This document shows, one piece after another, positions 1 to 64,000 of a stretch of 64,000 nt of DNA (position 1 is the first letter of the stretch; each line of letters opens with the position of its first letter). A model generated the notes under the pieces. That model worked only from the letters and a program-made list of their open reading frames with translations. It did not search any database and had not been told where the DNA came from. The DNA is from Rhodanobacteraceae bacterium (GTDB taxonomy: Bacteria; Pseudomonadota; Gammaproteobacteria; Xanthomonadales; SZUA-5). Location of the stretch: the NCBI GenBank assembly GCA_024234055.1, contig JACKOW010000005.1, positions 186,667 through 250,666 on the forward strand, in the 5' to 3' direction. Made by a program: the position numbers and the translations under genes.

Positions 1-1
1 A

Positions 2-913
2 CTGTGCACCTTCAACGATGACATTCAGGGTACCGCTTCGGTGGCGGCAGGCACGCTGATGGCCGCCATCGGTGTCACCGGCGTGCCGCTGCGCGAGCAG
101 CGTATCGCCATTGTCGGCGCTGGCGCCGCCGGCACCGGCATTGCCAGCCTGCTGGTCAAGGCCATGATGGAAGAAGGCCTGAGCGAGGCCGAAGCACGGC
201 AACGTTTCTATGTGCTGGACAGCAAGGGGCTGGTGGCCCATGGCCTGCGCGAAGTCAGCGGCGAGCGCGCGTTGTACGCGCAGTCGCAAGCGGCAGTCTC
301 CGGATGGAGCTTGGGTTCAGCCGACGGCATCACCCTGCTCGACGTCATGAACAACGCCAGGCCGACCACCCTGATCGGCGTCTCCGGACAGGCCGGTGCC
401 TTTACCGAATCGGCGATCCGGGCGATGGCCAGCCACTGCGATCGACCGATCATCTTCCCGCTGTCGAATCCCACCTCGCGTACCGAGGCGATTCCCGCCG
501 ATCTGGTCGAGTGGACCGACGGCCGCGCCCTGATCGGCACCGGCAGCCCCTTCCCGCCGGTGCCCTGGAAAGGCGAGATGCTGCCGATCAATCAGACCAA
601 CAATTCCTACATCTTCCCCGGTGTCGGCCTGGCGGTGCTGGCGGTCAACGCGCGTCGCGTCACCGATACCATGTTCATGGCCGCCGGCAAGGCCCTGGCG
701 GCGCTGTCGCCAGCTCGACGTGACCCCAAGGCCCGGTTGCTGCCGCCCGTGGACCAGCTGCGCGCCGTGTCGATCGCCGTGGCCCTGGCCACGGCGCGTC
801 AGGCACAGATCGACGGGGTCGCCGACGACTGCGACGAGTCCGAACTGCTGCCGCGGATCAAGGCCCAGGTGTGGGAGCCGGTATATCGGCCCTACCGGTT
901 CAAATCCGACTGA
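2..913 (+). CDS. maeA: NAD-dependent malic enzyme, C-terminal ~300 aa (5' end lies outside the window)
   Basis: The frame is open from the window edge and reads LCTFNDDIQGTASVAAGTLMAA, the malic-enzyme FNDDIQGTA signature. It is followed by the Rossmann loop IAIVGAGAAGTGIA. Same frame as ORF 41..913. Confidence 0.9.
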   Translation: MCTFNDDIQGTASVAAGTLMAAIGVTGVPLREQRIAIVGAGAAGTGIASLLVKAMMEEGLSEAEARQRFYVLDSKGLVAHGLREVSGERALYAQSQAAVSGWSLGSADGITLLDVMNNARPTTLIGVSGQAGAFTESAIRAMASHCDRPIIFPLSNPTSRTEAIPADLVEWTDGRALIGTGSPFPPVPWKGEMLPINQTNNSYIFPGVGLAVLAVNARRVTDTMFMAAGKALAALSPARRDPKARLLPPVDQLRAVSIAVALATARQAQIDGVADDCDESELLPRIKAQVWEPVYRPYRFKSD

Positions 914-1233
914 GCGATCCATTGGCGCAGACCGTCTCGCCGCTGCTGAGCCTCGGTGCGTCCCGCACAGCAAGCGGCGCGAGCCAGATGTATCAGTTGC
1001 ACATCGGCCATGGCGTCCTGGTCGGCGAGGTCGTCGATGAACTCTTCTGGGCCGCGGGTCCGTTCGCCACTCGGGACCAGCGCCTGATCTTGCATCGGTG
1101 CGGCCAAGAGCCAGACACCGGGAGCATCAGCCGAAGTCCGGGCCGGCTCAGGGGCCGACAAGGACTGACTGAACTCGCCCACGCAGGTGGAGGCGGCGAG
1201 CGCCAGGGCGATGGTCGCACTGAGTATCTTCAT
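892..1233 (-). CDS. small hypothetical secreted protein
   Basis: 113-aa ORF with an ATG start and a signal-peptide-like N-terminus (MKILSATIALALAASTC). GC3-rich codons. No family recognised. Its 3' end overlaps the convergent malic-enzyme stop by 22 nt. Confidence 0.4.
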   Translation of the reverse strand: MKILSATIALALAASTCVGEFSQSLSAPEPARTSADAPGVWLLAAPMQDQALVPSGERTRGPEEFIDDLADQDAMADVQLIHLARAACCAGRTEAQQRRDGLRQWIAQSDLNR

Positions 1234-1464
1234 GTTCGTGGTCCATGGGGAGATGCCGGAAATTCGTCCTTGGCCTGCCGCGCCTACTCCAGTACCCGAA
1301 CCGAGCAGGTGCGAGAGTGGATCAGCGGCCGGCCTTGCTGATCAGAATCGTCATCTGGTGCCGGATTCGATCAAGTCGGGACTCATCGAGTTGACCGCCC
1401 GTCCCGACGGCATGGCCACCTGCCGCTGCGCTATCGTCCGCGACTCACAATCTGGAATCGAGCC

Positions 1465-2175
1465 ATGATCGAGCTGGTGGGCTTTGATGCCGACGACACC
1501 CTGTGGCACAGCGAACGCTATTTCCAGGGGGCCCATGCGGCCTTCGAACGCATCCTCGGGCACTACATCGATCTGGCGGATGCGCGCGTGCACGAGCGCC
1601 TGCTGGCCACCGAGCGCCGCAACATCAAGGTCTTCGGCTACGGCGCCAAGGGCATGACCCTGTCCTTGATCGAAACCGCCATCGAGTTGACTGACGCGCG
1701 CATCGGGGGCGCCGATATTGGCCGACTGCTGGAGCTGGGCAAGTCGGTCCTGACCCACCCCGTGGAACTGCTGCCGGGCGTGCGCGCCGCGGTCGAGGCG
1801 GTTGCTCTGAGCCATCGCGTGGTGCTTATCACCAAGGGTGATCTGTTCCATCAGGAAGCCAAGGTCCGGCAATCCGGATTGGCCGATCTGTTTCACCGCA
1901 TCGAGATCGTGTCGGAGAAGGATCCAGCCACCTATGCCCGCCTGTTCGAGGAATTCGCGCTGCCGGCCGAGCGCTTCGCCATGGTCGGCAATTCACTGCG
2001 CTCGGACATCGAACCGGTGCTGGCGCTGGGCGGCTGCGGCGTGCACGTGCCCTATGCGATCACCTGGGCGCTGGAGGCCGAGCATCAGGCGGACCTCGGC
2101 TCGACACGGTTGCGCGTGGTCGACACGCTGGCCGATGTGCCCGGCGCCATTGCCGAGCTTTCTCGCAGCTGCTGA
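1465..2175 (+). CDS. HAD-superfamily hydrolase
   Basis: N-terminal HAD motif I, VGFDADDTLW (DxDxT). Downstream ITKGD and VGNSLRSD motifs typical of HAD phosphatases. ATG at 1465. Confidence 0.8.
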   Translation: MIELVGFDADDTLWHSERYFQGAHAAFERILGHYIDLADARVHERLLATERRNIKVFGYGAKGMTLSLIETAIELTDARIGGADIGRLLELGKSVLTHPVELLPGVRAAVEAVALSHRVVLITKGDLFHQEAKVRQSGLADLFHRIEIVSEKDPATYARLFEEFALPAERFAMVGNSLRSDIEPVLALGGCGVHVPYAITWALEAEHQADLGSTRLRVVDTLADVPGAIAELSRSC

Positions 2176-2325
2176 CGCCATTTCACCTCCAGCACTCCAA
2201 GGCGACGCAGATCTGCAATTCGGCGACGCATTGGCGCAAGTCCGGCCTTGGTCTCCATCGCCCCGCTGTTTACAGTGAGTCACGGCAGTGGGGGCATTGC
2301 CGGAACTCATCTGGGGAGTGCGAAC

Positions 2326-3678
2326 ATGAAGCGATGGCCGATAGTCGTGATACTCGCGTGGGCGCTGCTGCTGACCACGCCGCTGCACGCAGGCAAGATC
2401 TATCTGATGGGCGGCGGTTACGACGACGCCAATACCGATCTGTTCGTCAATGGCCTGCGCAAGGCCACCGGGCGTGACAGCAACTACACGCCCGATATCA
2501 ACAGCACCAGCAATTGCGGCAACAACTGGGCCACGACCGCCTGTCCGCGCATTGCCGTGGTGACCTCCAGCAAGGAGAGCTACGCGGTCGGCCTGGATGC
2601 TTTCGACAATGATCTGGACAACGGCGACGGCACGGTCAAGCGCGGCTACTACAATCTGTTTCAGACACACGGCTTCTCGCCCAGATTCATCACCGTGCAC
2701 ATCGACAATTTCGGCAGCCACGCCTACAGCGGCAACAGCGCCGGTGATGCCAACATCGCCATCGTCAACCAGGCCGACGTGGTCTGGTTTGCGGGAGGTG
2801 ATCAGGCCAGGGTTGCCCGCAGCTGGCTGAAGAACGACGGCAGCGACACGCCGCTGGCAGCGGCCTTGCGAGCGCGCTGGAATGCCAACAGTCCCGGCTT
2901 TGTGGTCGGCGGCGATTCCGCCGGCAACCATGCGATGAACGCCATGATGCATGGCAATGGCGTCAGTTACGGCTATCTGTATTACCGGGCCGATCTGCCC
3001 ACGCTGACGGTTCCGCAGTACGCCAACTTCGGTGATACCCGCGACGGCCTCACCGCCCTGCGCTACTTCGAGAATGGGGCCATGCTCAAGGGCTTGAGCT
3101 TCCTGCCGGCCACATTGCTCTCCGACACCCATTTCGACGCCCGCTCCGGACGCCTGGGACGGCTGCTGGCAGCCATGCGCGCGATGGGGAGACAGCAGGG
3201 CTTCGGCGTCGATGAGGATACCGGCCTGCTGGTCGACACCGTCACCCAGACGGCCAGGGTCTATGGCAGCGGTCCGGTGATCATCGCTGACCTCAGCGCC
3301 GCCACCTACCCCAGCGGCAGCTACTGGAGACTCAGCGGCGCGCGGGTCAGCCTGCTCACCGCGGGCGACAGTTACAACTACAGCAGCAAGTCGATCAACA
3401 GCAGCAAGTCCCTGATCGGCACGCGCTACTACAGCGGCTATTACGACTCGCCCGACATCTTCAGCGCCTTCGAGACCTCCAGGGTCCTGACCCGGGTCGT
3501 CGACCAGAGCGCCAGCTACAACCTGGGCGCCGCGCCCGCCCCGGACTATTCGACCGCGCCCTTCTATCCCGCGAATGCGCCGACCATCACCCTGCGATTC
3601 ACCCGCGACGGCAGCAGCAAGGGCTACTACTCGGCCGGTCGCTACACGGTGGTCAAGGCCAGGCTCGACATCTACTGA
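2326..3678 (+). CDS. secreted cyanophycinase-like (peptidase S51 / class-I glutamine-amidotransferase-like fold) protein with long C-terminal extension
   Basis: Internal ATG at 2326 gives the signal peptide MKRWPIVVILAWALLLTTPLHA. This is followed by KIYLMGGG, IAVVTSS and a GGDSAG nucleophile-elbow-like motif, as in cyanophycinase-type enzymes. The ORF-track start at 2248 looks like an upstream extension. Confidence 0.6.
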   Translation: MKRWPIVVILAWALLLTTPLHAGKIYLMGGGYDDANTDLFVNGLRKATGRDSNYTPDINSTSNCGNNWATTACPRIAVVTSSKESYAVGLDAFDNDLDNGDGTVKRGYYNLFQTHGFSPRFITVHIDNFGSHAYSGNSAGDANIAIVNQADVVWFAGGDQARVARSWLKNDGSDTPLAAALRARWNANSPGFVVGGDSAGNHAMNAMMHGNGVSYGYLYYRADLPTLTVPQYANFGDTRDGLTALRYFENGAMLKGLSFLPATLLSDTHFDARSGRLGRLLAAMRAMGRQQGFGVDEDTGLLVDTVTQTARVYGSGPVIIADLSAATYPSGSYWRLSGARVSLLTAGDSYNYSSKSINSSKSLIGTRYYSGYYDSPDIFSAFETSRVLTRVVDQSASYNLGAAPAPDYSTAPFYPANAPTITLRFTRDGSSKGYYSAGRYTVVKARLDIY

Positions 3679-3828
3679 AGCTCTCGCCACTGCGCGAGAA
3701 CGGACACGGATGTCCGGGAATGATCAGCGGCGGCCCCGAAACGGCCGCCACGGTGGGATTTTGGGGCGCCCCATCGGCGGCACGCGGCTTGCATCGCGCT
3801 CGGGATTCCGGGACGAGCAATACACGCC

Positions 3829-6258
3829 GTGAACGATCTGCGATATGCAATGCGCCATCTGGCGCGTCAATTCGGGTTCACCCTGATCGTGGCCCTGACG
3901 CTGGGACTGGGCATCGGCCTGGTCACCACCCAGTACAGCCTGATCGACGGCATCCTGCTGCGCCCGCTGCCCTTTGCCGATGCCGAGCGACTGCTGCACC
4001 TCGGTCGCGGCGGTTCTGGAAATGGCTCGAACTGGCAGCCGCTGTCGCAGCGCGAATTCATGGCCCTGCGCGAGGGACAACAGAGCTTTGAAGAACTCGC
4101 TGCCTTCAGCTTCGATTTCTACAACCTCAGTCAGACCGGCACCGCGCCGCGGCGCCTGACTGGCCGCGCGGTCAGTCATGGCTTCTTTGCGGCACTGCGC
4201 ACGAATCCGGCCATCGGCCACGCTTTTGCTGCCGCCGACGAGCACAAGGGCGAGGAATTGAAGCTGCTGTTGGCCGACTCGATCTGGCGTGAGGAATTTG
4301 GCGCCGACCCGGCGGTGGCAGGCCGCCGGGTCAAGCTCAACGGCGAAATGGCGACCGTCATTGGCGTGATGCCGCCTCGTTTCCGCTTCCCCAATGGCGA
4401 AGACCTCTGGGTCAATCTGCGCCTGCCGGCCAGTGTCGAAGCAGCCGCGGCTGATCCGCATCTGCTCAATGTCGAGGTACTGGGCTTGTTGAAACCCGGG
4501 GTCAGCCGCGACCAGGCGCAGGCGGAAGGACAGACCATCCTGCAGCGCCTGCCTCCGCTCCCGGCCAGCGACGCCGGTGCACGCCAGGACGCGACACGCC
4601 TGGTGCTGCAATCCTTTCAATCCGCCTACAACGATCAGGGCACCATCACGCTGCTTGGAATCATGCTGGCAATGACACTGATCGTGCTGGCGCTGGCGTG
4701 CATCAATACCGCCAATCTGCTGTTCGTGCAGGCCAGCGATCGCCTGCGTGAACTGGCCGTGCGCAGCGCTCTCGGCGCCGGGCGCAGACGGCTGCTGCGG
4801 CAACTGCTGCTGGAGAGTCTGCTGCTGGCTGGCCTCGGCGCCGTGGTCGGGCTGCTGATCGCCAGCGTGGGCGTGCACCTGCTGCAAACCGAGATCAGCG
4901 CCCGGGTCAGCATGTCCTCCTGGATCGCCTTCGATTTGAACGGCCGAGTGCTGGCGGTGACCACCGTCATCGCCGTGCTCTCGGGCCTCGCCGCCGGACT
5001 GATCCCGGCACTGAGACTGGCTCGACTGGATCTGAATTCGGCCCTGCGCGCTGACGGCCGTGGCAGCGTCGGCGGTGAGCGTGCCTGGGCGGCGCGCTCG
5101 GTGGTCATCGGCCAGCTCGGCTTTGCCTGTGCGGCCATGATCCTCGCCAGCCTGCTGGCCTTGAGCGCACTGCGCAGCAGTCGCAGCACGCTGCCTTTCG
5201 ATCCCGATACCTTGCTGATCGGTCGCGTGGAACTGCAGGGCCTGCCCTATATCGAAGCCCGTCAGCGCAGCGACTTCTACCAGCAGTTGTTGAACCGCAT
5301 CCAGCAAGTTCCTGGCGTCAGTGCGGCCGCAGTCAGCAGCCGCGATCTGGTCAATCCCGGCGTCTACAGCCATTTCGAGATCGCCGGTCGTGAATCGGAT
5401 CGCCAGCAGGACCGCCCCGGCGCCTTTCTTGAGGTGATTTCTCGCGATTACTTCCAGGTGATCGATCGCCAGGCCATCAGCGGCCGCCTGTTCGGCAGCG
5501 AGGATGGTATCGACAGCGCACCGGTGGCCTTGGTCAACCAGAGTCTGGCCGAGCGCTTCTGGCCGGGCCGCAGCCCCATCGGCGAGCGTCTGCGCAGGGA
5601 CGAGGATGGTGCACCCTGGGCCACGGTGGTGGGTGTGGTGCCGGATCTCAACATCGAGGGGATCGGCAATCGCGCGCCCGCCGCAGGCTGGTATCTGTTG
5701 CAGGATCAGACCGGCTGGGGCTGGCTGGACCTGTTGGTCCGCGTGCAGGGCGATCCCGAAGCGATGATCGCCCCGGTGCGTGAAGCGGTTGCCGCCATTG
5801 ACCCGGACCAACCCATCCATACCATCACCACGTTGCGCGAGCGCACCCGTATCGGCCTGGCGGGCCTGCAGATCATTGGCAGCATGGCCGCCATCTTTGC
5901 CGTGGCCGCGCTGATCCTGGTGGCCGTGGGTGTCTACGGGGTCATGTCCTTCGCCGCACGCCGGCGCACCCGCGAGGTCGGGTTGCGAATGGCCCTCGGG
6001 GCCAGTGCCGGCTCGGTGACCACGCTGCTGGTCAAGCGCAATCTCGGGCGCACGCTGCTCGGCATCGGCAGTGGCCTGGTTCTGGGCTATGCGCTGGCCC
6101 TGCCGCTGCAACCGGTGCTGCCGGGCGTGAGCATCTTCGACCCCTGGCTGTATCTGGCGGTGGGCGCGGTCCTGGCGACGGCGGCACTGCTGGCCAGCTG
6201 GCTGCCCGCCTGGCGCGCCTCCGCCCGCGATCCGCTGGACGCGTTGCGGGCGGAGTGA
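3829..6258 (+). CDS. ABC-transporter permease, duplicated FtsX/MacB type (ADOP-like orphan permease)
   Basis: 809 aa. N-terminus MNDLRYAMRHLARQFGFTLIVALTLGLGIG is typical of the ADOP family. Two FtsX-like four-helix modules are separated by large periplasmic regions. No ATPase gene is adjacent. Confidence 0.85.
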   Translation: MNDLRYAMRHLARQFGFTLIVALTLGLGIGLVTTQYSLIDGILLRPLPFADAERLLHLGRGGSGNGSNWQPLSQREFMALREGQQSFEELAAFSFDFYNLSQTGTAPRRLTGRAVSHGFFAALRTNPAIGHAFAAADEHKGEELKLLLADSIWREEFGADPAVAGRRVKLNGEMATVIGVMPPRFRFPNGEDLWVNLRLPASVEAAAADPHLLNVEVLGLLKPGVSRDQAQAEGQTILQRLPPLPASDAGARQDATRLVLQSFQSAYNDQGTITLLGIMLAMTLIVLALACINTANLLFVQASDRLRELAVRSALGAGRRRLLRQLLLESLLLAGLGAVVGLLIASVGVHLLQTEISARVSMSSWIAFDLNGRVLAVTTVIAVLSGLAAGLIPALRLARLDLNSALRADGRGSVGGERAWAARSVVIGQLGFACAAMILASLLALSALRSSRSTLPFDPDTLLIGRVELQGLPYIEARQRSDFYQQLLNRIQQVPGVSAAAVSSRDLVNPGVYSHFEIAGRESDRQQDRPGAFLEVISRDYFQVIDRQAISGRLFGSEDGIDSAPVALVNQSLAERFWPGRSPIGERLRRDEDGAPWATVVGVVPDLNIEGIGNRAPAAGWYLLQDQTGWGWLDLLVRVQGDPEAMIAPVREAVAAIDPDQPIHTITTLRERTRIGLAGLQIIGSMAAIFAVAALILVAVGVYGVMSFAARRRTREVGLRMALGASAGSVTTLLVKRNLGRTLLGIGSGLVLGYALALPLQPVLPGVSIFDPWLYLAVGAVLATAALLASWLPAWRASARDPLDALRAE

Positions 6259-6261
6259 GGC

Positions 6262-6700
6262 GCCGTCCGGCAAGCTCGCACTGCAGCAGACCCTGCCGAG
6301 CAAGCTCGGCACTGCAACAGCCTCGTACACCGATGCTCTGGTAGAGCGGAGCTTGCTCCGCTGCTCTGGCTGGCTTGTGCTCTTCCGCGCCTTCCGAAGA
6401 GCCGCACATCCTGCCGAGCAAGCTCGGCACTACGACAGCCTCGTACACCGACGCTCTGGTAGAGCGGAGCTTGCTCCGCTGCTCTGGCTGGGCTTGTGTT
6501 CCGCCAACCTTGCGCAAGAGCCGCAGACCCTGCCGAGCAAGCTCGGCACTACAACAGCCTCGTACGCCGACGCTCTGGTAGAGCGGAGCTTGCTCCGCTG
6601 CTCTGGCTGGGCTTGTGCTCCTCCGTCCTTGCGCAAGAGCCGCAGACGCTGCCGAGCAAGCTCGGTACTACAAGGGCCTCTGACACCGAAGCGTTGACGG
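6262..6700. repeat. tandem array (~3.5 units, period 118-119 bp) of a two-hairpin REP/BIME-like element
   Basis: The hairpin CTGCCGAGCAAGCTCGGCAC starts at 6293, 6411, 6530 and 6649. Each is followed by a second palindrome, AGAGCGGAGCTTGCTCCGCTGCTCT. An inverted single copy lies at 19566..19690. Confidence 0.9.
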
Positions 6701-6719
6701 CGGACTGGTTTGCCTGCGC

Positions 6720-7505
6720 TCAGCCGAGCTTGTCCAGCTGTTCGCGATAGCCGCGCGAGAGCTTGAGCTCCTGACCGCCGTCCAGATCGACGAAGTACTC
6801 GCCGTTGATATGAGGCCGCAGGCGCCGGATGTAGCGGGTGTGGACGATGGTCGAGCGATGGATGCGAACAAAGCGCTCGGCTGGCAGGCGCTCTTCCAGT
6901 TCGCGCAGTGTGGCTCTGGCGACGTGATTGTCCTGATCGGTATGCACGACCACATAGTCGCCGGCGGCGTCGATCCAGCGAATCTCTGCCAGCGGCACGC
7001 GAATCAATTGACTGCCGTCCTTGAGCGTCAGCCTGTCGTCCGCGTGCTCGCCCAGCGACTGGCTGCGCTCGGCGGCCATCATCGCCAGCAGCCGGGTGTG
7101 TTCAATTTCCAGCTCGCTGCCACGCCGCCGCTGCTGCGCCCGCGCCAGTGCCTGGCGCAGCGATTCGTCTTCCACGGGTTTCAGCAGATAGTCGACCGCA
7201 TGCACCCGGAAGGCCTCGATGGCGTACTGGTCGAAAGCGGTCACGAAGACCACCAGCGGCCAGCGTGACACCGGCAATGCCTGCAGCACACCGAAGCCGT
7301 CAATGCCCGGCATCTGGATATCGAGGAACATCAGATCGATCTCGTGCTGACCTATCAAGCCCAGGGCTTCACGGCCATTACCAGCCTCGGCCACGATCTC
7401 GACACCGCCAATCCGGTTCAGACGATGGCGCAGGCCACGGCGCGCCAGAGGCTCGTCATCCACCAGCAGGCAGCGCAGAACGGGTGCGCTCACGGCCGTG
7501 CTCAT
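6720..7505 (-). CDS. LytR/AlgR-family response regulator (REC + LytTR DNA-binding domain)
   Basis: Starts MSTAVSAPVLRCLLVDDEPLARRGL, then LMFLDIQMPGIDG (receiver Asp) and a C-terminal LytTR-like region (VRIHRSTIVHTRYI). The ATG at 7505 overlaps the kinase stop as ATGA. The 340-aa ORF-track version is an upstream extension. Confidence 0.9.
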   Translation of the reverse strand: MSTAVSAPVLRCLLVDDEPLARRGLRHRLNRIGGVEIVAEAGNGREALGLIGQHEIDLMFLDIQMPGIDGFGVLQALPVSRWPLVVFVTAFDQYAIEAFRVHAVDYLLKPVEDESLRQALARAQQRRRGSELEIEHTRLLAMMAAERSQSLGEHADDRLTLKDGSQLIRVPLAEIRWIDAAGDYVVVHTDQDNHVARATLRELEERLPAERFVRIHRSTIVHTRYIRRLRPHINGEYFVDLDGGQELKLSRGYREQLDKLG

Positions 7506-8572
7506 GGCGACAGCTCCAGCGGCAGGGTAAGGCGCACGCGGGTGCCACCTTCCGCGCGATTCTCGACCGTCATGCGCTGACGCGCCCCATAGACGGTGGC
7601 CAGCCGCTCGCGGGTGTTGCGCAGACCAACGCCGTTTGGCTCGGGTGCGCCCGGTGCAAAGTGCGGGCTGCCCGGACCCTCGTCGATCAGTTCCAGTTCC
7701 AGCCACTCGCCGTTGATCCGGGCACCTATGCCGATTCGACAAGGCTGCTCGGACTTCGCCACCGCGTACTTGATGGCATTCTCGATCAGCGGTTGCAGGA
7801 TCAACCCCGGCACCAGCGCCCGTTCGGCTTGTGGATCAATCTGGATATCCATGATCAGGCGCTCTTCGAAGCGCATTTTCTCGATACGCAGATACAGATC
7901 CAGCACCTCCAGCTCACGCTGCAAGGGCACCTTCTGCTGCGGCTCCTGATCCAGGGTGTAGCGCAAAAACCGGCTGAGCGCGCCGAGCATGCGCTCGGCG
8001 GTGTCATTGGCGCCTTCCAGCACCAAAGTGGCGATGGCGTTGAGCGTGTTGAACAGGAAGTGCGGATTGAGCTGATAACGCAACATCTTCAGCTGCGCCA
8101 GATTGGCCTGGGCCTGTGCCGCCAGTTCACGCTCGCGAGCCACCGCCAGCGCGCGACCGTTGCGGATGCCGAACCACAACGCACTCCAGCTCAGGATCAC
8201 GTAGGCGGTAAAGCCTGAATAAGCCACATAACCCAGAAAACTCGCGGGCCGGCATTCGTCCGGGCAATAGTTCTGAATCGAGGCGGCGTAAATGATGCTC
8301 ATCGCGGCAACGATCGCCAGAAAGGCGGGCGCGGCGATCGCGATCAACTGCCGCGGCGGCAGCGGCCAGATGCGCTGGTAGAGCAGATGCAGCGGCCAGG
8401 TGACGATGGCGCCGCCGATGGCGCTGCTGATCGACACCGACAGATAGGAGCTGTGCTGGCCGTGGGCCATGCCGGTCAGGAAATGCACCATCAGAAAGCC
8501 AAACCAGCCGATCAGCTGGAGGGCCCAGAACGGCAGGCGCGAAAACAGTGAACGGGGATGCTCGGGAGTCAT
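7502..8572 (-). CDS. LytS/YehU-type sensor histidine kinase
   Basis: Multi-TM N-terminus, then LRYQLNPHFLFNTLNAIATLV (the 'His_kinase' internal region) and a C-terminal HATPase region (IDEGPG, GVGLRNTRERL). Translationally coupled to the LytTR regulator. Confidence 0.9.
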   Translation of the reverse strand: MTPEHPRSLFSRLPFWALQLIGWFGFLMVHFLTGMAHGQHSSYLSVSISSAIGGAIVTWPLHLLYQRIWPLPPRQLIAIAAPAFLAIVAAMSIIYAASIQNYCPDECRPASFLGYVAYSGFTAYVILSWSALWFGIRNGRALAVARERELAAQAQANLAQLKMLRYQLNPHFLFNTLNAIATLVLEGANDTAERMLGALSRFLRYTLDQEPQQKVPLQRELEVLDLYLRIEKMRFEERLIMDIQIDPQAERALVPGLILQPLIENAIKYAVAKSEQPCRIGIGARINGEWLELELIDEGPGSPHFAPGAPEPNGVGLRNTRERLATVYGARQRMTVENRAEGGTRVRLTLPLELSP

Positions 8573-8704
8573 CCACTCAGCTTAGCGCGGACTGCGCTCG
8601 ATCTGGCACGACTCGGCGCAGCGCAGGCACGATTGGGCGCGAGTGCGGGCCTGGAGTCTCCGCGCCAGCTGGCGGGCGGCCATGACCTCGGGGAAGCCAG
8701 CTGT

Positions 8705-8838
8705 TGTAGGTGCAGACTTGTCTGGGCGCTTCTGGATCACCAGGCAAGGAGCGTCCAGACCAGTCTGGACCTACAAGAGCGCGCACTTTCGGCACCGCAG
8801 CAGAAGGGTCCAGACAAGTCTGGACCTGCAGGAGCGCT
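8705..8838. repeat. REP family 2: one full ~70-nt long-hairpin element plus a half copy (core GTCCAGACAAGTCTGGAC)
   Basis: 8705..8775 reads TGTAGGTGCAGACTTGTCTGG...GTCCAGACCAGTCTGGACCTACA, with self-complementary arms. 8806..8838 repeats the palindromic core. Related copies lie at 28378..28448, 39685..39720 and 63358..63425. Confidence 0.85.
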
Positions 8839-8842
8839 CTTC

Positions 8843-9583
8843 TCACGGCGGATCGAGAAAACCATCAGCCCGGAAAGTCAGCACCAGCGTATCCCGATGG
8901 CCAGCGCCGACATCCGGCTGTAGCGGTGTGGTCTCGTGGATCACGCGGGCATCATCGAGCAGCAGCGCCGCGCCAGGTTCGCTCATGGTGAAGCGCAGGC
9001 CGGCCGGGCCTTCGGCCTCGAACACCCGGGTTTCGCCGCCGCGCACGTCGCTGCGCTGGATCAGAATGACGGCGACAAAGTCGACGCCGTCGCGATGGGC
9101 ACCTTCGGGCGTGGGTCGGCCAATGCCCTCGGCGGTATCGATGCGGAACTGGTGCACTTCCACAAAGTGCACGGCCCGGCCGGCGCACTCGGCGAACAGG
9201 CGCGCCAAGCTGCTGATGATGGCCGGCAGCGCCGGTTCGGCCAGCGCTGCGGATTCGATGGCGGCGAAATGCCGCTCGAAGCCACCGTGCAGCGCGTTGT
9301 AGTCCAAGGGTTGCCAATGCGGCCGATGGACCTGTTCGGCGATGGCGCCATTGTGCGGGTCCAGCCGCAGCGAGGCATGCCGGCGCGAGCGGTAATTGCC
9401 GCCATCACGCAGATGCGGGTCCGGCGGCAGGTTGTCCCACCATCGAGCCATGGCTGCGAAGGACGGGGCATCCACGCCGGCAAGTTGCAGCAAGCGGGCA
9501 CGGCCCAGCAGCACGAAACCCTGATCGCGCAGCGTGGCCGCCGGCGTGGCATCTCCCAGAGTCCATTGCAGTGGCTGACGCAT
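8843..9583 (-). CDS. 2OG-Fe(II) dioxygenase-family protein ('2OG-Fe dioxygenase' type)
   Basis: MRQPLQWTL... with PEGAHRDGVDFV (HxD iron ligands) and VIHETTP (distal His). The family is recalled from the sequence pattern only. Start chosen at the ATG at 9583; the longer ORF (to 9748) would overlap the divergent neighbour. Confidence 0.6.
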   Translation of the reverse strand: MRQPLQWTLGDATPAATLRDQGFVLLGRARLLQLAGVDAPSFAAMARWWDNLPPDPHLRDGGNYRSRRHASLRLDPHNGAIAEQVHRPHWQPLDYNALHGGFERHFAAIESAALAEPALPAIISSLARLFAECAGRAVHFVEVHQFRIDTAEGIGRPTPEGAHRDGVDFVAVILIQRSDVRGGETRVFEAEGPAGLRFTMSEPGAALLLDDARVIHETTPLQPDVGAGHRDTLVLTFRADGFLDPP

Positions 9584-9746
9584 GTCGAGTCCTGGTGCGG
9601 AAGGCGATCGCGCTGTCTGTGGCGGCAGCGGCGGATACCGACGATAGAGCCTGAAGCGCGTCGATGCACCGGGCATGTCGCCTGGCCGCCGTTCTCGGCT
9701 ATCGTCGGTGACATCGCGGCCTGTCCAGACCGCCAGGGAGCCGACC

Positions 9747-10142
9747 ATGAATGCCTATCCGATGACCGCCCTCGTCATCCTGTTGATGTCCGTGCTGCAG
9801 ATGTGGATGGCGATGCGGGTGGGCAACCGCCGTCGCAGCAGCGGCGTCAAGGCGCCGGCCATGACCGGTGATCCGGACCTTGAACGCGCCATCCGCGTGC
9901 ATGCCAACACCGTCGAGCAGCTGGCGATGTTTCTGCCGGCCCTGCTGATCTGTGCGGGTTTCATGGGCGACCTTGTCGCCGCTGCCATCGGCCTGGTCTG
10001 GGTGATCGGCCGTATCTGGTACGCCATCGGCTACCAGCAGGCCGCCAACAAGCGTGAGTGGGGTTTTCTGGTGACCTTCCTGGCACTGGCTGCCGCGCTG
10101 CTGGTCGGCGGCTACGGCGTGGTGATGGCGCTGCTGGGCTGA
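9747..10142 (+). CDS. MAPEG-family membrane protein (glutathione-S-transferase-like)
   Basis: 131 aa with 3-4 TM helices and RVHANTVEQLAMFLP / GRIWYAIGY motifs typical of MAPEG. ATG at 9747 preceded by GGGAG. Confidence 0.75.
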   Translation: MNAYPMTALVILLMSVLQMWMAMRVGNRRRSSGVKAPAMTGDPDLERAIRVHANTVEQLAMFLPALLICAGFMGDLVAAAIGLVWVIGRIWYAIGYQQAANKREWGFLVTFLALAAALLVGGYGVVMALLG

Positions 10143-10162
10143 TCGGCATGCGGCGCTCTTGC

Positions 10163-10440
10163 AGGTCACGTTGGCCGCGCAGCGGGCTGCGTGACAAGGT
10201 GACCTCGTCGGTCCGCGCCCGCGCCTTGGACGCAACTTCCAAGAGAATCACATGTCAGGGGCAGGGGGCAAGGGGCAGGGGACCCACCCCGCCGCACGAT
10301 CTGACGATGCAGCGACCTTGGGCCCCTGCCCCCTGCCCCTCGCCCCTTTTTGTCGCGCAAACAAGCACACCGCCAAGGGCAGCCCGGACACTGGCAGTCA
10401 GGTGAAAGGTGACGCCGCCGGTCCGCGTCCGCGCCTCAAG
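10163..10440. repeat. composite intergenic repeat: REP family 4 hairpin, direct ~34-bp repeats, and a G-rich/C-rich inverted pair
   Basis: AGGTCACGTTGGCCGCGCAGCGGGCTGCGTGAC (compare 28559..28639). AAGGTGACnnnnnnGGTCCGCGnCCGCGCCT occurs at about 10197 and about 10405. GGGGCAGGGGGCAAGGGGCAGGGG (10257-10281) faces GGCCCCTGCCCCCTGCCCCTCGCCCC (10321-10346). Confidence 0.75.
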
Positions 10441-12184
10441 GCAAGCTCTCGCGCAGGCGCCTGAGCTCGGCTTCGCGTTCGATCTGGATGCGCTGCTTGG
10501 CGGCATCCTCGCTGAATCCGGTGCTGACCAGCACCCGCGCCGCCAGCTGCAGGCTGGCCTCGATGGTTTCCGGCGTCACTTCCGTGGCCCCCTGCTGGAG
10601 CAGGCGACGGCCGTGGGCACGATCGCGGGCGCGGGCGTAGATCGGCAGTTCCGGCGCGAATTGTCGCACCGCACGAACGATGTGCTCGGCCGCCTGGGCG
10701 CTGTCCATGGTCACCACCAGCGCACGGGCGGTAGCCAGATGGGCGCGCCGCAGCATGTCCAGCCTGGACGCATCGCCGTAGAACACCGGCAACGATTCCG
10801 CGCGCGCCCGAGCCACGTGCTCGGCATCGAGATCCAATGCCACATAGCTCAGACGCTCTGAGTCGAGCACCCGCGCCAGAGCCTGTCCAACGCGTCCAAA
10901 ACCGGCAATCACCACATGCCCTTCGATGCCATCCAGGGCCATCGGTTCGGGTTGAGCGTGCTCGGGCTCGCGACGAATCATGCCAGCCACCGAGCGCCGC
11001 GCGAGAGCCACCAATCCTGGCGTCAGCAGCATGCTCAAGCTGACCACGATCAGCAGGAACTGGATGTCCGACGACGGCAGCAGGGTCATCTGGCTGGCCA
11101 GGCCCAGTACCACGAAGGCAAACTCGCCGGCCTGCCCCAGCAACAAGCCGGTCTCCAGCGCCAAGGCCCGCGACAGCCCAAAAGCCCGCGCCAGCAGGTA
11201 GATGATCAGGGCCTTGGCAGCGACCAATGCCAGCAATGTCGCCAGGATGGCCCCCAGATTCGAGGCCACCAGGCGGGCATCGACGCCCATGCCCACCGAA
11301 ACGAAGAACAGTCCCAGCAGCAGCCCCTTGAAGGGCTCGATGTCGACTTCGATCTCGTGTCGGAACTCGGTTTCCGCCAGCAGCAGCCCGGCCAGAAAGG
11401 CCCCAAGTGCCATAGACAAGCCGGCGATCGCGGTCAGGCTGGCGCTACCGATGGCGATGAGCAAAATGGCCGCCATGAACATCTCCGGGCTGCGGGCCCG
11501 CGCCACCAGTCGCATCAGAGGACGCAGCAACATGCGCCCGACCACGAAGATCGCCGCCATCACCAGCAGCGCCTTTCCGAGCGCCAGCAACAAAGGGAGC
11601 AGCACGCCGCCCCCCTGCTGCGCGCCGAGCACACCGACCAGGAACAGGATCGGCACCACCGCCAGATCCTGCAGCAGCAGGATCGAAAAAGCTGCCCGGC
11701 CCAAGGGCGTGCCGAGTTGGCGGCGTTCGGCCAGCAACTGCATGACGATGGCCGTGGACGACAGTGCCAGACTCGCGCCGATCAGCGTCGCGGCGGTGGC
11801 AGAACTGCCGAGCAGGCCGGCGACCGCAGCAATCGCCAGCGCCGAGACCAGCACCTGCAGGCTGCCCAGGCCAAAGACCAGTCGCCGCAACGCCCACAGG
11901 CGTCCCAGCGAAAGCTCCAGACCAATCACGAACAACAGGAACACCACCCCGAGCTCGGCCAGGGCCCGCACGCCGGAAATCTCGGGGATGGACAGATAGG
12001 CCAGCCAGGGCCATTGCCCGGCAAACAGTCCCAGCCCGTAGGGCCCGATCAGATAGCCCACCAGCAGATAGCCCAGCACCGGACTGACACGCCAGCGGTG
12101 CAGCAAGGGCACGATGATGCCGGCGGCGATCAGGAAGAGCATGGCCTCGCGCAGATAGGGCAAAGCGGGCGTGGCGCCGTGCAT
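10436..12184 (-). CDS. monovalent cation:proton antiporter-2 (CPA2) K+ efflux protein, KefB/KefC/YbaL-like, with C-terminal TrkA-N (RCK) domain
   Basis: 582 aa. About 12 TM helices of Na+/H+-exchanger type, followed by HVVIAGFGRVGQALARVL (Rossmann GxGxxG of the TrkA-N domain). It starts 8 nt after the stop of the upstream glycosyltransferase gene. Confidence 0.9.
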   Translation of the reverse strand: MHGATPALPYLREAMLFLIAAGIIVPLLHRWRVSPVLGYLLVGYLIGPYGLGLFAGQWPWLAYLSIPEISGVRALAELGVVFLLFVIGLELSLGRLWALRRLVFGLGSLQVLVSALAIAAVAGLLGSSATAATLIGASLALSSTAIVMQLLAERRQLGTPLGRAAFSILLLQDLAVVPILFLVGVLGAQQGGGVLLPLLLALGKALLVMAAIFVVGRMLLRPLMRLVARARSPEMFMAAILLIAIGSASLTAIAGLSMALGAFLAGLLLAETEFRHEIEVDIEPFKGLLLGLFFVSVGMGVDARLVASNLGAILATLLALVAAKALIIYLLARAFGLSRALALETGLLLGQAGEFAFVVLGLASQMTLLPSSDIQFLLIVVSLSMLLTPGLVALARRSVAGMIRREPEHAQPEPMALDGIEGHVVIAGFGRVGQALARVLDSERLSYVALDLDAEHVARARAESLPVFYGDASRLDMLRRAHLATARALVVTMDSAQAAEHIVRAVRQFAPELPIYARARDRAHGRRLLQQGATEVTPETIEASLQLAARVLVSTGFSEDAAKQRIQIEREAELRRLRESLP

Positions 12185-12192
12185 TCAGATTC

Positions 12193-13833
12193 TCACGGTG
12201 AGTCGATCGCGCAACCCGGAAGCGCCGCCCGCAACTGCGCCACCCAGGCCGCCGCATCGGCAGGATCGGGCGACGGCAATGCCAGGATGCGGCGCTCGCG
12301 TTGCGACCAGCAGGCGTATCGATCGGGCCAGCGCGGTTCGGCCGGATCGTACAGATGGGCCACTTCCTCGCCAGCCAGATGCTGGAAGCGGCCTTCGATG
12401 AAACGTGTGCCCATGCCGCCGGCCAGCCGCAGATGGCGCTGTTCCAGATCCGAGGGCAGTGTCGGCAGCACCCGGTCGAGCAGTCCTTCGGCCTGCAGCG
12501 GCGGCAGGGCCACCGCACCCTGGCCGTTGCGCAGGATCACCGCCTGGCCGTCGGTCTCCGGCACCAGCAGCAGCGTGTATCCCGGATTCTGTTGCACATA
12601 GCGCGGCAAAGCGGCCACCAGCGCTGCCAGCCCGTGCTGGGCAAGACGGACCCGCGCCAGTTCGAGGGTCAACAGGGTGCCGCCGGCCAGCACGGCGATC
12701 AGCGTCAGCGTTATCGCAACGCGATGTGGCGGCGTGGGCCGGGCTTGAATCGGCGTCAGCAGCAGCGCCCCCAAACCCAGGGCAGCCCAGGCGATGGGAC
12801 CATAGCTCAGACGCCCACCCTCGCCGTGCGCCAGGAAGCTGCCCAGATTGAGGATGGTCGCCAGCACCATGCCGCCGCTGGCGGCGAATAGCGCCAGCGC
12901 CAGCCAGCGCACGCGCGGCCGATCCGGCGCGACCAGCAACAGCAGTGACGCGACCGCCAGCGCCAGCAAATACGGCAGTGACAACCACAGCGCGCCCTGG
13001 GTCAGTGCCATCCACCAGGCCGGAATCGAGCCGAGCGCCAGGCTCAGTCGCTGCAGCCAATCCACTGGCGACTGCTCTGCCCCAGGCGTCGCGTAGACCC
13101 AGAAGGCATGTCCGAACAAATGCGCGCGCCACCAGAAGAACAGCGCCAGCAGGCCGAAGCTGAGCGCCAGCGCAGCCCAGCGCGACCGCCCCAGGTGCCC
13201 CGGCCAGACCAGTGCCAGCAAGGCCAACTGCAAGGGATAGACAGCGGCAGACTCCTTGAAGCTCAACGCCAGAAACAGACAGACGGCGGTCCAGACCGGC
13301 ATCCACAAGCGCGGACCATGCCCCCCGGCTGGGCCCATCCAGCCGTAGAGAGCGCCCAGGGTCAGCAGCGTCACCCAGCCGTCAGCGCGCGCCGACAGCC
13401 AGTACACGCCCTCGGCCAGGGTCGGTGCCAGGCCGAAGACCAGCGCGGCCAGCACCGCGGCCACCAGACCCTCCATGCGCAGATGCGCGGCCAGCCGCAA
13501 CACCAGCAGCGCCACCAGCAGCGTGTTGCCCAGATGCACCAGATAGTTCGCCGCGTACCACCCGCCATAGTGGCTGCCGGCCACGGCATAGTTGGCCGAC
13601 AGACTCAGAATCGACAAGGGTCGGTAGGCCGAGCCCTCGACGGAAATCCCCTGGAAGAAACGCGCAAAGCTGTCGCTCCAGAGACGCCCCTCTTCGGCCC
13701 AGCGGAAATAGTGATGCAGATTGGTCAGATCATCGCCCAGCCAGAAGCCCCAGAATCCAGGCGCATAGATCAACGCCACCAGCAGCAGCGGCAGCAGCAA
13801 CGCCGACAGCGGAAGGCGTGCGCGCGCTGGCAT
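12193..13833 (-). CDS. polytopic membrane glycosyltransferase, ArnT/PMT (GT-C)-like; terminal transferase of the sugar-decoration module
   Basis: About 545 aa with many TM helices. The N-terminal periplasmic-loop motif FWLGDD... resembles the acidic motif of GT-C enzymes. It is the last gene of a coupled operon with GtrA and a GT2. Start ambiguous: ATG 13833 or GTG 13869. Confidence 0.6.
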   Translation of the reverse strand: MPARARLPLSALLLPLLLVALIYAPGFWGFWLGDDLTNLHHYFRWAEEGRLWSDSFARFFQGISVEGSAYRPLSILSLSANYAVAGSHYGGWYAANYLVHLGNTLLVALLVLRLAAHLRMEGLVAAVLAALVFGLAPTLAEGVYWLSARADGWVTLLTLGALYGWMGPAGGHGPRLWMPVWTAVCLFLALSFKESAAVYPLQLALLALVWPGHLGRSRWAALALSFGLLALFFWWRAHLFGHAFWVYATPGAEQSPVDWLQRLSLALGSIPAWWMALTQGALWLSLPYLLALAVASLLLLVAPDRPRVRWLALALFAASGGMVLATILNLGSFLAHGEGGRLSYGPIAWAALGLGALLLTPIQARPTPPHRVAITLTLIAVLAGGTLLTLELARVRLAQHGLAALVAALPRYVQQNPGYTLLLVPETDGQAVILRNGQGAVALPPLQAEGLLDRVLPTLPSDLEQRHLRLAGGMGTRFIEGRFQHLAGEEVAHLYDPAEPRWPDRYACWSQRERRILALPSPDPADAAAWVAQLRAALPGCAIDSP

Positions 13834-13837
13834 CGGA

Positions 13838-14221
13838 TCAACCGGCCACGCTGCTGGCAGGCGGGTCACTGAGGATGCGCCGACTCAGCAGGAAGGAGAT
13901 CGGCACATTGATGACGATGGCGATGGCTCCCGCGGTGCGCGGACCCACGCCGAGCCCGTTCATCGAAAAGTGAATGACGGCGCTGCTGAGCGCATACATG
14001 GCGAGCTGCACCACGATGTAGCCCACGGCCTTGCGTCGCCCCAGTCTGCCCTGAAACACCACCCGCGTGTGCAGAAAGTAGCCCATCGCCAGGCCAATGC
14101 AGAACACGGTGAGAAAGGCCAGCTGCGGATGCCACCAGAACACCAGCAAGCAGTACAGACCGTAGGTGATCGAGGTATTGAAGGCCCCGATGACCAGAAA
14201 CCGCATCCCCTGCTTGAGCAT
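13838..14221 (-). CDS. GtrA-family membrane protein (lipid-linked sugar translocation)
   Basis: About 127 aa with 4 TM helices. MRFLVIGAFNTSITYGLYCLLV is the typical GtrA N-terminus. The ATG at 14221 abuts or overlaps the upstream stop (TGATG). Confidence 0.85.
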   Translation of the reverse strand: MLKQGMRFLVIGAFNTSITYGLYCLLVFWWHPQLAFLTVFCIGLAMGYFLHTRVVFQGRLGRRKAVGYIVVQLAMYALSSAVIHFSMNGLGVGPRTAGAIAIVINVPISFLLSRRILSDPPASSVAG

Positions 14222-15153
14222 CAACCGGCTTCCCCGAGCAGCGCCTGGAACTCCGCGTAGTCACGGATGTAGTCGGAAGCATCGTAGGGATGCGAAGCCA
14301 GCACGAGCAGCACGGCATCGGCGCTGTAACGAAACTGCGTGCCCCAGATCATCGGCGGCACGAAGAGCCCGACATCGGGCCGGTCCAGGCGGTACTGGGC
14401 GCGTTCGCGGCCATCATCGACCAGGGCCGATACCTGGCCATGCACACACACCAGAAACTGCGCACATAGGCGATGCGCATGTTCACCACGAACTTCGGCA
14501 CTGGGCACGTCGTAGACCATGAAGCAGCGCTGCGGCACGAAGGGCAGTTCGCGGCCGACCTCGCCTGCAGCCAGCGAGCCGCGCATGTCCACAGCCCGGG
14601 TCAATCGGCGCAGTTCGACGCCGCGGACTCGCCCGGCGGCCGGCAGCGGCTCCGGTGTGCGGCTGCCCGTCTCGAGTTCAACAGCACTGGTCTGGGTATA
14701 GCCAACGATGCGCGCCGGATTGCCGACCACGATGGCATTGGCCGGCACCGAGCGCAGCACCACGGCGCCTGCGCCGACCATGGCGCCGGGGCCGATGGTG
14801 ATTCCGGGCAGCAGCGTGGCATTGGCACCGATGGAGGCTCCTCGCTTCACCCAGGTCTGGGCAAAAGCCTCGGGGCGCTGCCGGCTGCGCGGAAAGCGGT
14901 CGTTGCTGAAAGTGGCGTTGGGGCCGACGAAGACATCGTCCTCCAGGCGCACGCCGTCCCACAGCTGCACCCCGCACTTCACGGTCACCCGATCACCGAC
15001 GATGACATCGTTCTCGACAAAGACCCCGTCACAGATATTGCAGTCGCGCCCCAGCCGGGCGCCGGGCAGGACATGGGCAAAGGCCCAGATCCGGGTGCCC
15101 TCGCCCACCGCCGCGCTCTCGCACAGGGCCTGAGGATGGATAAAGGCGCTCAC
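14221..15153 (-). CDS. wxcM: bifunctional WxcM-like protein: N-terminal left-handed beta-helix N-acetyltransferase (FdtC-like) + C-terminal FdtA/WxcM sugar 3,4-ketoisomerase cupin
   Basis: The N-terminal half has hexapeptide repeats (IHPQALCESAAVGEGTRIWAFAHVLPGARLGRDCNICDGVFVE...). The C-terminal half has DMRGSL...FVPQRCFMVYDVP...RGEHAH...PPMIWG, as in FdtA/WxcM. The GTG start overlaps the upstream stop (GTGA). Confidence 0.85.
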   Translation of the reverse strand: MSAFIHPQALCESAAVGEGTRIWAFAHVLPGARLGRDCNICDGVFVENDVIVGDRVTVKCGVQLWDGVRLEDDVFVGPNATFSNDRFPRSRQRPEAFAQTWVKRGASIGANATLLPGITIGPGAMVGAGAVVLRSVPANAIVVGNPARIVGYTQTSAVELETGSRTPEPLPAAGRVRGVELRRLTRAVDMRGSLAAGEVGRELPFVPQRCFMVYDVPSAEVRGEHAHRLCAQFLVCVHGQVSALVDDGRERAQYRLDRPDVGLFVPPMIWGTQFRYSADAVLLVLASHPYDASDYIRDYAEFQALLGEAG

Positions 15154-16100
15154 GGCTTTGCTCCCGGATAGCTCTGGGCATGCATCAACACCGCCAGCGG
15201 CCGCGCCTTGGTGTTCTCGTAGGCGCGCCAGACGTAGGCCCCGATGATGCCGAGGCCCAACAGATTGATGCCGGCAAAGAATAGTATGGTCAATACCGTG
15301 GCAGCATAACCGGGCACGTTCACGGCGCCGCTCAATCGTGCCACCAGCACGACCAGACCCATCAGCATCGACAGCGACAGCCCCAGGCCACCGGCCAGTG
15401 TGAACAGCCGGATCGGCAGGTCCGAGAACGCAAATACGCTGTCCATCAGATACTTGAGCTTGGCCTTGAAGCTCCAGGCGCTGACGCCGTGCTCACGGGC
15501 CTGGCGCACATAGGGCAGGGCCTGCCGGCGGAAACCCAGCCACAGGATCTGTCCGACCAGCGAGCTGTGTACTTCGTTGAACCTCAGCAGGTGCTGCCTG
15601 AAGGCGTCATTGCAGCCAAAGACGTCGATTCCTCCTGGAGGCAGTTCCTTTTGCACCAGCTTCCGGTAGCACCACCAGAACAGCCCTGAAGCCCAGCGAT
15701 CCATCGCCGCATCCTGGCGCCCGGCGCGATGACCGACCACCACGTCAGCGCCATCGGCACGGAGCACTGCAAAGAACTCGGAGATCAGCTCGATCGGCTC
15801 CTGCAAGTCCGCCGCCATCACCGCCGAATAGGGTGTACGCACATGCGCCAGTCCTTCCCGAATCGCAGCGAAGGACCCGAAATTTCGCGACAGCAGCAAC
15901 AACTGCGACGCATGCTCCTGCGCCGGGAGTGCCGCCGCCAGCAGCGCGTGCGATGAGTCTGGACTGCCATCCACCACGCAAATGACGTCGATGCCACCAG
16001 GCGTTTGCCGGTGGAGCAGCTGCAAGCGCTCGAGCAAGGCCGGAATGTTCTCGGCATTGCGGTACACCGGAATCACCACGGTACAGTCAACGGAAGGCAT
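15150..16100 (-). CDS. family-2 glycosyltransferase, polyprenyl-phosphate sugar transferase type (GtrB/ArnC-like)
   Basis: VVIPVYRNAENI...VDGSPDSS (GT2 DxD region) plus two C-terminal TM helices, the GtrB/ArnC architecture. ATG at 16100 is preceded by GAGG. The alternative GTG at 16118 lies further inside the upstream gene. Confidence 0.85.
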   Translation of the reverse strand: MPSVDCTVVIPVYRNAENIPALLERLQLLHRQTPGGIDVICVVDGSPDSSHALLAAALPAQEHASQLLLLSRNFGSFAAIREGLAHVRTPYSAVMAADLQEPIELISEFFAVLRADGADVVVGHRAGRQDAAMDRWASGLFWWCYRKLVQKELPPGGIDVFGCNDAFRQHLLRFNEVHSSLVGQILWLGFRRQALPYVRQAREHGVSAWSFKAKLKYLMDSVFAFSDLPIRLFTLAGGLGLSLSMLMGLVVLVARLSGAVNVPGYAATVLTILFFAGINLLGLGIIGAYVWRAYENTKARPLAVLMHAQSYPGAKP

Positions 16101-17184
16101 TGACGGCCTCGATGACACGATCGAGCTCCTCGTCGTTCAGCGCCGGATGGCAAGGCAGGCTGAGCACTTCCGCCACAGCTGCTTCGGTGACCGGCAAGGA
16201 GGGCGGCGTGGCTTCACGCCAGGCGGCCTGCCAATGGTCGGGAATCGGATAGTGCACATCGCTGTCGATGCCGTGCCCGGCCAAATGGGCACGCAGGGCA
16301 TCGCGATGCACACAGCGCAGCACGGCCAGATGAAATACGTCGTCTGGTCCCGCCGCCCGCGCCAGCAGCCGGATCAGCGGGTTGCGCAACTGTCCCTGAT
16401 AGCGTGCGGCGATGGCACGTCGGCGTTCGTTCTCGGCGTCCAGATGCAGCAGTTTGACCCCGAGCACGGCCGCCTGTAGCTCATCCAGTCGGGAGTTGCG
16501 CCCGCCTGCCAGATCCACTCGGTACTTGTCGGACCAGCCATACTGGCGCAGCTGGCGCACGCGACTGGCCAGTGCTTCGTCGGCGGTGAGCACGGCGCCG
16601 CCATCGCCGATGGCGCCGAGGTTCTTGGTCGGATAGAAGCTGAAACAGGCCAGTGCGCCAAAGCTGCCAGCGCGGCGGCCCTGCCGTTGCGCGCCATGGG
16701 CCTGGGCGCAGTCCTCGATCAGGGCGACACCATGCTGCTGACAGCGCGCAGCGATGCCCTCGGCGTCGGCCATCTGGCCGTACAGATGAGTCAGCACCAC
16801 TGCCTGCGGGCGCTCCGCCAGCGCCTGCTCCAGCGCGTCGTCATCAACCAGCAGGGTGTCTGCATTGACATCCAGATAGCGCGCCCGAGCACCGCAGGCA
16901 CGGATGGCGGTGGTCGCGTACCCGCCGGCGTTGGCCACGGTCAGCACCGTCGTGCCCGGACCCACATCCAGCGCTCGCAGCGACAGCTCCAGGGCATCGC
17001 TGCCGCTGGCGACGCCGATACCATGGGCTACGCCGATGTAGTCGGCAAAAGCCTGTTCAAAGTTGGAGACCGCCGGCCCCAGCACCAGACGACCGGAGGA
17101 CAACACCGCGTCGATGGCGTCGCGCATGAGTGCCAGACAGGGCGCCTGCACGCGCGGGGAGTCAAACATCCGTATCGCTTGCAC
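16087..17184 (-). CDS. DegT/DnrJ/EryC1/StrS-family PLP sugar aminotransferase (FdtB/WxcK-like)
   Basis: 365 aa. VLSSGRLVLGPAVSNFEQAFADYIGVAHGIGVASGSDALELSL and SFYPTKNLGA (PLP lysine) are family signatures. First gene of the five-gene operon. Confidence 0.9.
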   Translation of the reverse strand: MQAIRMFDSPRVQAPCLALMRDAIDAVLSSGRLVLGPAVSNFEQAFADYIGVAHGIGVASGSDALELSLRALDVGPGTTVLTVANAGGYATTAIRACGARARYLDVNADTLLVDDDALEQALAERPQAVVLTHLYGQMADAEGIAARCQQHGVALIEDCAQAHGAQRQGRRAGSFGALACFSFYPTKNLGAIGDGGAVLTADEALASRVRQLRQYGWSDKYRVDLAGGRNSRLDELQAAVLGVKLLHLDAENERRRAIAARYQGQLRNPLIRLLARAAGPDDVFHLAVLRCVHRDALRAHLAGHGIDSDVHYPIPDHWQAAWREATPPSLPVTEAAVAEVLSLPCHPALNDEELDRVIEAVNAFR

Positions 17185-17355
17185 GACAATCCTTGGGCCG
17201 GGTATGCGTGAAATCTACAGCAAGGCAGCAGGCCTTGCCGTGCCCTCGGCCCCGGCGCCCGAGCGTCTCAAACACACTGCGTAACAATCCGGGCCAATGA
17301 ATGTCATGTGAATGCGCCTAGAATACCGGCCCCCTTGCTGGCGCCGATGCCCTCC

Positions 17356-19518
<2,163 letters not shown>

Positions 19519-19565
19519 GCCTCAGGGGCGCGCATGACATGCGCGCCTTGCCGGGCGCATCGGCG

Positions 19566-19690
19566 TGCGGCCTTTGTAGTACCGAGCTTGCTCGAGCTTG
19601 CTCGGCAGGATGTGCGGCTTTACGGGCATGCGGAAGGCGCCAAAGCCCAGCAGGAGCAGCGGAGCAAGCTCCGCTCTACGACAGCGGCGG
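19566..19690. repeat. single inverted copy of the 119-bp REP unit seen at 6262..6700
   Basis: The reverse complement reads GTAGAGCGGAGCTTGCTCCGCTGCTC...CCGCACATCCTGCCGAGCAAGCTCG(AGCAAGCTCG)GTACTACAA. This is nearly the same as 6335-6440. Confidence 0.85.
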
Positions 19691-19697
19691 TGTGCGG

Positions 19698-20816
19698 CTA
19701 CGCGCCGAAATAGACGCCGCCCAACACCCGCGGTCCGGCAGCTCCGGTCACGTCGGCGCAATTGCCGGGCTGGCGATTCAGGGTCTGACGCGCCATCCAG
19801 GCGAAGGCCGCGGCTTCGACGAAGTCCGGGTCCAGCCCATGCACAGCGCTGGTTTCGAGCACGCAGGGATGCCCCAGCGCGGTCTTAAGCTCGCGCTCCA
19901 GCGCCGACAGCAGCTGCGGATTGTGGACACCCCCGCCACAGCAGATCACCCGTCGCGTGGCGGGCGCGTGCTCGGCCAGCGAGCGCGCCATGCTGCGTGC
20001 CGACAGCAGCAACAGCGTGGCTTGCACGTCGGCCGGTGACAGCGCCGGGTTTGCTGCCAGGCGCTGATCCAGCCAGTCCAGATTGAAGTGTTCGCGACCG
20101 GTGCTCTTGGGAAGCGGGCGGGCAAAGTAGTCATCGCCCAGCAGTTCGTCCAGCAGCACCGGATCCGGCTGTCCACTGCCGGCAAACTCGCCACCCAGAT
20201 CGCAGGCGCGCCCCAGATGGCGCAGCGCCCAGCCATCGAGCAGACAGTTGGCTGGCCCCGTATCGAATCCGCGCACGGGCATTGTCGGCTGCAACAAGGT
20301 GTAATTGCCGATGCCGCCCAGATTGAGGATGGCCCGCGGCTCCTGATCGTCGGCGAACAGGGCCGCGTGCAGGCCGCAGACCAGCGGCGCACCCTGGCCG
20401 CCGGCAGCCATGTCGCGGCGGCGGAAGTCAGCCACCGTGGTGATTCCACAGATCTCCGCGATAGTGTTGGGATCACCGATCTGCAGCGTGAAGGCCGGCG
20501 AGCTCCAGGGGCGATGGCGCACGGTCTGCCCGTGCGAACCCAACGCGCGAATCTCGGCCGGCTTCACCCCGGCCTGTTGCAACAATTCCAGAGCAGCGCC
20601 GGCAAAGCAGCGGGCGATTTCGATGTCGAGGGCACCGAAGGCGTCTACCGGCAGGCTCTCGGCGTGCATCAGCGCCAGGATCCGCTCACGCAGATCACTG
20701 GGATAGGCGTAGGTGCGTGCCGCGATCAGCCCGGTCTGCGGCTCGAAGTGCATCAGCGCGACGTCGATGCCGTCGGCGCTGGTGCCGGAAATCAGTCCGA
20801 GGTAAAGCTCGGTCAT
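19698..20816 (-). CDS. anmK: anhydro-N-acetylmuramic acid kinase
   Basis: MTELYLGLISGTSADGIDVAL is the canonical AnmK N-terminus. 372 aa with a sugar-kinase/Hsp70/actin fold pattern (GGGVHN). Confidence 0.92.
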   Translation of the reverse strand: MTELYLGLISGTSADGIDVALMHFEPQTGLIAARTYAYPSDLRERILALMHAESLPVDAFGALDIEIARCFAGAALELLQQAGVKPAEIRALGSHGQTVRHRPWSSPAFTLQIGDPNTIAEICGITTVADFRRRDMAAGGQGAPLVCGLHAALFADDQEPRAILNLGGIGNYTLLQPTMPVRGFDTGPANCLLDGWALRHLGRACDLGGEFAGSGQPDPVLLDELLGDDYFARPLPKSTGREHFNLDWLDQRLAANPALSPADVQATLLLLSARSMARSLAEHAPATRRVICCGGGVHNPQLLSALERELKTALGHPCVLETSAVHGLDPDFVEAAAFAWMARQTLNRQPGNCADVTGAAGPRVLGGVYFGA

Positions 20817-20825
20817 CCTGGAGGG

Positions 20826-22304
20826 TTACTGGCGCAGCGCCAGATTCTGGTTCTCCACCACCGTCAGCGCGGTGGCGTAACTAGCGTGGGTTTTCATGAA
20901 GGCTGCCAACTCGGTGCCCGTGAGCGGCTCGGCCTTGGGCAACGTCACGCTGAGTGGGTCGCGGTGCACACCCTTGACCCGGAATTCGTAGTGCAGATGG
21001 GGTGCGGTGGCGAGACCGGTCATGCCCACGTAGCCGATCAGATCGCCCTGCTGAACCTTCTGGCCACGGGCAATGCCCTTGGCAAAACGCGACATATGGC
21101 CGTACAGCGTGGTGGTGTCCTTGCCGTGCTGCAGGATGATGACGTTGCCGTAGCCGTTCTGCTTGCCGACAAACAACACACTGCCATTGCCGGCGGCGCG
21201 AATCGGGGTGCCGCTGGGGGCGGCATAGTCCACGCCCTTGTGGGCACGGACGCGGCCGAGAATGGGGTGCTTGCGGGCTGAGGAGAAGCGACTGGAAATC
21301 CGTGAAAACTCGACGGGCGTGCGGATGAAGGCCTTGCGCAGGCTGCGGCCGTCGCCACCGTAGAAATCGCTGCGACCATCGGCACCGGTGTAGCGGAAAG
21401 CCTCGTAGCGTTTGCCCTGATTGACGAAAACGGCGGCGAGAATGTCGCCATCGCGCAGACGCACACCGTCACGGTAGATCGATTCGTAGACCACAGCGAA
21501 GCTGTCACCTTCGCGAAGATCCTGTGCAAAGTCGATGTCGTAGTTGAATACCTCGGCCAGGCGCATGATCTGCACATCGCTCATGCCGGCCGCGGAACCG
21601 GCACCGAACAGCGAACTGGTGATCACGGCGCTGCCGTACTGCGTGCGACGCTCCAACTGGCGCTCGATCACGCGCTCATGAACCTTGTCGCCATCGACCT
21701 GCACCAGGATGCGCTCGCTTTCGCTGCGATCGAACTGCAGGGCGCTGAGCTGACCGTCGGCCGGGATGCGAAACGCGATCTGATCGCCCGGATGGATCTG
21801 AACCAGGCCACGAACGCTCTCGCTCTGCTCAAGCAGACGGTGCATGAGTGCTGCCGACAGGCCCAACCTTTCAAAGATGTTGCCCAGGGTCTCGTTGCGG
21901 CGAACGGTCACCACCTGCCAGCCAGCCTCGGCATCGCTGCCCAGATACAGATCCGATTCCAGCGCGCTGACGGGCTGCGGCAAGGCCGAGGCGGTTGCTT
22001 CGCTGGGTGCCGGCAATTCCAACGGAACATTGAGCTGGCTGGCAATCGGATCGGGACGGTTGACGCTGGCAAAGACCGGCAGGATGACCAAACCCACCAG
22101 CGCAACCAGACCACCGGTGCTGAGGACTGTGGTCAGTCGGCGACGATCTGCCCCTCGGGCCCAGAGAAACTCCAGGCTGCGCAGAATGGCCTGGCGGATA
22201 CGCGCCGCCGGTTTCAGGTGAACGGGGCGCTGCTGAAAGTGACGACGTACCGCCTGATTGCGGGCTGAGCTGCGACGATGTTGCCAATCAGGCTGATAGA
22301 TCAC
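20826..22304 (-). CDS. M23-family peptidoglycan DD-metalloendopeptidase (MepM/YebA-like) with N-terminal membrane anchor
   Basis: C-terminal HKGVDYAAPSGTPI...YGHMS...GYVGMTGLATAPHLHYEF (HxxxD and HxH zinc motifs). TM helix LTTVLSTGGLVALVGLVILPVF. Start placed at GTG 22304 (VIYQPDWQ...). The 636-aa ORF-track version extends through a low-GC leader and is doubtful. Confidence 0.8.
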   Translation of the reverse strand: MIYQPDWQHRRSSARNQAVRRHFQQRPVHLKPAARIRQAILRSLEFLWARGADRRRLTTVLSTGGLVALVGLVILPVFASVNRPDPIASQLNVPLELPAPSEATASALPQPVSALESDLYLGSDAEAGWQVVTVRRNETLGNIFERLGLSAALMHRLLEQSESVRGLVQIHPGDQIAFRIPADGQLSALQFDRSESERILVQVDGDKVHERVIERQLERRTQYGSAVITSSLFGAGSAAGMSDVQIMRLAEVFNYDIDFAQDLREGDSFAVVYESIYRDGVRLRDGDILAAVFVNQGKRYEAFRYTGADGRSDFYGGDGRSLRKAFIRTPVEFSRISSRFSSARKHPILGRVRAHKGVDYAAPSGTPIRAAGNGSVLFVGKQNGYGNVIILQHGKDTTTLYGHMSRFAKGIARGQKVQQGDLIGYVGMTGLATAPHLHYEFRVKGVHRDPLSVTLPKAEPLTGTELAAFMKTHASYATALTVVENQNLALRQ

Positions 22305-22780
22305 GCAGGTCGACTCTTGAGTGAAAACGGGGCGAACATATCCATTTGTGGAGCCCCGGTCAAAGCTTAAATTGGTGTTAACGCCACAGTTGTTGCTTGA
22401 GCGCAACAGATCCGCCAAGGATCCGCCGGCACTCAGACCTCCATTGGGGAAAATTTCCACACATTTCAGTTGCTTCCTGCGCACCAATCGCGCCGACATT
22501 GGTGACAAGTGCAGAGTCTTGGCGTAAAGTTTGGGAATACGCGCGACAAGCGGCATTTTGATGCCCAGACCGCCGGAACTTCTGGTTGGGGAGCTCACAG
22601 CTCCCGGGAAGCCCGGACGTCGCCCGACTTGTGAGGCGTAGACCGGACCGATGCGCGTTTTCAGAACGCTGTCCGCAACCGTGGCTTGGCCGGCGTCGAA
22701 AACAGCACACTGCAAGATGCGACGCCAACCCCTCAACGCCGTAGATCACGGCCAGTGAGGACAAGGGAGATTTCGATTAC

Positions 22781-24643
22781 ATGAGTTCCGACAAACTCGG
22801 GCTGGCGCCTGCGTTGCCGTCCAGCACGGACGATGCGGGTTCGAACGAATCCGGCCCACAGGCGATCGATCAGACCACCGACGCAGCGCTGGAGAACCCT
22901 ACCGACGCGGCCTACGCGGCCTATGTGGCCAAGACGGAAGCCAAGGCGCTGGCGCAGGCCGAAGCCAAGGCCAGAGCCAAGCTGAGAGCGCAGGCGCGAG
23001 CGCGGGAGAAACGCGAAGCGAAGGCGGCAGCCAAGGCCGAGGCGGAAGCGGCGGCTGCTTTGGTCGAGACCAGCCCGCAAGTCGCGCTGGATCTGCGCAT
23101 GCCTGGCGATACCGCCGTTGTACCCGACACGGATACGCCGCCGGTGATGGAGGCGCCTGCGGTGAGCGCCGACTTGCCGAGCGCCCCCGTCAAGAAGGTC
23201 CGCGCCAGCCGGAGTCGCGCCAAGGCTGTCCCCGATACCAGCGCACCGACCAGCGCCGCTGCACCTTCGACCGACGACGCTTCGACTTCTGAGGCCAGAG
23301 CTCCGACCGCTACGCTAAGCTTGAAGCCGACGGCAGCACCGGCGCCGACAAACGCTGTCGATGCCGAACCCAACCCCACGTCGACACCAGCCACCGGCCC
23401 TTCCGCGGAATCCACTGCCGTCGCGGCCCTGATGATCCACCGGGTGCACCCCATCGCCCTGGGCCGCAAACGCGAAGCGCTGCGGCTGGTACTGGAGCAG
23501 ATACTCGCTGCCGTCGCCAACTCGCGGGTGCTGGTCTACACCCGCACCAAGCATGGCGCCGACAAGATTGCCCGCTTTCTGGAACGCTGCGGTATCAAGG
23601 CGGCCGCCATTCATGGCGACAAGAGCCAGGGCGCCCGCGCCCGCGCACTCGGCGGCTTCCAGAGTGGCGAGGTCTCGGTATTGGTGGTCACCGATATCGC
23701 CGCCCGCGTGCTGACGCTGGAGCCGATGCCGCTGATCATCAACTACGACCTGCCCTATGTGGCCGAGGACTACCTGCAGCGCGTGGGCCGCGCCTTGCAC
23801 CAGGATGGCAGCGGTGTTTCGCTGTCATTGATCACACAGGAGGAGTCACCCCAGTTCCGGGCGGTGCGCGATTTGTTGCCGATCCCCATGCAGATCCTGG
23901 TTCTGGAGGGCTTCGAAGCGGCCGAGCCCTTCGATCCCGAGCGAGACCCACCACCCAGGCCCGAACTCAGCCGGGAAGCATCCGGCGGCAGCGATGCCGC
24001 TGCCGGCCCCCATCCCCACAAGGACAAGAGCGGCCGAGGACGGCGAGAGCGTCGCAATCGCAACGGCCGCGGCGATGTCCGTACCGACACCGTTGTGGCC
24101 GCGGCGACGGAAACAACAGTCGCCGGCGAAGCGCCGGCTGCGGCGGAAGTCCAGCCACCTGCCGCGGCACAGCGCCCCGCGCGCAAGGATCGTGGCCCCC
24201 GCGCCGCGCGCAGCGAAAAGCAACCGCGGGGCGATCGCCAGCCGCGGGCACCCGAGGTCCACACCGACGAAGACAGTGACGGACCGCAGCGTGGCAATTC
24301 ACTGGCGGCGCCGCCTCCATCACAACTGCACCATGGTGGCCAGGGTCGCCGTCGGGGGCGTCGCGATCCCTTTGCACCGGTCGTCATCGACGAGAATCGG
24401 GCCAATATCTACGACGAGCGCCAACCCGATGACTACCGCGACCAGTGGAGCGTGCTTGGGCCCGATACCGAGCGCCCAGCCTGGACCTACGCCGATCACC
24501 ACATCGCCCCGACCTTCGACCCGCAGGTGCGAGCAGCCGATCCGGGACGGCGCCCGGCCGGCGGCGCTGGCAAGCCCCGCAGCAAGCATGGCGGCGGACG
24601 ACATCAACAGCGCTCCGGCAAGCGTCGCGCCGACAACAGCTGA
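22781..24643 (+). CDS. helicase C-terminal (RecA2)-domain protein lacking the DEAD/RecA1 domain; Ala/Lys/Glu-rich N-terminus and Arg-rich C-terminal tail
   Basis: RecA2 motifs: IV VLVYTRTK; V TDIAARVLT (consensus TDVAARGLD); VI QRVGRALHQDG (consensus HRIGRTGRAG). No Q, Walker A or DEAD motifs anywhere. The N-terminus carries AKTEAKALAQAEAKARAKLRAQARAREKREAKAAAKAEAEAAAA. The tail is rich in RGRRERRNRNGRG-type sequence. GGGAGA RBS lies before the ATG at 22781. Confidence 0.75.
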   Translation: MSSDKLGLAPALPSSTDDAGSNESGPQAIDQTTDAALENPTDAAYAAYVAKTEAKALAQAEAKARAKLRAQARAREKREAKAAAKAEAEAAAALVETSPQVALDLRMPGDTAVVPDTDTPPVMEAPAVSADLPSAPVKKVRASRSRAKAVPDTSAPTSAAAPSTDDASTSEARAPTATLSLKPTAAPAPTNAVDAEPNPTSTPATGPSAESTAVAALMIHRVHPIALGRKREALRLVLEQILAAVANSRVLVYTRTKHGADKIARFLERCGIKAAAIHGDKSQGARARALGGFQSGEVSVLVVTDIAARVLTLEPMPLIINYDLPYVAEDYLQRVGRALHQDGSGVSLSLITQEESPQFRAVRDLLPIPMQILVLEGFEAAEPFDPERDPPPRPELSREASGGSDAAAGPHPHKDKSGRGRRERRNRNGRGDVRTDTVVAAATETTVAGEAPAAAEVQPPAAAQRPARKDRGPRAARSEKQPRGDRQPRAPEVHTDEDSDGPQRGNSLAAPPPSQLHHGGQGRRRGRRDPFAPVVIDENRANIYDERQPDDYRDQWSVLGPDTERPAWTYADHHIAPTFDPQVRAADPGRRPAGGAGKPRSKHGGGRHQQRSGKRRADNS

Positions 24644-24649
24644 TCACCG

Positions 24650-25138
24650 ATGCCATACACACCGATACTGGCGACGCTGGGCTATGTGCTGTCGCCTGAT
24701 CGCCGCCAGGTCCTGATGGTGCACCGCAATGCACGCGCCGATGACGCTCATCTCGGCAAGTACAACGGCCTCGGCGGCAAGCTCGAAGCCGATGAGGACG
24801 TGGTCAGCGGCATGCGCCGGGAGATTCGCGAGGAGGCCAATATCGACTGCCTGCAGCTCAGCCTGCGGGGCACCATCTCCTGGCCGGGTTTCGGAAAACA
24901 CGGCGAGGATTGGTTGGGATTCGTGTTCCTGATCACGGAATTTGCGGGCAGCGTGCCCGAGCACAATGCCGAGGGCAGACTGGAATGGGTTGATATCGAC
25001 CGAATCCACAGCCTGCCGCTGTGGGATGGCGACCGCCACTTCCTGCCGCTGGTCTTCGATGATGACCCCCGCGCATTCCATGGGGTCATGCCCTATCGCG
25101 ACGGCCGCATGCAGTCCTGGCGTTACTCGCGGGTCTGA
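24650..25138 (+). CDS. NUDIX hydrolase (MutT-like)
   Basis: NUDIX box GLGGKLEADEDVVSGMRREIREEANI (GX5EX7REUXEEXGU). Confidence 0.85.
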   Translation: MPYTPILATLGYVLSPDRRQVLMVHRNARADDAHLGKYNGLGGKLEADEDVVSGMRREIREEANIDCLQLSLRGTISWPGFGKHGEDWLGFVFLITEFAGSVPEHNAEGRLEWVDIDRIHSLPLWDGDRHFLPLVFDDDPRAFHGVMPYRDGRMQSWRYSRV

Positions 25139-25209
25139 GTCAGCACTGGCTATCGCTGCCAGGCTCGAAGAAACTAGCTTGAGTCGCACATTCGCCAGGG
25201 CCCGGATTC

Positions 25210-26127
25210 TTGCAAGCGCGCCGTCCATTGCCACCACCCACTCTGGCCGCGCTCTATCCGCCCATAGCCGGATACCGCTACTTTGACGCGCCCGGCGGCA
25301 TCCGCTTCAACCCGCAGCTGGAACTGCATGCCCAGCAGCAGGCCTGGTGGCTGTCTGAGCACGCGCTGCTGGCCTATGCCCATGCGCGCAGCATTCAGTC
25401 CTGCCTGGCCAGTAACGGCTGGCATTGCTCGATCGCGCGCGACCGCAGCAGCGGCAGTTCCGCCCACGTCGCGCTTGGCGACGACTGGGGCCTGATCGCA
25501 TTCCGCGGCACCGAAGCCCTCAAACCGGGTGATTCCTGGCGCAAGATCAGTGCCGTCGCACGCGATTGGTGGACAGACGCGCAGATACGCAAGGTGCGTT
25601 GGTCCGGCGGCGGCGAAGTCCACCGTGGATTCCTGCGCGCGCTTGACGGACTCTGGCCGCAGCTGCGACCAGCGCTGACGGGCGATCGACGCTGGTGGCT
25701 GTGTGGACACAGTCTCGGCGGCGCACTGGCCACGCTGGCGGCAACGCGCGTGCTCGATGCCGGTGCACGACTGGCTGGCAGCATCAGCTTTGGACAGCCG
25801 CGGGTGGGAGATGACGAGTGTGCTGCCGCGCTCGCCCGGCTACCGCTGTTGCGTGTGGTCAACGCCTGCGATCTGGTGCCGGAAATGCCGCCGGAGACGC
25901 TGGGGTATAGACATGCGGGCAAGCTGTTGCATCTGGATGCCAGCCATTGGCAGAACTACGCCCGCAGCGTGCGCAGTTTCTGGTCGCGATTGCCCGGAAA
26001 CCTGCGTCACGGCATCGGCGCTCTGACGCCCATCGAATTGCGGGATCACGCGCCACTGCACTATGCCATCAAGTGCTTCAACGCGGCCTGGGCCAGCGAC
26101 CCGCGCTCGGGCTGCCAGTCAAGCTGA
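25210..26127 (+). CDS. class-3 lipase / alpha-beta hydrolase family protein
   Basis: WWLCGHSLGGALATLAA (GHSLG nucleophile elbow of Lipase_3), preceded by IAFRGTE. The start codon is uncertain (TTG at 25210; no nearby ATG). Confidence 0.7.
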   Translation: MQARRPLPPPTLAALYPPIAGYRYFDAPGGIRFNPQLELHAQQQAWWLSEHALLAYAHARSIQSCLASNGWHCSIARDRSSGSSAHVALGDDWGLIAFRGTEALKPGDSWRKISAVARDWWTDAQIRKVRWSGGGEVHRGFLRALDGLWPQLRPALTGDRRWWLCGHSLGGALATLAATRVLDAGARLAGSISFGQPRVGDDECAAALARLPLLRVVNACDLVPEMPPETLGYRHAGKLLHLDASHWQNYARSVRSFWSRLPGNLRHGIGALTPIELRDHAPLHYAIKCFNAAWASDPRSGCQSS

Positions 26128-26391
26128 AAGTCATCCGGCGCGGAATCGCGGGCGTTGGCTGCGCGCCCCCGCGTCTGCGAGTGCAGTCGCGATTCGCAGA
26201 GCCAATTTACGCAAAGATTGACCGATAACGTCGACCAGTCGGCAAAGCAGGTGACGCATATTGTCAATATTCGGCCATTCTGCGACAGTCAGGATGCTGC
26301 AATCTGGGTTAGATTGACCCAAGGCGCCAGTGGGTTGCTGCCGGCGGCGAGACTGACGGATCGCTACGGGTGAATCACGGGAGACTGAGGT

Positions 26392-27366
26392 TTGGGCATC
26401 TTCGAACTGATTCTGGGTGTGGCCTGTCTGGCGCTGGCCGGCGTCGGCGTCTACACGCACGGCCGACTGAAAAAGGCCCAAGCGCGCGCCATCGAGCTCG
26501 AATCCGAGCTGGAACACATGCAGCAGTCCCAGGCCCAGGTCATCCACACGACCAAACTGGCCTCCCTCGGACAGATGATTGCCGGTGTCGCCCACGAGAT
26601 GAACACCCCGATCGGTTTCGTCAAGAGCAATGTCGAGGTGGTCCGCGAACTCTGGACCGAGCACCATCAGCTGGTGCAGAAATGCCTGAAGGGCCTGGAC
26701 ATGGTGCTGGCCACCGACCTCAGCAAACCGCAGATGGTGGAACCGGTGCGCCGGGCGCTGAGCAAGGTCAAGGCTGCGCTGGCGACCGACGAGCGACTCA
26801 AGGACGGCGACGAACTGCTGACCGATTCGGTCGACGGACTGGTCCAGATCGCCAATCTGGTCAAGAACCTCAAGGGCTTTGCCCGTGTAGACCAGGACGG
26901 AATGGATCTGGTGGACCTCAATGAGTGTGCCGAGAGCGCGCTGACGATCGCCGCGCATCAGCTGCGCGATCGCATTGAGGTGGTGAAGATGCTGGGACCG
27001 ATCCCCAAGATCCATGGTGTGGCCTCACAGATCAACCAGGTCTTGCTGAATCTGATCACCAATGCCTCTCAGGCCATGGACGACAGCGGCAAGCTGACCA
27101 TCACCTCACGCCGCGCGGGAGATCAGGTAGAGGTCGAGATAGCCGATACGGGCGCCGGCATTCCCGAGAAAGTTCTGCCTAAGATCTTCGACCCCTTCTT
27201 CACCACCAAACCGGTGGGAGAAGGCACCGGCCTTGGGCTGTCCATTGTGCACAAGATTGTCAAAAGTCATGGCGGCGACATCAAGGTGCGAACTGAAGCA
27301 AAGAAAGGCAGCGCGTTTACCATTAGTTTTCCGATAGACCATGCGCTGCTGAAGCAGCCCGGCTGA
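26392..27366 (+). CDS. sensor histidine kinase with single TM helix and no recognisable sensor domain
   Basis: TTG start after GGGAGACTGAGG. One TM helix (FELILGVACLALAGVGVY), a coiled stretch, the H-box LASLGQMIAGVAHEMNTPIGF, the N-box LLNLITNASQAM, and G-boxes DTGAGI and GTGLGLS. Confidence 0.9.
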   Translation: MGIFELILGVACLALAGVGVYTHGRLKKAQARAIELESELEHMQQSQAQVIHTTKLASLGQMIAGVAHEMNTPIGFVKSNVEVVRELWTEHHQLVQKCLKGLDMVLATDLSKPQMVEPVRRALSKVKAALATDERLKDGDELLTDSVDGLVQIANLVKNLKGFARVDQDGMDLVDLNECAESALTIAAHQLRDRIEVVKMLGPIPKIHGVASQINQVLLNLITNASQAMDDSGKLTITSRRAGDQVEVEIADTGAGIPEKVLPKIFDPFFTTKPVGEGTGLGLSIVHKIVKSHGGDIKVRTEAKKGSAFTISFPIDHALLKQPG

Positions 27367-27373
27367 GCATCCA

Positions 27374-28315
27374 ATGACCGACGCGCGTATTCGAGTTCTC
27401 TGCATCGACGACGAAGCCCGCATTCTGCGTGCCTTGAAGGCATTGTTTCGCGATATGGATGTCTCGATCACCACTGATCCGGCCGAGGCCATCCGCTGGG
27501 CCAGCGAGCGCGATATTGACGTCATCGTCTGCGATCAGCGCATGCCCGTGATGCAAGGCATCGAGGTGCTGCGTGAGGTACGGCTGTCACATCCGCGGAC
27601 CATGCGCGTGCTGTTGACCGGTTACGCCGACCTCAGTGCGGTGCTGGGCTCGGTCAACGAGGGCGAGGTCTTCCGCTACATCAACAAGCCCTGGGACAAC
27701 ACCGAGCTGCGCGAGACCGTGCAGCAGGCAGCGAGGATTGCGCGCGAGACCCCGGCACTCAGCGACAAGCCGGTGGACGAATTCGATCGCGAGCAGGCCC
27801 GGCGTGAAGTCGGTGTACTGGTGATCGAAGATGATCCGGAAACCCAGCAGCGCATGCGCGAGATCCTGCAGCCGCACTATCAGGTGCGTTTCGTGACCTC
27901 ACCCGAGCGTGCCTTGCAGGTGCTGGAGCAACACGAAACCGGCGTGATCATTTCTGAAACTGCCGGTCAGCATGGTGACTTCACCGCGCTGATCAAGGCC
28001 CTCAAGCAATACCACCCGCATATCGCCACGGTGGTGGTGACTGACCGCGCCAACGCCAATGTCGCCATCGATCTGATCAACGAAGGTCAGGTTTTCCGGC
28101 TGCTGCTGAAGCCGGTGCGTATGGGTTCCTGCAGGCTCAGCGTCGATGCCGCCGTCGGCCGCTACTGGCAACTCAAGCAAAACCCCCAGGCAGCGCGCCG
28201 CTTCGTCGTCGCCCCACGCGCCGACAATCAGTTGCCCTCTTGGCTGGCCGGCAATCTGCTGCAGCGCATCCGCCTGCTGCCCTCGCGCCTGCTGGGGATG
28301 GCCCGGGCGCATTGA
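27374..28315 (+). CDS. response regulator with two receiver domains and no output domain (second REC is a pseudo-receiver)
   Basis: REC1: VLCIDDE...DVIVCDQRMPVMQG...INKPW. REC2: VLVIEDD...GVIISETAG...LLKPV, where the phospho-acceptor position is not Asp (Ser-Glu). Confidence 0.85.
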   Translation: MTDARIRVLCIDDEARILRALKALFRDMDVSITTDPAEAIRWASERDIDVIVCDQRMPVMQGIEVLREVRLSHPRTMRVLLTGYADLSAVLGSVNEGEVFRYINKPWDNTELRETVQQAARIARETPALSDKPVDEFDREQARREVGVLVIEDDPETQQRMREILQPHYQVRFVTSPERALQVLEQHETGVIISETAGQHGDFTALIKALKQYHPHIATVVVTDRANANVAIDLINEGQVFRLLLKPVRMGSCRLSVDAAVGRYWQLKQNPQAARRFVVAPRADNQLPSWLAGNLLQRIRLLPSRLLGMARAH

Positions 28316-28319
28316 GGCG

Positions 28320-28752
28320 CTGGGTGTTGGTTGTTGGTGGTCGGTACCAGGCAGAGCTGACGTCGCTTCCCGGCTTTTGTAGATCGAGACTTGTCTGGAC
28401 ACTCTTGACCACGTGCGGGAAGAGCGTCCAGACACATCTGGACCTACAGGAGCTCGCGGCGCCGGCGGAGCGTGGGCGTCTCGAACACCGCGGTTCATCA
28501 CTGGATTGCTTCGCTACGCTCTCCATGAACCCATATCGCAAGTTGTTGATTTGCTGATGTAGGTCACGTTGCTCGCGTAGCGAGCTACGTGACGCAACTC
28601 GATGTCACGTAGTCCGCTGACGCGGACAACATGACCTACGACGGCGGGTTCATGGCCCGTGGGCAGTTTCAGGCCGAGACAGGTGGCTCGCAATGACGCC
28701 GTCGGGGGCTGGTCTCGCGACGCGACCCCGTGCCCCGTACCCCGTGCCCCAG
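28320..28752. repeat. mosaic REP island: GT-rich tract, REP family 2 hairpin (28378..28448), solo MITE-2 end (28501..28550), REP family 4 hairpin (28559..28639), C-rich heptamers (28727..28752)
   Basis: Each sub-element has a near-identical copy elsewhere in the window (8705, 63358; 63684/63962; 10163; 39725/42578). CCCCGTGCCCCGTACCCCGTGCCCC directly abuts the cysS stop. Confidence 0.85.
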
Positions 28753-30135
28753 CTACAACAGCTTCCAGCGCGCCCCCTGCGGGGTGTCCTCAATGACCAC
28801 GCCAAGTTCGGTCAGCTCGTTGCGAATGGCGTCGGCGCGGGCAAAGTCGCGGCGTTCGCGGACTTGCTGGCGTTCGGCCATCAGCGCTTCGATTCGGGGC
28901 ACGTCGATGCTGGCCTTGCCACTCTGGAACCAATCCTGCGGCGTCTGCTGCAGCAATCCCAACCAGGAGCCGGCCGCCAGCAGGCGGGCCTTGGCGCTGG
29001 CCCTTGCCGCCGGGCCTTCCGCTTTCTGCACATCGCGAGACAGCTCGCTCAGGGCCGCCAATGCCTGCGGCGTGCCGAGATCATCGGCCAGCGCAGCTTT
29101 GACGTTGTCGGCCTCCACGGTCACACCTGAGGCATCCACGTCCTCCAGATCGCGCAGCGCGCCGTAGAGTCGGTCGAGCGTGGTCTTGGCCTGTTTCAGC
29201 GCCGACTCCGACCAGTCCAGCGGCTGTCGGTAGTGGGCGTTGAGCAGCAGGTAACGCAGGGCTTCGGCCGGTGCCTGCTCGCGCAGATTCTTGATCAGCA
29301 GCACATTGCCCAGCGATTTGGACATCTTGCGGCCTTCGATGGTGACAAAGCCGTTGTGCATCCACAGCCTGGCGAACTCGGCGCCGCCATGGGCGCAGAC
29401 GCTCTGGGCAATCTCGTTCTCGTGATGTGGAAACTTGAGATCGGCGCCGCCGGCATGGATGTCGATGGTCTGACCGAGGTGCTCCTCGGCCATCACCGAG
29501 CACTCGATATGCCAGCCCGGCCGGCCGCGTCCCCATGGGCTTTCCCAACCCGGCAGATCCGCTGTCGATGGCTTCCAGAGCACGAAGTCGGCGGGATTGC
29601 GCTTGTAAGGTGCCACATCGACACGGGCGCCGGCGATCATTTCCTTGACCGTACGCCGCGACAGCCGGCCATAGCCCTCGTAGGTGTCGACATTGAACAG
29701 CACATGGCCTTCGGCGGCGTAGGCGTGGCCCGAGGCGATCAGGCGCTCGCACATGCGAATGATGCCGGGAATATGGGCCGTCGCCCGCGGTTCCAGGTTG
29801 GGCGCAAATTCGCCGACCACACCAACCGCAGCCATGTCTTCATGAAAGGCCTCGGTGTACTGCGCCGTGACCACATCGATGCCGACTCCACGCTCGGCCG
29901 CCGCGGCGTTGATCTTGTCGTCGACGTCAGTGATGTTGCGGGCGTAGTCCAGATGCGCGAACTGGTCGCGCAGCAGTTTGGCGAGAACGCCGAACACCGT
30001 GTACGGCCGGGCATTGCCGATATGTGCGTAGTTGTAGACCGTGGGTCCACACACATACATCGTCACCCGATCGGGACGCGCGGGCGTGAAGCGCTCCAAC
30101 TGGCGAGTGAGGGTGTTGTAGAGGTGCAGATCCAT
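28753..30135 (-). CDS. cysS: cysteine--tRNA ligase
   Basis: [18 protein letters not shown] (HIGH region) and KMSKSLGN (KMSKS loop). 460 aa. Confidence 0.95.
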
Positions 30136-30298
30136 GGTTTCAGGGCTTTTGATCCGGGATCGATGAATCTAGCAGCGCACCATGGTGCAATGCACCAAGC
30201 GAATGTGGCGGATTTCGCCCTGAACAGCGCCCAATCGGCCCTTGTCGGCGCTTCGGAGCCCGAGCACACTGCACATCCCATCCAGCCAGGAGTCAACC

Positions 30299-30670
30299 AT
30301 GATCGGATACGTCACCCTCGGCACCAACGACATCAACCGCGCTGCGGCCTTCTACGATGCGCTGCTGGGCAGCATCGGCGCCAAGCGCTACATGGAAGGC
30401 GAGCGCTTCATTGCCTGGGCCGTATCACCTGCGCAGCCGGCACTCGGCGTCATCAAGCCTTTCGACGGTCAACCGGCGACTGTGGGCAATGGCATGATGA
30501 TTGCGCTGGTGGTCGACAGCCGAGACAAGGTCGATGCCCTGCACGCCAAGGCACTGGAGCTCGGCGGCAAGGACGAAGGCGCTGCCGGGCCGCGTGGCGA
30601 CACCTTCTACGCCGGCTATTTCCGCGATCTGGACGGCAACAAGCTCAACGTGTTCTGCATGGGCAAGTAG
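30299..30670 (+). CDS. VOC (glyoxalase/bleomycin-resistance/dioxygenase) family protein
   Basis: MIGYVTLGTNDINRAAAFYDALL...YFRDLDGNKLNVF, a typical small VOC protein. ATG at 30299 follows AGGAG. The ORF-track start at 30242 is an extension. Confidence 0.8.
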   Translation: MIGYVTLGTNDINRAAAFYDALLGSIGAKRYMEGERFIAWAVSPAQPALGVIKPFDGQPATVGNGMMIALVVDSRDKVDALHAKALELGGKDEGAAGPRGDTFYAGYFRDLDGNKLNVFCMGK

Positions 30671-30729
30671 GTCTGCTTGCCACCGGTTGCCGGCAGTTCG
30701 CCGGCGACCAGCCAGCCGGCCCAAGGCAA

Positions 30730-31140
30730 TCAGTCGAGCTTGGGCAAGCCGGTTTCCAGCCACCAGATTTCCGCTGCATCGTCGTAGCGCCAGCGCTGGC
30801 GGTCGACGATGCTGCGTACGGTTTGCGTGGCCCGGTCGATCAGTTCGATCTGCACCGTCTGCGTGACCTTGCCATCCGCATCCACCCCCTGCGGACCCTC
30901 GTAGTAACGGGACACCTGGACCTCGGCCCAGCGGGCGCGATCGGCATCGGTGAAGGGATGCTCCTGCATGACGGCGGGATCGACAAAGGCTGCCGCCTGC
31001 TCGATCTCATTCCAGCGGATGGCCGAGGCGTAGTTGTAAAGGCGCGAGCGCAGGCCATCCTTGCGTGCCGCCGAAGCGCAAGCGCCCAGCAGCAGTGCCA
31101 GCAACATGATCAGCATCAGGCGCGTACGCATGGGGCTCAT
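30730..31140 (-). CDS. lipoprotein of unknown function
   Basis: MSPMRTRLMLIMLLALLLGAC contains the lipobox LLGAC. The ATG at 31140 overlaps the upstream stop (ATGA). Confidence 0.7.
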   Translation of the reverse strand: MSPMRTRLMLIMLLALLLGACASAARKDGLRSRLYNYASAIRWNEIEQAAAFVDPAVMQEHPFTDADRARWAEVQVSRYYEGPQGVDADGKVTQTVQIELIDRATQTVRSIVDRQRWRYDDAAEIWWLETGLPKLD

Positions 31141-31616
31141 TCGGTGTTCTCCTGTCGTCGCTTGGCTACAAAACGGGCAGTCATCCTGGCCGCAGTCTGA
31201 CCATCCCAATCGATGTTTGCCAGCAAGGTGATCCTGGCCTTGCCGCGCTGCGCCTGCATCTCGACAAAGTCTGCCAGCCTGTGGCCCGGCGCGGCGAGTG
31301 CGTGTACGGCAAGATCGCCCCAGACCGGCGCCAGATACTCGATCTGTGAATCCTGCACGTAGATATCGGGTTCGGCATTGCACTCGCGCAGCGCCAGACG
31401 CGCGAGACCCCAGCAGGCCAGTGTCATCAGGCTGGCCATGCTGCCACCGAATGCACAACCCTTGTCATTGATATTGGGCACCAGAGGCGCACGCAGTTCG
31501 AGGCCAAGGCCGGTGAATGCGTGCACTCGCAGCTGCATCGCCCGTGTCAGCGGAATGGTGCGCAGCAGTTCCTCTTCCAGAAATTGCTCAGGCGTGATGT
31601 CGGCGGTCCTGTTCAT
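31137..31616 (-). CDS. hot-dog-fold thioesterase (YiiD C-terminal / PaaI-like)
   Basis: 159 aa. IPLTRAMQLRVHAFTGLGLELRAPLVPNINDKGCAFGGSMASL matches the YiiD_C-type thioesterase pattern as I recall it. Both ends overlap neighbours as ATGA. Confidence 0.6.
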   Translation of the reverse strand: MNRTADITPEQFLEEELLRTIPLTRAMQLRVHAFTGLGLELRAPLVPNINDKGCAFGGSMASLMTLACWGLARLALRECNAEPDIYVQDSQIEYLAPVWGDLAVHALAAPGHRLADFVEMQAQRGKARITLLANIDWDGQTAARMTARFVAKRRQENTE

Positions 31617-32701
31617 GATGGGTGCTCCGACGCCGGCTCGCCAGTCTGGGTGACATCGGGCAGCGCACGCAGCAAGTGCTCGGCTTCGGAGGCCAGAGCA
31701 TGGCTGCTGCCCGCGAGGTGAGCAAGGGCGATGCGCGCCTGCGGCAGGTCGACTGCGGCCATGGTTCGAGCCAGCGCCAGCGCCAGCTGCGGGCTGCGTT
31801 GGCTGGCATAGGCCTGCCGATACAAGGGATAGGCGGCGCGAGCACCCGCCAGTTGCTCCACCGTGCGCGCCAGTTCCACCAGTTCGGGCATCTCGATACG
31901 ACCCTGGCGGCGCCGTTCCTCCAGTTCGCGCACCCGCGAGCGGGCCGCGCTCTGGGCTCGGTGGCGGGCCGACCAGCTCGGGCTCAGCAGGGCCACGAAG
32001 GGCGACTCCAGAGCAGTCCACAAGCGGCCGATCATGCCTTCCCAGAGCCAGGCCGACGCCGCCGTGCGATGGCTGCCACCCTCCAGCACGGGCTCGCCCA
32101 GGACCAGTATCCGGGCGCCGGCAGCCGGCTCCTGCAGCGCCCGCGCCAGCGCAGGCTGCCAGCCAGCTCGACCACAGGCCAGTATCCGCTGACGCAACTG
32201 GTCGAAGGCTCCCGCCGGTGGCTCGGGCTGTTGCCGGGCATCCTGGTTGAACCCGGCAAACCAGTGCTCTGCCCCCACGTACTCGGCCGCCAGCAGTCGA
32301 GTCAGCGTGCGCAGCAACAGCGGCGTCCCCAACAGCTCGGCGACTCGTCCGTCGCCAGCACCGGCGGCACTCAATCCGATACCCACGCTCTCGCCCAGCA
32401 GCGCCAAGGCCAGCGCGGCTCGCAGCTCATCGGCATCGAGCAGGTGCAGAATCGGCCAGCCCAAGGCCAGCGTGCGCTTGCGCGTGGGCCCCAACCAGCC
32501 GCGATGGCGGTAAAGGCGCAGAGAGAACTCGGCCGTGAACACGGTGCGCTGCGGTTTCGGGCAGCGCAGCGTGGCGCATAGAGCTTCGATCTCGCGCGTC
32601 AGTTGCGGCGCATCCTCGCGATCCAGCGGCGATCCCTGAGGCTCGCCATTGCCCTTGAGCTGGCTGCCCTGTATGCAGACATCCAGACTGTTGGTGCGCA
32701 T
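31613..32701 (-). CDS. hypothetical protein (Ala/Leu/Arg-rich, helical); first gene of a three-gene coupled operon
   Basis: 362-aa ORF in the correct codon-bias frame. No motif recognised and no HExxH. Coupled to the thioesterase gene by an ATGA overlap. Confidence 0.55.
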   Translation of the reverse strand: MRTNSLDVCIQGSQLKGNGEPQGSPLDREDAPQLTREIEALCATLRCPKPQRTVFTAEFSLRLYRHRGWLGPTRKRTLALGWPILHLLDADELRAALALALLGESVGIGLSAAGAGDGRVAELLGTPLLLRTLTRLLAAEYVGAEHWFAGFNQDARQQPEPPAGAFDQLRQRILACGRAGWQPALARALQEPAAGARILVLGEPVLEGGSHRTAASAWLWEGMIGRLWTALESPFVALLSPSWSARHRAQSAARSRVRELEERRRQGRIEMPELVELARTVEQLAGARAAYPLYRQAYASQRSPQLALALARTMAAVDLPQARIALAHLAGSSHALASEAEHLLRALPDVTQTGEPASEHPS

Positions 32702-32914
32702 GTCTCACTCCCCTGTGCACCCGCACGCTACTCGCGCAAGCCGGCGCGATGCAAGCGTGCCGGGATCACTCAGGCTCGACCGCTCGACCGAGACTGGTAG
32801 ACATTGGTCCATGATCAAGGCGCACTCACGCGTCCGCCGCTAGAATCGGGCGCCTCGACCGCCAGAGCTCTCCCCGCGGTCAGCGTCGAAAGCAGAATTC
32901 AAAGGAATGAAAAC

Positions 32915-33961
32915 ATGACCATTGATACGGATGTTGTCATCGTCGGAGCCGGCCCGGTGGGCCTGTTCCAGGTATTCGAACTCGGCCTGCTTGGCATCAA
33001 GGCGCACGTCATTGACGCCCTGCCGGTCGCCGGGGGCCAGTGCATCGAGTTGTATCCGGACAAGCCGATCTACGATATCCCGGCAGTCCCGGTGTGCACC
33101 GGCAAGGAGCTCACCGACAACCTGATGCAGCAGATTGCGCCCTTCCATCCGGAGTTCCATCTGGATCAGGAAGTGGCCGAGGTGCGCAAGCTCGATGACA
33201 GCCAGTTCGAGGTCATCACCAGCAAGGGCACGCGCTTTGTCACCCGGGCGGTGATCGTGGCCGCAGGCCTTGGCGCCTTCCAGCCGCGCAAGGTTCCCGT
33301 TGCCGGCGCCGACGCCTTCGAAGGCCGCCAGATCCATTATTCGGTGAAGAATCCCGAGCAGTTCCGCGGCAAGGATCTGGTCATTCTTGGCGGCGGTGAC
33401 TCGGCGCTGGATTGGGTGCTGGCGTTGAAACCCATTGCCCAAAGCGTGCTGCTGATCCATCGCTCCAACGAATTCCGTGCGGCGCCGGCTTCGGTCGCCA
33501 AGATGCGCGCCCTGTGCGACGAGCAGCAGATGCAGCTGATGATCGGCAATGTCACTGGCATCAAGACCGAAGGCGACGGGCTCAAGGCGATCAGCGTGAT
33601 CGCAGCCGATGCCGTCACGCGAGTGGTCGGGTTCGATCATCTGCTGGCTTTCTACGGCCTCTCGCCCAAGCTCGGGCCGATCGCCACCTGGGGCCTGGGC
33701 ATCGACAAGAACCAGATCCAGGTCGATACCGAGCGCTTCGAAACCAACATCCCGGGCATCTACGCCGTGGGTGACATCAATACCTATCCGGGCAAGAAGA
33801 AGCTGATCCTGTGCGGTTTCCATGAAGCGGCGCTGGCAGCCTTCGCGATCAAGGCGCGCCTGAATCCGGGGGCCAAGGTCCATTTGCAGTACACCACCAC
33901 CAGTCCGATCATGCACCAGCGCCTGGGCGTCAGTCCGGCGGTTGAGCTGTCGGCGATCTAG
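32915..33961 (+). CDS. ferredoxin--NADP(+) reductase, thioredoxin-reductase-like type
   Basis: [18 protein letters not shown] (FAD GxGxxG), [28 protein letters not shown] (NADPH site) and [16 protein letters not shown] are characteristic of TrxR-like FNR. ATG at 32915. Confidence 0.88.
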
Positions 33962-33976
33962 CAGGCGGAGACGGTC

Positions 33977-34249
33977 GTGATGAGCGAACTCGAGATCCTG
34001 CATCAGCCCGAGCGTCGGCGGTTCGTGGTCACCGCCGACGGCGCCGACGCCTTCGTCGAATATCGAATGCTCGCCCCCGAAGTCATCGATTTCGTCCACA
34101 CCTACACGCCGGCGCAGCTGCGCGGGCGGGGCCTGGCTGGCGAGTTGGTAGCGTATGCGGTGAATTACGCCCGACAGCAGGGCTGGCGCGTGATCGGCAG
34201 TTGCAGCTATGTCGCGACCTGGCTGGAGAAGCATCCGGCGGGGAGCTAG
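33977..34249 (+). CDS. small GNAT-like protein (YjdJ-type)
   Basis: 90 aa. RRFVVTADGADAFVEYR...HTYTPAQLRGRGLAGELV...SCSYV matches the short GNAT-like family pattern. Confidence 0.7.
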   Translation: MMSELEILHQPERRRFVVTADGADAFVEYRMLAPEVIDFVHTYTPAQLRGRGLAGELVAYAVNYARQQGWRVIGSCSYVATWLEKHPAGS

Positions 34250-34289
34250 AAATGCCGCGCCGACGGGGCGTGCGGCTTTCCGTTGATGT

Positions 34290-34540
34290 CCTGAGTCCTG
34301 TAGGAGGGGCGGGGGGCAGGGGCCCGACCTCGGCGCACGATGAGAATCTGCGTCGTGCATGGACACTGTCGCCCTGTTCCTGGTTTGAACGCTCGCATGC
34401 GCGCCAATTATTGCTCTTACAAAAGGCAGCGATGCGATGATCAAACCTGATCAGTGAGTGACGAACCTCCAGATTCGCCGCACCGTCCGTTGGCACCGCT
34501 ATCCTGGACCCCTGCCCCCTGCCCCCTGCCCCGGCTTGTC
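34290..34540. repeat. G-rich tract / low-GC spacer / C-rich tract inverted arrangement
   Basis: GGAGGGGCGGGGGGCAGGGGCCCGACCTCGGCGCACGAT (compare 10262-10300) faces GGACCCCTGCCCCCTGCCCCCTGCCCCGG at about 34505-34535. The spacer is AT-richer. Confidence 0.7.
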
Positions 34541-34602
34541 AAAGCTGCAGACCAAAAAACTCGGCACGATCGACACGGTGCGATGAGGCGCCGGCCCACC
34601 GC

Positions 34603-34899
34603 CTACGGCCGCTGATCGCGCCTGATCACCACATACTCGGCGTCGATGATGGTTTCGCCGCTGCGCTGCCGGGTGCCCGGAGCGGTGGGTTTGGCGACGC
34701 CGGGGATGATCGGCTTGCCCCAGCGCAGTCGCGCCCAGGCAATCAATCCGCCGACCGCCGCAATACCCAGCAGCGCGGCACCGACAAAGAAACCGAACAC
34801 CAGCACAGCGCCGACCATGGCCAGCCCCAGCAGCCAGAAGACGGCGGCGATCAGGCGCTGGGTCCAGGGGACGGAACCGCCAAGCAGAGGTTGATTCAA
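34603..34899 (-). CDS. small membrane protein, unknown function
   Basis: Two predicted TM helices (RLIAAVFWLLGLAMVGAVLVFGFFVGAALLGIAAVGGLIAWA). Start proposed at TTG 34899, 7 nt after GGAG. The longer ORF-track version would overlap the divergent Rieske gene. Confidence 0.4.
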   Translation of the reverse strand: MNQPLLGGSVPWTQRLIAAVFWLLGLAMVGAVLVFGFFVGAALLGIAAVGGLIAWARLRWGKPIIPGVAKPTAPGTRQRSGETIIDAEYVVIRRDQRP

Positions 34900-34963
34900 G
34901 ATCGACTCCAGAGTGTCGGATATGGATAGTGTGCAGGACCAAGCTTTAAGCGGGAGTGAAGCA

Positions 34964-35323
34964 GTGAGCGAGAAACTGTGTGCCCTGTCGGATCTGGCCG
35001 AAGGCAGCGCCATGGAGTGTGCCGATCCGCGTGAACCCGAGGGTGCCACGCTGGTGCTGCTGCGCAGCGGTGATCAGGTGCACGCCTATCTGAACGTCTG
35101 TCCGCACGCCGGCCGGCCACTGAACTGGGCGCCGGGACGCTTCCTCTATGCCCACGGCCAACTGGTCTGCGCCGCCACGGCGCCGCTTTCCGTCCCGAAG
35201 ACGGCTATTGCATCAGCGGCCCCTGCCGCGGTGAATCCCCTGCGGCGGGTGGCAATTTCGATCGAAGGCGATGCGGTCCATCTGGCGGGAGTGCGGATTC
35301 GTAGGTCGGGCTCGCCGGACTAA
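34964..35323 (+). CDS. Rieske [2Fe-2S] domain protein; second cluster-binding motif is out of frame (see finding)
   Basis: LNVCPHAG supplies the first CxH box. The expected CxxH box reads LVCAAT in frame. The alternative frame across 35173..35239 reads RHGAAFRPEDGYCISGPCRGES. GTG at 34964 follows GGGAG; the ORF-track start is 34913. Confidence 0.65.
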   Translation: MSEKLCALSDLAEGSAMECADPREPEGATLVLLRSGDQVHAYLNVCPHAGRPLNWAPGRFLYAHGQLVCAATAPLSVPKTAIASAAPAAVNPLRRVAISIEGDAVHLAGVRIRRSGSPD

Positions 35324-35368
35324 TGAGAACCTGAGGTTCGCCGCTGATCGTGACTCGAAAGCATTTTC

Positions 35369-35489
35369 TGTCCGCAAAGGACGCGAAGGGCAAGGACAGC
35401 AATTATCGAATCTGCTCGGGATGAACCGGGGCGCCTTCACTATTGAGGGCACTTGCCCTTCTCTGCGTCCTTGGCGTCCTTTGCGGACA
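35369..35489. repeat. imperfect long inverted repeat
   Basis: TGTCCGCAAAGGACGC..GAAGGGCAAG (35369-35395) pairs with CTTGCCCTTC...GCGTCCTTTGCGGACA (35452-35489). Confidence 0.7.
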
Positions 35490-35577
35490 AATGGCTTTGA
35501 TCAGTGCCTTTCGGCATGTTCGGCGAACATCTCGGACGCCCCTGCGGCGTGCCTGTTCGCGAATCGAAGGTGCTCTG

Positions 35578-35725
35578 GAGGGCACAGGGCACGAGGGCAC
35601 GGGCATTGAGGGAACTGAGGCACGAGCCTGGCACGAGGGCACGCAAAGGCAGCATAGAGGCAAGCTGTTGGTCTTGCGTGCCCCTCTCGCCCTCGTGCTC
35701 CTCGTGCCCTCGTGCGCCCCTAAAA
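35578..35725. repeat. degenerate G-rich heptamer tract facing its C-rich complement (hairpin-capable)
   Basis: GGGCACAGGGCACGAGGGCACGGGC...GGCACGAGGGCACGC, a loop, then GCGTGCCCCTCTCGCCCTCGTGCTCCTCGTGCCCTCGTGCGCCCC. Confidence 0.7.
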
Positions 35726-35849
35726 CCACCACGTCACCATCAGCACTGAACAATGGCGAACAACAGCGTAGCGGCAGGCGATCCGCAGAAGTGCCTGCGC
35801 GGTAGCCCACCCGGGCCGCTGATCAGCGAATTGACCGGGTTGCTCGCGG

Positions 35850-37553
35850 TCAGGAAGTTGTTGACGCGCCCAGGGCGGCGATCAGTGCGAATTCCAGCGG
35901 ACTGGCATTCGCGGCCAGCGCCAGGTTGATGGCCATCGGCACCATCAGCACGGCGGCGCCGACCTGCGAAATCGCCATCGCCGCCATCGCCGTCAGAATG
36001 GCCACGGCGAACTGCAGCAGCCAGATCGGCCAGCCGCCGAGGTAGACGAAGGCCTCCTGCGAGATCCAGGCCGCAGTGCCGGTGCTGTCGACGGCATTGC
36101 CGAGTGGAATCAGGCAGGCCAGCACGAAGATCGACTTCCAGCTGATCGCCTTGTAGGCCTCGTCCATGCTGATCACGCCGGTCAGCAGCATGCCGACCGC
36201 CCCGCCGAGCAGGGCCACCGGCAGCGGGAAATGCCCGGCCAGCGCCAGCGTGAAGCCGAGCGCGAAGAAACTCACCGCGAACCACAGTTTCTGCGGCCGC
36301 TGCTCGTCCTGGGGATAGTCGGTGACCACGACGAAATCCTTTTCGTGCGCGTGTTCAGCCAGCTCCGGCCAACCGCCGTGGAACACCAGACAGTCACCGG
36401 GGCGCACTTCGATGCGCCGGATATCCTCGCGGTAGACCTCCTCGCCGCGGGTCAGAGCCAGCGGGCTGATGCCATAGCGCTTGCGCAGGCGCAACTCGCC
36501 CACGGTCTTGCCGACGAAGCGCGAGCCGGGGGGAATCACCGCCTCGGAAATGCCGGATCGGGCCGGGTTGAAGGCCTCCTCCAACTGTCGCACATTCGGC
36601 GCCAGTGACAGGCCGTACTCGCTGGCAAAGCGCTCCACTGTCTCCGGTGGCCCCAGTGCTCCGATCACGGTGCTCTGCGAGAGCAGCTGATCGCCGGCCG
36701 GCGCCACGCGCACGCCCTGATTGTCCTTGATCGCCAGAATCAACGGCGCACCCGACAGCGTCTCTGCTTCCTGGATGCTCTGGCCGATCAAGGCACTGCC
36801 GGCTTCTACCGTCAGCTCGTAGACCTCACCGCGGATGCCGTAGACCTGTTCGAAGTAGCTTTCGGTGGTGCCCGGCGTGACCGGCAGGCGGTCATCCTGG
36901 GAGGTCAGCAAGCGACTGCCGAAGAAGCGGAAATAGGCGATCCCCGACAGGAACAGCGCCAGTCCCACCGGCAGTACCGCAAACAGGGGCAGCGCGCGCA
37001 ACGATTCCGCACCCGAGGGCAGGTTGCGGTTGGCCGCCAGCAGCAAATCATTCAGCAGGATCATGGGCGAGCTGCCGACCATGCTCATGCTGCCACCCAG
37101 CACCACGCAGAAACCCATCGGCATCAGCAGATGCGACAGCGGATAACCGGTGCGCGCGGCAATTCGGCTGGCCACCGGCAGGAACAATGCCACGACGGCC
37201 GGATTCTGCATGAAGGCGCTGGTGCTGCCGGCGACCAGCGACAGTGCCACCACCAGATGTTTTTCATTGCCGCGCGACAGTTTCAACACCAGACTGGCGG
37301 CGTGCCCCATGACCCCGGTGCGATCGAGTCCGGCACCGAGCACCATCACCGCGAGAATCGACATCACGGCGTTGGAGGCAAATCCATCGAAAAGGCGATC
37401 GACTGGCACCAGCTGGGTCAGGCCCAGCACCACCAGAATCACCAGCCCCGCCACATCCGCCGAGACCCACTCACGGACGAAGAGCACCACCGTCAGGCAC
37501 AGAATGCCCAGGACCAGGGCCATGTCGAAGGAAAGTGTCAGCGCACCATCCAT
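35850..37553 (-). CDS. SLC13/DASS-family anion permease with central TrkA-C (RCK_C) domains
   Basis: 567 aa. The TM-rich N- and C-terminal halves flank about 200 soluble residues containing two TrkA-C-like segments (YELTVEAGSALIGQSIQE..., EAVIPPGSRFVGKTVGEL...). This is the typical SLC13 permease architecture. Confidence 0.85.
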   Translation of the reverse strand: MDGALTLSFDMALVLGILCLTVVLFVREWVSADVAGLVILVVLGLTQLVPVDRLFDGFASNAVMSILAVMVLGAGLDRTGVMGHAASLVLKLSRGNEKHLVVALSLVAGSTSAFMQNPAVVALFLPVASRIAARTGYPLSHLLMPMGFCVVLGGSMSMVGSSPMILLNDLLLAANRNLPSGAESLRALPLFAVLPVGLALFLSGIAYFRFFGSRLLTSQDDRLPVTPGTTESYFEQVYGIRGEVYELTVEAGSALIGQSIQEAETLSGAPLILAIKDNQGVRVAPAGDQLLSQSTVIGALGPPETVERFASEYGLSLAPNVRQLEEAFNPARSGISEAVIPPGSRFVGKTVGELRLRKRYGISPLALTRGEEVYREDIRRIEVRPGDCLVFHGGWPELAEHAHEKDFVVVTDYPQDEQRPQKLWFAVSFFALGFTLALAGHFPLPVALLGGAVGMLLTGVISMDEAYKAISWKSIFVLACLIPLGNAVDSTGTAAWISQEAFVYLGGWPIWLLQFAVAILTAMAAMAISQVGAAVLMVPMAINLALAANASPLEFALIAALGASTTS

Positions 37554-37880
37554 CTCTGCTCGGGAATCTCCTCGACGGCGGGGAAAGCCGATTCCCGATA
37601 TTAAGATGTTGTTAAACCCAAAAGTACCCCTATCGCACCCGAGCTTGCGCCTTGTTCAGGGCAATGGCGGGGCATGTGGCCAACGGCGCGGGCCCTTTGG
37701 CGGAAAGAAGCGCCAACGCTGAGAACGCCGAGGATCGCGGAGAACGCAAAGAGTAGCCCGGGTAAGCCGAAGGCGCACCCGGGGAGGCGCGGAGGCCACG
37801 GAGAAAGGCCAAACACCAACAGGACGGATGCTCGTCTCCGCGCTCTCCGCCCCTCCGCGTGAACGCCTGCCGAAAATCAG

Positions 37881-38588
37881 CTAAAGCCGCTCATAGACCA
37901 TATCCCAGACCCCATGCCCGAGCTTGCGGCCACGGCGCTCGAAATGGGTTTCGATACGGCCTTCGGGCTTGGGCACATAGCCGGCTTCACCGCCGGTATT
38001 GCGGAACTGCGGATGCACGTCGAGCACTTCGCGCATCCACAGCGCATAGGGCTCCCAGTCGGTGGCCAGGTGGAAGCGACCCCCTCGAAGCAGCCGGCTG
38101 GCCACCAGATCGCAGAAGGGCGTCTGCACGATGCGGCGCTTGTGGTGGCGCTTCTTGTGCCAGGGATCGGGAAAATACAGACGCACCTCATCCAGGCTGC
38201 CGGGCGCTATCCCCTCGCGCAGCACTTCGACCGCATCGGCCGAGATCACTCGGACATTGTCCAGATTCTCCGCCGCCAGCTGTCGCAACAATCGACCCAC
38301 ACCCGGCCGGTGGACTTCGATGCCCAGATAATTGCGCCCGGGATCGGCCGCGGCAGCAGCACCGAGGGCTTCGCCATTGCCGAAACCGATTTCCACGACC
38401 ACCGGTTGCTCGGTGCTGAACCAGCTGGCCGGATGCGCCATCGACCGCGGCCAATCCAGGCCAAAGCGCGGCCAGTCCCGTTCCAGCGCCTCGCGCTGGG
38501 CCTCGGTGGTTCGGCCCTGACGCAGCACGAAACTTCGGATTTCGCGATGCAGGGGCTTCCCGTCCGTGGGTGTGCGCTCCTCGGTCAT
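37881..38588 (-). CDS. trmB: tRNA (guanine46-N7)-methyltransferase
   Basis: [13 protein letters not shown] (SAM motif), [22 protein letters not shown]. The ATG overlaps the thiG stop (ATGA). Confidence 0.92.
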
Positions 38589-39391
38589 TCGATCAGCCCT
38601 GAGGTCGGCGAGGAAGCATTGGCGAAGCGCTTGCGCGGGATACGACCGGCCAGAAAGGCCTCGCGTCCGGCTTCGATGGCCTTGCGCATGGCCGAGGCCA
38701 TCAGCACCGGATCCCGGGCCCCGGCGATGGCGGTATTCATCAGCACACCGTCGCAGCCCAGTTCCATTGCCACCGCGGCATCCGAGGCCGTGCCCACGCC
38801 GGCATCCACCAGGATCGGCACGGTCTTCTCTTCGACGATGGTCAGGATGTTGTAGGGGTTGCGGATGCCGAGGCCCGATCCGATCGGCGCCGCCAGCGGC
38901 ATCACCGCCACGCAGCCGCGCTTGGCCAACTCCCGCGCCACGACTGGATCGTCATTGGTGTAGACCATGACCTGGAAGCCTTCGCGCACCAGGATATCGG
39001 TGGCCTTGAGGGTCTCGACCACATCCGGGAACAAGGTCTTGATGTCGGCCAGCACCTCGAGCTTGACCAGCGGCGCACCGTCCAGCAGTTCGCGTGCCAG
39101 TCGGCAGGTGCGCACCGCTTCGTCGGCGCTGAAGCAGCCTGCGGTGTTGGGCAGGATGGTGTAGCGACTCGGCGGCAGCACATCGAGCAGATTCGGCTGA
39201 TTCTTGTCCTGGCCGATATTGGTGCGACGTATCGCCACGGTCACGATCTCGGCGCCCGCGGCCTCGGTGGCCAGTTGGGTTTCTTCCAGATCCTTGAACT
39301 TGCCGGTACCGGTCAACAGCCGCGATCGGTAGAGCTTGCCGGCGATCTCCAGCAGGTCATGGTCATTACTATGGCTCACGATGTCGTCCAT
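38585..39391 (-). CDS. thiG: thiazole synthase
   Basis: [19 protein letters not shown]...ILPNTAGC...[13 protein letters not shown]...[12 protein letters not shown] is canonical ThiG. ATG at 39391. The 357-aa ORF-track version runs upstream through REP sequence. Confidence 0.92.
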
Positions 39392-39834
39392 TGGTGACTG
39401 GAGGGGCGAGATTACGCGAGCGGCCCTGCGGAGGCCACGGCCGGGTCGGGGTTGTCGGTTGTTGGTTGTTGGTTGTTGGCGGTAGGAGCGCCCTCGCGGC
39501 GCGAGCAGCGACGCGACGGTCCCCGCCTGAGGCGGGTCGTGGTCAGAAGCCCGACACAATGCCCGACACTGCACATGGACCATGAACCCGGCCTCTGTGG
39601 GAGCGGCTTCAGCCGCGATGCTTCGCTCCGAGCACACGCCAGGCCCGATCGCGGACAAAGTCCGCTCCCACAGCTTGGCCAGCAGAAGCGTTCAGACAAG
39701 TCTGGACCCATAAGAGCGCCGGCCCTGCCAGCCTTTCCCGTGCCCCGTGCCCCGTTTCCCGCCCTTGCCCCACAAACGCAAACCGCCGGGCGTTTGCGCG
39801 CCCGGCGGTCTGTGTCGTTACGAGGACGGCGCGA
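39392..39834. repeat. mosaic REP island: (GGTTGTT)n-like GT-rich tract, REP family 6 hairpin (39594..39672), REP family 2 core (39685..39720), C-rich heptamers (39725..39772)
   Basis: GGGGTTGTCGGTTGTTGGTTGTTGGTTGTTGG; CTGTGGGAGCGGCTTCAGCCGCGAT...ATCGCGGACAAAGTCCGCTCCCACAG; GTTCAGACAAGTCTGGAC; CGTGCCCCGTGCCCCGTTTCCCGCCCTTGCCCC. Confidence 0.85.
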
Positions 39835-41943
39835 TTACCAGATGGCAATCCGCTGATCGCCGTCGCGCACCATCGGGTCACCGGCCTTGCAGCTGAAGGC
39901 TTCGGCGAAGGCCGGCATGTTGCTCGGCGTGCCGATGGCACGGAAACGTGCCGGGGCATGCGGATCAGTGACCAGACGGACCGCCAGTTCCTTGTCGGTG
40001 TAGCCGCGGCGCCAGACCGTTGCCCAGTTCATGAAGAAGCGCTGATCCTGGGTGAAGCCGTCAATCATCGGATCGGTGAAATTCTCGCCCTGGGCCAGTT
40101 TCAAGGCATCGCGCGCGACCGTCAGACCACCCAGATCAGCGATGTTCTCACCCAGCGTCAACGCGCCATTGACGTGCTTGCCGTCGATGGCCTCATAACC
40201 GTTGAACTGTTCGACCAGCATCGCCGTCTTGGCCTTGAAGCCCTCGGCATCGCTGGGCTGCCACCAGTTGGCGAAGGTGCCGTTGGCATCGAAGCGGCTG
40301 CCCTGGTCGTCGTAACCGTGCAGCATCTCGTGACCGATCACGGCGCCGATGCCGCCGTAGTTGGTCGCCAGATCCGCGTTCGGGTCAAAGAAGGGCGGCT
40401 GCAGGATGGCGGCCGGGAACACGATCTCGTTAAGCAGCGGGTTGTAATAGGCATTCACCGTCTGCGGAGTCATGCCCCACTCGCCCTTGTCCTTGGGCTT
40501 GCCGATCTTGGACACCTGATAGGCGTGATTGAAGCGCGCCGCCGCCATGATGTTGGCAATGTAGCTGTCACGGGTGGTGCTCAGACCCGACCAGTCGCGC
40601 CACTTGTCCGGATAGCCGATCTTGGGATTGAAACTGGCCCACTTCTCCAGTGCCTTGGCGCGGGTTTCCGGGCTCATCCACTCCAGCTTCTCCAGACGTG
40701 CCTTGAGGGCGGTCGACAGATTGGCCACCAGCTTTTCCATCTGTGCCTTGGACTCGGGCGGGAAGGCGACTTCCACGTAGATCTCGCCCAGTGCCTCGCC
40801 GACGGTACCGTTGACAGTGTCGAGCACGCGCTTCCAGCGCGGCTTCTGTTCTTCCTGGCCACGCAGGGTCTTGCCATAGAACGCGAAGTTCTCGTCGGCG
40901 TAGGTCTTGCTCAGGAAGGGCGCCGCGTTGTCGATGACGTGGAAATGCAGGTAGGCCTGCCAATCGGCGACCGGCGTCTGCTCCAGCATGCTGTTGAGCT
41001 TGGCGAAGAAGTCCGGATTCGACATCGAGAACATCGCCGGCTCGCTCATGCCGTTGGCCTTGAAGAACTCGGCCCAGGGCATCAGCGGGGTCTTGGCGTC
41101 GGCATCTGCCACGCTGACCGGGTTGTAATACTTGGAGACATCGCGCGACATCTCTTCGGTGGAGTACGACACGTCCGCCAGCTGGGTTTCAATGGCCATG
41201 ATCGCCGCGGCCTGCGCCTTGGCGCTGGCCTCGTCGGCACCTGCCAGCTTCAGCATGGACTCGATGTGGGCCACGTAGGCCTCGCGCTCGGCCTTGTGCT
41301 CATCGCCTGCGTAGTAGGTCTTGTCGGGCAGACCCAGGCCATCCTGGGTGACATAGGCGATGACCTGACTGGAATCCTGGAAGTCCGATTCGCCGCCAAA
41401 GCCGAACAACATGCCGCGGCCATCAGCGTGGGCATCGCGCACAAAGGTGGCAACGTCCTGCGGTGACGACAAGGCCGCAATCTGGTCCAGCACCGGCTGG
41501 ATCGGCTTCAGACCGGCCGCTTCGGCTGCTGCTTCATCCATGCCGGTGGCCCAGAAATCACCGATCACCTTCTCGACGCCGGCCGCATCCTTCTTGACCG
41601 CCAATTTCTCGACGATCTGCTTCTGCACACCCAGCGAGCGCTCACCGAGCATCTCGAAGCTGCCCCAGGTGGTGCGATCGGCCGGAACCGGGTTGGCCGC
41701 CAGCCACTTGCTGTTCACGTAGCCGTTGAGGTCGGTACAGGCGGAAATGGCCGGATCCAGATCGCTGGCCTGGAAGACCGGCAGGGCCGGCAGACTGGCC
41801 ACATCGATACTGAGCTTCTCGGGTGCGGCCGGAGCGGCGGGAGCAGTCGGAGCAGCAGTCTGGGGGGCTTCGCTGCCACAGGCAGCGAGCAACAGCGCGG
41901 CGGCAAGCGCCGCGGACAGCGGTTTGAGCACGGAACGGATCAC
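39835..41943 (-). CDS. pepO: M13-family zinc metalloendopeptidase (PepO / endothelin-converting-enzyme-like) lipoprotein
   Basis: GAVIGHEMLHGYDD (HExxH), ENIADLGG, and the C-terminal pattern of neprilysin-type peptidases. GTG at 41943 follows GAGGGAG and gives VIRSVLKPLSAALAAALLLAACGS (lipobox LAAC). Confidence 0.88.
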   Translation of the reverse strand: MIRSVLKPLSAALAAALLLAACGSEAPQTAAPTAPAAPAAPEKLSIDVASLPALPVFQASDLDPAISACTDLNGYVNSKWLAANPVPADRTTWGSFEMLGERSLGVQKQIVEKLAVKKDAAGVEKVIGDFWATGMDEAAAEAAGLKPIQPVLDQIAALSSPQDVATFVRDAHADGRGMLFGFGGESDFQDSSQVIAYVTQDGLGLPDKTYYAGDEHKAEREAYVAHIESMLKLAGADEASAKAQAAAIMAIETQLADVSYSTEEMSRDVSKYYNPVSVADADAKTPLMPWAEFFKANGMSEPAMFSMSNPDFFAKLNSMLEQTPVADWQAYLHFHVIDNAAPFLSKTYADENFAFYGKTLRGQEEQKPRWKRVLDTVNGTVGEALGEIYVEVAFPPESKAQMEKLVANLSTALKARLEKLEWMSPETRAKALEKWASFNPKIGYPDKWRDWSGLSTTRDSYIANIMAAARFNHAYQVSKIGKPKDKGEWGMTPQTVNAYYNPLLNEIVFPAAILQPPFFDPNADLATNYGGIGAVIGHEMLHGYDDQGSRFDANGTFANWWQPSDAEGFKAKTAMLVEQFNGYEAIDGKHVNGALTLGENIADLGGLTVARDALKLAQGENFTDPMIDGFTQDQRFFMNWATVWRRGYTDKELAVRLVTDPHAPARFRAIGTPSNMPAFAEAFSCKAGDPMVRDGDQRIAIW

Positions 41944-42060
41944 GGAATCTCCCTCATCGGATGAGCGGCAGGCGCAACAGGACAAAGGCCTCCGCGCGGG
42001 CCGCGGACTCTAGGACATTTTCACAATCTCGCCATGAGCCGGAGGTCATGGGTTATGCGA

Positions 42061-42152
42061 GGGCACGGGGCACGGGGCACGGGGCACGGGGCACGGGGCA
42101 CGGGGCACGGGGCACGGGGCACGGGGCACGGGGCACGGGGCACGGGGCACGG
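42061..42152. repeat. heptanucleotide microsatellite (GGGGCAC)~13
   Basis: Counted directly: GGGCAC, then 12 perfect GGGGCAC units (42067..42150), then GG. Intergenic, about 115 bp upstream of the M13 peptidase start. Confidence 0.97.
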
Positions 42153-42320
42153 TAAAGCAGGTTCTCCAACCAGCTTGTTGGCGCTCTGGGGTCCAATGCA
42201 AGCGCGTCGGTGGCCTATCGCCATGCCTGACGGATGTCACGCTCGGTGCGGACTTGCACCTGGATAGCTCTCGTCTTTGCGCTGACCAGGGCTCAAGGAA
42301 GGAAGCGCGGTCCGCCCTGG

Positions 42321-42566
42321 CCCGCACATTTCATGAGGTCGCGATGAAATCGCCCGACTTCGTTGGAACTACGCGGAAATCCTCGAATGGGTTGAAATGA
42401 CAAACTGTTCGCTGCCATTTCCTCGCTAACGCGGCCCTCGCTCGTTCTTTGCGCCGGACTCTTCGTTGCTCGTCGTCGCAATGGAACAACCATTGCTCCT
42501 CCTCTCGTCTCGATTCCGGCGCAAAGCCCTTCGCGATCATCCGCGTTCCCTCATGAAATATGCGGG
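42321..42566. mobile_element. MITE-like element (~246 bp) with ~18-bp terminal inverted repeats
   Basis: Left end CCCGCACATTTCATGAGG (42321-42338). Right end CCCTCATGAAATATGCGGG (42548-42566), whose reverse complement is CCCGCATATTTCATGAGGG. The interior is visibly lower in GC and has no credible ORF. It abuts the MATE stop codon. Confidence 0.6.
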
Positions 42567-43979
42567 CTAGCCAGTTTCTCCCCGTGCCCCCTGCCCCGTT
42601 TCCCGTGCCCCGTCCCGCAGCCTGCGCAAACTCGTCGCCAGCCGCCAGTTCAGCAGGATCGCCGCCATGCTGAGGCCGGCGATGAAGCCGATCCACAGGC
42701 CCGGGCCGCCCCAGCCCACCTGGAATCCCAGGGTCCAGGCCATGGGGAATCCCACGCCCCAATAGGCGATGGCGGTGATGATCATCGGGAACTGGGTGTC
42801 CTTGAGCCCACGCAGGGCACCGGCGGCAACCACCTGGATGCCGTCGGACAGCTGGAAGATGGCGGCCAGGAACATCAGCTGCACCGCCAGCGGCACCAGG
42901 GCTTCGGCACCCGGCGCGTACAAGCGGGTGATCGGTGCTGCCAGCAACAGCATGACCGCGGCCGACAACAGTTGCGTGCCCAGTGCCAGCGTCAAACCGG
43001 CGATGGCCGCGCGTCGGACATCGGTCAGCCGCTCGGCGCCGCGGGCGTGTCCCACGCGCACGGTGACGGCCTGCGCCAGTCCCAGCGGCAGCATGAAAGC
43101 CACCGAGGCCACATTGATGGCGATCTGGTGCGCCGCGGCCCAGTCGCCACCGATACGCCCCATCAGCAGCGCAACGACGATGAACAGTCCGCCCTCCATC
43201 TGCCAGGCAAAGGCCATCGGCATTCCCAGGGCCAGCAAGGCCATGATCGGTTCGCGCCGGGGTCGATCGAGCTTGAGGATGGGCCCGAATCGCAGAAACC
43301 AGGAGGCACGTCTCAAGTACCAGGCCAGGCCAATCGCTTCCAGCCACAAGGTGATGGCAGTCGCCAGACCCAGACCGAAAGTGCCCAGCGCCGGTATCGG
43401 CCCGGCGCCAAAGGCCAGCAGGATCGCCAGCGGCACCAGCACTACCAGCCCCGCCAGGGCGGCCACCATGCCTGGTTTGGTTCGACCGAGGCCCTCGGCA
43501 TAGCCACGCAGCAGATAGAAGGCCGCCAGCGCCGGGCCACCGAAACCGACGCCGCGCAGGAAATCGGCCGCATAGGGATAGAGTTTCGGATCAACGCCCA
43601 CAAGGCGCAGCGCGCTGCTGCCGTTGAAGCAGATCAGCATCACCACCACTCCCAGCGCCAGAGCCAGCCACCAGGCCTGACGGGCCTGGGCGGCAATCTC
43701 GTCGAAGCGCCGCGCTCCGAACAGTTGGGCCACGATCGGCGTGATCGCGGCCAGGATGCCGATGGTCAGCAGCAGCGCCACGGTATACACAGCACCGCCC
43801 ACGGCCACACCGCCCAGCGCCGCCGAGCTGATACGGCCGGCAACGATGCTGTCGGCCACGGTCATGCCCATCGCCGACACTTGCCCGACGATCAGGGGCG
43901 CTGCCAGTCGCAGGGTTTCCAGCAGATGGCTTCTGTAAGTGGCGGGTGTGTCCAAGCGCTGCGCTGTGTTTGATTTCAA
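42567..43979 (-). CDS. MATE-family multidrug/toxin efflux transporter
   Basis: LLETLRLAAPLIVGQVSAMGMTVADSIVAGR is the typical MATE N-terminus, with 12 TM helices. Start uncertain: TTG 43979 proposed, because ATG 44033 would overlap the divergent gene's start. The C-terminal ~15 aa are encoded by degenerate C-rich heptamers. Confidence 0.8.
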   Translation of the reverse strand: MKSNTAQRLDTPATYRSHLLETLRLAAPLIVGQVSAMGMTVADSIVAGRISSAALGGVAVGGAVYTVALLLTIGILAAITPIVAQLFGARRFDEIAAQARQAWWLALALGVVVMLICFNGSSALRLVGVDPKLYPYAADFLRGVGFGGPALAAFYLLRGYAEGLGRTKPGMVAALAGLVVLVPLAILLAFGAGPIPALGTFGLGLATAITLWLEAIGLAWYLRRASWFLRFGPILKLDRPRREPIMALLALGMPMAFAWQMEGGLFIVVALLMGRIGGDWAAAHQIAINVASVAFMLPLGLAQAVTVRVGHARGAERLTDVRRAAIAGLTLALGTQLLSAAVMLLLAAPITRLYAPGAEALVPLAVQLMFLAAIFQLSDGIQVVAAGALRGLKDTQFPMIITAIAYWGVGFPMAWTLGFQVGWGGPGLWIGFIAGLSMAAILLNWRLATSLRRLRDGARETGQGARGETG

Positions 43980-44031
43980 GGCCGCGTATCTTAGGGCTCT
44001 TGCAAGGACTTGCGGCTCCAGGGAGAACGTC

Positions 44032-45018
44032 ATGCCGACAGCAGTGGTGACCGGCGCCACCGGATTTCTGGGAGGACACATCGTCCGGCTGCTGCTGGAA
44101 AATGATTACAAGGTGCGCGCCCTGTACCGGTCCGAAGCCACCGTGGCGGCGATCGCCGAGCTACCCATCGAGTTCGTCCAGGGCGATGTCAGTGATCGCG
44201 CCTCGCTGGATCGGGCCATGCACGACGCCCCCGATCTGGTGTTCCATGTCGCCGCCAGCACGGCCATGTGGAAGCCACGCTCCGCCCAGCAGACCCTGGT
44301 CAATGTCGAGGGCACGCGCAATGTGGTCCAGTCCGCACTGCGGGCCAAGGTCGGGCGGCTGGTCCACACCTCCAGCGTGGCCGTCTATGGACTGACGAGC
44401 GAGGTCATCAGCGAGACCTCGCCGCATCTGGGGCGCGAATCCTGGATCAACTATGCGCGCAGCAAGGCGCTGGGAGAGGATGCGGTCCACGCCGGCATCC
44501 GCTCCGGGCTGGATGCCGTCATCTGCAACCCGACCCACATCTTCGGACCGGGTGACACCCAGAACTGGGCGCGACTGATCATGCTGGTTGATCAGCAGAA
44601 GCTGCCGGGTGTGCCGCCGGGATCGGGCTCCTTCATCGATGTGCGTGAGGCGGCGCAAGCCCATCTGGTCGCCGCCGAGCGCGGCACCAAGGGCGGAAGC
44701 TATCTGTTGGGCGGAGAGGAATGCAGTTTTCTCGATCTGGTCCAGCGCATCGGGCGATTGCTGGGCAAACCCGCCCCGAGCAAGGCCATTCCCGCTCTTG
44801 CCATGCGTGCACTCGCGCAGATCCAGGATCGCTGGAGCCGCTTCAGCGGCAAAGAGCCCGAGCTGACCCCCGAATCGGTGGCTTTCGTCTGCCAGCGGAT
44901 GCGCTGCGACATCAGCAAGGCCAGGCGCGAGCTCGATCTCAAGGTGACCCCGCTGGATCATCTGCTCGCCGATACGATCGCCTGGCTGCGGCAGAACCGC
45001 TTGATCCAACGACCATGA
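44032..45018 (+). CDS. NAD-dependent epimerase/dehydratase-family SDR
   Basis: MPTAVVTGATGFLGGHIV (extended-SDR GxxGxxG) and YARSK (YxxxK). ATG at 44032 follows GGGAGA. Confidence 0.85.
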   Translation: MPTAVVTGATGFLGGHIVRLLLENDYKVRALYRSEATVAAIAELPIEFVQGDVSDRASLDRAMHDAPDLVFHVAASTAMWKPRSAQQTLVNVEGTRNVVQSALRAKVGRLVHTSSVAVYGLTSEVISETSPHLGRESWINYARSKALGEDAVHAGIRSGLDAVICNPTHIFGPGDTQNWARLIMLVDQQKLPGVPPGSGSFIDVREAAQAHLVAAERGTKGGSYLLGGEECSFLDLVQRIGRLLGKPAPSKAIPALAMRALAQIQDRWSRFSGKEPELTPESVAFVCQRMRCDISKARRELDLKVTPLDHLLADTIAWLRQNRLIQRP

Positions 45019-46238
45019 ATCAGACACGACCCGCAGCCGAGCCCACGATCGCAGTCGCCGAGCCCGAGCCGTCTGGGCAGGCACCGATGCGACTGACCCG
45101 CGCCCAGCGCAAGGCCCTCGCCTGGCAGGGCAAATCCTGCGAGAACTGCGAAATTCCCTTGCAGGGGCCGTTCTGCCACCGCTGCGGGCAACCCGAACGC
45201 ACGCCGATCCGTGATCTGCTGGCGCTGTCCAACGACGCCCTGGATTACCTCTTTGACGTCGACTCGCGGGTCTGGCGCACGCTGGTCAGCCTGTTCTTTG
45301 CGCCGGGCCGGCTGACCGAGGCTTATCTGGCCGGCAAGCGCATGAGCTTCATCCGGCCGATGCGCATCTATCTGGTCATGAGCGCCTTGCTGTTTGTCGT
45401 GGTCAACTGGACCAGCGACCTCAACATGCGAGTGACCGGGGACGGCGATGTTCAGATCAACGGCTCGGCTGAGGACGTGGTGCTGCCGCAGCTGCCGGTG
45501 CCTCCCACGCCACCGGACGCTGGCGCTGGCCCGATCGACCCTGAATCCGCACGCCGGGCCGAGGAGGTAGCCAGAGCACAAGCGGAAGCTGCCCAGGCGC
45601 TGGAGCAGGCCGCAGAACAGATCAAGGCCAAAGCCGCAGCGGAGGATGCTGCCAGGGCGACGGTCAAGGAAAAGAAACCGATCAACCTGACCTTCGCCGG
45701 GGATCAGCCCTGGGATCGACAGGACAATCCGCTGGTGCTGGCGTGGCTGCCCCCTGAAGTCAACGAATGGATGAACGACTACATCGCCGTGATCAAGGCC
45801 AATCTGGAATTGGTGCGGGATGACCCTCACCGCCTGGGTCAGTCATTCCTGCAGGTGCTGCCGCAAAGCTTGTTCGTGCTGCTGCCGGTCTTTGCGCTGT
45901 TGCTCAAGTTGGTGCTGGTGTTCAAGCGCCGCCTGTACATGGAACATCTGATGGTGGCCGTGCACAGCCACACCTTCATCTACATGGGGATTCTGGTCGC
46001 GATCGGATTGTCGAAGCTGGCCGAATTCTGGCCCGAGGGCTGGTTCAATCCCTGGTGGTTCCTGATGGGACTTTCGATTGCCTGGATACCGCTCAATCTG
46101 TTCCTGACCCAGAAACGAGTGTACCGGCAGCGCTGGTGGGGGGCGCCCTTCGCTTTTTTTGTGATCGGCACCCTGTATCTTATTCTGGTCTCTTTCACCA
46201 TCATCGCCGCCCTGGTGATGAGCCTGGTGAATCTATGA
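45015..46238 (+). CDS. zinc-ribbon membrane protein (DUF3667-like)
   Basis: CENCEIPLQGPFCHRCG zinc ribbon, then RVWRTLVSLFFAPGRLTEAYLAGKRMSFIRPMRIYL and several TM helices, the pattern I associate with DUF3667. The ATG overlaps the upstream stop (ATGA). Confidence 0.7.
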   Translation: MNQTRPAAEPTIAVAEPEPSGQAPMRLTRAQRKALAWQGKSCENCEIPLQGPFCHRCGQPERTPIRDLLALSNDALDYLFDVDSRVWRTLVSLFFAPGRLTEAYLAGKRMSFIRPMRIYLVMSALLFVVVNWTSDLNMRVTGDGDVQINGSAEDVVLPQLPVPPTPPDAGAGPIDPESARRAEEVARAQAEAAQALEQAAEQIKAKAAAEDAARATVKEKKPINLTFAGDQPWDRQDNPLVLAWLPPEVNEWMNDYIAVIKANLELVRDDPHRLGQSFLQVLPQSLFVLLPVFALLLKLVLVFKRRLYMEHLMVAVHSHTFIYMGILVAIGLSKLAEFWPEGWFNPWWFLMGLSIAWIPLNLFLTQKRVYRQRWWGAPFAFFVIGTLYLILVSFTIIAALVMSLVNL

Positions 46239-46260
46239 ATCTGGAGCTGGTGGAGCTGGC

Positions 46261-46584
46261 ATGATCGTCTATGAAGTCAACATCAAGGTCCGCGAAGCAG
46301 TCGCCGACGACTACCGCGCGTGGCTGGGCGATCATGTGCGTGAGTTGCTGACCCTGCCCGGCTTTCTGAGTGCCGAAGTCATGGTCCTGGAGCCCGAACA
46401 ACCCACGCCGGAACAGCAGGAACTGGTGGTGGCCTACCGACTCGACAGCCATCACTCCCTGATCCGATACCTGGCCGAGCACGCCCCACGCATGCGCGCC
46501 AAGGCCAATGAGCGCTTCGAGGGCCAGTTCGAGATCTCGCGCCGGGTACTGGCACCGCTGGTCGAGATGCTGCGCGTCGACTAG
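46261..46584 (+). CDS. small conserved protein (DUF4286-like)
   Basis: 107 aa. MIVYEVNIKV...YRAWLGDHVRELL resembles the DUF4286 family as recalled. Good codon bias. Confidence 0.6.
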   Translation: MIVYEVNIKVREAVADDYRAWLGDHVRELLTLPGFLSAEVMVLEPEQPTPEQQELVVAYRLDSHHSLIRYLAEHAPRMRAKANERFEGQFEISRRVLAPLVEMLRVD

Positions 46585-46592
46585 CAGGCGTC

Positions 46593-48791
46593 ATGCCCCA
46601 GAGCCAGGACTTGAAACCGTTGCGCGTACGCGTGGCGGTGCCGGTGCCTCTGCCGCGGCTGTTCGATTATTCCCATGTCGATGCCGAGACCGGCCTGACG
46701 CTGCAGCCTGGTCTGAGGGTGCTGGTGGAGTTCGGGCGCCGACGGCTGATCGGCCTGATCATCGAGGTGACCAGCGGCTCCGTCGACGGCCTGAAACCAC
46801 TGCTGGCAGTGCTGGACACCGAGCCCCTGGCTGACCCGGCGCTGTGGACGGTGTTTCCGCGCGTGGCCCGCTACTACCTGGCGCCACTCGGGGAGACGCT
46901 GGCCACGGCTCTGCCGGTCGGCCTGCGGCGCAACACGCCGATGTCGCAACCGGAACGGCTGCTTTATGTGCTCAGCGCCGAAGGTCGGGCCAGGGCCGCT
47001 CCGCTCCGCGGGGTGGCCAGACAGCGCCTGTGGCAACGTCTGCAGCAGTCGCCGGCCAGTCAGACCGATCTGGCGCAGGCGCACGCTCGCTGGCGCCCGC
47101 TGGTGGATACCTGGATCGAGGCCGGCTGGGTCGAAGCACTGCCGCTGTCGCCCTATGCACCGCCACCGATACTGGCGCCGTCGCCGCAGTTGTCGGCTGA
47201 ACAGGAGAGCGTGCTGACCGAGATCCGCGCCGGCGCAGGCCGCTTTGGCGTGTACCTGCTCGACGGCGTGACTGGCAGCGGCAAGACCGAGGTCTACCTG
47301 CGGCTGATCGCCGATGCCCTGGCCCGCGGCCAGCAGGCCTTGCTGCTGGTGCCCGAGATCGGACTGACACCGCAACTGGTGGCGCGCGTGCGCGAACGCC
47401 TGCCTGGGCGCGTAGCCGCACTACATTCGGAGCTGTCCGAGGGCGAGCGGGTGGAGGCCTTTCTGGCTGCCGCCAAGGGCGAGATCGATGTCGTCATCGG
47501 TACTCGCTCCGCCGTATGGACACCCTTGCCGCGACTGGCTCTGGTGCTGGTCGACGAGGAACACGACGCCTCGTACAAGCAGCAGGATGGCATCCGTTAT
47601 CACGCCCGCGACGTGGCCCTGCTGCGGGCCCAGGGTGTGGCTGCCACGGTGGTGCTGGGCAGCGCCACACCCAGTCTGGAGAGCTTGCGCAATGTGGATC
47701 TGGGCCGCTATCAGCGACTGTTGATGCGCAGCCGCATCGGCGCCGCCCGGCAACCGCGCTGGCGGGTGGTCGATCTGCGCGGACAGCGGCTGAAGGACGG
47801 CCTGGCACCGGCGACCCTGGGCGTCATCGACGAGCATCTGCGTGCGGGCGGCCAGGTGCTGGTGTTCAAGAACCGTCGTGGTTTTGCGCCAGCGCTGCTC
47901 TGCCACGATTGCGGCTGGCACGCCGAATGCCCGGACTGCGATATCGCCCTGACCTTTCACCGCGGCGTGGCCTGGCTGCGCTGCCATCAGTGTGGCCATC
48001 AGCAGCGGCCACCGGACTCTTGCCCGGTGTGCCAGAGCCTGGCGCTGGTGCCCCAGGGCGCCGGCACCGAACGCCTGGAAGCAGCGCTTGCACTGGCCTT
48101 TCCGCAAGTTCCGCTGGTGCGACTGGATCGCGATACGACCAGCCGCAAATCCAGTTTTGCCGCGGCCATCGAAGAGCTGTTGCGGGGCGTGCCGACGCTG
48201 ATCGTCGGTACCCAGATGCTGGCCAAGGGCCACCATCTGCCGGCGGTCACGCTGGCAGTCATCGTCGGCGTCGACGAGGGCCTGATGAGCGCCGATTTCC
48301 GCGCCAGCGAGCGCTTGGCCCAGCTGATCGTGCAGGTGGCCGGTCGCGCCGGGCGTGCCGAACGCGCCGGTGAAGTGTTGCTGCAGACCCATCTGCCTGA
48401 ACATCCCTTGCTGCAGACGCTGCTGCGTCAGGGTTATCCCGAATACGCGCGGCTGGCGCTGCAGGAACGCCGGGAAACCGAGTTGCCGCCGGTCGGCTTT
48501 GCCGCGCTGATTCGGGCTGAACATGTCGAAGGTGGCAAGGCCGATCGATTCCTGTCCGACCTGCTGGCCGGGTGTCCGCCGGAGAGCCGCGCGGGGGTCG
48601 AGATTTCCGGCCCCTTGCCGGCACCGCAGCCGCGCCGGCAAGGGCGGTGGCGCTTTCAGCTGGTGGCGATGGCCGGCGAGCGCGGGCCCCTGCATGCCTT
48701 TCTGAGCGTTGCGGTGGAACAGGCCTACGCCCAGGCCCGCGACCACAAGCTGCGCTGGAGCGTGGATGTGGATCCGCTGGACTTTGGCTGA
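46593..48791 (+). CDS. priA: primosomal protein N' (replication-restart helicase)
   Basis: LLDGVTGSGKTEVY (Walker A), LVDEEHD (DExH), and a Cys-rich zinc-binding region (CHDCGWHAECPDCDIALTFH...CHQCGH...CPVC). 732 aa. Confidence 0.95.
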   Translation: MPQSQDLKPLRVRVAVPVPLPRLFDYSHVDAETGLTLQPGLRVLVEFGRRRLIGLIIEVTSGSVDGLKPLLAVLDTEPLADPALWTVFPRVARYYLAPLGETLATALPVGLRRNTPMSQPERLLYVLSAEGRARAAPLRGVARQRLWQRLQQSPASQTDLAQAHARWRPLVDTWIEAGWVEALPLSPYAPPPILAPSPQLSAEQESVLTEIRAGAGRFGVYLLDGVTGSGKTEVYLRLIADALARGQQALLLVPEIGLTPQLVARVRERLPGRVAALHSELSEGERVEAFLAAAKGEIDVVIGTRSAVWTPLPRLALVLVDEEHDASYKQQDGIRYHARDVALLRAQGVAATVVLGSATPSLESLRNVDLGRYQRLLMRSRIGAARQPRWRVVDLRGQRLKDGLAPATLGVIDEHLRAGGQVLVFKNRRGFAPALLCHDCGWHAECPDCDIALTFHRGVAWLRCHQCGHQQRPPDSCPVCQSLALVPQGAGTERLEAALALAFPQVPLVRLDRDTTSRKSSFAAAIEELLRGVPTLIVGTQMLAKGHHLPAVTLAVIVGVDEGLMSADFRASERLAQLIVQVAGRAGRAERAGEVLLQTHLPEHPLLQTLLRQGYPEYARLALQERRETELPPVGFAALIRAEHVEGGKADRFLSDLLAGCPPESRAGVEISGPLPAPQPRRQGRWRFQLVAMAGERGPLHAFLSVAVEQAYAQARDHKLRWSVDVDPLDFG

Positions 48792-48900
48792 GGCACAGTC
48801 CGCAATCTCTGCAACAGAGTATTTCGTTACGCTGTGTCACACGGGTATGCTGGCGCCGTCGTCCCGTGCTCTCGGGATCTTTCCCAAAGGAGAATTGACC

Positions 48901-49542
48901 ATGCGCCTGCCCCCACTGTTCCTGATGTCCGCCCTGGCATTTGCCGCACCGCTGCCGGCTCAGATGAGTCTCCAGCAGTCCTCTGACCAGACCGTCGTCA
49001 TGAATGCCGACAAGGCCGGGCTGGTCGAAATGCTCTCGACCAATGCCGTCGCTGCTGCCGACTGGCCATGGCAGATTGCCGAAAACCAGAGCGGCGAGTT
49101 TCCGTGGCAGATCAATCGGGGCGGCGACAAGGACTGGCCCTGGCAGACGCCAACCACGCAGCGCGTAGAGATTTCCGCTGCACAGCTCTACTGGCTGTCG
49201 CCGTCCAGCCAGGATCGCTCGGTTCGCGGCGGCGTCTACGCCGAACTGCGCGGCCAGGCCAGCGTGGCCAATCCGCGCATCCGCCTGAGCGGTGACTTCG
49301 CCAGCATGTATCCAGCCCTAGGCGACTTCATCTGGCAGGGTCCGGTGACGGTGACGCCGTTGGCAGGTCAGGGCTACAACAAGCAGCTCTTCGACATCGG
49401 CTGCGCCGGTGGCTACCTGATCGTCAATCGCATCAATGTCGGCCGACGCACGCGCTACAGCCCCTATGTCTTCGAGAACATGATGTTCTGGTGCGAGTCC
49501 GGCGACCGCCTGGGCTCTTCGGTGATGTTCCAGGAGCCCTGA
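48901..49542 (+). CDS. secreted hypothetical protein with WPWQ-type Trp repeats
   Basis: ATG at 48901 follows AAGGAGAA. Signal peptide MRLPPLFLMSALAFAAPLPAQ. Three spaced motifs: DWPWQI, EFPWQI, DWPWQT. No family recognised. Confidence 0.6.
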   Translation: MRLPPLFLMSALAFAAPLPAQMSLQQSSDQTVVMNADKAGLVEMLSTNAVAAADWPWQIAENQSGEFPWQINRGGDKDWPWQTPTTQRVEISAAQLYWLSPSSQDRSVRGGVYAELRGQASVANPRIRLSGDFASMYPALGDFIWQGPVTVTPLAGQGYNKQLFDIGCAGGYLIVNRINVGRRTRYSPYVFENMMFWCESGDRLGSSVMFQEP

Positions 49543-49579
49543 GGTCCAAGCGGGCTCACCGTCGTTGAGCTCCAACCTC

Positions 49580-50101
49580 TCAGGGCACGGCGGGAGCCCG
49601 CGGTTTTCGACCCAGGAACTGATAGACACCCCGGTCTTCCAGGTGCTCGAAGCCGAGTCGCCGGTAGAGCTTGCAGGCCGGGTTGTCGGCCTCGACGTGC
49701 AGCGTGATCGTGGTGCGAGCGAGGTCCGCCTCCTCGATCAATTCGGCCAGCAGCGCCGAGCCGATGCCCTGGTGCTGGCGCTCACTCACCAGGGCAATAT
49801 CCATCAAGCGGATCTCGCCCGGTGAGCGGTACACGTAGATGCGCCCTATCGGATGTCCCGCCAGCTCGACCAGCAGACGATCAGCCCCGGGATAATGCTT
49901 TTCATAATGGGCGTGCTGCAGCTCGAACTGATCGCGCAAAAAGCGGCGCTTCTGCTCCTCGCTCCAAGGCACGGGCGCAAGCTCCAGCGCCCGCCCGGCG
50001 GCATACAGCTCGGCCAGAAATTCGTGATCGGCAGGGCCGATGGCACGCAGAGTCAGGCCAGCAGGTCGAGCTGCATGCGAAGGGGTTTGGAAGGCCCTCA
50101 A
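49580..50101 (-). CDS. GNAT-family N-acetyltransferase
   Basis: RQHQGIGSALL (acetyl-CoA Q/RxxGxG/A motif) and LYRRLGF. 173 aa. Lies 9 nt downstream of the preceding gene. Confidence 0.8.
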   Translation of the reverse strand: MRAFQTPSHAARPAGLTLRAIGPADHEFLAELYAAGRALELAPVPWSEEQKRRFLRDQFELQHAHYEKHYPGADRLLVELAGHPIGRIYVYRSPGEIRLMDIALVSERQHQGIGSALLAELIEEADLARTTITLHVEADNPACKLYRRLGFEHLEDRGVYQFLGRKPRAPAVP

Positions 50102-50110
50102 GCGCCGGCC

Positions 50111-50701
50111 TCAGCTGGTGCGGATCAGCAAGGTCTCGAAATCGCGGCGTTCCCCGCTGACCAGTCTCATTTCCCTCTTGATCGGGTCATAACGCAGCTG
50201 ATCAATCGACGGCGGCGCCGCCGTGGAACGCCTGGGCGTGACCAAGGCCAGCAGCCCGTTCGCCGGTAGCGAACTGCTCAGGGTACGCGCCATGCCGCGT
50301 TCATCAAGCACGGTGACTACCGCGTTCTTGCCCAGCGAGGAATCAAATTCCATGCGCAGATTGCCGGCCGCAGAGATCAGTCCCTGACCGAGACGACGTG
50401 CTTGCCAGGCATAGATCGTACGAAGCCCAGTCAAGGGATCGACCAACTGGATATCAAAATCCAGGCGGCTGACGCCGGAGGACAGCTCGGCGGGCAGGAA
50501 ACCGATCACTTCCACGCGATTGGCCACTCGAGTACCGGAATACGGGCTGAGTTCCACCGGCAACAGGGCGGCCGCCACGCGACTGTCTCCCAGCGGGAGG
50601 GCGCGTGTGTTCTGGGTCAGGGCGATCACGGGATCTCTCGCCCATGCCACCGCTCCGGCCGCAGCCAAGCTGCCCGCCACCAGGATATGCCTGCGTTTCA
50701 T
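50111..50701 (-). CDS. hypothetical exported protein with twin-arginine-like signal
   Basis: MKRRHILVAGSLAAAGAVAWA has an RR-type n-region plus an AxA site. No family recognised. Confidence 0.55.
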   Translation of the reverse strand: MKRRHILVAGSLAAAGAVAWARDPVIALTQNTRALPLGDSRVAAALLPVELSPYSGTRVANRVEVIGFLPAELSSGVSRLDFDIQLVDPLTGLRTIYAWQARRLGQGLISAAGNLRMEFDSSLGKNAVVTVLDERGMARTLSSSLPANGLLALVTPRRSTAAPPSIDQLRYDPIKREMRLVSGERRDFETLLIRTS

Positions 50702-50899
50702 GGTCTTCCCCCGTCGTACGTTGAGTCAGTGGGCAGCAAAACTCGCTCGCCTCGACAGCCCTGACAGAGTCGCAGACTGCGCTCGCCGGGAACTGCCGGT
50801 CAATGAATTCTATCGCCAACTGTGAGAATCATCGTATCGGCATCGATTCTGTTATCGTTTTCAGCCTTCACCGCGACTGCATGGATGAAGCACCGAAAC

Positions 50900-51202
50900 A
50901 TGAGCGATGATCCCTTGCTGGACCTGAGGCCTGCGCACTTTGAAGCGTGGGTGGGCAAACAACTGCCGATCGACTTCGGCCCGGGCGCGATCTCTGCGAC
51001 CATCACTGAAGTGCGCGCCATCGGCGGCTACACATCCAGACCCGGCGGAGGATTCTCGGTGACGCTGACGGCCAATGTCGGTGCCCAACCACAGCAAGGC
51101 ACATTCAGCGTGCAGCTTCCAGAGTTTGGGAGCCTGGGTCTGTTCATGTCACCGCGAAAACGAATCGCCGATCTGACCGAGTACGAAATCGTCTTCAATT
51201 GA
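50900..51202 (+). CDS. small hypothetical protein (~100 aa) convergent with the tail-collar operon; resembles the family I recall as DUF6916
   Basis: MSDDPLLDLRPAHFEAWVGKQL...GGFSVTLTA...QGTFSVQLPEFGSLGLFMSP...TEYEIVFN. The ...QGT(Y/F)...LF(L/M)xP...YE(A/I)VFN ending matches a small family I remember next to tail-collar genes. Unverified. Confidence 0.5.
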   Translation: MSDDPLLDLRPAHFEAWVGKQLPIDFGPGAISATITEVRAIGGYTSRPGGGFSVTLTANVGAQPQQGTFSVQLPEFGSLGLFMSPRKRIADLTEYEIVFN

Positions 51203-51291
51203 GCGGGACGCTGGTCTGGGATCCAGGTATTCCGACTCCTCGCGGGCTACCGAGTTCGTCCGGCGGGAAGATGGCAAAGCTGGTATGGCGC

Positions 51292-51316
51292 GGCAGCCGG
51301 GCTTTGCCCGGCTGCC
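51292..51316. terminator. GC-rich hairpin between convergent genes (possible bidirectional terminator)
   Basis: GGCAGCCGGGC TTT GCCCGGCTGCC: an 11-bp perfect stem with a 3-nt loop. No clear U-tract on either strand. Confidence 0.45.
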
Positions 51317-51324
51317 TCCCGTCC

Positions 51325-51843
51325 TCAAGTCCGAGGCGGGAAAACGCCCTGGAGGGCGATGCAGAAGTACAACGTCAGGTAGGGCTGCATGTTGTTGTGC
51401 GGTTGGTCCCCGCCAGCCGGACTGAGTGCGAGATCCGACATCGCGGTGACGGGGCCTGGCGTCATGTACGGTGTGGCACCGATGGCTCTTGCGAAAGCCG
51501 TGCCTGCCGGAGTCTGGGCGTCACCGGGTACCACCTGCGCCATCAGCCCGTGACCATGCGCAGGCATTTCGCTTTCCAGCAGCGATACCGTTTGGCTGCC
51601 GCCCGTCTCACCAAGATCATGCAAGGACAGTCCAGGACCCTGGCCCCAGAACATGGGAGCCCGTCCCTGCAGATCTGGCAATGCGAAATTGCTCTTGCCA
51701 TTGCCGCCGTAGGTGGTGCCAAGCAGCGAGAACAGCGCCGTGTTTTGACTCAGCGGCAGCAGCTGACCGTTGCACCATGCCCAGCCCCTGGGGGCGAAGT
51801 TGAAGGGAAAAATCCGAATCTCTGCAACAAATGGATCGGCCAT
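51325..51843 (-). CDS. stand-alone phage-tail-collar-domain protein, paralogue C
   Basis: MADPFVAEIRIFPFNFAPRGWAWCNGQLLPLSQNTALFSLLGTTYGG..FALPDLQGR; MPAHGHG (HxH); GGDQPHNNMQPYLTL. RBS GAGGG is fused to the upstream stop (TGAGGGCACCATCATG). Confidence 0.85.
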   Translation of the reverse strand: MADPFVAEIRIFPFNFAPRGWAWCNGQLLPLSQNTALFSLLGTTYGGNGKSNFALPDLQGRAPMFWGQGPGLSLHDLGETGGSQTVSLLESEMPAHGHGLMAQVVPGDAQTPAGTAFARAIGATPYMTPGPVTAMSDLALSPAGGDQPHNNMQPYLTLYFCIALQGVFPPRT

Positions 51844-51853
51844 GATGGTGCCC

Positions 51854-52357
51854 TCAGGTTGGACTCGGGAAGATGCCGTACAGCGAGATAATGAAACTCA
51901 CGCAGAGATAAGGCTGCATGTTGTTGTGCGGCTGACTCCCGCCCACGGAACTGATCGAGGTTGCGGCCATGGGTGCGGACGGCGGATTCGACTGGTAGAA
52001 ATCGAAACTCGTCGTCTGCGCAGGAACCTTTCCGGTAGGACCGGTATCGGTTGCCAGTCCGATCGAACCCAACAGGGGATGGGTGTGCGCGGCCATCTGT
52101 GCACTGGTCAGCGTGACTTCCTCCACGCCCCCACGTTCGGCAAGCACGAAGCCATTGCCGAAATGCAGCGGCACCCGGCCACGCAGATCGGGCAAGCCAA
52201 AAGTATTCTGACCGTCGCCACCGTAGGTGGTGCCGATCAGATTGAACAGCGTTTCGTTCTCGGAAATGGGCAGTAATTGCCCGGCGCAGAACATCCATCC
52301 GGCGGGCGCAAAATTGCCGGCGAACATCCGAATTTCCCCCACATAGGGCTGTGCCAT
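51854..52357 (-). CDS. stand-alone phage-tail-collar-domain protein, paralogue B
   Basis: MAQPYVGEIRMFAGNFAPAGWMFCAGQLLPISENETLFNLIGTTYGG..FGLPDLRGR; MAAHTHP; GGSQPHNNMQPYLCV. RBS AAGGAG is fused to the upstream stop (TGAAGGAGATAGTCATG). Confidence 0.85.
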   Translation of the reverse strand: MAQPYVGEIRMFAGNFAPAGWMFCAGQLLPISENETLFNLIGTTYGGDGQNTFGLPDLRGRVPLHFGNGFVLAERGGVEEVTLTSAQMAAHTHPLLGSIGLATDTGPTGKVPAQTTSFDFYQSNPPSAPMAATSISSVGGSQPHNNMQPYLCVSFIISLYGIFPSPT

Positions 52358-52368
52358 GACTATCTCCT

Positions 52369-52869
52369 TCAGGTCGGGGACGGAAAGATGCCCTGCAGGG
52401 CGATCGAGAAGTTCAGCGTCAGGAAAGGCATCATGTTCTGATGCGCCTGGCTGCCGCCCGCATTGGCCACTGTGCCCGCATTCATCGGCTGCAACTGGTC
52501 GGCGTTGCGATAGGTCGGAAGATTGCTCGGTGCCAGCATATTGTTGGCTGGTATCAGCTGAGTGCCGGCGGTGCTGGTGGCATTCAACACGTGGGTATGC
52601 GTCGGCATCTCGGCGATGCTCAGCGTATGCGCCTGTTCGCCGCCTCGCTCACCCAGCGTAAACGAGGATCCCACCTCGATGGGCACCCGCCCACGCAGAT
52701 CAGGCAGGGCGAAGTTCACCCGGCCATCCCCGCCGAAGGTGGTGCCCAGCAGTGAGAACAGGGCCTGATTCTGGTTGATCGGTAACAACTGACCGTTGCA
52801 CAACGCCCAACCCTTGGGCGCGAATCCGAAACTGAACACGCGAATTTCGGACAAAAAAGGCTCAGCCAT
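52369..52869 (-). CDS. stand-alone phage-tail-collar-domain protein, paralogue A
   Basis: MAEPFLSEIRVFSFGFAPKGWALCNGQLLPINQNQALFSLLGTTFGG..FALPDLRGR; MPTHTHV; GGSQAHQNMMPFLTL. AGGAG RBS. 73 nt downstream of the giant gene. Confidence 0.85.
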   Translation of the reverse strand: MAEPFLSEIRVFSFGFAPKGWALCNGQLLPINQNQALFSLLGTTFGGDGRVNFALPDLRGRVPIEVGSSFTLGERGGEQAHTLSIAEMPTHTHVLNATSTAGTQLIPANNMLAPSNLPTYRNADQLQPMNAGTVANAGGSQAHQNMMPFLTLNFSIALQGIFPSPT

Positions 52870-52942
52870 GGCTTTGCTCCTGATGTGTACTTGTTCCGAC
52901 GACCCGTGCGGGTCGCCGGCCTTCCCCCCGTGTTGTAGTACC

Positions 52943-55900
52943 TCAGGGCGGCGTGATCAGCGGCCCGGGTATCAGGCTGCAGCCAGCAGAACCGCTGGCG
53001 CTGCCGGTATTGGCATTCTCTGGTGACGTCAGAACCGCCGTGGCGTTGGCATTGGCCGGCGGCGGATCGACGACCTGGCAATCACCGGCCCCACCCTCGT
53101 GGGCGATCAGGAAGGTGGACTGCAAATCGAAGCTCGCCCCGACCGGCACGACATTGTTGCGGAAGTCGTTCCGCGCGCGGTTTCCACCGCCAGCCCCTGT
53201 GATGGCTTGGCTGATGATCGCCGCCAGCGGGAATCCCGAGGTGTCATTGGGGTTGACGTTGCTGTTGAGCACCTGCAGATCGAGCCCGCTGGTTGAAGTA
53301 AACGACGCGCCCGCATCCCGACTGGTTGCGTCGATACCGCGTCCGTTGGGACACTGACGCAGCAGCGTGTTGTCGACAATCACAGCGGAGGACGCGTCGC
53401 GGTTGTGCACCAGCCGGATGCAGTTGCCGATGGCCGAACCCGAGCTAGCCACCGCCTGATCGCCCACGTCCACATTCAGAATTCGACCGCGGTAGGTACC
53501 CACAGCCGTAGCGGCGCCCGGCACGCCGTAGTTGCCATTGAAGCCATGCGAGTTCATGCCGGAAATCCGGCCCGCCGCACCGTTCTGGTTGCGGACGATG
53601 TACTGCATGGAAGCCGGTGCCACCGCCGAAAGGTCGTAGGCGATCTGCGCATTGCGGGTGATGTTGCCATCGAAGATCAGATTGGCCACGCTGGAGCTTC
53701 CGCCGCTGGCCAGCACCTGGACCGGAATCACTCGAATCCCGGTGATGGTATTGCTGGATACGGTACCTCCGGTCAGCGCCGCCGAGCCCGAGAGATCGAT
53801 CAGCAGACCCGAGTTACCGACGGCCGGATCGTTGTTGGTCAATGTGGAGCCACTCATGTTGAAGCTCAACGAGCCGGACGTGTTGGCGATGCGGACGACG
53901 TCGTAGTAGTTCTGATTCAAGGTAGTGTTGGTGATGCTCCAGGCACCGGAAGCCTGGGTCACGTCGATACCACTCTCGTTGACTGCGTTTCCGTTGTTGG
54001 AGACCACCGAAGTGCTCAGAGCGAATCCGTTGATGCCGCTGCCGGCGATACCGTCGTTGCCGCCGCCGCTGACGAACAGCCGCGTGGCGCTGAAGCCCTG
54101 AGTATTGGTCAAGGACACGCCGGCGCTGGTGCTGTTCTGGATAGCGCCGCCGGTACAGGTGCCGGCGCTGGAACACGCGCCACCGTTGCCGGTGATGACC
54201 AGGCCGCCGCTGGCACCCGTGCTGTTCAGCACAATGCCGCTGACCGCACCGTTGCTGCTGGCCGACTGGAAAGTGACGTTGCTGGCCGAGATCGTGGTGT
54301 TAGCAATGTTGATTGCAGCGCCCGTGGTGCTGGTCACGGAGTTACCGCTGCCCTGCACGCTGACCGTGCCGCCGCCGGTGGCGCTGAAACCGGTGCCGGT
54401 GGTGGTAGCGATCGCCAGACCGCCATTGATGAAGTTGATGGTGGCGCCGGTATTGGAGGTCAACGTCACCGCCGCGGAGGCGCCGGTACTCAGCGCCTTG
54501 CTGGCGCCACTGAAACTCACGCTGCCGGCATTTCGATTGAGCACGTCCACACCCGTACAAGTGCCAGTACAGCTCAGATTGCCGCTGAGCGTGACGGTAC
54601 CGCCGGCGGCGCCGCTGATCTGGACCAGCTTGCCCGCATTGGCCTTGGTGATTGTTCCGCCGTAGCTCGTGGTGCCGAGGCTGCCTTGCCCCAGGAAGGC
54701 CGTCCCGGTTGGCGCAGTGATGCTGCCGCCAGCGATGGCGACGGTGCCGGTGAGGTTGTTCAGGTTGACACCCTGGGTCGGGCTGTTGGTCGAACTGGCG
54801 CTGGTCAGCGTCAGGCTGAGAGCGCTGCCCGTGGAATTCAGCGCGGCCCCGCCGGTTGCATTCAGGCTGCCGGCGGTGGTGGTCACGGTGCCGGCGGAAT
54901 TGTCAACGGTCAGGGCTGTGCCTGCGCCTGTGGTCACACTCAGACTGCCCAGGTTGATCGGCGCTGCGTTGGCGTTGAGATTGACACCGGCTCCGGCGCT
55001 GGACTTGTTGACGGTGACACCACCGGTGAAGGTGGCACTGCCGCCCGCCGGCGTGTTGACGATGCTGATCGCGGTGCCGTTGACGTTGCCGATGTTCACC
55101 GCTCCGGTTATCGACCAGGTGCCGCTGACAGCGTCGAGCCCGATGCCCTGCAGGTTGCCGCTGGCGACGTCGACGTCGATGAAGTTACCGTTGAGCGTAC
55201 CGTTGGTCAGACCCAGGGCGCGGCCATCGCCGTTCAGCGTCAGCTCCGCCACGGTCAGGGTGCCGAATGCGGTGCCTGAGATCTTCGTGCCTGTCGCAAT
55301 GGTATCGCCGACGATGAATCCGCGCAGGGTGTTGCCGGTGCCCAGGCTGAGGCAGTTCGCGACAGCGCAGGTGATGGTCGGCGCGTTGCCTCCCAGGGCC
55401 GGGAATGCGCTGCCGGCGATCGGGGTGATGCCGCTGATCGTGGCCAGATCGCTGACCGATCCCTGACCGATCAACCGTTCCCCCGCCTCCAGCAAGATGC
55501 CACCGGTGTACGGATTGGCATCGAAAGCCAGGAAGATCGTGTCATTGGACGAGTCTACTGCGGCTGCGGCGCCGAGGGTCTGGAACGGACGCGCCTGAGT
55601 ACCAATGCCGCCCACTGCCGCAGCAGCGTCGACGAACCAGACCAGTTCGGTGTTCTGCAGCGTGAACACGACATTGGCGGTGTCACCGCCGGTCACGGTG
55701 TAGCAGAAGGTCCGCGTGGCGTTGGCCACTGCCGCTGGCGGCTCGTAACTGAAGCTGCCATTGGCATTCAGCGTCAATCGACCATTGGCAGCACCGGCAT
55801 CAAGCTGGGCGCCGGGCGCAGTGCCGGTGCAGGCCGGGGCGAAACCGAATCCAGTAATCGTGCCGGCACCAAGGACATCGTTGGCAACCACACCACCGCC

Positions 55901-58900
55901 CTGCGGGCTGGCAACACCGATGCCCAGCGTCAGATGAGGCGTGACCGTGTAGGCATCGTCCAGCGCCACCGCGGCATAGGTGAAGCTGGCCGTGAAATCC
56001 GCAGCCAGGTTGTCGGGCGGATCAATGGCGTCGGCGTCGGTAATGCCCGCGGCGCGCACGGTCAGCGTACAGGTGGCACCTGCGATCGCACTGTCGAGCG
56101 GATTCAGTACCACGCTCGATGCCGGACTCGCGGTGACCACGGTGAAGTTGACCGGCGAGGTCGCCGGGCATTCCAGGTCAAAGCTGGTGTTGGCGGCATT
56201 GGCCGTGGTGTCGAAATTGACCGACTCACTGAAGTTGATGGTGATGTTGCTGGTCGGATCGACCGACGTCGCGGAGTTGGCTGGCGTAGTCGAGGTGACG
56301 CTTGGCGCCGCATCGACACTGAAAGTCCGCACGAAATTCGCCACCATATTGTTTGGCGGATCGTTGAGGTCGGTGTCGCTGACCTGGGCCGCAACCACCG
56401 TCAGCGAGCAAGCGGCGCCCTGCGGCAAGCCGCCAGTGGGGGTCAGCGTGATCGTGTTGGTGTTCGTTGCCGGCAAGGCCGGCACGCTGCTGAAGGGCAC
56501 GCCCGCACCGCAATTCAGGGTGAAGGCACTCGCCGTCAGGTCGACGTTCTCGCTGAAGTTGACGGTCAACAGCTGAGTACTGGGCACCACTGCGGCCTCA
56601 GCGGGGGTGGCAGTCACCACCGTCGGCGCTGCATCCGTGGTAAAGCTCCAGGTGAAGTTGCTCACCATCTGGTCGGGCGGATCGATGGCGTCGGCGTCGG
56701 TCACCAGCGTGGCCACCACCGTGCCGTTGCAGGTGGCCCCTTCGGGCAGATTGACACTGGGCGTCAGCGTGATGGTGTTGGTGTTGCTCGCCGGCAGGCC
56801 ACCGCTGAAGGTCACGGGGGTACCGCAGTTCAGTGTCACGCCTCCGGCAGCAACATTGACCGCCTCGCTGAAATTCACGGTGATTGTGGTGTTGGTGGCG
56901 AGGTTGCTGGCGCCGTTGCCTGGCAGCACAGAGCTGACGCTCGGTGCCGAATCCACCGTGAAGGTCGACACGAAGTTGGCCGCCATATTGTCTGGCGGAT
57001 CGATCAGATCGCTGTCGGTGATGTTGGCGGCGAGCACGGTCAGGGTGCAGGTGGCGCCACTCGGCAGCGGCGGCGCATAGGTCGGCGTCAGGCTGGGTAC
57101 GTTTGTGCCGGTGGTACCGCCAGTGATCAGGTTGGCACCACCACAGGTGAGCGTGACCGATCCAGCCGTGGCATCAACATTTTCGGTGAAGACCACGTTC
57201 AGCGGGGCGTTGCTTGCCACCGTCGCCCCATTGGCGGGTGACACTGACTGAACGGCCGGCGGATTGTCATTGACCGACGTGAAGCTCAGCACGAAGTTGG
57301 CGGCCATCGTATCCGGCGGATCGGCCGCATCGACATCGCTGATGCCGGCGGCCAAAGCGGTCACCGTGCACAGCGTGTTGATTGGCAGCAGCGAGGTCGG
57401 CGTCAATGTCGCGGTGGCGGTCCCGCTGCCGGCGACAGTGAAGGTGACCGGGGCGCCGCAGTTGTAGGTGAAGCTCGGCACACCGAAATTCACCGGCTCG
57501 CTGAATGTGAAGCTGACTACGCCAGCCAGCGGCACACTTGTGGCGCCAGTGGTTGGGTTGCTGCTGCTCACGCTGGGCGCCGCGTCAACGCTGAAGTTGC
57601 GAACGGTGTCAGCAATCGGATTGTTTGGCGGATCGATGGCATCAACGTCGGCGATTTGCGCAGCCACGGCAGTGGCGGTGCAGTTGCTGCCTTCCGGCAG
57701 TGCGGCGCTTGGGGTAAAGGTCAGCGTCGCCGTGCCAGATCCGCCGATGGCGCCCGCGATCGGCGCACCGCAGTTCAGGGTGATCGCGCCACCGAGATTG
57801 TTGACCGGCTCATCGAAACTGAAGCTCACAATCTGACTGGTGGCCACCACGGCAGCGGCCGCCGGGACGGCGCTGACAAAGGTCGGGGCTGCGTCGACGC
57901 TGAAGTTGACGGTGACGTTCGCCGGGAGATTGTCGGGCGGATCGAAACCATCGACGTCAGTGATGTTGGCCGCGATCAGGGTTGCGGTGCAGGCGGCGCC
58001 GTTGGGCAGGGCCGCTGCGGGCGTAAAGGTGAGGGTGCTGGTGCCCGACCCACTCGGGGTCACGGCAATGGGGCCGCCGCAGTCGAGCGTGAATCCACCC
58101 ATGCCGAAATTGACCGGCTCGCTGAACACGGCGCTGAATGTGGCGTTGTTGGCGACGGTAGCGCCGGCGGCTGGCGTCGAACTGACAAACGCGGGTGCAG
58201 CGTCAACGGTGAAGGTGGCCGTGAAGTCGGCAGCCGGATTGTTCGGCGGGTCAATGAGATCTACGTCACTGACGCTGGCGGCCGGCACGAACAAGGTGCA
58301 GCTACCCGAAGGCAGCGGTGCGGCGTAGGTCAGATTCAGACTGGTGACTGCCGATCCGGTGCTGCCACCGGTGATCAGATTGGGGCCGCCGCAGGTCAGC
58401 GTGATGCCCGCGACCACATTCACCGATTCGCTGAAGTTGACGGTGACGGCGACGTTGTTGGCAGTGGTGGCACCGTTCGCCGGCACGCTGGTCACCACCG
58501 GTGCCGCATCGACGTTGACGGTGATGATGTCGGTGTCGGTCAACACTCCGCCCAGACCAGTATTACCCTGGTCATTGGTGATCACGGTAATGCTGCGCGC
58601 TGCCGAGGTGCCCGGCACTGGTGTGTAGGTCAGGCTGCCGCCGGGGCCATTCAGCGCCGCGTTGAGCGCCGTCAGGGTACCCGTGGCGATCACCAGGTCG
58701 CTGCCGTTGCCGGTCAGACTGGTCAATGCGCCGCCAGGATTGGCCAGCGTCAGCGTGCCGTTGGCCGGCGCGCCGGTGACCAGACTGATTTGCAGGATAC
58801 CGGCGCCGGCGTCGATGTCGGCGATGCTGATGGCATTGGTATTGGCAGTGCTGAACACCACCGGCACGGTGTCACCGGTGCTCTGCGCGGCAGGCACGGT

Positions 58901-61342
58901 GTTGACCGGCGGATCGTTGACCGCAAGCACAGTGATGGTGAAGCTCTGCGGCGCGCTGGTGTCGATGCCGCCGTTGGCGGTGCCGCCGTTGTCCATCAGG
59001 TTCAATGTGACCGTGGCGACGCCGTTGGCATTCGCCGCCGGCGTGTAGGTCAGCACGCCGGCAGGACTCACCGTCGGTGCCGTGCTGAACAACGCCGGGT
59101 TGGTGTTCCCGGTGATGTTGAAGGTCAGGGTCTGGCCTGCCTCATCCGGCGGGCCGGCACTGATCGTCGTGGCCCAGGGATTCACCGTCTGCGGACCGGA
59201 ATCCTCGTTCACGCTCTGGTTCGGGCCGGCGGTGAAACTCGGCGCATCGTTGACCGCGGTCACGGTGATCGTGAAGCTCTGCGGCGGCGAGGTGTCGAAG
59301 CCACCATTGGCGGTGCCACCATCATCCATCAGGTTCAGCGTGATCGTGGCCGTGCCATTGGCATTGGCGGCTGGCGTGTAGCTGAGCACACCGGTGGGGC
59401 TGACCGTGGGGCCGGCACTGAACAGCGCCGGATTGGTATTGCCGGTGATGTTGAAGCTCAGCGCCTGCACGACTTCCGGATCGCCATCATCGATACCGGT
59501 GGCCCAAGGACTGACCGTTTGCGGACCGGCGTCTTCGAGCACGGTCTGGTTGGGACCGGCCGTGAACACCGGCACATCATTGACCGAGGTCACGGTGATG
59601 GTGAAGGTCTGATCGGCACTGACATCGATGCCGCCGTTGGCGGTGCCGCCATCATCACGGGCACGCACGGAGATCGTGGCCACTCCATTGGCGTTCGCCG
59701 CCGGGGTGTAGGTCAGCGTGCCGGCTGCATCCACTGCCGGAGACGCGCTGAACAAGGCCGCATTGGTGTTGCCGGTGATCTCGAAGGTGACTGTCTGGCC
59801 GGATTCGTCCGGCGGTCCGGGACTGATCGCCGTCGCCCACGGGTTCACGGTCTGTGGGCCGGCGTCCTCCAGAACGATCTGGCTCGGGCCGGCGACAAAG
59901 CTCGGCGCATCGTTGACCGCGGTCACCGTGATCGTGAAGCTCTGCGGCGCGCTGGTGTCGATGCCACCATTGGCGGTGCCGCCATCGTCCATCAGGTTCA
60001 GCGTGATCGTAGCCGTCCCGTTGGCATTGGCCGCTGGTGTGTAGCTGAGCGCGCCGGTCGGGCTGACCGTGGGGCCGGCACTGAACAGCGCAGGATTGGT
60101 ATTGCCGGTGATGTTGAAGCTCAGCGCCTGCACGACTTCCGGATCGCCATCGTCGACGCCGGTGGCCCAGGGATTGACTGTCTGCGGACCTGCATCCTCG
60201 AGCACGGTCTGGTTGGGACCGGCCGTGAACACCGGCACATCATTGACTGGCGTGATGTTGATCGTGACCGTCGCCGGCGACGCACTCACCACCTGACCAT
60301 CGAAGGCGTTGTAGGTGAAGGTGTCCGGACCATTGGCGTTGGCGTTCGGCGTGTAGCTGAAACTGCCATTGGGGTTCAGCGTCAACACGCCCTTGGTCGG
60401 TCCGGCCACCAACTGCGCGGTGATCGGATCCCCATCGGGATCGGAGTCGTTACCGAGTACACCAGGGGCTGCCACATTGAGTACCGTGTCCTCCAGCGTG
60501 CTGTAGCTGTCATTGACAGCCACCGGCGGACGGTTCTCGGCATCGACGACATCGATACGGAAGTGCAGATTCGGGCGCACATCGACGCCGAAGGCGGCGA
60601 CGATGTCGGTTCCGCTCAAGGGCGGCACGGAGTCACCGATGGCGTCGGTGCCGATGGGCGCATCGCCGGCCCAATCTCCAACCTGCCCGTCAGCGATATG
60701 GGTGACCACCGCCCAGGCAGCCACTCCCAACGACAGGAAGGCGCCAACCATCAGCGTCTGCGCCAGCAGCCGATTTCGCCGCAGGCTGCGCACTGCCAAC
60801 GTGGCAAGGGCCAGAGCCAGGAGCAGACCACCGAAGAAACCGAGTGTGGGAATCAATGCCGGGCTGCCGATCACCATCGGCAGCCCGTTGGCGGTGCCGT
60901 CGACCGTGTACAGCACATCAACGGATCCGCTGGCGCTCTGGGCGCCGATGCCGATCCGGACCTGCGGCTCGACGCCGGGCAGCAGGGAACGGGCGATGGA
61001 CAGCTCGATCACGTCGGCGGCGGCGCCTCCCCCCAAGGGCAGGCCGTTGTTCAGGCCCACCGGGTAGTTGGCAGACAGCGCGCTGCCCGGCGCGAAGCTA
61101 CCGGCCACGCAAGGAGACAGGGTTCGGGCAGTGACGACGGGCGGTGAACCGCTGACCGTGGCCGTGAGCCGATAGTCCGCGCCCAGGAAGGTCTGCCCGC
61201 CGCCAGAGGCGGTACAGCCGGTGGTGTTGCGCAGATCACTATCGATGTAGACGTGATAGCTGTAGGTCTGAGCGGGTGCCGCAAGGGCGATGAACTGCAG
61301 CACTGCTGCGACGATCACACACCCAAAACTACGCATGCTCAT
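52943..61342 (-). CDS. giant (~2,800 aa) Sec-dependent surface protein: N-terminal domain + internal IPTL-like TM hairpin, cadherin-like/VNDxP repeats, eight Big_5 Ig-like repeats, C-terminal ~850-aa parallel beta-helix
   Basis: A single uninterrupted ORF. Signal peptide MRSFGCVIVAAVLQFIALAAPAQT. PALIPTLGFFGGLLLALALATLAVRSLRRNR at aa ~170-200. PPVAVNDSY...DSDPDGD; four ~111-aa VND(V/A)P(V/S)F units; eight ~105-aa AAPxVxSxxPAxGAT...FSExV...(L)xCG...C(T)...DxDxxDPP(N/D)N units; PbH1-like repeats (ITNTTLNQNYYDVVRIANTSGS, STLTNND). Start 61342 or 61336 preferred over 61369. Confidence 0.9.
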   Translation of the reverse strand: MSMRSFGCVIVAAVLQFIALAAPAQTYSYHVYIDSDLRNTTGCTASGGGQTFLGADYRLTATVSGSPPVVTARTLSPCVAGSFAPGSALSANYPVGLNNGLPLGGGAAADVIELSIARSLLPGVEPQVRIGIGAQSASGSVDVLYTVDGTANGLPMVIGSPALIPTLGFFGGLLLALALATLAVRSLRRNRLLAQTLMVGAFLSLGVAAWAVVTHIADGQVGDWAGDAPIGTDAIGDSVPPLSGTDIVAAFGVDVRPNLHFRIDVVDAENRPPVAVNDSYSTLEDTVLNVAAPGVLGNDSDPDGDPITAQLVAGPTKGVLTLNPNGSFSYTPNANANGPDTFTYNAFDGQVVSASPATVTINITPVNDVPVFTAGPNQTVLEDAGPQTVNPWATGVDDGDPEVVQALSFNITGNTNPALFSAGPTVSPTGALSYTPAANANGTATITLNLMDDGGTANGGIDTSAPQSFTITVTAVNDAPSFVAGPSQIVLEDAGPQTVNPWATAISPGPPDESGQTVTFEITGNTNAALFSASPAVDAAGTLTYTPAANANGVATISVRARDDGGTANGGIDVSADQTFTITVTSVNDVPVFTAGPNQTVLEDAGPQTVSPWATGIDDGDPEVVQALSFNITGNTNPALFSAGPTVSPTGVLSYTPAANANGTATITLNLMDDGGTANGGFDTSPPQSFTITVTAVNDAPSFTAGPNQSVNEDSGPQTVNPWATTISAGPPDEAGQTLTFNITGNTNPALFSTAPTVSPAGVLTYTPAANANGVATVTLNLMDNGGTANGGIDTSAPQSFTITVLAVNDPPVNTVPAAQSTGDTVPVVFSTANTNAISIADIDAGAGILQISLVTGAPANGTLTLANPGGALTSLTGNGSDLVIATGTLTALNAALNGPGGSLTYTPVPGTSAARSITVITNDQGNTGLGGVLTDTDIITVNVDAAPVVTSVPANGATTANNVAVTVNFSESVNVVAGITLTCGGPNLITGGSTGSAVTSLNLTYAAPLPSGSCTLFVPAASVSDVDLIDPPNNPAADFTATFTVDAAPAFVSSTPAAGATVANNATFSAVFSEPVNFGMGGFTLDCGGPIAVTPSGSGTSTLTFTPAAALPNGAACTATLIAANITDVDGFDPPDNLPANVTVNFSVDAAPTFVSAVPAAAAVVATSQIVSFSFDEPVNNLGGAITLNCGAPIAGAIGGSGTATLTFTPSAALPEGSNCTATAVAAQIADVDAIDPPNNPIADTVRNFSVDAAPSVSSSNPTTGATSVPLAGVVSFTFSEPVNFGVPSFTYNCGAPVTFTVAGSGTATATLTPTSLLPINTLCTVTALAAGISDVDAADPPDTMAANFVLSFTSVNDNPPAVQSVSPANGATVASNAPLNVVFTENVDATAGSVTLTCGGANLITGGTTGTNVPSLTPTYAPPLPSGATCTLTVLAANITDSDLIDPPDNMAANFVSTFTVDSAPSVSSVLPGNGASNLATNTTITVNFSEAVNVAAGGVTLNCGTPVTFSGGLPASNTNTITLTPSVNLPEGATCNGTVVATLVTDADAIDPPDQMVSNFTWSFTTDAAPTVVTATPAEAAVVPSTQLLTVNFSENVDLTASAFTLNCGAGVPFSSVPALPATNTNTITLTPTGGLPQGAACSLTVVAAQVSDTDLNDPPNNMVANFVRTFSVDAAPSVTSTTPANSATSVDPTSNITINFSESVNFDTTANAANTSFDLECPATSPVNFTVVTASPASSVVLNPLDSAIAGATCTLTVRAAGITDADAIDPPDNLAADFTASFTYAAVALDDAYTVTPHLTLGIGVASPQGGGVVANDVLGAGTITGFGFAPACTGTAPGAQLDAGAANGRLTLNANGSFSYEPPAAVANATRTFCYTVTGGDTANVVFTLQNTELVWFVDAAAAVGGIGTQARPFQTLGAAAAVDSSNDTIFLAFDANPYTGGILLEAGERLIGQGSVSDLATISGITPIAGSAFPALGGNAPTITCAVANCLSLGTGNTLRGFIVGDTIATGTKISGTAFGTLTVAELTLNGDGRALGLTNGTLNGNFIDVDVASGNLQGIGLDAVSGTWSITGAVNIGNVNGTAISIVNTPAGGSATFTGGVTVNKSSAGAGVNLNANAAPINLGSLSVTTGAGTALTVDNSAGTVTTTAGSLNATGGAALNSTGSALSLTLTSASSTNSPTQGVNLNNLTGTVAIAGGSITAPTGTAFLGQGSLGTTSYGGTITKANAGKLVQISGAAGGTVTLSGNLSCTGTCTGVDVLNRNAGSVSFSGASKALSTGASAAVTLTSNTGATINFINGGLAIATTTGTGFSATGGGTVSVQGSGNSVTSTTGAAINIANTTISASNVTFQSASSNGAVSGIVLNSTGASGGLVITGNGGACSSAGTCTGGAIQNSTSAGVSLTNTQGFSATRLFVSGGGNDGIAGSGINGFALSTSVVSNNGNAVNESGIDVTQASGAWSITNTTLNQNYYDVVRIANTSGSLSFNMSGSTLTNNDPAVGNSGLLIDLSGSAALTGGTVSSNTITGIRVIPVQVLASGGSSSVANLIFDGNITRNAQIAYDLSAVAPASMQYIVRNQNGAAGRISGMNSHGFNGNYGVPGAATAVGTYRGRILNVDVGDQAVASSGSAIGNCIRLVHNRDASSAVIVDNTLLRQCPNGRGIDATSRDAGASFTSTSGLDLQVLNSNVNPNDTSGFPLAAIISQAITGAGGGNRARNDFRNNVVPVGASFDLQSTFLIAHEGGAGDCQVVDPPPANANATAVLTSPENANTGSASGSAGCSLIPGPLITPP

Positions 61343-61480
61343 GGAATCCCCGTTGCATTTGGTCGTCATTTCCAGCCACGCAGAATGCTCTCAACAAGCC
61401 CTGAATTTCAATCATTCATGAGACTCAATCGGATCAGTGGCGAGCTTCTTGGGTGCTATGTCGCGAGGGCGACAAATGTC

Positions 61481-62239
61481 TCAGCCGCCTGTCGGCCAGG
61501 CGGCGACGGCGGTCGCCAGCAATTTCCAGGCGGCGACCAGAAGCACGACCGAGAGCAAGCGCCTCAGCAATCGGGGAGGGGTGCGCCGGGCGCCGATCCA
61601 GGCGCCGAGCAGGCCGCCGGCCAGCACTGCCGGCGCCGCCCACAGCAGCTCGTCCAGTATCGGTGGCACCCGCTCCGCCTGTGCCAGCAGTCCGGACAGT
61701 GAATTGAGCCAGATGAAGAGCGCCGAGACCGCCGCCGTCGGTTTCGCGCGCGCCCAGTTCATCAACATCAGCAGCGGCGACAGGAAGATGCCACCGCCTA
61801 CCCCGGTCAGGCCGGCGGCCAGTCCGAGCACGCCACCGGCAGCCACGGCCACCGGAATCGGCGGCGCCTTGGCAGGCGCCTCGTCAGCCCGGATCGAGCC
61901 CCACCACAGACTCACTGCGGCATACAGCAGCACCAGGCCGATGGCACTGCGATACCAGAACTCCGGCAGGTCGATCAGCCCCCCCAGATAGGCCAACGGC
62001 ACGCTTCCGAGCACGAACGGCCAGAGCAGCCGCCAATCCAGAAAACCCGCCCTTGCGTATTGCAGCGCCGCCACCCCGGCCACCACCAGATTCAGTGCCA
62101 GCGCCAGCGGACGCATGCTTTCCGGGGCCGCGTGGGCCAGCGCCATGATCGCCAGATAGGCCGAGGCCCCGCCATGGCCCACGCTGGAATACAGCAGTGC
62201 ACCGATGAAGAATGCCGGGGCCAATATCCATGGATCCAT
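61481..62239 (-). CDS. TSUP-family (TauE/SafE-like) anion exporter
   Basis: MDPWILAPAFFIGALLYSSVGHGGASAYLAIM, with 7-8 TM helices and internally duplicated GxGGG motifs (LTGVGGGIFLSPLL). Confidence 0.8.
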   Translation of the reverse strand: MDPWILAPAFFIGALLYSSVGHGGASAYLAIMALAHAAPESMRPLALALNLVVAGVAALQYARAGFLDWRLLWPFVLGSVPLAYLGGLIDLPEFWYRSAIGLVLLYAAVSLWWGSIRADEAPAKAPPIPVAVAAGGVLGLAAGLTGVGGGIFLSPLLMLMNWARAKPTAAVSALFIWLNSLSGLLAQAERVPPILDELLWAAPAVLAGGLLGAWIGARRTPPRLLRRLLSVVLLVAAWKLLATAVAAWPTGG

Positions 62240-62309
62240 GACCACGCTGCCTCTTGAGCGCACGGAAGCTCTATGATTGAGGGTTTATACCCTGAGATGA
62301 GGATGCGCC

Positions 62310-63227
62310 ATGAGCCAAGACCTGCCCAAATACATCTGGTTCAATGGCAAGCTGATTCCCTGGGCCGAGGCCACCGTGCATGTGATGTCGCATGCGCTGC
62401 ACTATGGCTCGTCGGTGTTCGAGGGCATCCGCTCGTACATGACCCCCAAGGGCCCGGCGATCTTCCGCTACACCGATCACATGAAGCGCCTGTACGCCTC
62501 GGCCCGCATGTATGACCTGGAAATCCAGCATGATCTGGCCACGCTGATGGCCGCGGGCCGTGAGGTCGTGACCCGCAATGAACTCACCAATGCCTACCTG
62601 CGACCGCTGGCCTGGCGCGGCTCGGGTGGTTTCGGACTGGGTGCCGACAATCCGACCGGCTGCATGATTGCCGCCTGGGTGTGGGGTCCGTATCTGGGCG
62701 CGCAGGCCATCCACGAAGGCATCGATGCCTGCATTTCCAGCTGGCGCCGAGTGGCCCCGGCCACACTGCCGGCCAGTGCCAAGGCCGGTGGCAACTATCT
62801 GTCCAGCATCCTGGTGTCGCGTGAAGCCAAGCGCCTCGGTTTCCACGAAGGCATCGCGCTCACGGTCGATGGCTATCTGGCCGAAGGTGCCGGCGAGAAC
62901 CTGTTCCTGGTCTTCGGCAAGACCATCTACACGCCGCCCATTGCCGCGTCGATCCTGCACGGCATCACCCGCAGCACCGCCATTACCATCGCTCAGGAAC
63001 TCGGTTTCGAGGTCAAGGAAGAGAATCTGCCGCGCGAGATGATCTATCTGGCAGACGAGGTCTTCATGACCGGCACCGCCGCCGAGATCACCCCGATCCG
63101 CAGTGTCGATCGCAAGACCATCGGCGACGGCAAGCCGGGCCCCACCACCCGTGCCGTGCAACAGCGATTCTTCGGCCTGTTCGACGGCAGCGTGGAAGAC
63201 ACGCACGGCTGGCTGGAGTACGTGTAA
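62310..63227 (+). CDS. ilvE: branched-chain-amino-acid aminotransferase
   Basis: IWFNGKLIPWAEATVHVMSHALHYGSSVFEGIRSY...AKAGGNYLSS...EGAGENLF...PPIAASILHGITR is the canonical class-IV aminotransferase IlvE. 305 aa. Confidence 0.93.
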   Translation: MSQDLPKYIWFNGKLIPWAEATVHVMSHALHYGSSVFEGIRSYMTPKGPAIFRYTDHMKRLYASARMYDLEIQHDLATLMAAGREVVTRNELTNAYLRPLAWRGSGGFGLGADNPTGCMIAAWVWGPYLGAQAIHEGIDACISSWRRVAPATLPASAKAGGNYLSSILVSREAKRLGFHEGIALTVDGYLAEGAGENLFLVFGKTIYTPPIAASILHGITRSTAITIAQELGFEVKEENLPREMIYLADEVFMTGTAAEITPIRSVDRKTIGDGKPGPTTRAVQQRFFGLFDGSVEDTHGWLEYV

Positions 63228-63334
63228 GGGACGGGACTCGGGACTCGGGACTCGGGACTCGGGACTCGGGACTCGGGACTCGGGACTCGGGACTCGGGAC
63301 TCGGGACTCGGGACTCGGGACTCGGGACTCGGGA
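63228..63334. repeat. heptanucleotide microsatellite (GGGACTC)~14
   Basis: Counted directly: GGGAC, then 14 perfect GGGACTC units (63233..63330), then GGGA. It begins 1 nt after the ilvE TAA stop. Confidence 0.97.
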
Positions 63335-63357
63335 AAGGCTTGCACGGCCCGAGCTCT

Positions 63358-63425
63358 TGTGGGTCCAGACTTGTCTGGACGCTTCTGGCTTCATGGCGGA
63401 AAGCGTCTGGATACGTCTGACCCAC
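63358..63425. repeat. REP family 2 long hairpin
   Basis: TGTGGGTCCAGACTTGTCTGGACGCTTCTGG...AAAGCGTCTGGATACGTCTGACCCACA. Same architecture as 8705..8775 and 28378..28448. Confidence 0.85.
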
Positions 63426-63593
63426 AACATCAGCAACGCGCTTCCTGGCCTACCCAAGAGCCTCCACACAAGTCTCGACCCACGACAACGCCACTTTGAC
63501 CCGTTTCCTGTTTCCCCTTCTCCTTCGCGGCGTCATTGCGAGCCACCTGTTTCGGCCTGAAGCTGCCCACGGGCCATGAACCACAAACCCGCC

Positions 63594-63670
63594 CGTAGGA
63601 GCGACCTCGCGTCGCGACCGGCAAGCCGCACGTCCGACGCAGCGGTCGCGCCCCAAGGTCGCTCCCACAG
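63594..63670. repeat. REP family 6 hairpin (GTAGGAGCGACC...GGTCGCTCCCAC type)
   Basis: CGTAGGAGCGACCTCGCGTCGCGACCG...CGGTCGCGCCCCAAGGTCGCTCCCACAG. Paralogous to 39594..39672. Confidence 0.8.
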
Positions 63671-63683
63671 CTGGACAAAGAAA

Positions 63684-63995
63684 ATCAACGGCTTGCGATA
63701 TGGGTTCATGGAGAGCCCCGCGAAGCAATCCAGACGCAGAGTCTCAAAACCTTGAGTGCTTCGTCGCTGTGCTCCTCTCCATGAGCCGCATTCCAGCGCC
63801 GCGCACCGGGGGATTCGGGTCGCTGCTGTGGAGGGCGCCGCGCTGTGGTGCCGCTTTGCGCTAAGCGGAGATCAAGAGCGGCCGCGCAGGCGCGCGTCCC
63901 TCCTCAAGGCCGTTTCGTACCTGCCAGGGTTCTCTGTGCGCAGTGTCGGGCCGATACACGCGGCTCTCCATGAACCCATATCGCAAGTTGTTGAT
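63684..63995. mobile_element. MITE-like element (~312 bp) with ~34-bp terminal inverted repeats (right end close to window edge)
   Basis: ATCAACGGCTTGCGATATGGGTTCATGGAGAGCC (63684-63717) versus GGCTCTCCATGAACCCATATCGCAAGTTGTTGAT (63962-63995). The arms are complementary except for 2 positions. A solo end, including the extra CTGGATTGCTTCGC, lies at 28501..28550. Confidence 0.6.
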
Positions 63996-64000
63996 GCGTC

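Follow-up and report, generated by a model that had tools for sequence, protein, structure and literature searches.

Why three small genes of the phage-tail-collar type should lie directly behind the gene for a giant surface protein is the question raised by one block of genes in the window, that is, the whole stretch of 64,000 nucleotides analysed here. On balance, the block (positions 49580 to 61480) appears to be a single copy of a gene module that is widespread, cellular and non-viral, and whose parts are a large surface Ig/cadherin-repeat protein, the three collar paralogues (A, B and C), a DUF6916 protein of about 100 aa, a RimI-like GNAT and, usually, a small protein with a twin-arginine signal. 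A preliminary description of the same DNA had placed the block at 50900 to 61369. The genes named there were all recovered but the limit could not be kept, since the block reaches 49580 and two genes, X196 and the RimI-like GNAT, had been missed.

Gene content and layout of the block

The features of the block, from the upstream end of the giant gene onwards, are as follows.

61370 to 61480, minus strand: low-GC intergenic stretch, candidate promoter region (48% GC against 65-75% in the flanks)
52943 to 61369, minus strand: giant surface protein, 2808 aa (ORF, Pfam, NCBIfam)
60704 to 61342, minus strand: N-terminal module of the giant (hydrophobic segments, layout common to other giants)
52946 to 53935, minus strand: conserved C-terminal domain of the giant, about 330 aa (aa 2479-2808; iterative profile)
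52896 to 52919, minus strand: GC-rich hairpin in the gap between the giant and collar A, then an AGGAG RBS (10-bp stem)
52369 to 52869, minus strand: collar A, 166 aa, MAEPFLSEIR... (PF07484, E 2e-28)
51854 to 52357, minus strand: collar B, 167 aa, MAQPYVGEIR... (PF07484, E 1e-29)
51325 to 51843, minus strand: collar C, 172 aa, MADPFVAEIR... (PF07484, E 2e-27)
51292 to 51316, no strand: GC-rich hairpin where the collar C and DUF6916 genes converge (11-bp stem GGCAGCCGGGC/GCCCGGCUGCC)
50900 to 51202, plus strand: DUF6916 protein, 100 aa, C-terminus TEYEIVFN (PF21880, E 3e-14)
50111 to 50701, minus strand: X196, twin-arginine-signal protein of the 'TatX' family (N-terminus MKRRHILVAGSLAAAGAVAWA...)
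49580 to 50101, minus strand: GNAT acetyltransferase, 173 aa (Acetyltransf_1/3/7/10 matches)

The ORFs, spacings, stop/RBS overlaps and hairpins were all found at the positions given for them earlier. The gap between the giant and collar A measures 73 nt, with AGGAGC located 8 nt ahead of the collar A ATG, and the collar genes are separated by 11 nt (A/B) and 10 nt (B/C) with overlaps of stop codon and RBS (TGAAGGAG and TGAGGG). This 10-11-nt stop/RBS coupling is compatible with equimolar synthesis of A, B and C. Folding of the gap that holds the 10-bp stem at 52896-52919 gives -22.2 kcal/mol with a z of -1.9. Both hairpins are GC-rich and real, but their z values of -1.9 to -2.0 are modest and a U-tract is absent from both (52896-52919 and 51292-51316); the hairpin before the small convergent ORF had been called strong. 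The stretch at 61370-61480, described earlier as a low-GC promoter region, is indeed low in GC, but a consensus scan found no sigma-70 match in it, and promoter and terminator consensus scans gave none exceeding shuffled expectation. The GNAT gene starts 9 nt past the X196 stop. The DUF6916 gene separates collar C from the X196-GNAT pair and is encoded on the opposite strand, which implies a minimum of three transcription units across the block, and the idea of one minus-strand operon is only partly right.

The giant contains seven Big_5 domains, as had been expected, together with Big_9 and Cadherin_4/5 in Pfam and the tandem-95 repeat in NCBIfam; a Beta_helix, also expected, was not detected by Pfam. 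The ATG at 61342, with GGGGA ahead of it, may serve as an alternative start. The Sec signal noted earlier is present, and the N-terminus holds more than this signal: the signal peptide is followed by a 'YxVYIDSDxNxxTGC' domain of about 130 aa, an internal IPTL-CTERM-like motif with an Arg cluster (aa 171-200), a second hydrophobic helix (aa 201-222, ending in AWA) and then the repeats. Hydrophobic segments are located at aa 10-37, 165-186 and 201-227. This N-terminal layout recurs in 17 other giants, and the motif alignment is conserved over 18. The NCBIfam model midcut-by-XrtH (NF033207) scores 22.7-24 bits on the window giant against a cut-off of 45. With IPTL_CTERM (TIGR04174) a relative from locus L017 reaches 34.9 bits against a cut-off of 20.5, and the window giant is not reported. 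The window showed no exosortase-like gene. The C-terminal domain of about 330 aa is encoded directly upstream of the collar genes and is likewise C-terminal in the giants of 37 other loci (iterative profile). It has no Pfam, PDB-sequence, PHROG or PADLOC match, and a search of PDB sequences with the C-terminal 752 aa of the giant gave no match.

In all cases the large partner is a surface-anchored protein. The anchors are lineage-specific, being an internal IPTL signal, an autotransporter (the Rhizobium bangladeshense partner has an autotransporter beta-domain) or SLH (three such domains in the Paenibacillus partner). We infer a surface-fibre or contact system, as the preliminary description had, and this reading is strengthened because the partner proteins carry different anchors, each appropriate to its lineage.

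The small convergent ORF encodes DUF6916, in agreement with the family proposed for it. Its AF2 model (pLDDT 90) predicts a six-strand beta-barrel, for which PDB and BFVD gave no match at E <= 0.001; a PilZ-like small barrel was considered and not adopted, the resemblances being weak (E > 0.2). A word-based single-sequence search returned 3 relatives of this protein and a profile search 918. X196 has no Pfam or NCBIfam match and is linked by iterative searches to 24 proteins occupying the same position in other loci, with which it forms the fast-evolving TatX family. An RRxFL-type motif is located at the N-terminus of 23 of these 24 TatX relatives and of X196 itself (24/25), the assignment of the signal being motif-based. 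Long forms of DUF6916 with an RRxFL-type Tat signal motif were found in 19 loci, and TatX (24 loci) and these Tat-signal DUF6916 forms are mutually exclusive, never occurring in one locus. TatX as a diverged DUF6916 was rejected (hhalign probability 0.9%). The best NCBIfam match of the GNAT is RimI (TIGR01575), at 45.7 bits below the cut-off of 86.4, and the protein is best classed as a generic GNAT with RimI-like affinity. RimI is an N-terminal-alanine acetyltransferase. In Paenibacillus the GNAT gene overlaps the start of collar A.

Recurrence of the module and its non-viral context

The ordered triplet (about 166, 167 and 173 aa) recurs in 80 genomes, with carriers in Acidobacteriota, Chloroflexi, Verrucomicrobia, Bacteroidota, Actinomycetes, Gemmatimonadales and Alpha-, Beta- and Gammaproteobacteria. 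These 80 loci are the best-scoring collar A matches, and their statistics describe a close clade, not all Collar-domain proteins. The order, sizes and spacing of the triplet are kept in almost all of them. Neighbours were counted in those 54 loci that have 3 kb or more of flank. A giant on the same strand adjoins the triplet in 49 of the 54, against a background of 1/202 genes >=900 aa away from the triplet; in the remaining five the giant is encoded on the other strand, is broken into fragments or escaped detection because of an ORF-overlap artefact. DUF6916 accompanies the triplet in 48/54 loci, GNAT in 37/54 and a Tat-signal protein in 28/54. The suggested co-occurrence of the triplet with a giant Ig/cadherin-repeat gene and with a DUF6916 ORF ending in ...YE(A/I)VFN is borne out by the first two of these counts. 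The GNAT family is found near the triplet in 50 of 81 loci. Independent annotations of Aminobacter, Paenibacillus, Rhizobium bangladeshense, an Anaerolineae genome and a Verrucomicrobiota MAG contain the same gene sets. Judged by its predicted proteins and their order, the module is nearly unchanged in at least nine bacterial phyla or classes.

The collar A family comprises at least 8000 clusters in a protein search, and a genome scan gave at least 575 confirmed relatives. A seemingly different upstream gene in the metagenome contigs L002 and L003 was rejected, as these contigs (95-99.6% identical to the window) represent the same locus with scaffold gaps of about 100 nt. Triplet copies within one genome (L052 and L059) were rejected as a test of triplet-to-giant specificity because they are either identical or carry no information on this point; L059 has a pair of identical triplets, which adjoin two giants of different length. 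In the literature searched, DUF6916 is unmentioned and neither the module nor the gene combination is described, which agrees with the earlier statement that no function has been characterised for this combination.

The matches to the Collar domain and to PHROG tail proteins, as well as the PGAP label 'tail fiber protein', are what a decayed prophage or tailocin remnant keeping only its fibre genes would give. However, this reading is effectively refuted. No phage gene was found among the 30 other largest genes of the window, which confirms the earlier remark on the 64 kb, and sheath, tube, baseplate, capsid, terminase and integrase genes are absent from the window; its other genes include malic enzyme, MacB/FtsX, CysS, ThiG, PriA, AnmK, an M23 peptidase and a TauE-family gene. 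Phage or tailocin structural genes as neighbours, named in the preliminary description as the sign of a remnant, were not found beside the triplet in the window, in the 80 related loci or in the annotated isolates. Identity to phage proteins is 40% at best, as compared to 69-79% between cellular collar copies of different phyla, and the closest IMG/VR match has 55%. Moreover, strong purifying selection is at odds with decay, as is the fixed synteny with genes that are not of phage type. The best 'viral' contig in IMG/VR (L086) was rejected as a triplet-carrying phage, since the triplet and the GNAT lie in host flank beyond the integrase. Database labels such as 'tail fiber protein' and 'microcystin-dependent protein' mislead prophage prediction.

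The collar proteins and their possible mode of action

PF07484 Collar is matched by A, B and C with 95-102 bits against a gathering cut-off of 24 (E 1e-28 to 1e-30 overall, per-protein 2e-27 to 1e-29) over residues 8-63. All three proteins had been said to consist of nothing but this domain; the domain is there, but it is followed by a fibre-tip part of about 100 aa with an HxH motif, a variable stretch and a GGSQPHNNMQPY C-terminus. Past the Collar domain the sequence aligns with distal regions of phage tail proteins (PHROG 9116, covering aa 8-159), a collar protein matches the long tail fibre of PDB 8KEC (E 5e-5) and collar C has an additional weak Gp10_C match. HxH is a metal-binding motif in tips of the T4 gp12/gp37 class, and both of its histidines (H91 and H93) are invariant in the aligned relatives. 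A, B and C begin at the collar itself (residues 1-8), with no N-terminal shaft or virion-attachment region. The AF2 monomer of collar A (pLDDT 45) is uninformative, as is to be expected for an intertwined trimer modelled from a shallow alignment (33 sequences, 80% identical).

Proteins from the same position share 73-75% identity (means across loci of 74% for A, 73% for B and 75% for C) compared to 48-52% between positions, the nearest neighbour comes from the same position in 204/204 cases, and 24 columns are fixed in a paralogue-specific manner. The N-termini MAEPF, MAQPY and MADPF are nearly invariant. Sequence comparison places A, B and C in three ancient orthologous groups. From Actinomycetes to Proteobacteria the collar scaffold is 86-90% identical across phyla, in contrast to residues 95-135, which are only about 30% identical. 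As read from these alignments, a conserved scaffold with a hypervariable stretch at aa 95-135 is the pattern of a receptor-binding tip.

The mechanism to which we give the most weight, with moderate confidence, is a module whose A:B:C heterotrimeric, fibre-tip-like knob would serve the surface fibre. A, B and C would assemble 1:1:1 into a single knob, clamped by metal through the invariant HxH of every chain. The hypervariable loops would supply the ligand-binding face of such a knob, which would be similar to the distal tip of a phage fibre, and together with the co-encoded surface fibre the knob may form a recognition or adhesion device. A heterotrimer has its precedent in the collar triplet of a virophage, which has been biochemically shown to be heterotrimeric. 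Phage collar and tip domains are normally homotrimeric (T4 gp12, gp37), and T4 gp10, gp11 and gp12 are adjacent paralogues, each of them homotrimeric. Separate lectin-like knobs, one homotrimer per collar protein, that share only their regulation with the giant or act on other cells independently of it would agree with this precedent, with the weak Gp10_C match of collar C and with the identical triplets of L059, where a triplet type is not matched to a single giant. We nevertheless consider such knobs unlikely in view of the strict gene order, 1:1:1 copy number, translational coupling and equal conservation of all three groups, and of a linkage to the giant far above background; the nearest tested analogue, also with three equal-sized consecutive collar genes, is a heterotrimer.

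Signal peptides are absent from A, B, C, the short DUF6916 and the GNAT, as had been stated for the collars and the small ORF. The Tat-signal partner bears directly on the export puzzle of these signal-less collars. It can be speculated that the heterotrimer folds in the cytoplasm and exits by piggy-backing on this partner, that the GNAT acetylates the invariant Met-Ala N-termini, and that DUF6916 is an assembly factor or adaptor. Tat delivers to the periplasm only, and a Tat piggy-back is therefore unable to explain surface delivery in diderms, for example beside an autotransporter partner. The occurrence of a Tat-signal partner in just over half of the flanked loci, and of the GNAT in about two-thirds of loci, was counted against the export and acetylation steps.

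The lack of signal peptides would also be accounted for if the collars were intracellular. Together with DUF6916 and the GNAT they might form a cytoplasmic complex, which could modify, chaperone or regulate the giant ahead of its export, or could sense a conserved ligand within the cell. A scaffold so nearly identical over monoderm and diderm phyla fits a universal intracellular partner better than variable surfaces do, and COG4675 proteins have been found in soil metaproteomes (PMC5579227); literature on exoproteome or secretome detection of collar proteins yielded nothing usable. Even so, this seems improbable, because all known relatives of the fold are extracellular receptor-binding tips, the hypervariable residues resemble an outward-facing specificity loop, and partners with a Tat signal, including the Tat-signal DUF6916 forms, are recurrent.

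A conserved scaffold bearing hypervariable tips is typical of arms-race proteins, and the block might accordingly be a device for competition or defence, either a receptor-binding decoy or bacteriocin-like lectin, released to coat rivals or to block phage receptors, or a GNAT toxin with a DUF6916 antitoxin unrelated to the collars. The GNAT has the size of TacT/AtaT-type toxins, and an ORF of about 100 aa follows it in some phyla. We give this very little credence. PADLOC models matched none of the seven module proteins, Pfam and NCBIfam detected no toxin domain and the best match of the GNAT is RimI; DUF6916 is often on the strand opposite to the GNAT and is a beta-barrel instead of an RHH-type antitoxin.

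The heterotrimeric knob can be extended to a pan-bacterial, non-viral surface recognition system, in which a metal-folded phage-type knob, made in the cytoplasm, would be exported in the folded state via the Tat partner or an unrecognised route and dock on giant fibres. We advance this only tentatively and regard it as possible but doubtful. If true, the near-frozen scaffold would imply a universally conserved partner, with the hypervariable loops setting specificity, and a phage-tip-like fold would have been domesticated in nine or more phyla or classes, together with a new solution to export.

Whatever its mode of action, the block belongs to a fixed multi-gene module of extraordinary cross-phylum conservation that is tied to large surface proteins. 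Were the heterotrimeric knob to be correct, soil and water bacteria would possess a common, unstudied means of arming surface fibres with a phage-like recognition head, the knob would be a natural heterotrimeric tail-fibre tip in which each chain has its own set of hypervariable loops, and the module would provide a concrete test case for surface delivery of folded, signal-less proteins. The question is directly testable, since the carriers include culturable bacteria (Aminobacter, Mesorhizobium, Rhizobium bangladeshense, Chiayiivirga flava, Paenibacillus, Comamonas and Deinococcus).

Comparison with known systems

The giant resembles adhesins of the LapA, SiiE and MpIBP type in its multi-thousand-residue array of tandem Ig/cadherin-like repeats and its distinct C-terminal region. 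In contrast to these adhesins, it carries neither an RTX nor a T1SS signal, and ABC/MFP/TolC genes are absent from its neighbourhood (Pfam/NCBIfam of the giant and its neighbours); it has the Sec signal and internal IPTL-type signal at the N-terminal side, and giants of the window type are always accompanied by the collar triplet. With IPTL-CTERM and midcut-by-XrtH proteins (TIGR04174, NF033207) it shares the succession of IPTL-like motif, hydrophobic helix and Arg cluster, then a second membrane helix. As in midcut-by-XrtH, this candidate sorting signal sits in the middle of the protein, although the window giant falls below both cut-offs and only relatives such as that of L017 pass TIGR04174.

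The COG4675 name 'microcystin-dependent protein' goes back to Rhizobium rhiABC and Microcystis mrpAB/mrpC, which likewise place a cellular, non-phage Collar protein (RhiB, and the RhiB-like MrpB) in a small operon. The Microcystis mrp operon is associated with the dominant extracellular glycoprotein MrpC, which is implicated in cell-cell contact (PMC3328848; PMC13133039); the Mrp proteins were compared here by literature description only. RhiB differs from the window collars in sharing only a collar core of about 45 aa, at 33% identity, with a different N-terminus and tail, and RhiA and RhiC have no similarity to A/B/C, DUF6916 or TatX. The annotated rhi region contains no triplet, giant, GNAT or DUF6916, and rhiABC was rejected as the same system on comparison with pRL10.

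Phage fibre tips (T4 gp12/gp37 type, actinophage minor tail proteins, PDB 8KEC) share the Collar domain, the HxH motif and the conserved C-terminal strands with the window proteins, and the alignments cover nearly all 166 aa. However, the phage versions are homotrimeric C-terminal ends of long fibre proteins encoded in structural modules, whereas the window tip stands alone, starts at residue 1 and exists as three fixed paralogues with a scaffold far more conserved than that of phages.

The nearest counterpart to the triplet is in virophage DSLV2, where the products of three consecutive PF07484 genes co-purify 1:1:1 as a complex of about 55 kDa and form a 16-nm fibre (PMC12724248). Common to both are three consecutive, co-oriented Collar genes of similarly small size (about 58 kDa in total), each for a collar and a tip whose distal patch, near residues 120-145, is flexible. 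Virophage-like contigs of about 17 kb show 33-36% identity to the collars, and their genes are longer (180-240 aa). The DSLV2 proteins are virion components that are encoded beside capsid genes and bind cyanobacterial LPS (PMC12724248), whereas the module of the window is chromosomal, lies in the same window as priA, a TauE-family gene and cysS, and is linked to a giant surface protein, a GNAT and DUF6916.

Organization of the module and its chromosomal surroundings

The preliminary description had recorded a giant surface protein, three collar paralogues (collars A, B and C) and a convergent small ORF, and all five ORFs were found at their positions in the window. The module block extends beyond them by two minus-strand genes, which encode X196, a protein with a putative twin-arginine-type signal, and a GNAT acetyltransferase. 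The features are as follows.

61370-61480, low-GC intergenic region 5' of the giant gene (48% GC vs about 65% for the rest of the window)
52943-61369, minus strand, giant, ORF of 2808 aa
60704-61342, minus strand, giant aa 10-222, from the signal peptide to the AWA helix
52896-52919, hairpin in the giant/collar A gap, 10-bp GC-rich stem
52369-52869, minus strand, collar A, ORF of 166 aa
51854-52357, minus strand, collar B, ORF of 167 aa
51325-51843, minus strand, collar C, ORF of 172 aa
51292-51316, hairpin between collar C and DUF6916, 11-bp GC-rich stem
50900-51202, plus strand, convergent small ORF (DUF6916), ORF of 100 aa
50111-50701, minus strand, X196 gene, ORF of 196 aa, beyond the small ORF
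49580-50101, minus strand, GNAT acetyltransferase gene, first base 9 nt past the X196 stop

The giant gene is separated from collar A by 73 nt, with AGGAGC 8 nt 5' of the collar A ATG, while the A/B and B/C gaps measure 11 and 10 nt and carry the stop/RBS overlaps TGAAGGAG and TGAGGG. The sequence confirms the gaps, overlaps, hairpins and low-GC region described earlier. For both hairpins the z-score is modest (about -1.9) and a U-tract is absent, and consensus scans for promoters and terminators gave none above shuffled expectation. Since the DUF6916 gene lies on the plus strand between collar C and X196-GNAT, at least three transcription units are implied, namely giant-A-B-C, DUF6916 and X196-GNAT. 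Translation of the giant may be better placed to start at 61342 than at 61369, as the 61342 ATG is in frame (MSMRSF...) and has GGGGA in front of it.

The earlier statement that nothing else phage-like is present in the 64 kb held for the 30 other large genes checked across the window, all of which are ordinary chromosomal genes. These include malic enzyme, MacB/FtsX, Na/H exchanger, sugar-modification genes, AnmK, M23 peptidase, CysS, ThiG, M13 peptidase, MatE and PriA. With no phage-like gene among these 30, the module is not a tailocin; judged by Pfam, NCBIfam and neighbouring genes it is not a T1SS RTX adhesin locus, and its proteins match no PADLOC defence system. The best phage-protein identity to a collar is only 40%, to the C-terminal part of much longer minor tail proteins. 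The best IMG/VR match (L086, 55% identity) was considered as a viral carrier of the triplet and rejected: its order at 6531-12183 is tyrosine integrase, DUF2076 gene, 253-aa ORF, triplet and GNAT, which places the triplet and GNAT in the host flank past the integrase. Collar triplets can therefore inflate prophage boundaries.

Two further loci in the window deserve mention. A 736-aa protein (17308-19518, plus strand), probably a secreted or surface nuclease, has two Big_5 domains, the Ig-like repeat type also present in the giant, fused to an Endonuclease_1 domain. A sugar-modification cluster (14221-17184, minus strand; WxcM/FdtA-like protein with hexapeptide repeats, family-2 glycosyltransferase and DegT aminotransferase) lies 35 kb from the module, and no link between the two was seen.

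Spread and synteny across genomes

Scanning GTDB with one genome for each species gave at least 575 confirmed relatives, of which the best 80 loci, i.e. the closest relatives of collar A (69-79% identity), were compared. They belong to Acidobacteriota (28), Gammaproteobacteria (16), Chloroflexi (10), Verrucomicrobia (6), Bacteroidota (6), Alphaproteobacteria (6), Actinomycetes (4), Betaproteobacteria (2), Gemmatimonadales (1) and unclassified Pseudomonadota (1). Genes in these loci were called as greedy ORF picks in high-GC DNA. Triplet order, sizes (about 166, 167 and 173 aa) and tight spacing are kept in nearly all of the 80. Metagenome contigs with an identical collar B represent the window's own locus.

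Neighbours were counted in 54 loci, those with 3 kb or more of flank on both sides; a giant was taken to be an adjacent same-strand gene of at least 900 aa, or of at least 400 aa where truncated. A giant adjoins the triplet in 49/54 loci, against a background of giant-length genes away from the triplet of only 1/202, and DUF6916 is near the triplet in 48/54, which bears out the linkage to both that the preliminary description had raised. GNAT is nearby in 37/54 loci and a small twin-arginine-signal protein in 28/54. In the remaining 5/54 the giant gene is broken up, sits on the other strand or escaped detection because of overlapping ORF calls. In most Proteobacteria and Acidobacteriota the giant lies upstream of the triplet, and in Verrucomicrobia, Chloroflexi and Bacteroidota it lies downstream. 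Independent annotations from five other genomes present the same gene set:

Aminobacter pANY103a: 4158-aa protein, three tail fiber proteins, 494-aa protein, GNAT, 91-aa ORF (other strand)
Rhizobium bangladeshense p5: Ig-domain protein, three tail fiber proteins, N-acetyltransferase, 97-aa ORF (other strand)
Paenibacillus pART37: Ig-like protein, GNAT, three tail fiber proteins
Anaerolineae genome: DUF6916, GNAT, three Collar proteins, 2928-aa protein (CLIPPER, Cadherin_5, Big_9, PKD_4)
Verrucomicrobiota MAG: three Collar proteins, GNAT, DUF6916, 343-aa protein, 3985-aa protein (Cadherin_5, Big_9)

These module-level facts we regard as secure with high confidence. Two or three tandem triplets, each beside its own large gene, occur in L052 (3733-13306), L059 (3398-12365) and L087 (1-5456), the last with nine collar genes within 5.4 kb. 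Two of the triplet copies in L052 and in L059 are 97-100% identical, reflecting either recent duplication or an assembly artefact.

Collar proteins, giant and accessory proteins

Pfam Collar is found in all three small proteins, as described earlier, and covers residues 8-63 only, so that they are not solely a collar domain. The rest comprises an invariant HxH motif, a variable stretch and the C-terminus GGSQPHNNMQPY...GIFPS; its counterpart in phage tail proteins is their distal part, according to alignments with PHROG 9116 (aa 8-159) and with the PDB long tail fibre 8KEC (E 5e-5). In T4 gp12 and gp37, HxH motifs of the three chains of the trimer coordinate a metal ion. Mean same-position identity between loci is 74% for A, 73% for B and 75% for C, while cross-position identity is 48-52%, equal to that inside one locus, and the closest protein from another locus shares the position in 204/204 collar proteins. 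By these identities A, B and C are three orthologous groups. Their N-termini are near-invariant and group-specific (MAEPFLSEIR, MAQPYVGEIR and MADPFVAEIR, respectively); 46 alignment columns are fixed across all three groups and 24 more are fixed but differ between groups.

Residues 1-94 and 136-166 maintain 86-90% identity across lineages, and residues 95-135 only about 30%. Collar identity is as high between phyla or classes (0.739) as within them (0.746; L004-L083), and at the same loci GNAT is 44% and DUF6916 32% identical. Since recent wholesale transfer of the cluster would keep the neighbours equally similar, the near-frozen scaffold appears to reflect unusually strong constraint specific to the collar proteins. 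In only 31/67 cases do a collar and its nearest neighbour share a taxon, and the sequences have almost no phylogenetic signal; frequent transfer, saturation of the variable region on an otherwise frozen scaffold, or a combination of the two could account for this. The collars belong to a very large family (at least 8000 clusters in the protein search), whose matches bear the names 'microcystin-dependent protein' (COG4675) or 'tail fiber protein'. COG4675 proteins were among those detected in a soil metaproteome study (PMC5579227), so collar relatives are expressed in situ.

The Pfam search returned seven Big_5 domains, Big_9 and Cadherin_4/5 for the giant, together with NCBIfam tandem-95 repeats; the expected DUF6916 and Big_5 assignments were recovered, and Beta_helix was not detected. 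The window giant shares repeat types with giants of other loci, and its ~330-aa C-terminal domain, for which searches of Pfam, PDB sequences, PHROG and PADLOC gave no match, also forms the C-terminus of giants in 37 other loci. The N-terminus consists of a signal peptide, a ~130-aa domain, an ALIPTLGFFGG motif with hydrophobic helix and RSLRRNR, a second helix ending in AWA, and a 'DGQVGDWAG' domain, a five-part layout that aligns in 17 other giants. The mid-protein motif is similar to an IPTL-CTERM sorting signal: the window giant gets 22.7-24 bits from the NCBIfam model midcut-by-XrtH, below the cut-off of 45, and the giant of the relative L017 gets 34.9 bits from IPTL_CTERM (cut-off 20.5). 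Such a layout suggests that the giant may be cut or anchored within aa 10-222. The partner in Rhizobium bangladeshense has an autotransporter beta-domain and that in Paenibacillus three SLH domains; the constant feature of the partner is thus predicted to be a surface-displayed Ig/cadherin-repeat protein whose export route varies.

DUF6916 diverges fast, yet has a conserved C-terminus, (Y/F)E(A/I)(V/I)F(N/T/S). Its AF2 model (73-sequence alignment, pLDDT 90) has two short helices and a six-stranded beta-barrel, for which Foldseek finds no PDB or BFVD match at E <= 0.001. A longer form (about 150-180 aa) with an N-terminal RRxFL-type signal occurs in 19 loci. X196 has no Pfam or NCBIfam match, and its N-terminus MKRRHILVAGSLAAAGAVAWA looks like a twin-arginine signal. 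It belongs to TatX, a fast-evolving family present in 24 loci including the window, mostly encoded directly after collar C, with RRxFL-type motifs in 24/25 proteins, X196 included. No locus holds both TatX and Tat-signal DUF6916; a relationship between the two was rejected (hhalign probability 0.9%). In Aminobacter and Mesorhizobium (L084, 15071-16555; L028 and L082, ~11570-12890), the TatX slot between collar C and GNAT is occupied by a 430-494-aa protein with an Ala/Lys/Pro-rich N-terminus without a twin-arginine motif. Among curated families, the window GNAT comes closest to RimI, which acetylates the N-terminal alanine of ribosomal protein S18, with a score of 45.7 bits (cut-off 86.4).

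Proposed mechanism and comparison with known systems

Collars A, B and C likely assemble in a 1:1:1 ratio into a single heterotrimeric knob of about 54 kDa. In favour of this, the copy number and order of the genes do not vary, their translation is coupled, all groups show equal conservation and have fixed residues of their own, and the virophage DSLV2 offers a direct precedent. The low confidence of the AF2 monomer model of collar A (pLDDT 45) fits an obligate oligomer without proving it. The hypervariable 95-135 stretch would be the ligand-binding face. Linkage to the giant suggests that the knob serves the surface fibre, possibly as head, cap or docking partner. More speculatively, the collars may be exported by piggy-backing on the Tat-signal partner, a route that would suit a metal-containing complex with cytoplasmic folding, although this route ends in the periplasm and such a partner is present in only 28/54 loci. 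Equally speculative roles are acetylation of the invariant Met-Ala N-termini of the collars by the RimI-like GNAT, and DUF6916 as an assembly factor or adaptor.

In working principle, the closest systems are the virophage tripartite heterotrimer and phage fibre tips. In DSLV2, the products of three PF07484 genes, consecutive and similar in size, purify together in a complex of about 55 kDa; they form 16-nm fibres, and their residues 120-145 make up a flexible distal patch (PMC12724248). The window module stands apart from both in context because it has no virion genes and no shaft. On virophage-sized IMG/VR contigs of ~17-22 kb (L098, L099, L101, L104, L110, L116, L118 and L123), collar genes of 180-240 aa stand in runs of two or three, with 33-36% identity to those of the window; these runs match the published virophage tripartite tails. 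The rhiABC genes were rejected as the same system, as pRL10 RhiB shares only a ~45-aa collar core (33% identity) and RhiA and RhiC match no window module protein. Microcystis MrpA and MrpB, described as RhiA-like and RhiB-like and associated with the extracellular glycoprotein MrpC (PMC3328848), provide a thematic parallel, compared by description only. The preliminary description knew of no characterised function for this gene combination, and the literature searched mentions neither the combination nor DUF6916. We see the module as probably a receptor-binding tip trimer of the known phage/virophage type, domesticated as a fixed cellular triad and linked to giant surface proteins together with a GNAT, DUF6916 and Tat-signal accessory set.

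Follow-up and report, generated by a model that had tools for sequence, protein, structure and literature searches.

A conserved IPTL-like signal and a signal-peptide-like segment lie back to back inside a giant repeat protein of Rhodanobacteraceae

In a giant secreted repeat protein of a Rhodanobacteraceae bacterium, a tripartite IPTL-like signal begins about 170 residues after the start and is followed by a signal-peptide-like second helix, and this arrangement is conserved in 37 homologues. The gene is located at positions 52943..61369 of the window, i. e. the stretch of 64,000 nucleotides that was analysed here, on the reverse strand, as are all features described below. Its longest open reading frame comprises 2,808 amino acids, and all residue numbers are counted from this frame. 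The hairpin segment, LIPTLGFFGGLLLALALATLAVRSLRRNRLLAQTLMVGAFLSLGVAAWAVV, corresponds to residues 172-222 (60704-60856), and 2,588 residues follow in the same frame. Both the internal position and the tripartite build had been proposed from the DNA letters, and both proved to be real. A search of all six frames found the combination of IPTL motif, helix and basic cluster only once in the window; since this unique motif is kept in 37 homologues and its codon differences are mostly synonymous, the feature goes beyond chance.

The first half of the hairpin has the design of a sorting-signal-like unit. The IPTL motif (residues 173-176, 60842..60853) conforms to the family consensus [IV]-P-x-L-[GST]: in the 37 homologues, over which all elements were counted, the Pro is present in 37/37, Ile or Val in 36/37, Leu in 31/37 and Gly, Ser or Thr in 36/37, with Thr itself in 13/37. 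The motif overlaps with helix 1, TLGFFGGLLLALALATLAV (residues 175-193, 60791..60847), a putative stop-transfer helix of 19 amino acids that measures 18-22 residues in all homologues, and the basic cluster RSLRRNR (residues 194-200, 60770..60790) comes next, with 2-5 Arg or Lys residues in 37/37. The complete tripartite design is thus kept in every homologue. RSLRRNR would act twice, as a predicted short loop in the cytoplasm and as the n-region of the next signal. The second hydrophobic stretch, LLAQTLMVGAFLSLGVAAWA (residues 201-220, 60710..60769), ends in AWA/VV and resembles a segment for re-initiation of export: residues 194-220 possess the basic n-region, the h-region and the small residues at -3 and -1 of a cleavable Sec signal peptide. 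At the predicted signal peptidase I site A-W-A/V (residues 218-221, 60707..60718), where cleavage may occur, every homologue obeys the -3/-1 rule (Ala or Val at -3 and Ala at -1, each in 37/37). Positions +1 to +3 after the predicted cut are mostly A-N-F, and Gly or Ser, as read by eye, is common 5-6 residues ahead of it. No hairpin residues other than the Pro of the motif and the Ala at -1 are invariant. After the last Arg, the second stretch extends over 14-21 residues, with exactly 14 in 19 of the 37 homologues; in the clade of the window it has 20 residues, which is sufficient for a stable membrane helix.

The hairpin is a genuine and conserved part of one giant gene. Our genomic comparison covered 34 loci, each from a different genome and including isolates of Tahibacter and Dokdonella, as well as metagenome fragments that span the junction: a single reading frame passes through the hairpin in 34/34 loci and in the fragments, and RefSeq lists single genes in the Tahibacter and Dokdonella isolates. 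There is one copy of the gene per genome, and the open reading frame encodes 1,855-3,512 amino acids in the 24 loci that remain when frames cut by contig ends or truncated early are left out. The suspicion that a small IPTL-CTERM gene had recently been fused to an adhesin gene by loss of a stop codon is thus rejected, as is a missed stop, and the comparison of orthologues returned one gene rather than two. The 56 hairpin codons differ from those of the two closest genomes by 21-23 synonymous and 6-7 non-synonymous changes, similar to the flanking domains, and are under purifying selection.

The product of the gene is a giant repeat protein of the tandem-95 or bacterial cadherin-like kind (NF012211, PF17892, PF13205) according to the public models: it scores 127.6 bits with the tandem-95 repeat model NF012211 (cutoff 90), which places it in this family, and Big_5 (206.9 bits), Big_9 (92.5) and Cadherin_5 (85.3) exceed their cutoffs in Pfam. 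The NCBI annotation starts at M12 (61336), giving a product of 2,797 amino acids, and an entry that is identical from M12 onwards is named 'Ig-like domain-containing protein' of a Lysobacterales MAG. The N-terminal Sec signal peptide, MRSFGCVIVAAVLQFIALAAPA (61271..61336), has a predicted cleavage site A-P-A/Q, and the Ala-Gln at its end is nearly invariant in the 37 homologues. Directly downstream of the giant gene, and outside the hairpin, three tandem genes (52369-52869, 51854-52357 and 51325-51843; together 51325..52869) encode phage-tail-collar domains (PF07484, E 1e-27 to 1e-29). They are a conserved operon partner, with 41 such copies on its 3' side across 21 of the 34 loci.

The proposal that the segment is an IPTL-CTERM signal stood with respect to the tripartite design and fell short with respect to the models: the window copy scored 12.6 bits with TIGR04174 (cutoff 20.5) and 13.2 bits with PF18203 (cutoff 20.8), and the Thr of the motif is present in only 13 of the 37 homologues. 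The IPTL-CTERM model aligned to the window copy end to end (profile positions 1-26 of 27), TIGR04174 matched 10 of the 23 hairpins tested at E<=1 (best 2.9e-6), and the first half of the L010 hairpin, the sole homologue scored individually, reached 20.4 bits against the cutoff of 20.5. The best NCBIfam match of the window segment was NF033207, 'midcut-by-XrtH protein'. This model matched all 23 hairpins (best E 2e-8, below cutoff) and none of three reversed sequences, i. e. the similarity is direction-specific, and an IPTL-type signal in an internal position therefore has a curated precedent. At a cutoff of 45, the window copy scored 18.7-23.9 bits and L010 scored 27.4 bits, and the match is limited to positions 31-88 of the 175-position profile. 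The first half of the hairpin carries most of the score (20.9 bits with NF033207 and 12.5 bits with TIGR04174), and with NF033207 the second half contributes no more than about 3-5 bits. Judged from this profile match, the two have in common an IPTL-type motif, a helix and a basic cluster inside the protein and then another hydrophobic stretch, and the giant protein indeed continues after its internal signal; it differs in that about one third of the profile is matched, in its unrelated flanking domains and in its length of 2,808 residues. Our literature search found no paper describing 'midcut-by-XrtH', and the name of the NCBIfam model is the only precedent found. The models for PEP-CTERM, LPXTG, GlyGly and MYXO signals matched 1-2 of the 23 hairpins, weakly. 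NF058595 'invert_tail' (12 of 23 hairpins) was discarded as compositional since it matches the reversed sequence, too.

The IPTL-sorting enzyme can no longer be called unknown, as the original prediction did: in NCBIfam, signals of this class are assigned to exosortase H (XrtH), a link that follows from the names of its models and from TIGR04177. In the family NF033207, XrtH is presumably encoded nearby. An exosortase gene was found neither among the membrane proteins of the window nor, as PF09721, among the 26 open reading frames that a hydrophobicity screen called multi-pass within 10 kb on either side of the gene in the 34 loci; among these candidates, there is thus no XrtH nearby. Moreover, a regular expression search of the window and about 560 kb of flanks detected no classical C-terminal IPTL-CTERM proteins. 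Searches of limited sensitivity for stand-alone N-domain proteins that end in IPTL-CTERM found none. In a search of representative proteins with a query alignment that included a cadherin-like repeat, the 150 matches listed were mostly unrelated giant repeat proteins, and only P0109, P0141, P0156 and P0167 among them align from the N-terminus. From a set of 5.8 billion proteins, the hairpin profile retrieved two fragments that were uninformative, and neither midcut-by-XrtH nor IPTL-CTERM proteins came up; no plasmid sequence matched the hairpin by tblastn.

What might such a hairpin be good for? We tentatively favour, as close to an even chance, a precursor with two cargoes, in which signal peptidase cleaves after Ala220 and an exosortase perhaps makes a second cut at the IPTL motif. 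The hairpin would be a two-helix unit of the inner membrane in which two export signals stand back to back: The N-terminal signal peptide would export the domain of about 132 amino acids, until the IPTL-type unit with its [IV]-P-x-L-[GST] motif, its helix of 18-22 residues and its Arg cluster, designed like a C-terminal sorting tag of the exosortase H type, halts translocation. The Arg cluster would serve at the same time as the n-region of the second stretch, so that the Sec machinery is re-engaged and the adhesin body of 2,588 residues translocated. Signal peptidase I would then cut after Ala220 (A-W-A/V) and free the body on the periplasmic side, whereas the N-domain would stay on the remnant of the hairpin and might be cut at the IPTL-like motif in genomes that have an enzyme of the exosortase H type. 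Such a scheme with two cuts is the logic that the name 'midcut-by-XrtH' implies, and one gene would thus probably yield both a small domain and the adhesin body. Points against a two-cargo precursor are the below-cutoff scores of the window copy, the variable Thr (13/37), the small gain from the second half with NF033207, the lack of an exosortase in the window and the flanks, and the 20-residue second stretch in the clade of the window.

Alternatively, signal peptidase might make the only cut. Helix 1 would then be a plain stop-transfer anchor, the N-domain would stay behind as an inner-membrane protein, and the likeness to IPTL signals, i. e. Pro as a helix cap, plus the helix itself and the Arg residues, would be a relic or a convergence. 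We regard this as a minority possibility: it agrees with the outcome of the exosortase search in the window and among the multi-pass frames up to 10 kb away at the 34 loci, with the failure of the window copy to reach the cutoff of any sorting-signal model, with the variability of the motif Thr and with the single copy per genome, as compared to the many substrates that are typical of exosortase systems; however, the direction-specific match of NF033207 to 23/23 hairpins, the invariant Pro with the nearly invariant Ile/Val, Leu and Gly/Ser/Thr around it, and a homologue that misses the IPTL-CTERM cutoff by just 0.1 bit argue against it.

Of the readings in the original prediction, both a hairpin anchor and a polyprotein survive. 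A permanent anchor, in which neither site is cut and the N-domain and the giant body are both held at the periplasmic face of the inner membrane, would suit the 18-22 residues of helix 1, the 20 residues of the second helix in the clade of the window, the positive-inside topology of the loop and the compact unit with a helical hairpin that AF2 predicts (pTM 0.75; helix 1 at model residues 143-163 and the second stretch at 168-189). Yet, the second stretch extends just 14 residues past the last Arg in 19/37 homologues, a plain helix provides no obvious reason for an invariant -1 Ala and for Ala or Val at -3, and the body, with 14 or more Ig-like domains and some 1,000 amino acids of repeat-rich sequence, exceeds the width of the periplasm by a rough estimate from domain counts. 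These features of the cut site and of the h-region favour the polyprotein reading, and we consider a permanent anchor unlikely. That the hairpin is an artefact or that there are two genes, because a stop after RRNR was recently lost or missed or because translation restarts at M207 to yield a separate product, is scarcely credible: besides the a priori concern there are only a few shortened frames (L004 with 651 and L029 with 390 amino acids), but these break off beyond the hairpin, on its downstream side, the basic cluster is followed by a stop in 0/34 loci and the isolate genomes agree, the translation of 60530-61369 is free of in-frame stops, as had been claimed for the segment between RRNR and M207, M207 is not kept as a start across the homologues, the 30 nt ahead of its ATG (60751) contain nothing that resembles a Shine-Dalgarno sequence, and the codon changes in the hairpin are mostly synonymous.

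In the favoured two-cargo scheme, the N-terminal cargo would be a domain of about 132 amino acids (60875..61270) that is present in 34/34 loci. It is a predicted beta sandwich (AF2 pLDDT about 85-97) with the invariant columns G, C, G, C, G, D, V and E in the 37 homologues; the two invariant Cys residues fit an extracytoplasmic location. No relatives were found in Pfam, NCBIfam or PDB. Foldseek returned no significant structure from PDB (best E 0.02, TM below 0.2), and a profile search against PDB sequences had no match. The conserved segment after the hairpin (residues 221-280, 60530..60709; 34/34 loci), consisting of DGQVGDW and a beta hairpin, DIVAAFGVD..NLHFRIDVVD, has the invariant columns D, G, D, W, D, D and R and would become the N-terminal end of the mature adhesin body if the precursor is cut. 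The strands of this beta hairpin are modelled with an AF2 pLDDT of 86-89 with the N-domain and of 73-84 without it. It is tempting to speculate, as a long shot, that the N-domain and this first beta hairpin of the body (residues about 254-276) are joined into a single fold despite the membrane hairpin between them, so that after both cuts an N-domain fixed to the envelope by an exosortase-type reaction would hold the 2,588-residue adhesin non-covalently by strand complementation. If true, a single precursor would supply a giant adhesin with a split-domain anchor. A circular permutation, with the post-hairpin segment and the N-domain as one CBM9-like fold, was considered and dropped, as the permuted construct matches no Pfam family.

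The hairpin combines elements of several known systems. IPTL-CTERM proteins (TIGR04174/PF18203), among them the surface-layer protein of the diderm Methylomirabilis lanthanidiphila (PMC8671808), have the same tripartite build of motif, helix and Arg cluster, but their signal sits at the extreme C-terminus, whereas 2,588 amino acids follow here, and neither the Thr nor the downstream xxWG is conserved in the hairpin homologues. The PEP-CTERM/exosortase system and its kin use a motif at the outer face, one helix, cytoplasmic basic residues and a membrane protease (PMC11980579; Haft preprint). The hairpin shares this general logic with PEP-CTERM, LPXTG/sortase, PGF-CTERM/archaeosortase, GlyGly-CTERM/rhombosortase and MYXO-CTERM/myxosortase; however, these are all defined as C-terminal tags. 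In flavivirus polyproteins, internal signal sequences are cut by host signal peptidase. The hairpin resembles such polyproteins in its order of a stop-transfer helix, a short cytoplasmic loop, a signal-like helix and a small-x-small site for release of the downstream product across the membrane, but the known membrane-inserted cases are viral or eukaryotic, and we know of no characterised bacterial giant adhesin with a stop-transfer helix and an internal signal. LapA is secreted by a type I system with a C-terminal signal and is cut by a periplasmic protease at a di-alanine site. As with the N-terminal retention module of LapA-type adhesins, proteolytic separation of the small N-terminal domain from a giant repeat adhesin would control attachment; however, LapA has neither a membrane hairpin nor an N-terminal Sec signal, and the giant protein has no sequence similarity to it.

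Since homologues of the giant protein are labelled only as 'Ig-like domain-containing' or 'tandem-95 repeat' proteins, the hairpin is at present invisible to users of their public records. The presence of the hairpin family in culturable Tahibacter and Dokdonella strains makes it directly open to proteomics and mutagenesis. If the two-cargo reading is true, tripartite tags of the C-terminal type can also serve as processing sites in the middle of a protein, and one precursor would give rise to two surface products.

The hairpin is encoded within a single 2,808-aa ORF on the minus strand (52943..61369), and translation of 60704-60856 on this strand yields LIPTLGFFGGLLLALALATLAVRSLRRNRLLAQTLMVGAFLSLGVAAWAVV. 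This segment comprises the IPTL motif (residues 173-176), a first helix (175-193), the basic cluster RSLRRNR (194-200) and a second hydrophobic stretch (201-220) that ends in A-W-A|V-V. Upstream, a predicted signal peptide, MRSFGCVIVAAVLQFIALAAPA|Q, is followed by the N-domain of about 132 aa; downstream, the same ORF continues for 2,588 residues that form the adhesin body. In the NCBI record, the exact same protein starts at M12 and thus has 2,797 aa. The translation confirms the original prediction that an internal IPTL-like signal and a second signal-peptide-like stretch share one frame. It also bears out the claim that nothing separates the Arg cluster from the ATG at 60751: there is no in-frame stop at the hairpin junction of the minus strand, and no ribosome-binding-like sequence was found 5' of this ATG. 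The hairpin is the sole motif of its kind across the six frames of the window (64.7% G+C). Inside the giant gene, 58905-60247 holds a tandem array (period 333 bp, 4.1 copies, 71% match), which is the DNA image of the cadherin-like/tandem-95 repeats. A 1,163-aa Arg/Gly-rich ORF antisense to the gene (57656-61147, plus strand) is taken to be a mirror ORF typical of a high-GC coding strand and not a gene.

Model scores, together with reversed and half-hairpin controls, lead us to regard the first helix unit as a probable divergent IPTL-type sorting signal. TIGR04174, the model expected to recognize the hairpin, did so in part: it matches 10 of 23 non-redundant hairpins (best E 2.9e-6) and aligns end to end with the window copy, but the latter scores 12.6 bits, below the cutoff of 20.5. 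PF18203 also aligns end to end and stays below its cutoff (13.2 vs 20.8 bits). The top NCBIfam match of the window copy is NF033207, 'midcut-by-XrtH protein' (18.7-23.9 bits vs a cutoff of 45; profile positions 31-88 of 175), and this model matches all 23 hairpins (best E 2e-8). The PEP-CTERM, LPXTG, GlyGly-CTERM and MYXO-CTERM models each match one or two of them, weakly. None of three reversed hairpin sequences matched NF033207 or the IPTL models. On its own, the first half, which comprises motif, helix and Arg, reaches 20.9-22.6 bits on NF033207, and the second half alone matches no model. In L010, one of the related loci in other genomes, the first half (VPTLGWWG...) scores 20.4 bits on TIGR04174, 0.1 bit under the cutoff. 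A match to NF058595 is compositional, as a reversed sequence matches it too. The name of NF033207 ties the IPTL signal class to exosortase H; TIGR04177 is 'exosortase H, IPTLxxWG-CTERM-specific'. The segment is predicted to work like an IPTL-CTERM signal, yet it scores under the cutoff and is not C-terminal; likewise, it is predicted to work like the 'midcut' family, yet it falls under the membership cutoff. There is already a curated family, NF033207, that has the same signal in mid-protein. A surface-layer protein with IPTL-CTERM has been reported (PMC8671808), and reviews place exosortase-type tags at the C-terminus (PMC11980579; Haft preprint). Our literature search for an internal exosortase-type signal found no paper describing one.

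The hairpin elements are well defined in the alignment of 37 homologues (A3). The motif has the consensus [IV]-P-x-L-[GST], with Pro in 37/37, Ile/Val in 36/37, Leu in 31/37 and Gly/Ser/Thr in 36/37 (Thr itself in 13/37); many distant homologues have variants such as IPLLG, IPFLT and VPTLS. Helix 1 measures 18-22 aa, the loop contains 2-5 Arg/Lys, and the stretch past the last Arg ranges from 14 to 21 aa, with 19 of the 37 homologues at precisely 14 aa. At the predicted cleavage site, position -3 is Ala (27) or Val (10) and position -1 is always Ala. Gly or Ser is usual 5-6 residues ahead of the site, as read by eye in the sequences inspected. The residues past it are mostly A-N-F, with V-V-T-H in the window's own clade, and an invariant D-G..D-W follows. 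Within the hairpin, only two residues are invariant, the Pro of the motif and the Ala at -1, and it is at these two positions that cuts would be expected. The two invariant Cys of the N-domain fit an extracytoplasmic location. An AF2 model of residues 33-300 (22 sequences; mean pLDDT 80.9, pTM 0.75) shows the N-domain as a beta sandwich (pLDDT ~85-97), a pair of helices at model residues 143-163 and 168-189, and a confidently predicted beta hairpin at protein residues 254-276, the pLDDT of which is 86-89 with and 73-84 without the N-domain. Neither fold search nor profile search found a PDB relative, and a permuted construct matched no Pfam family.

Starting from the observed gene structure, conservation and model similarities, we infer a topology with two cuts and their enzymes. 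The best-supported reading, which we hold tentatively and at a little under an even chance, is a two-cargo precursor: The first signal peptide would export the N-domain, and the IPTL-type unit would stop transfer and leave the Arg cluster inside the cell. The Arg cluster and the second stretch would then together function as an internal signal peptide, by which translocation of the adhesin body would resume, and signal peptidase I would cut past Ala220. The N-domain may stay on the hairpin remnant, or an exosortase-H-type enzyme may release or transfer it at the IPxL motif. No exosortase-family protein was detected among the membrane proteins of the window (MATE transporter, TauE, ADOP permease, KefB/C-like antiporter, DASS transporter and others) or among the 26 flank ORFs of 34 related loci that a hydrophobicity screen classed as multi-pass. 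The ADOP-family duplicated permease (3829-6258, plus strand; 728 bits) adjoins a cyanophycinase-like gene (2248-3678, plus strand; 99.7 bits, under the cutoff of 126.6). A signal-peptidase cut alone, in which case helix 1 would be a plain anchor, is distinctly less probable than the two-cargo precursor, and an uncut two-helix anchor is rather unlikely.

The relatives of the gene argue for a single reading frame. A metagenome search with the first 280 aa returned eight fragments (53-73% identity), and those covering the junction read through the hairpin without interruption. Scanning one genome per species identified 34 related loci, one in each genome, in Lysobacterales and also in MAGs of Competibacteraceae, Wenzhouxiangella and Ahniellaceae. 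Among the carriers in Lysobacterales are Tahibacter aquaticus (DSM 21667), T. caeni, T. harae, Tahibacter sp. UC22_41 with its complete genome (NZ_CP170554.1), Dokdonella immobilis (CGMCC 1.7659), Rudaea, Pseudolysobacter and Chiayiivirga. All 34 loci possess the N-domain and the post-hairpin segment, and in all of them N-domain, hairpin and repeats share a frame; the ORF spans 1,855-3,512 aa in the 24 loci free of contig-end cuts and early truncation. In a few MAGs, the orthologue is truncated (L004, 9458-11413, 651 aa; L029, 978-2150, 390 aa) or split into two adjacent genes (ODU30761.1, 1,539 aa; ODU30762.1, 999 aa), in each case downstream of the hairpin; these breaks resemble frameshifts introduced by the assembly of a repetitive gene. 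In isolates, RefSeq holds single genes (e.g. WP_386070136.1, WP_175498116.1, WP_257385095.1, WP_255915265.1), with no more specific name than 'Ig-like domain-containing protein' or 'tandem-95 repeat protein'. These comparative data reject an artefact or two genes, a very improbable reading, and with it the proposed fusion by recent stop loss or a missed stop. Across the 56 codons of the hairpin, differences from the two closest genomes are synonymous in 21-23 codons and non-synonymous in 6-7, a pattern similar to that of the flanks.

Directly downstream of the giant gene, 21 of the 34 loci carry two or three phage-tail-collar-domain genes (41 copies). Given this recurring arrangement, they look like operon partners. 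In the window, there are three in tandem (51325-52869, minus strand; ~166-172 aa each; PF07484, E 1e-27 to 1e-29), each with a weak Gp10_C-like tail beside the Phage Tail Collar domain; a small DUF6916 gene (50822-51202, plus strand; E 3e-14) faces them. Upstream of the giant gene lies an ilvE-like gene (62310-63227), and directly past it a perfect 7-bp tandem repeat (CGGGACT, 14.7 copies, 63232-63334) that, in spurious ORFs, translates to SPESRVP repeats.

Taken together, these giant adhesin-like proteins share a conserved hairpin, missing from current annotation, that is predicted to be an internal sorting signal. The protein family occurs in culturable strains and is therefore testable.
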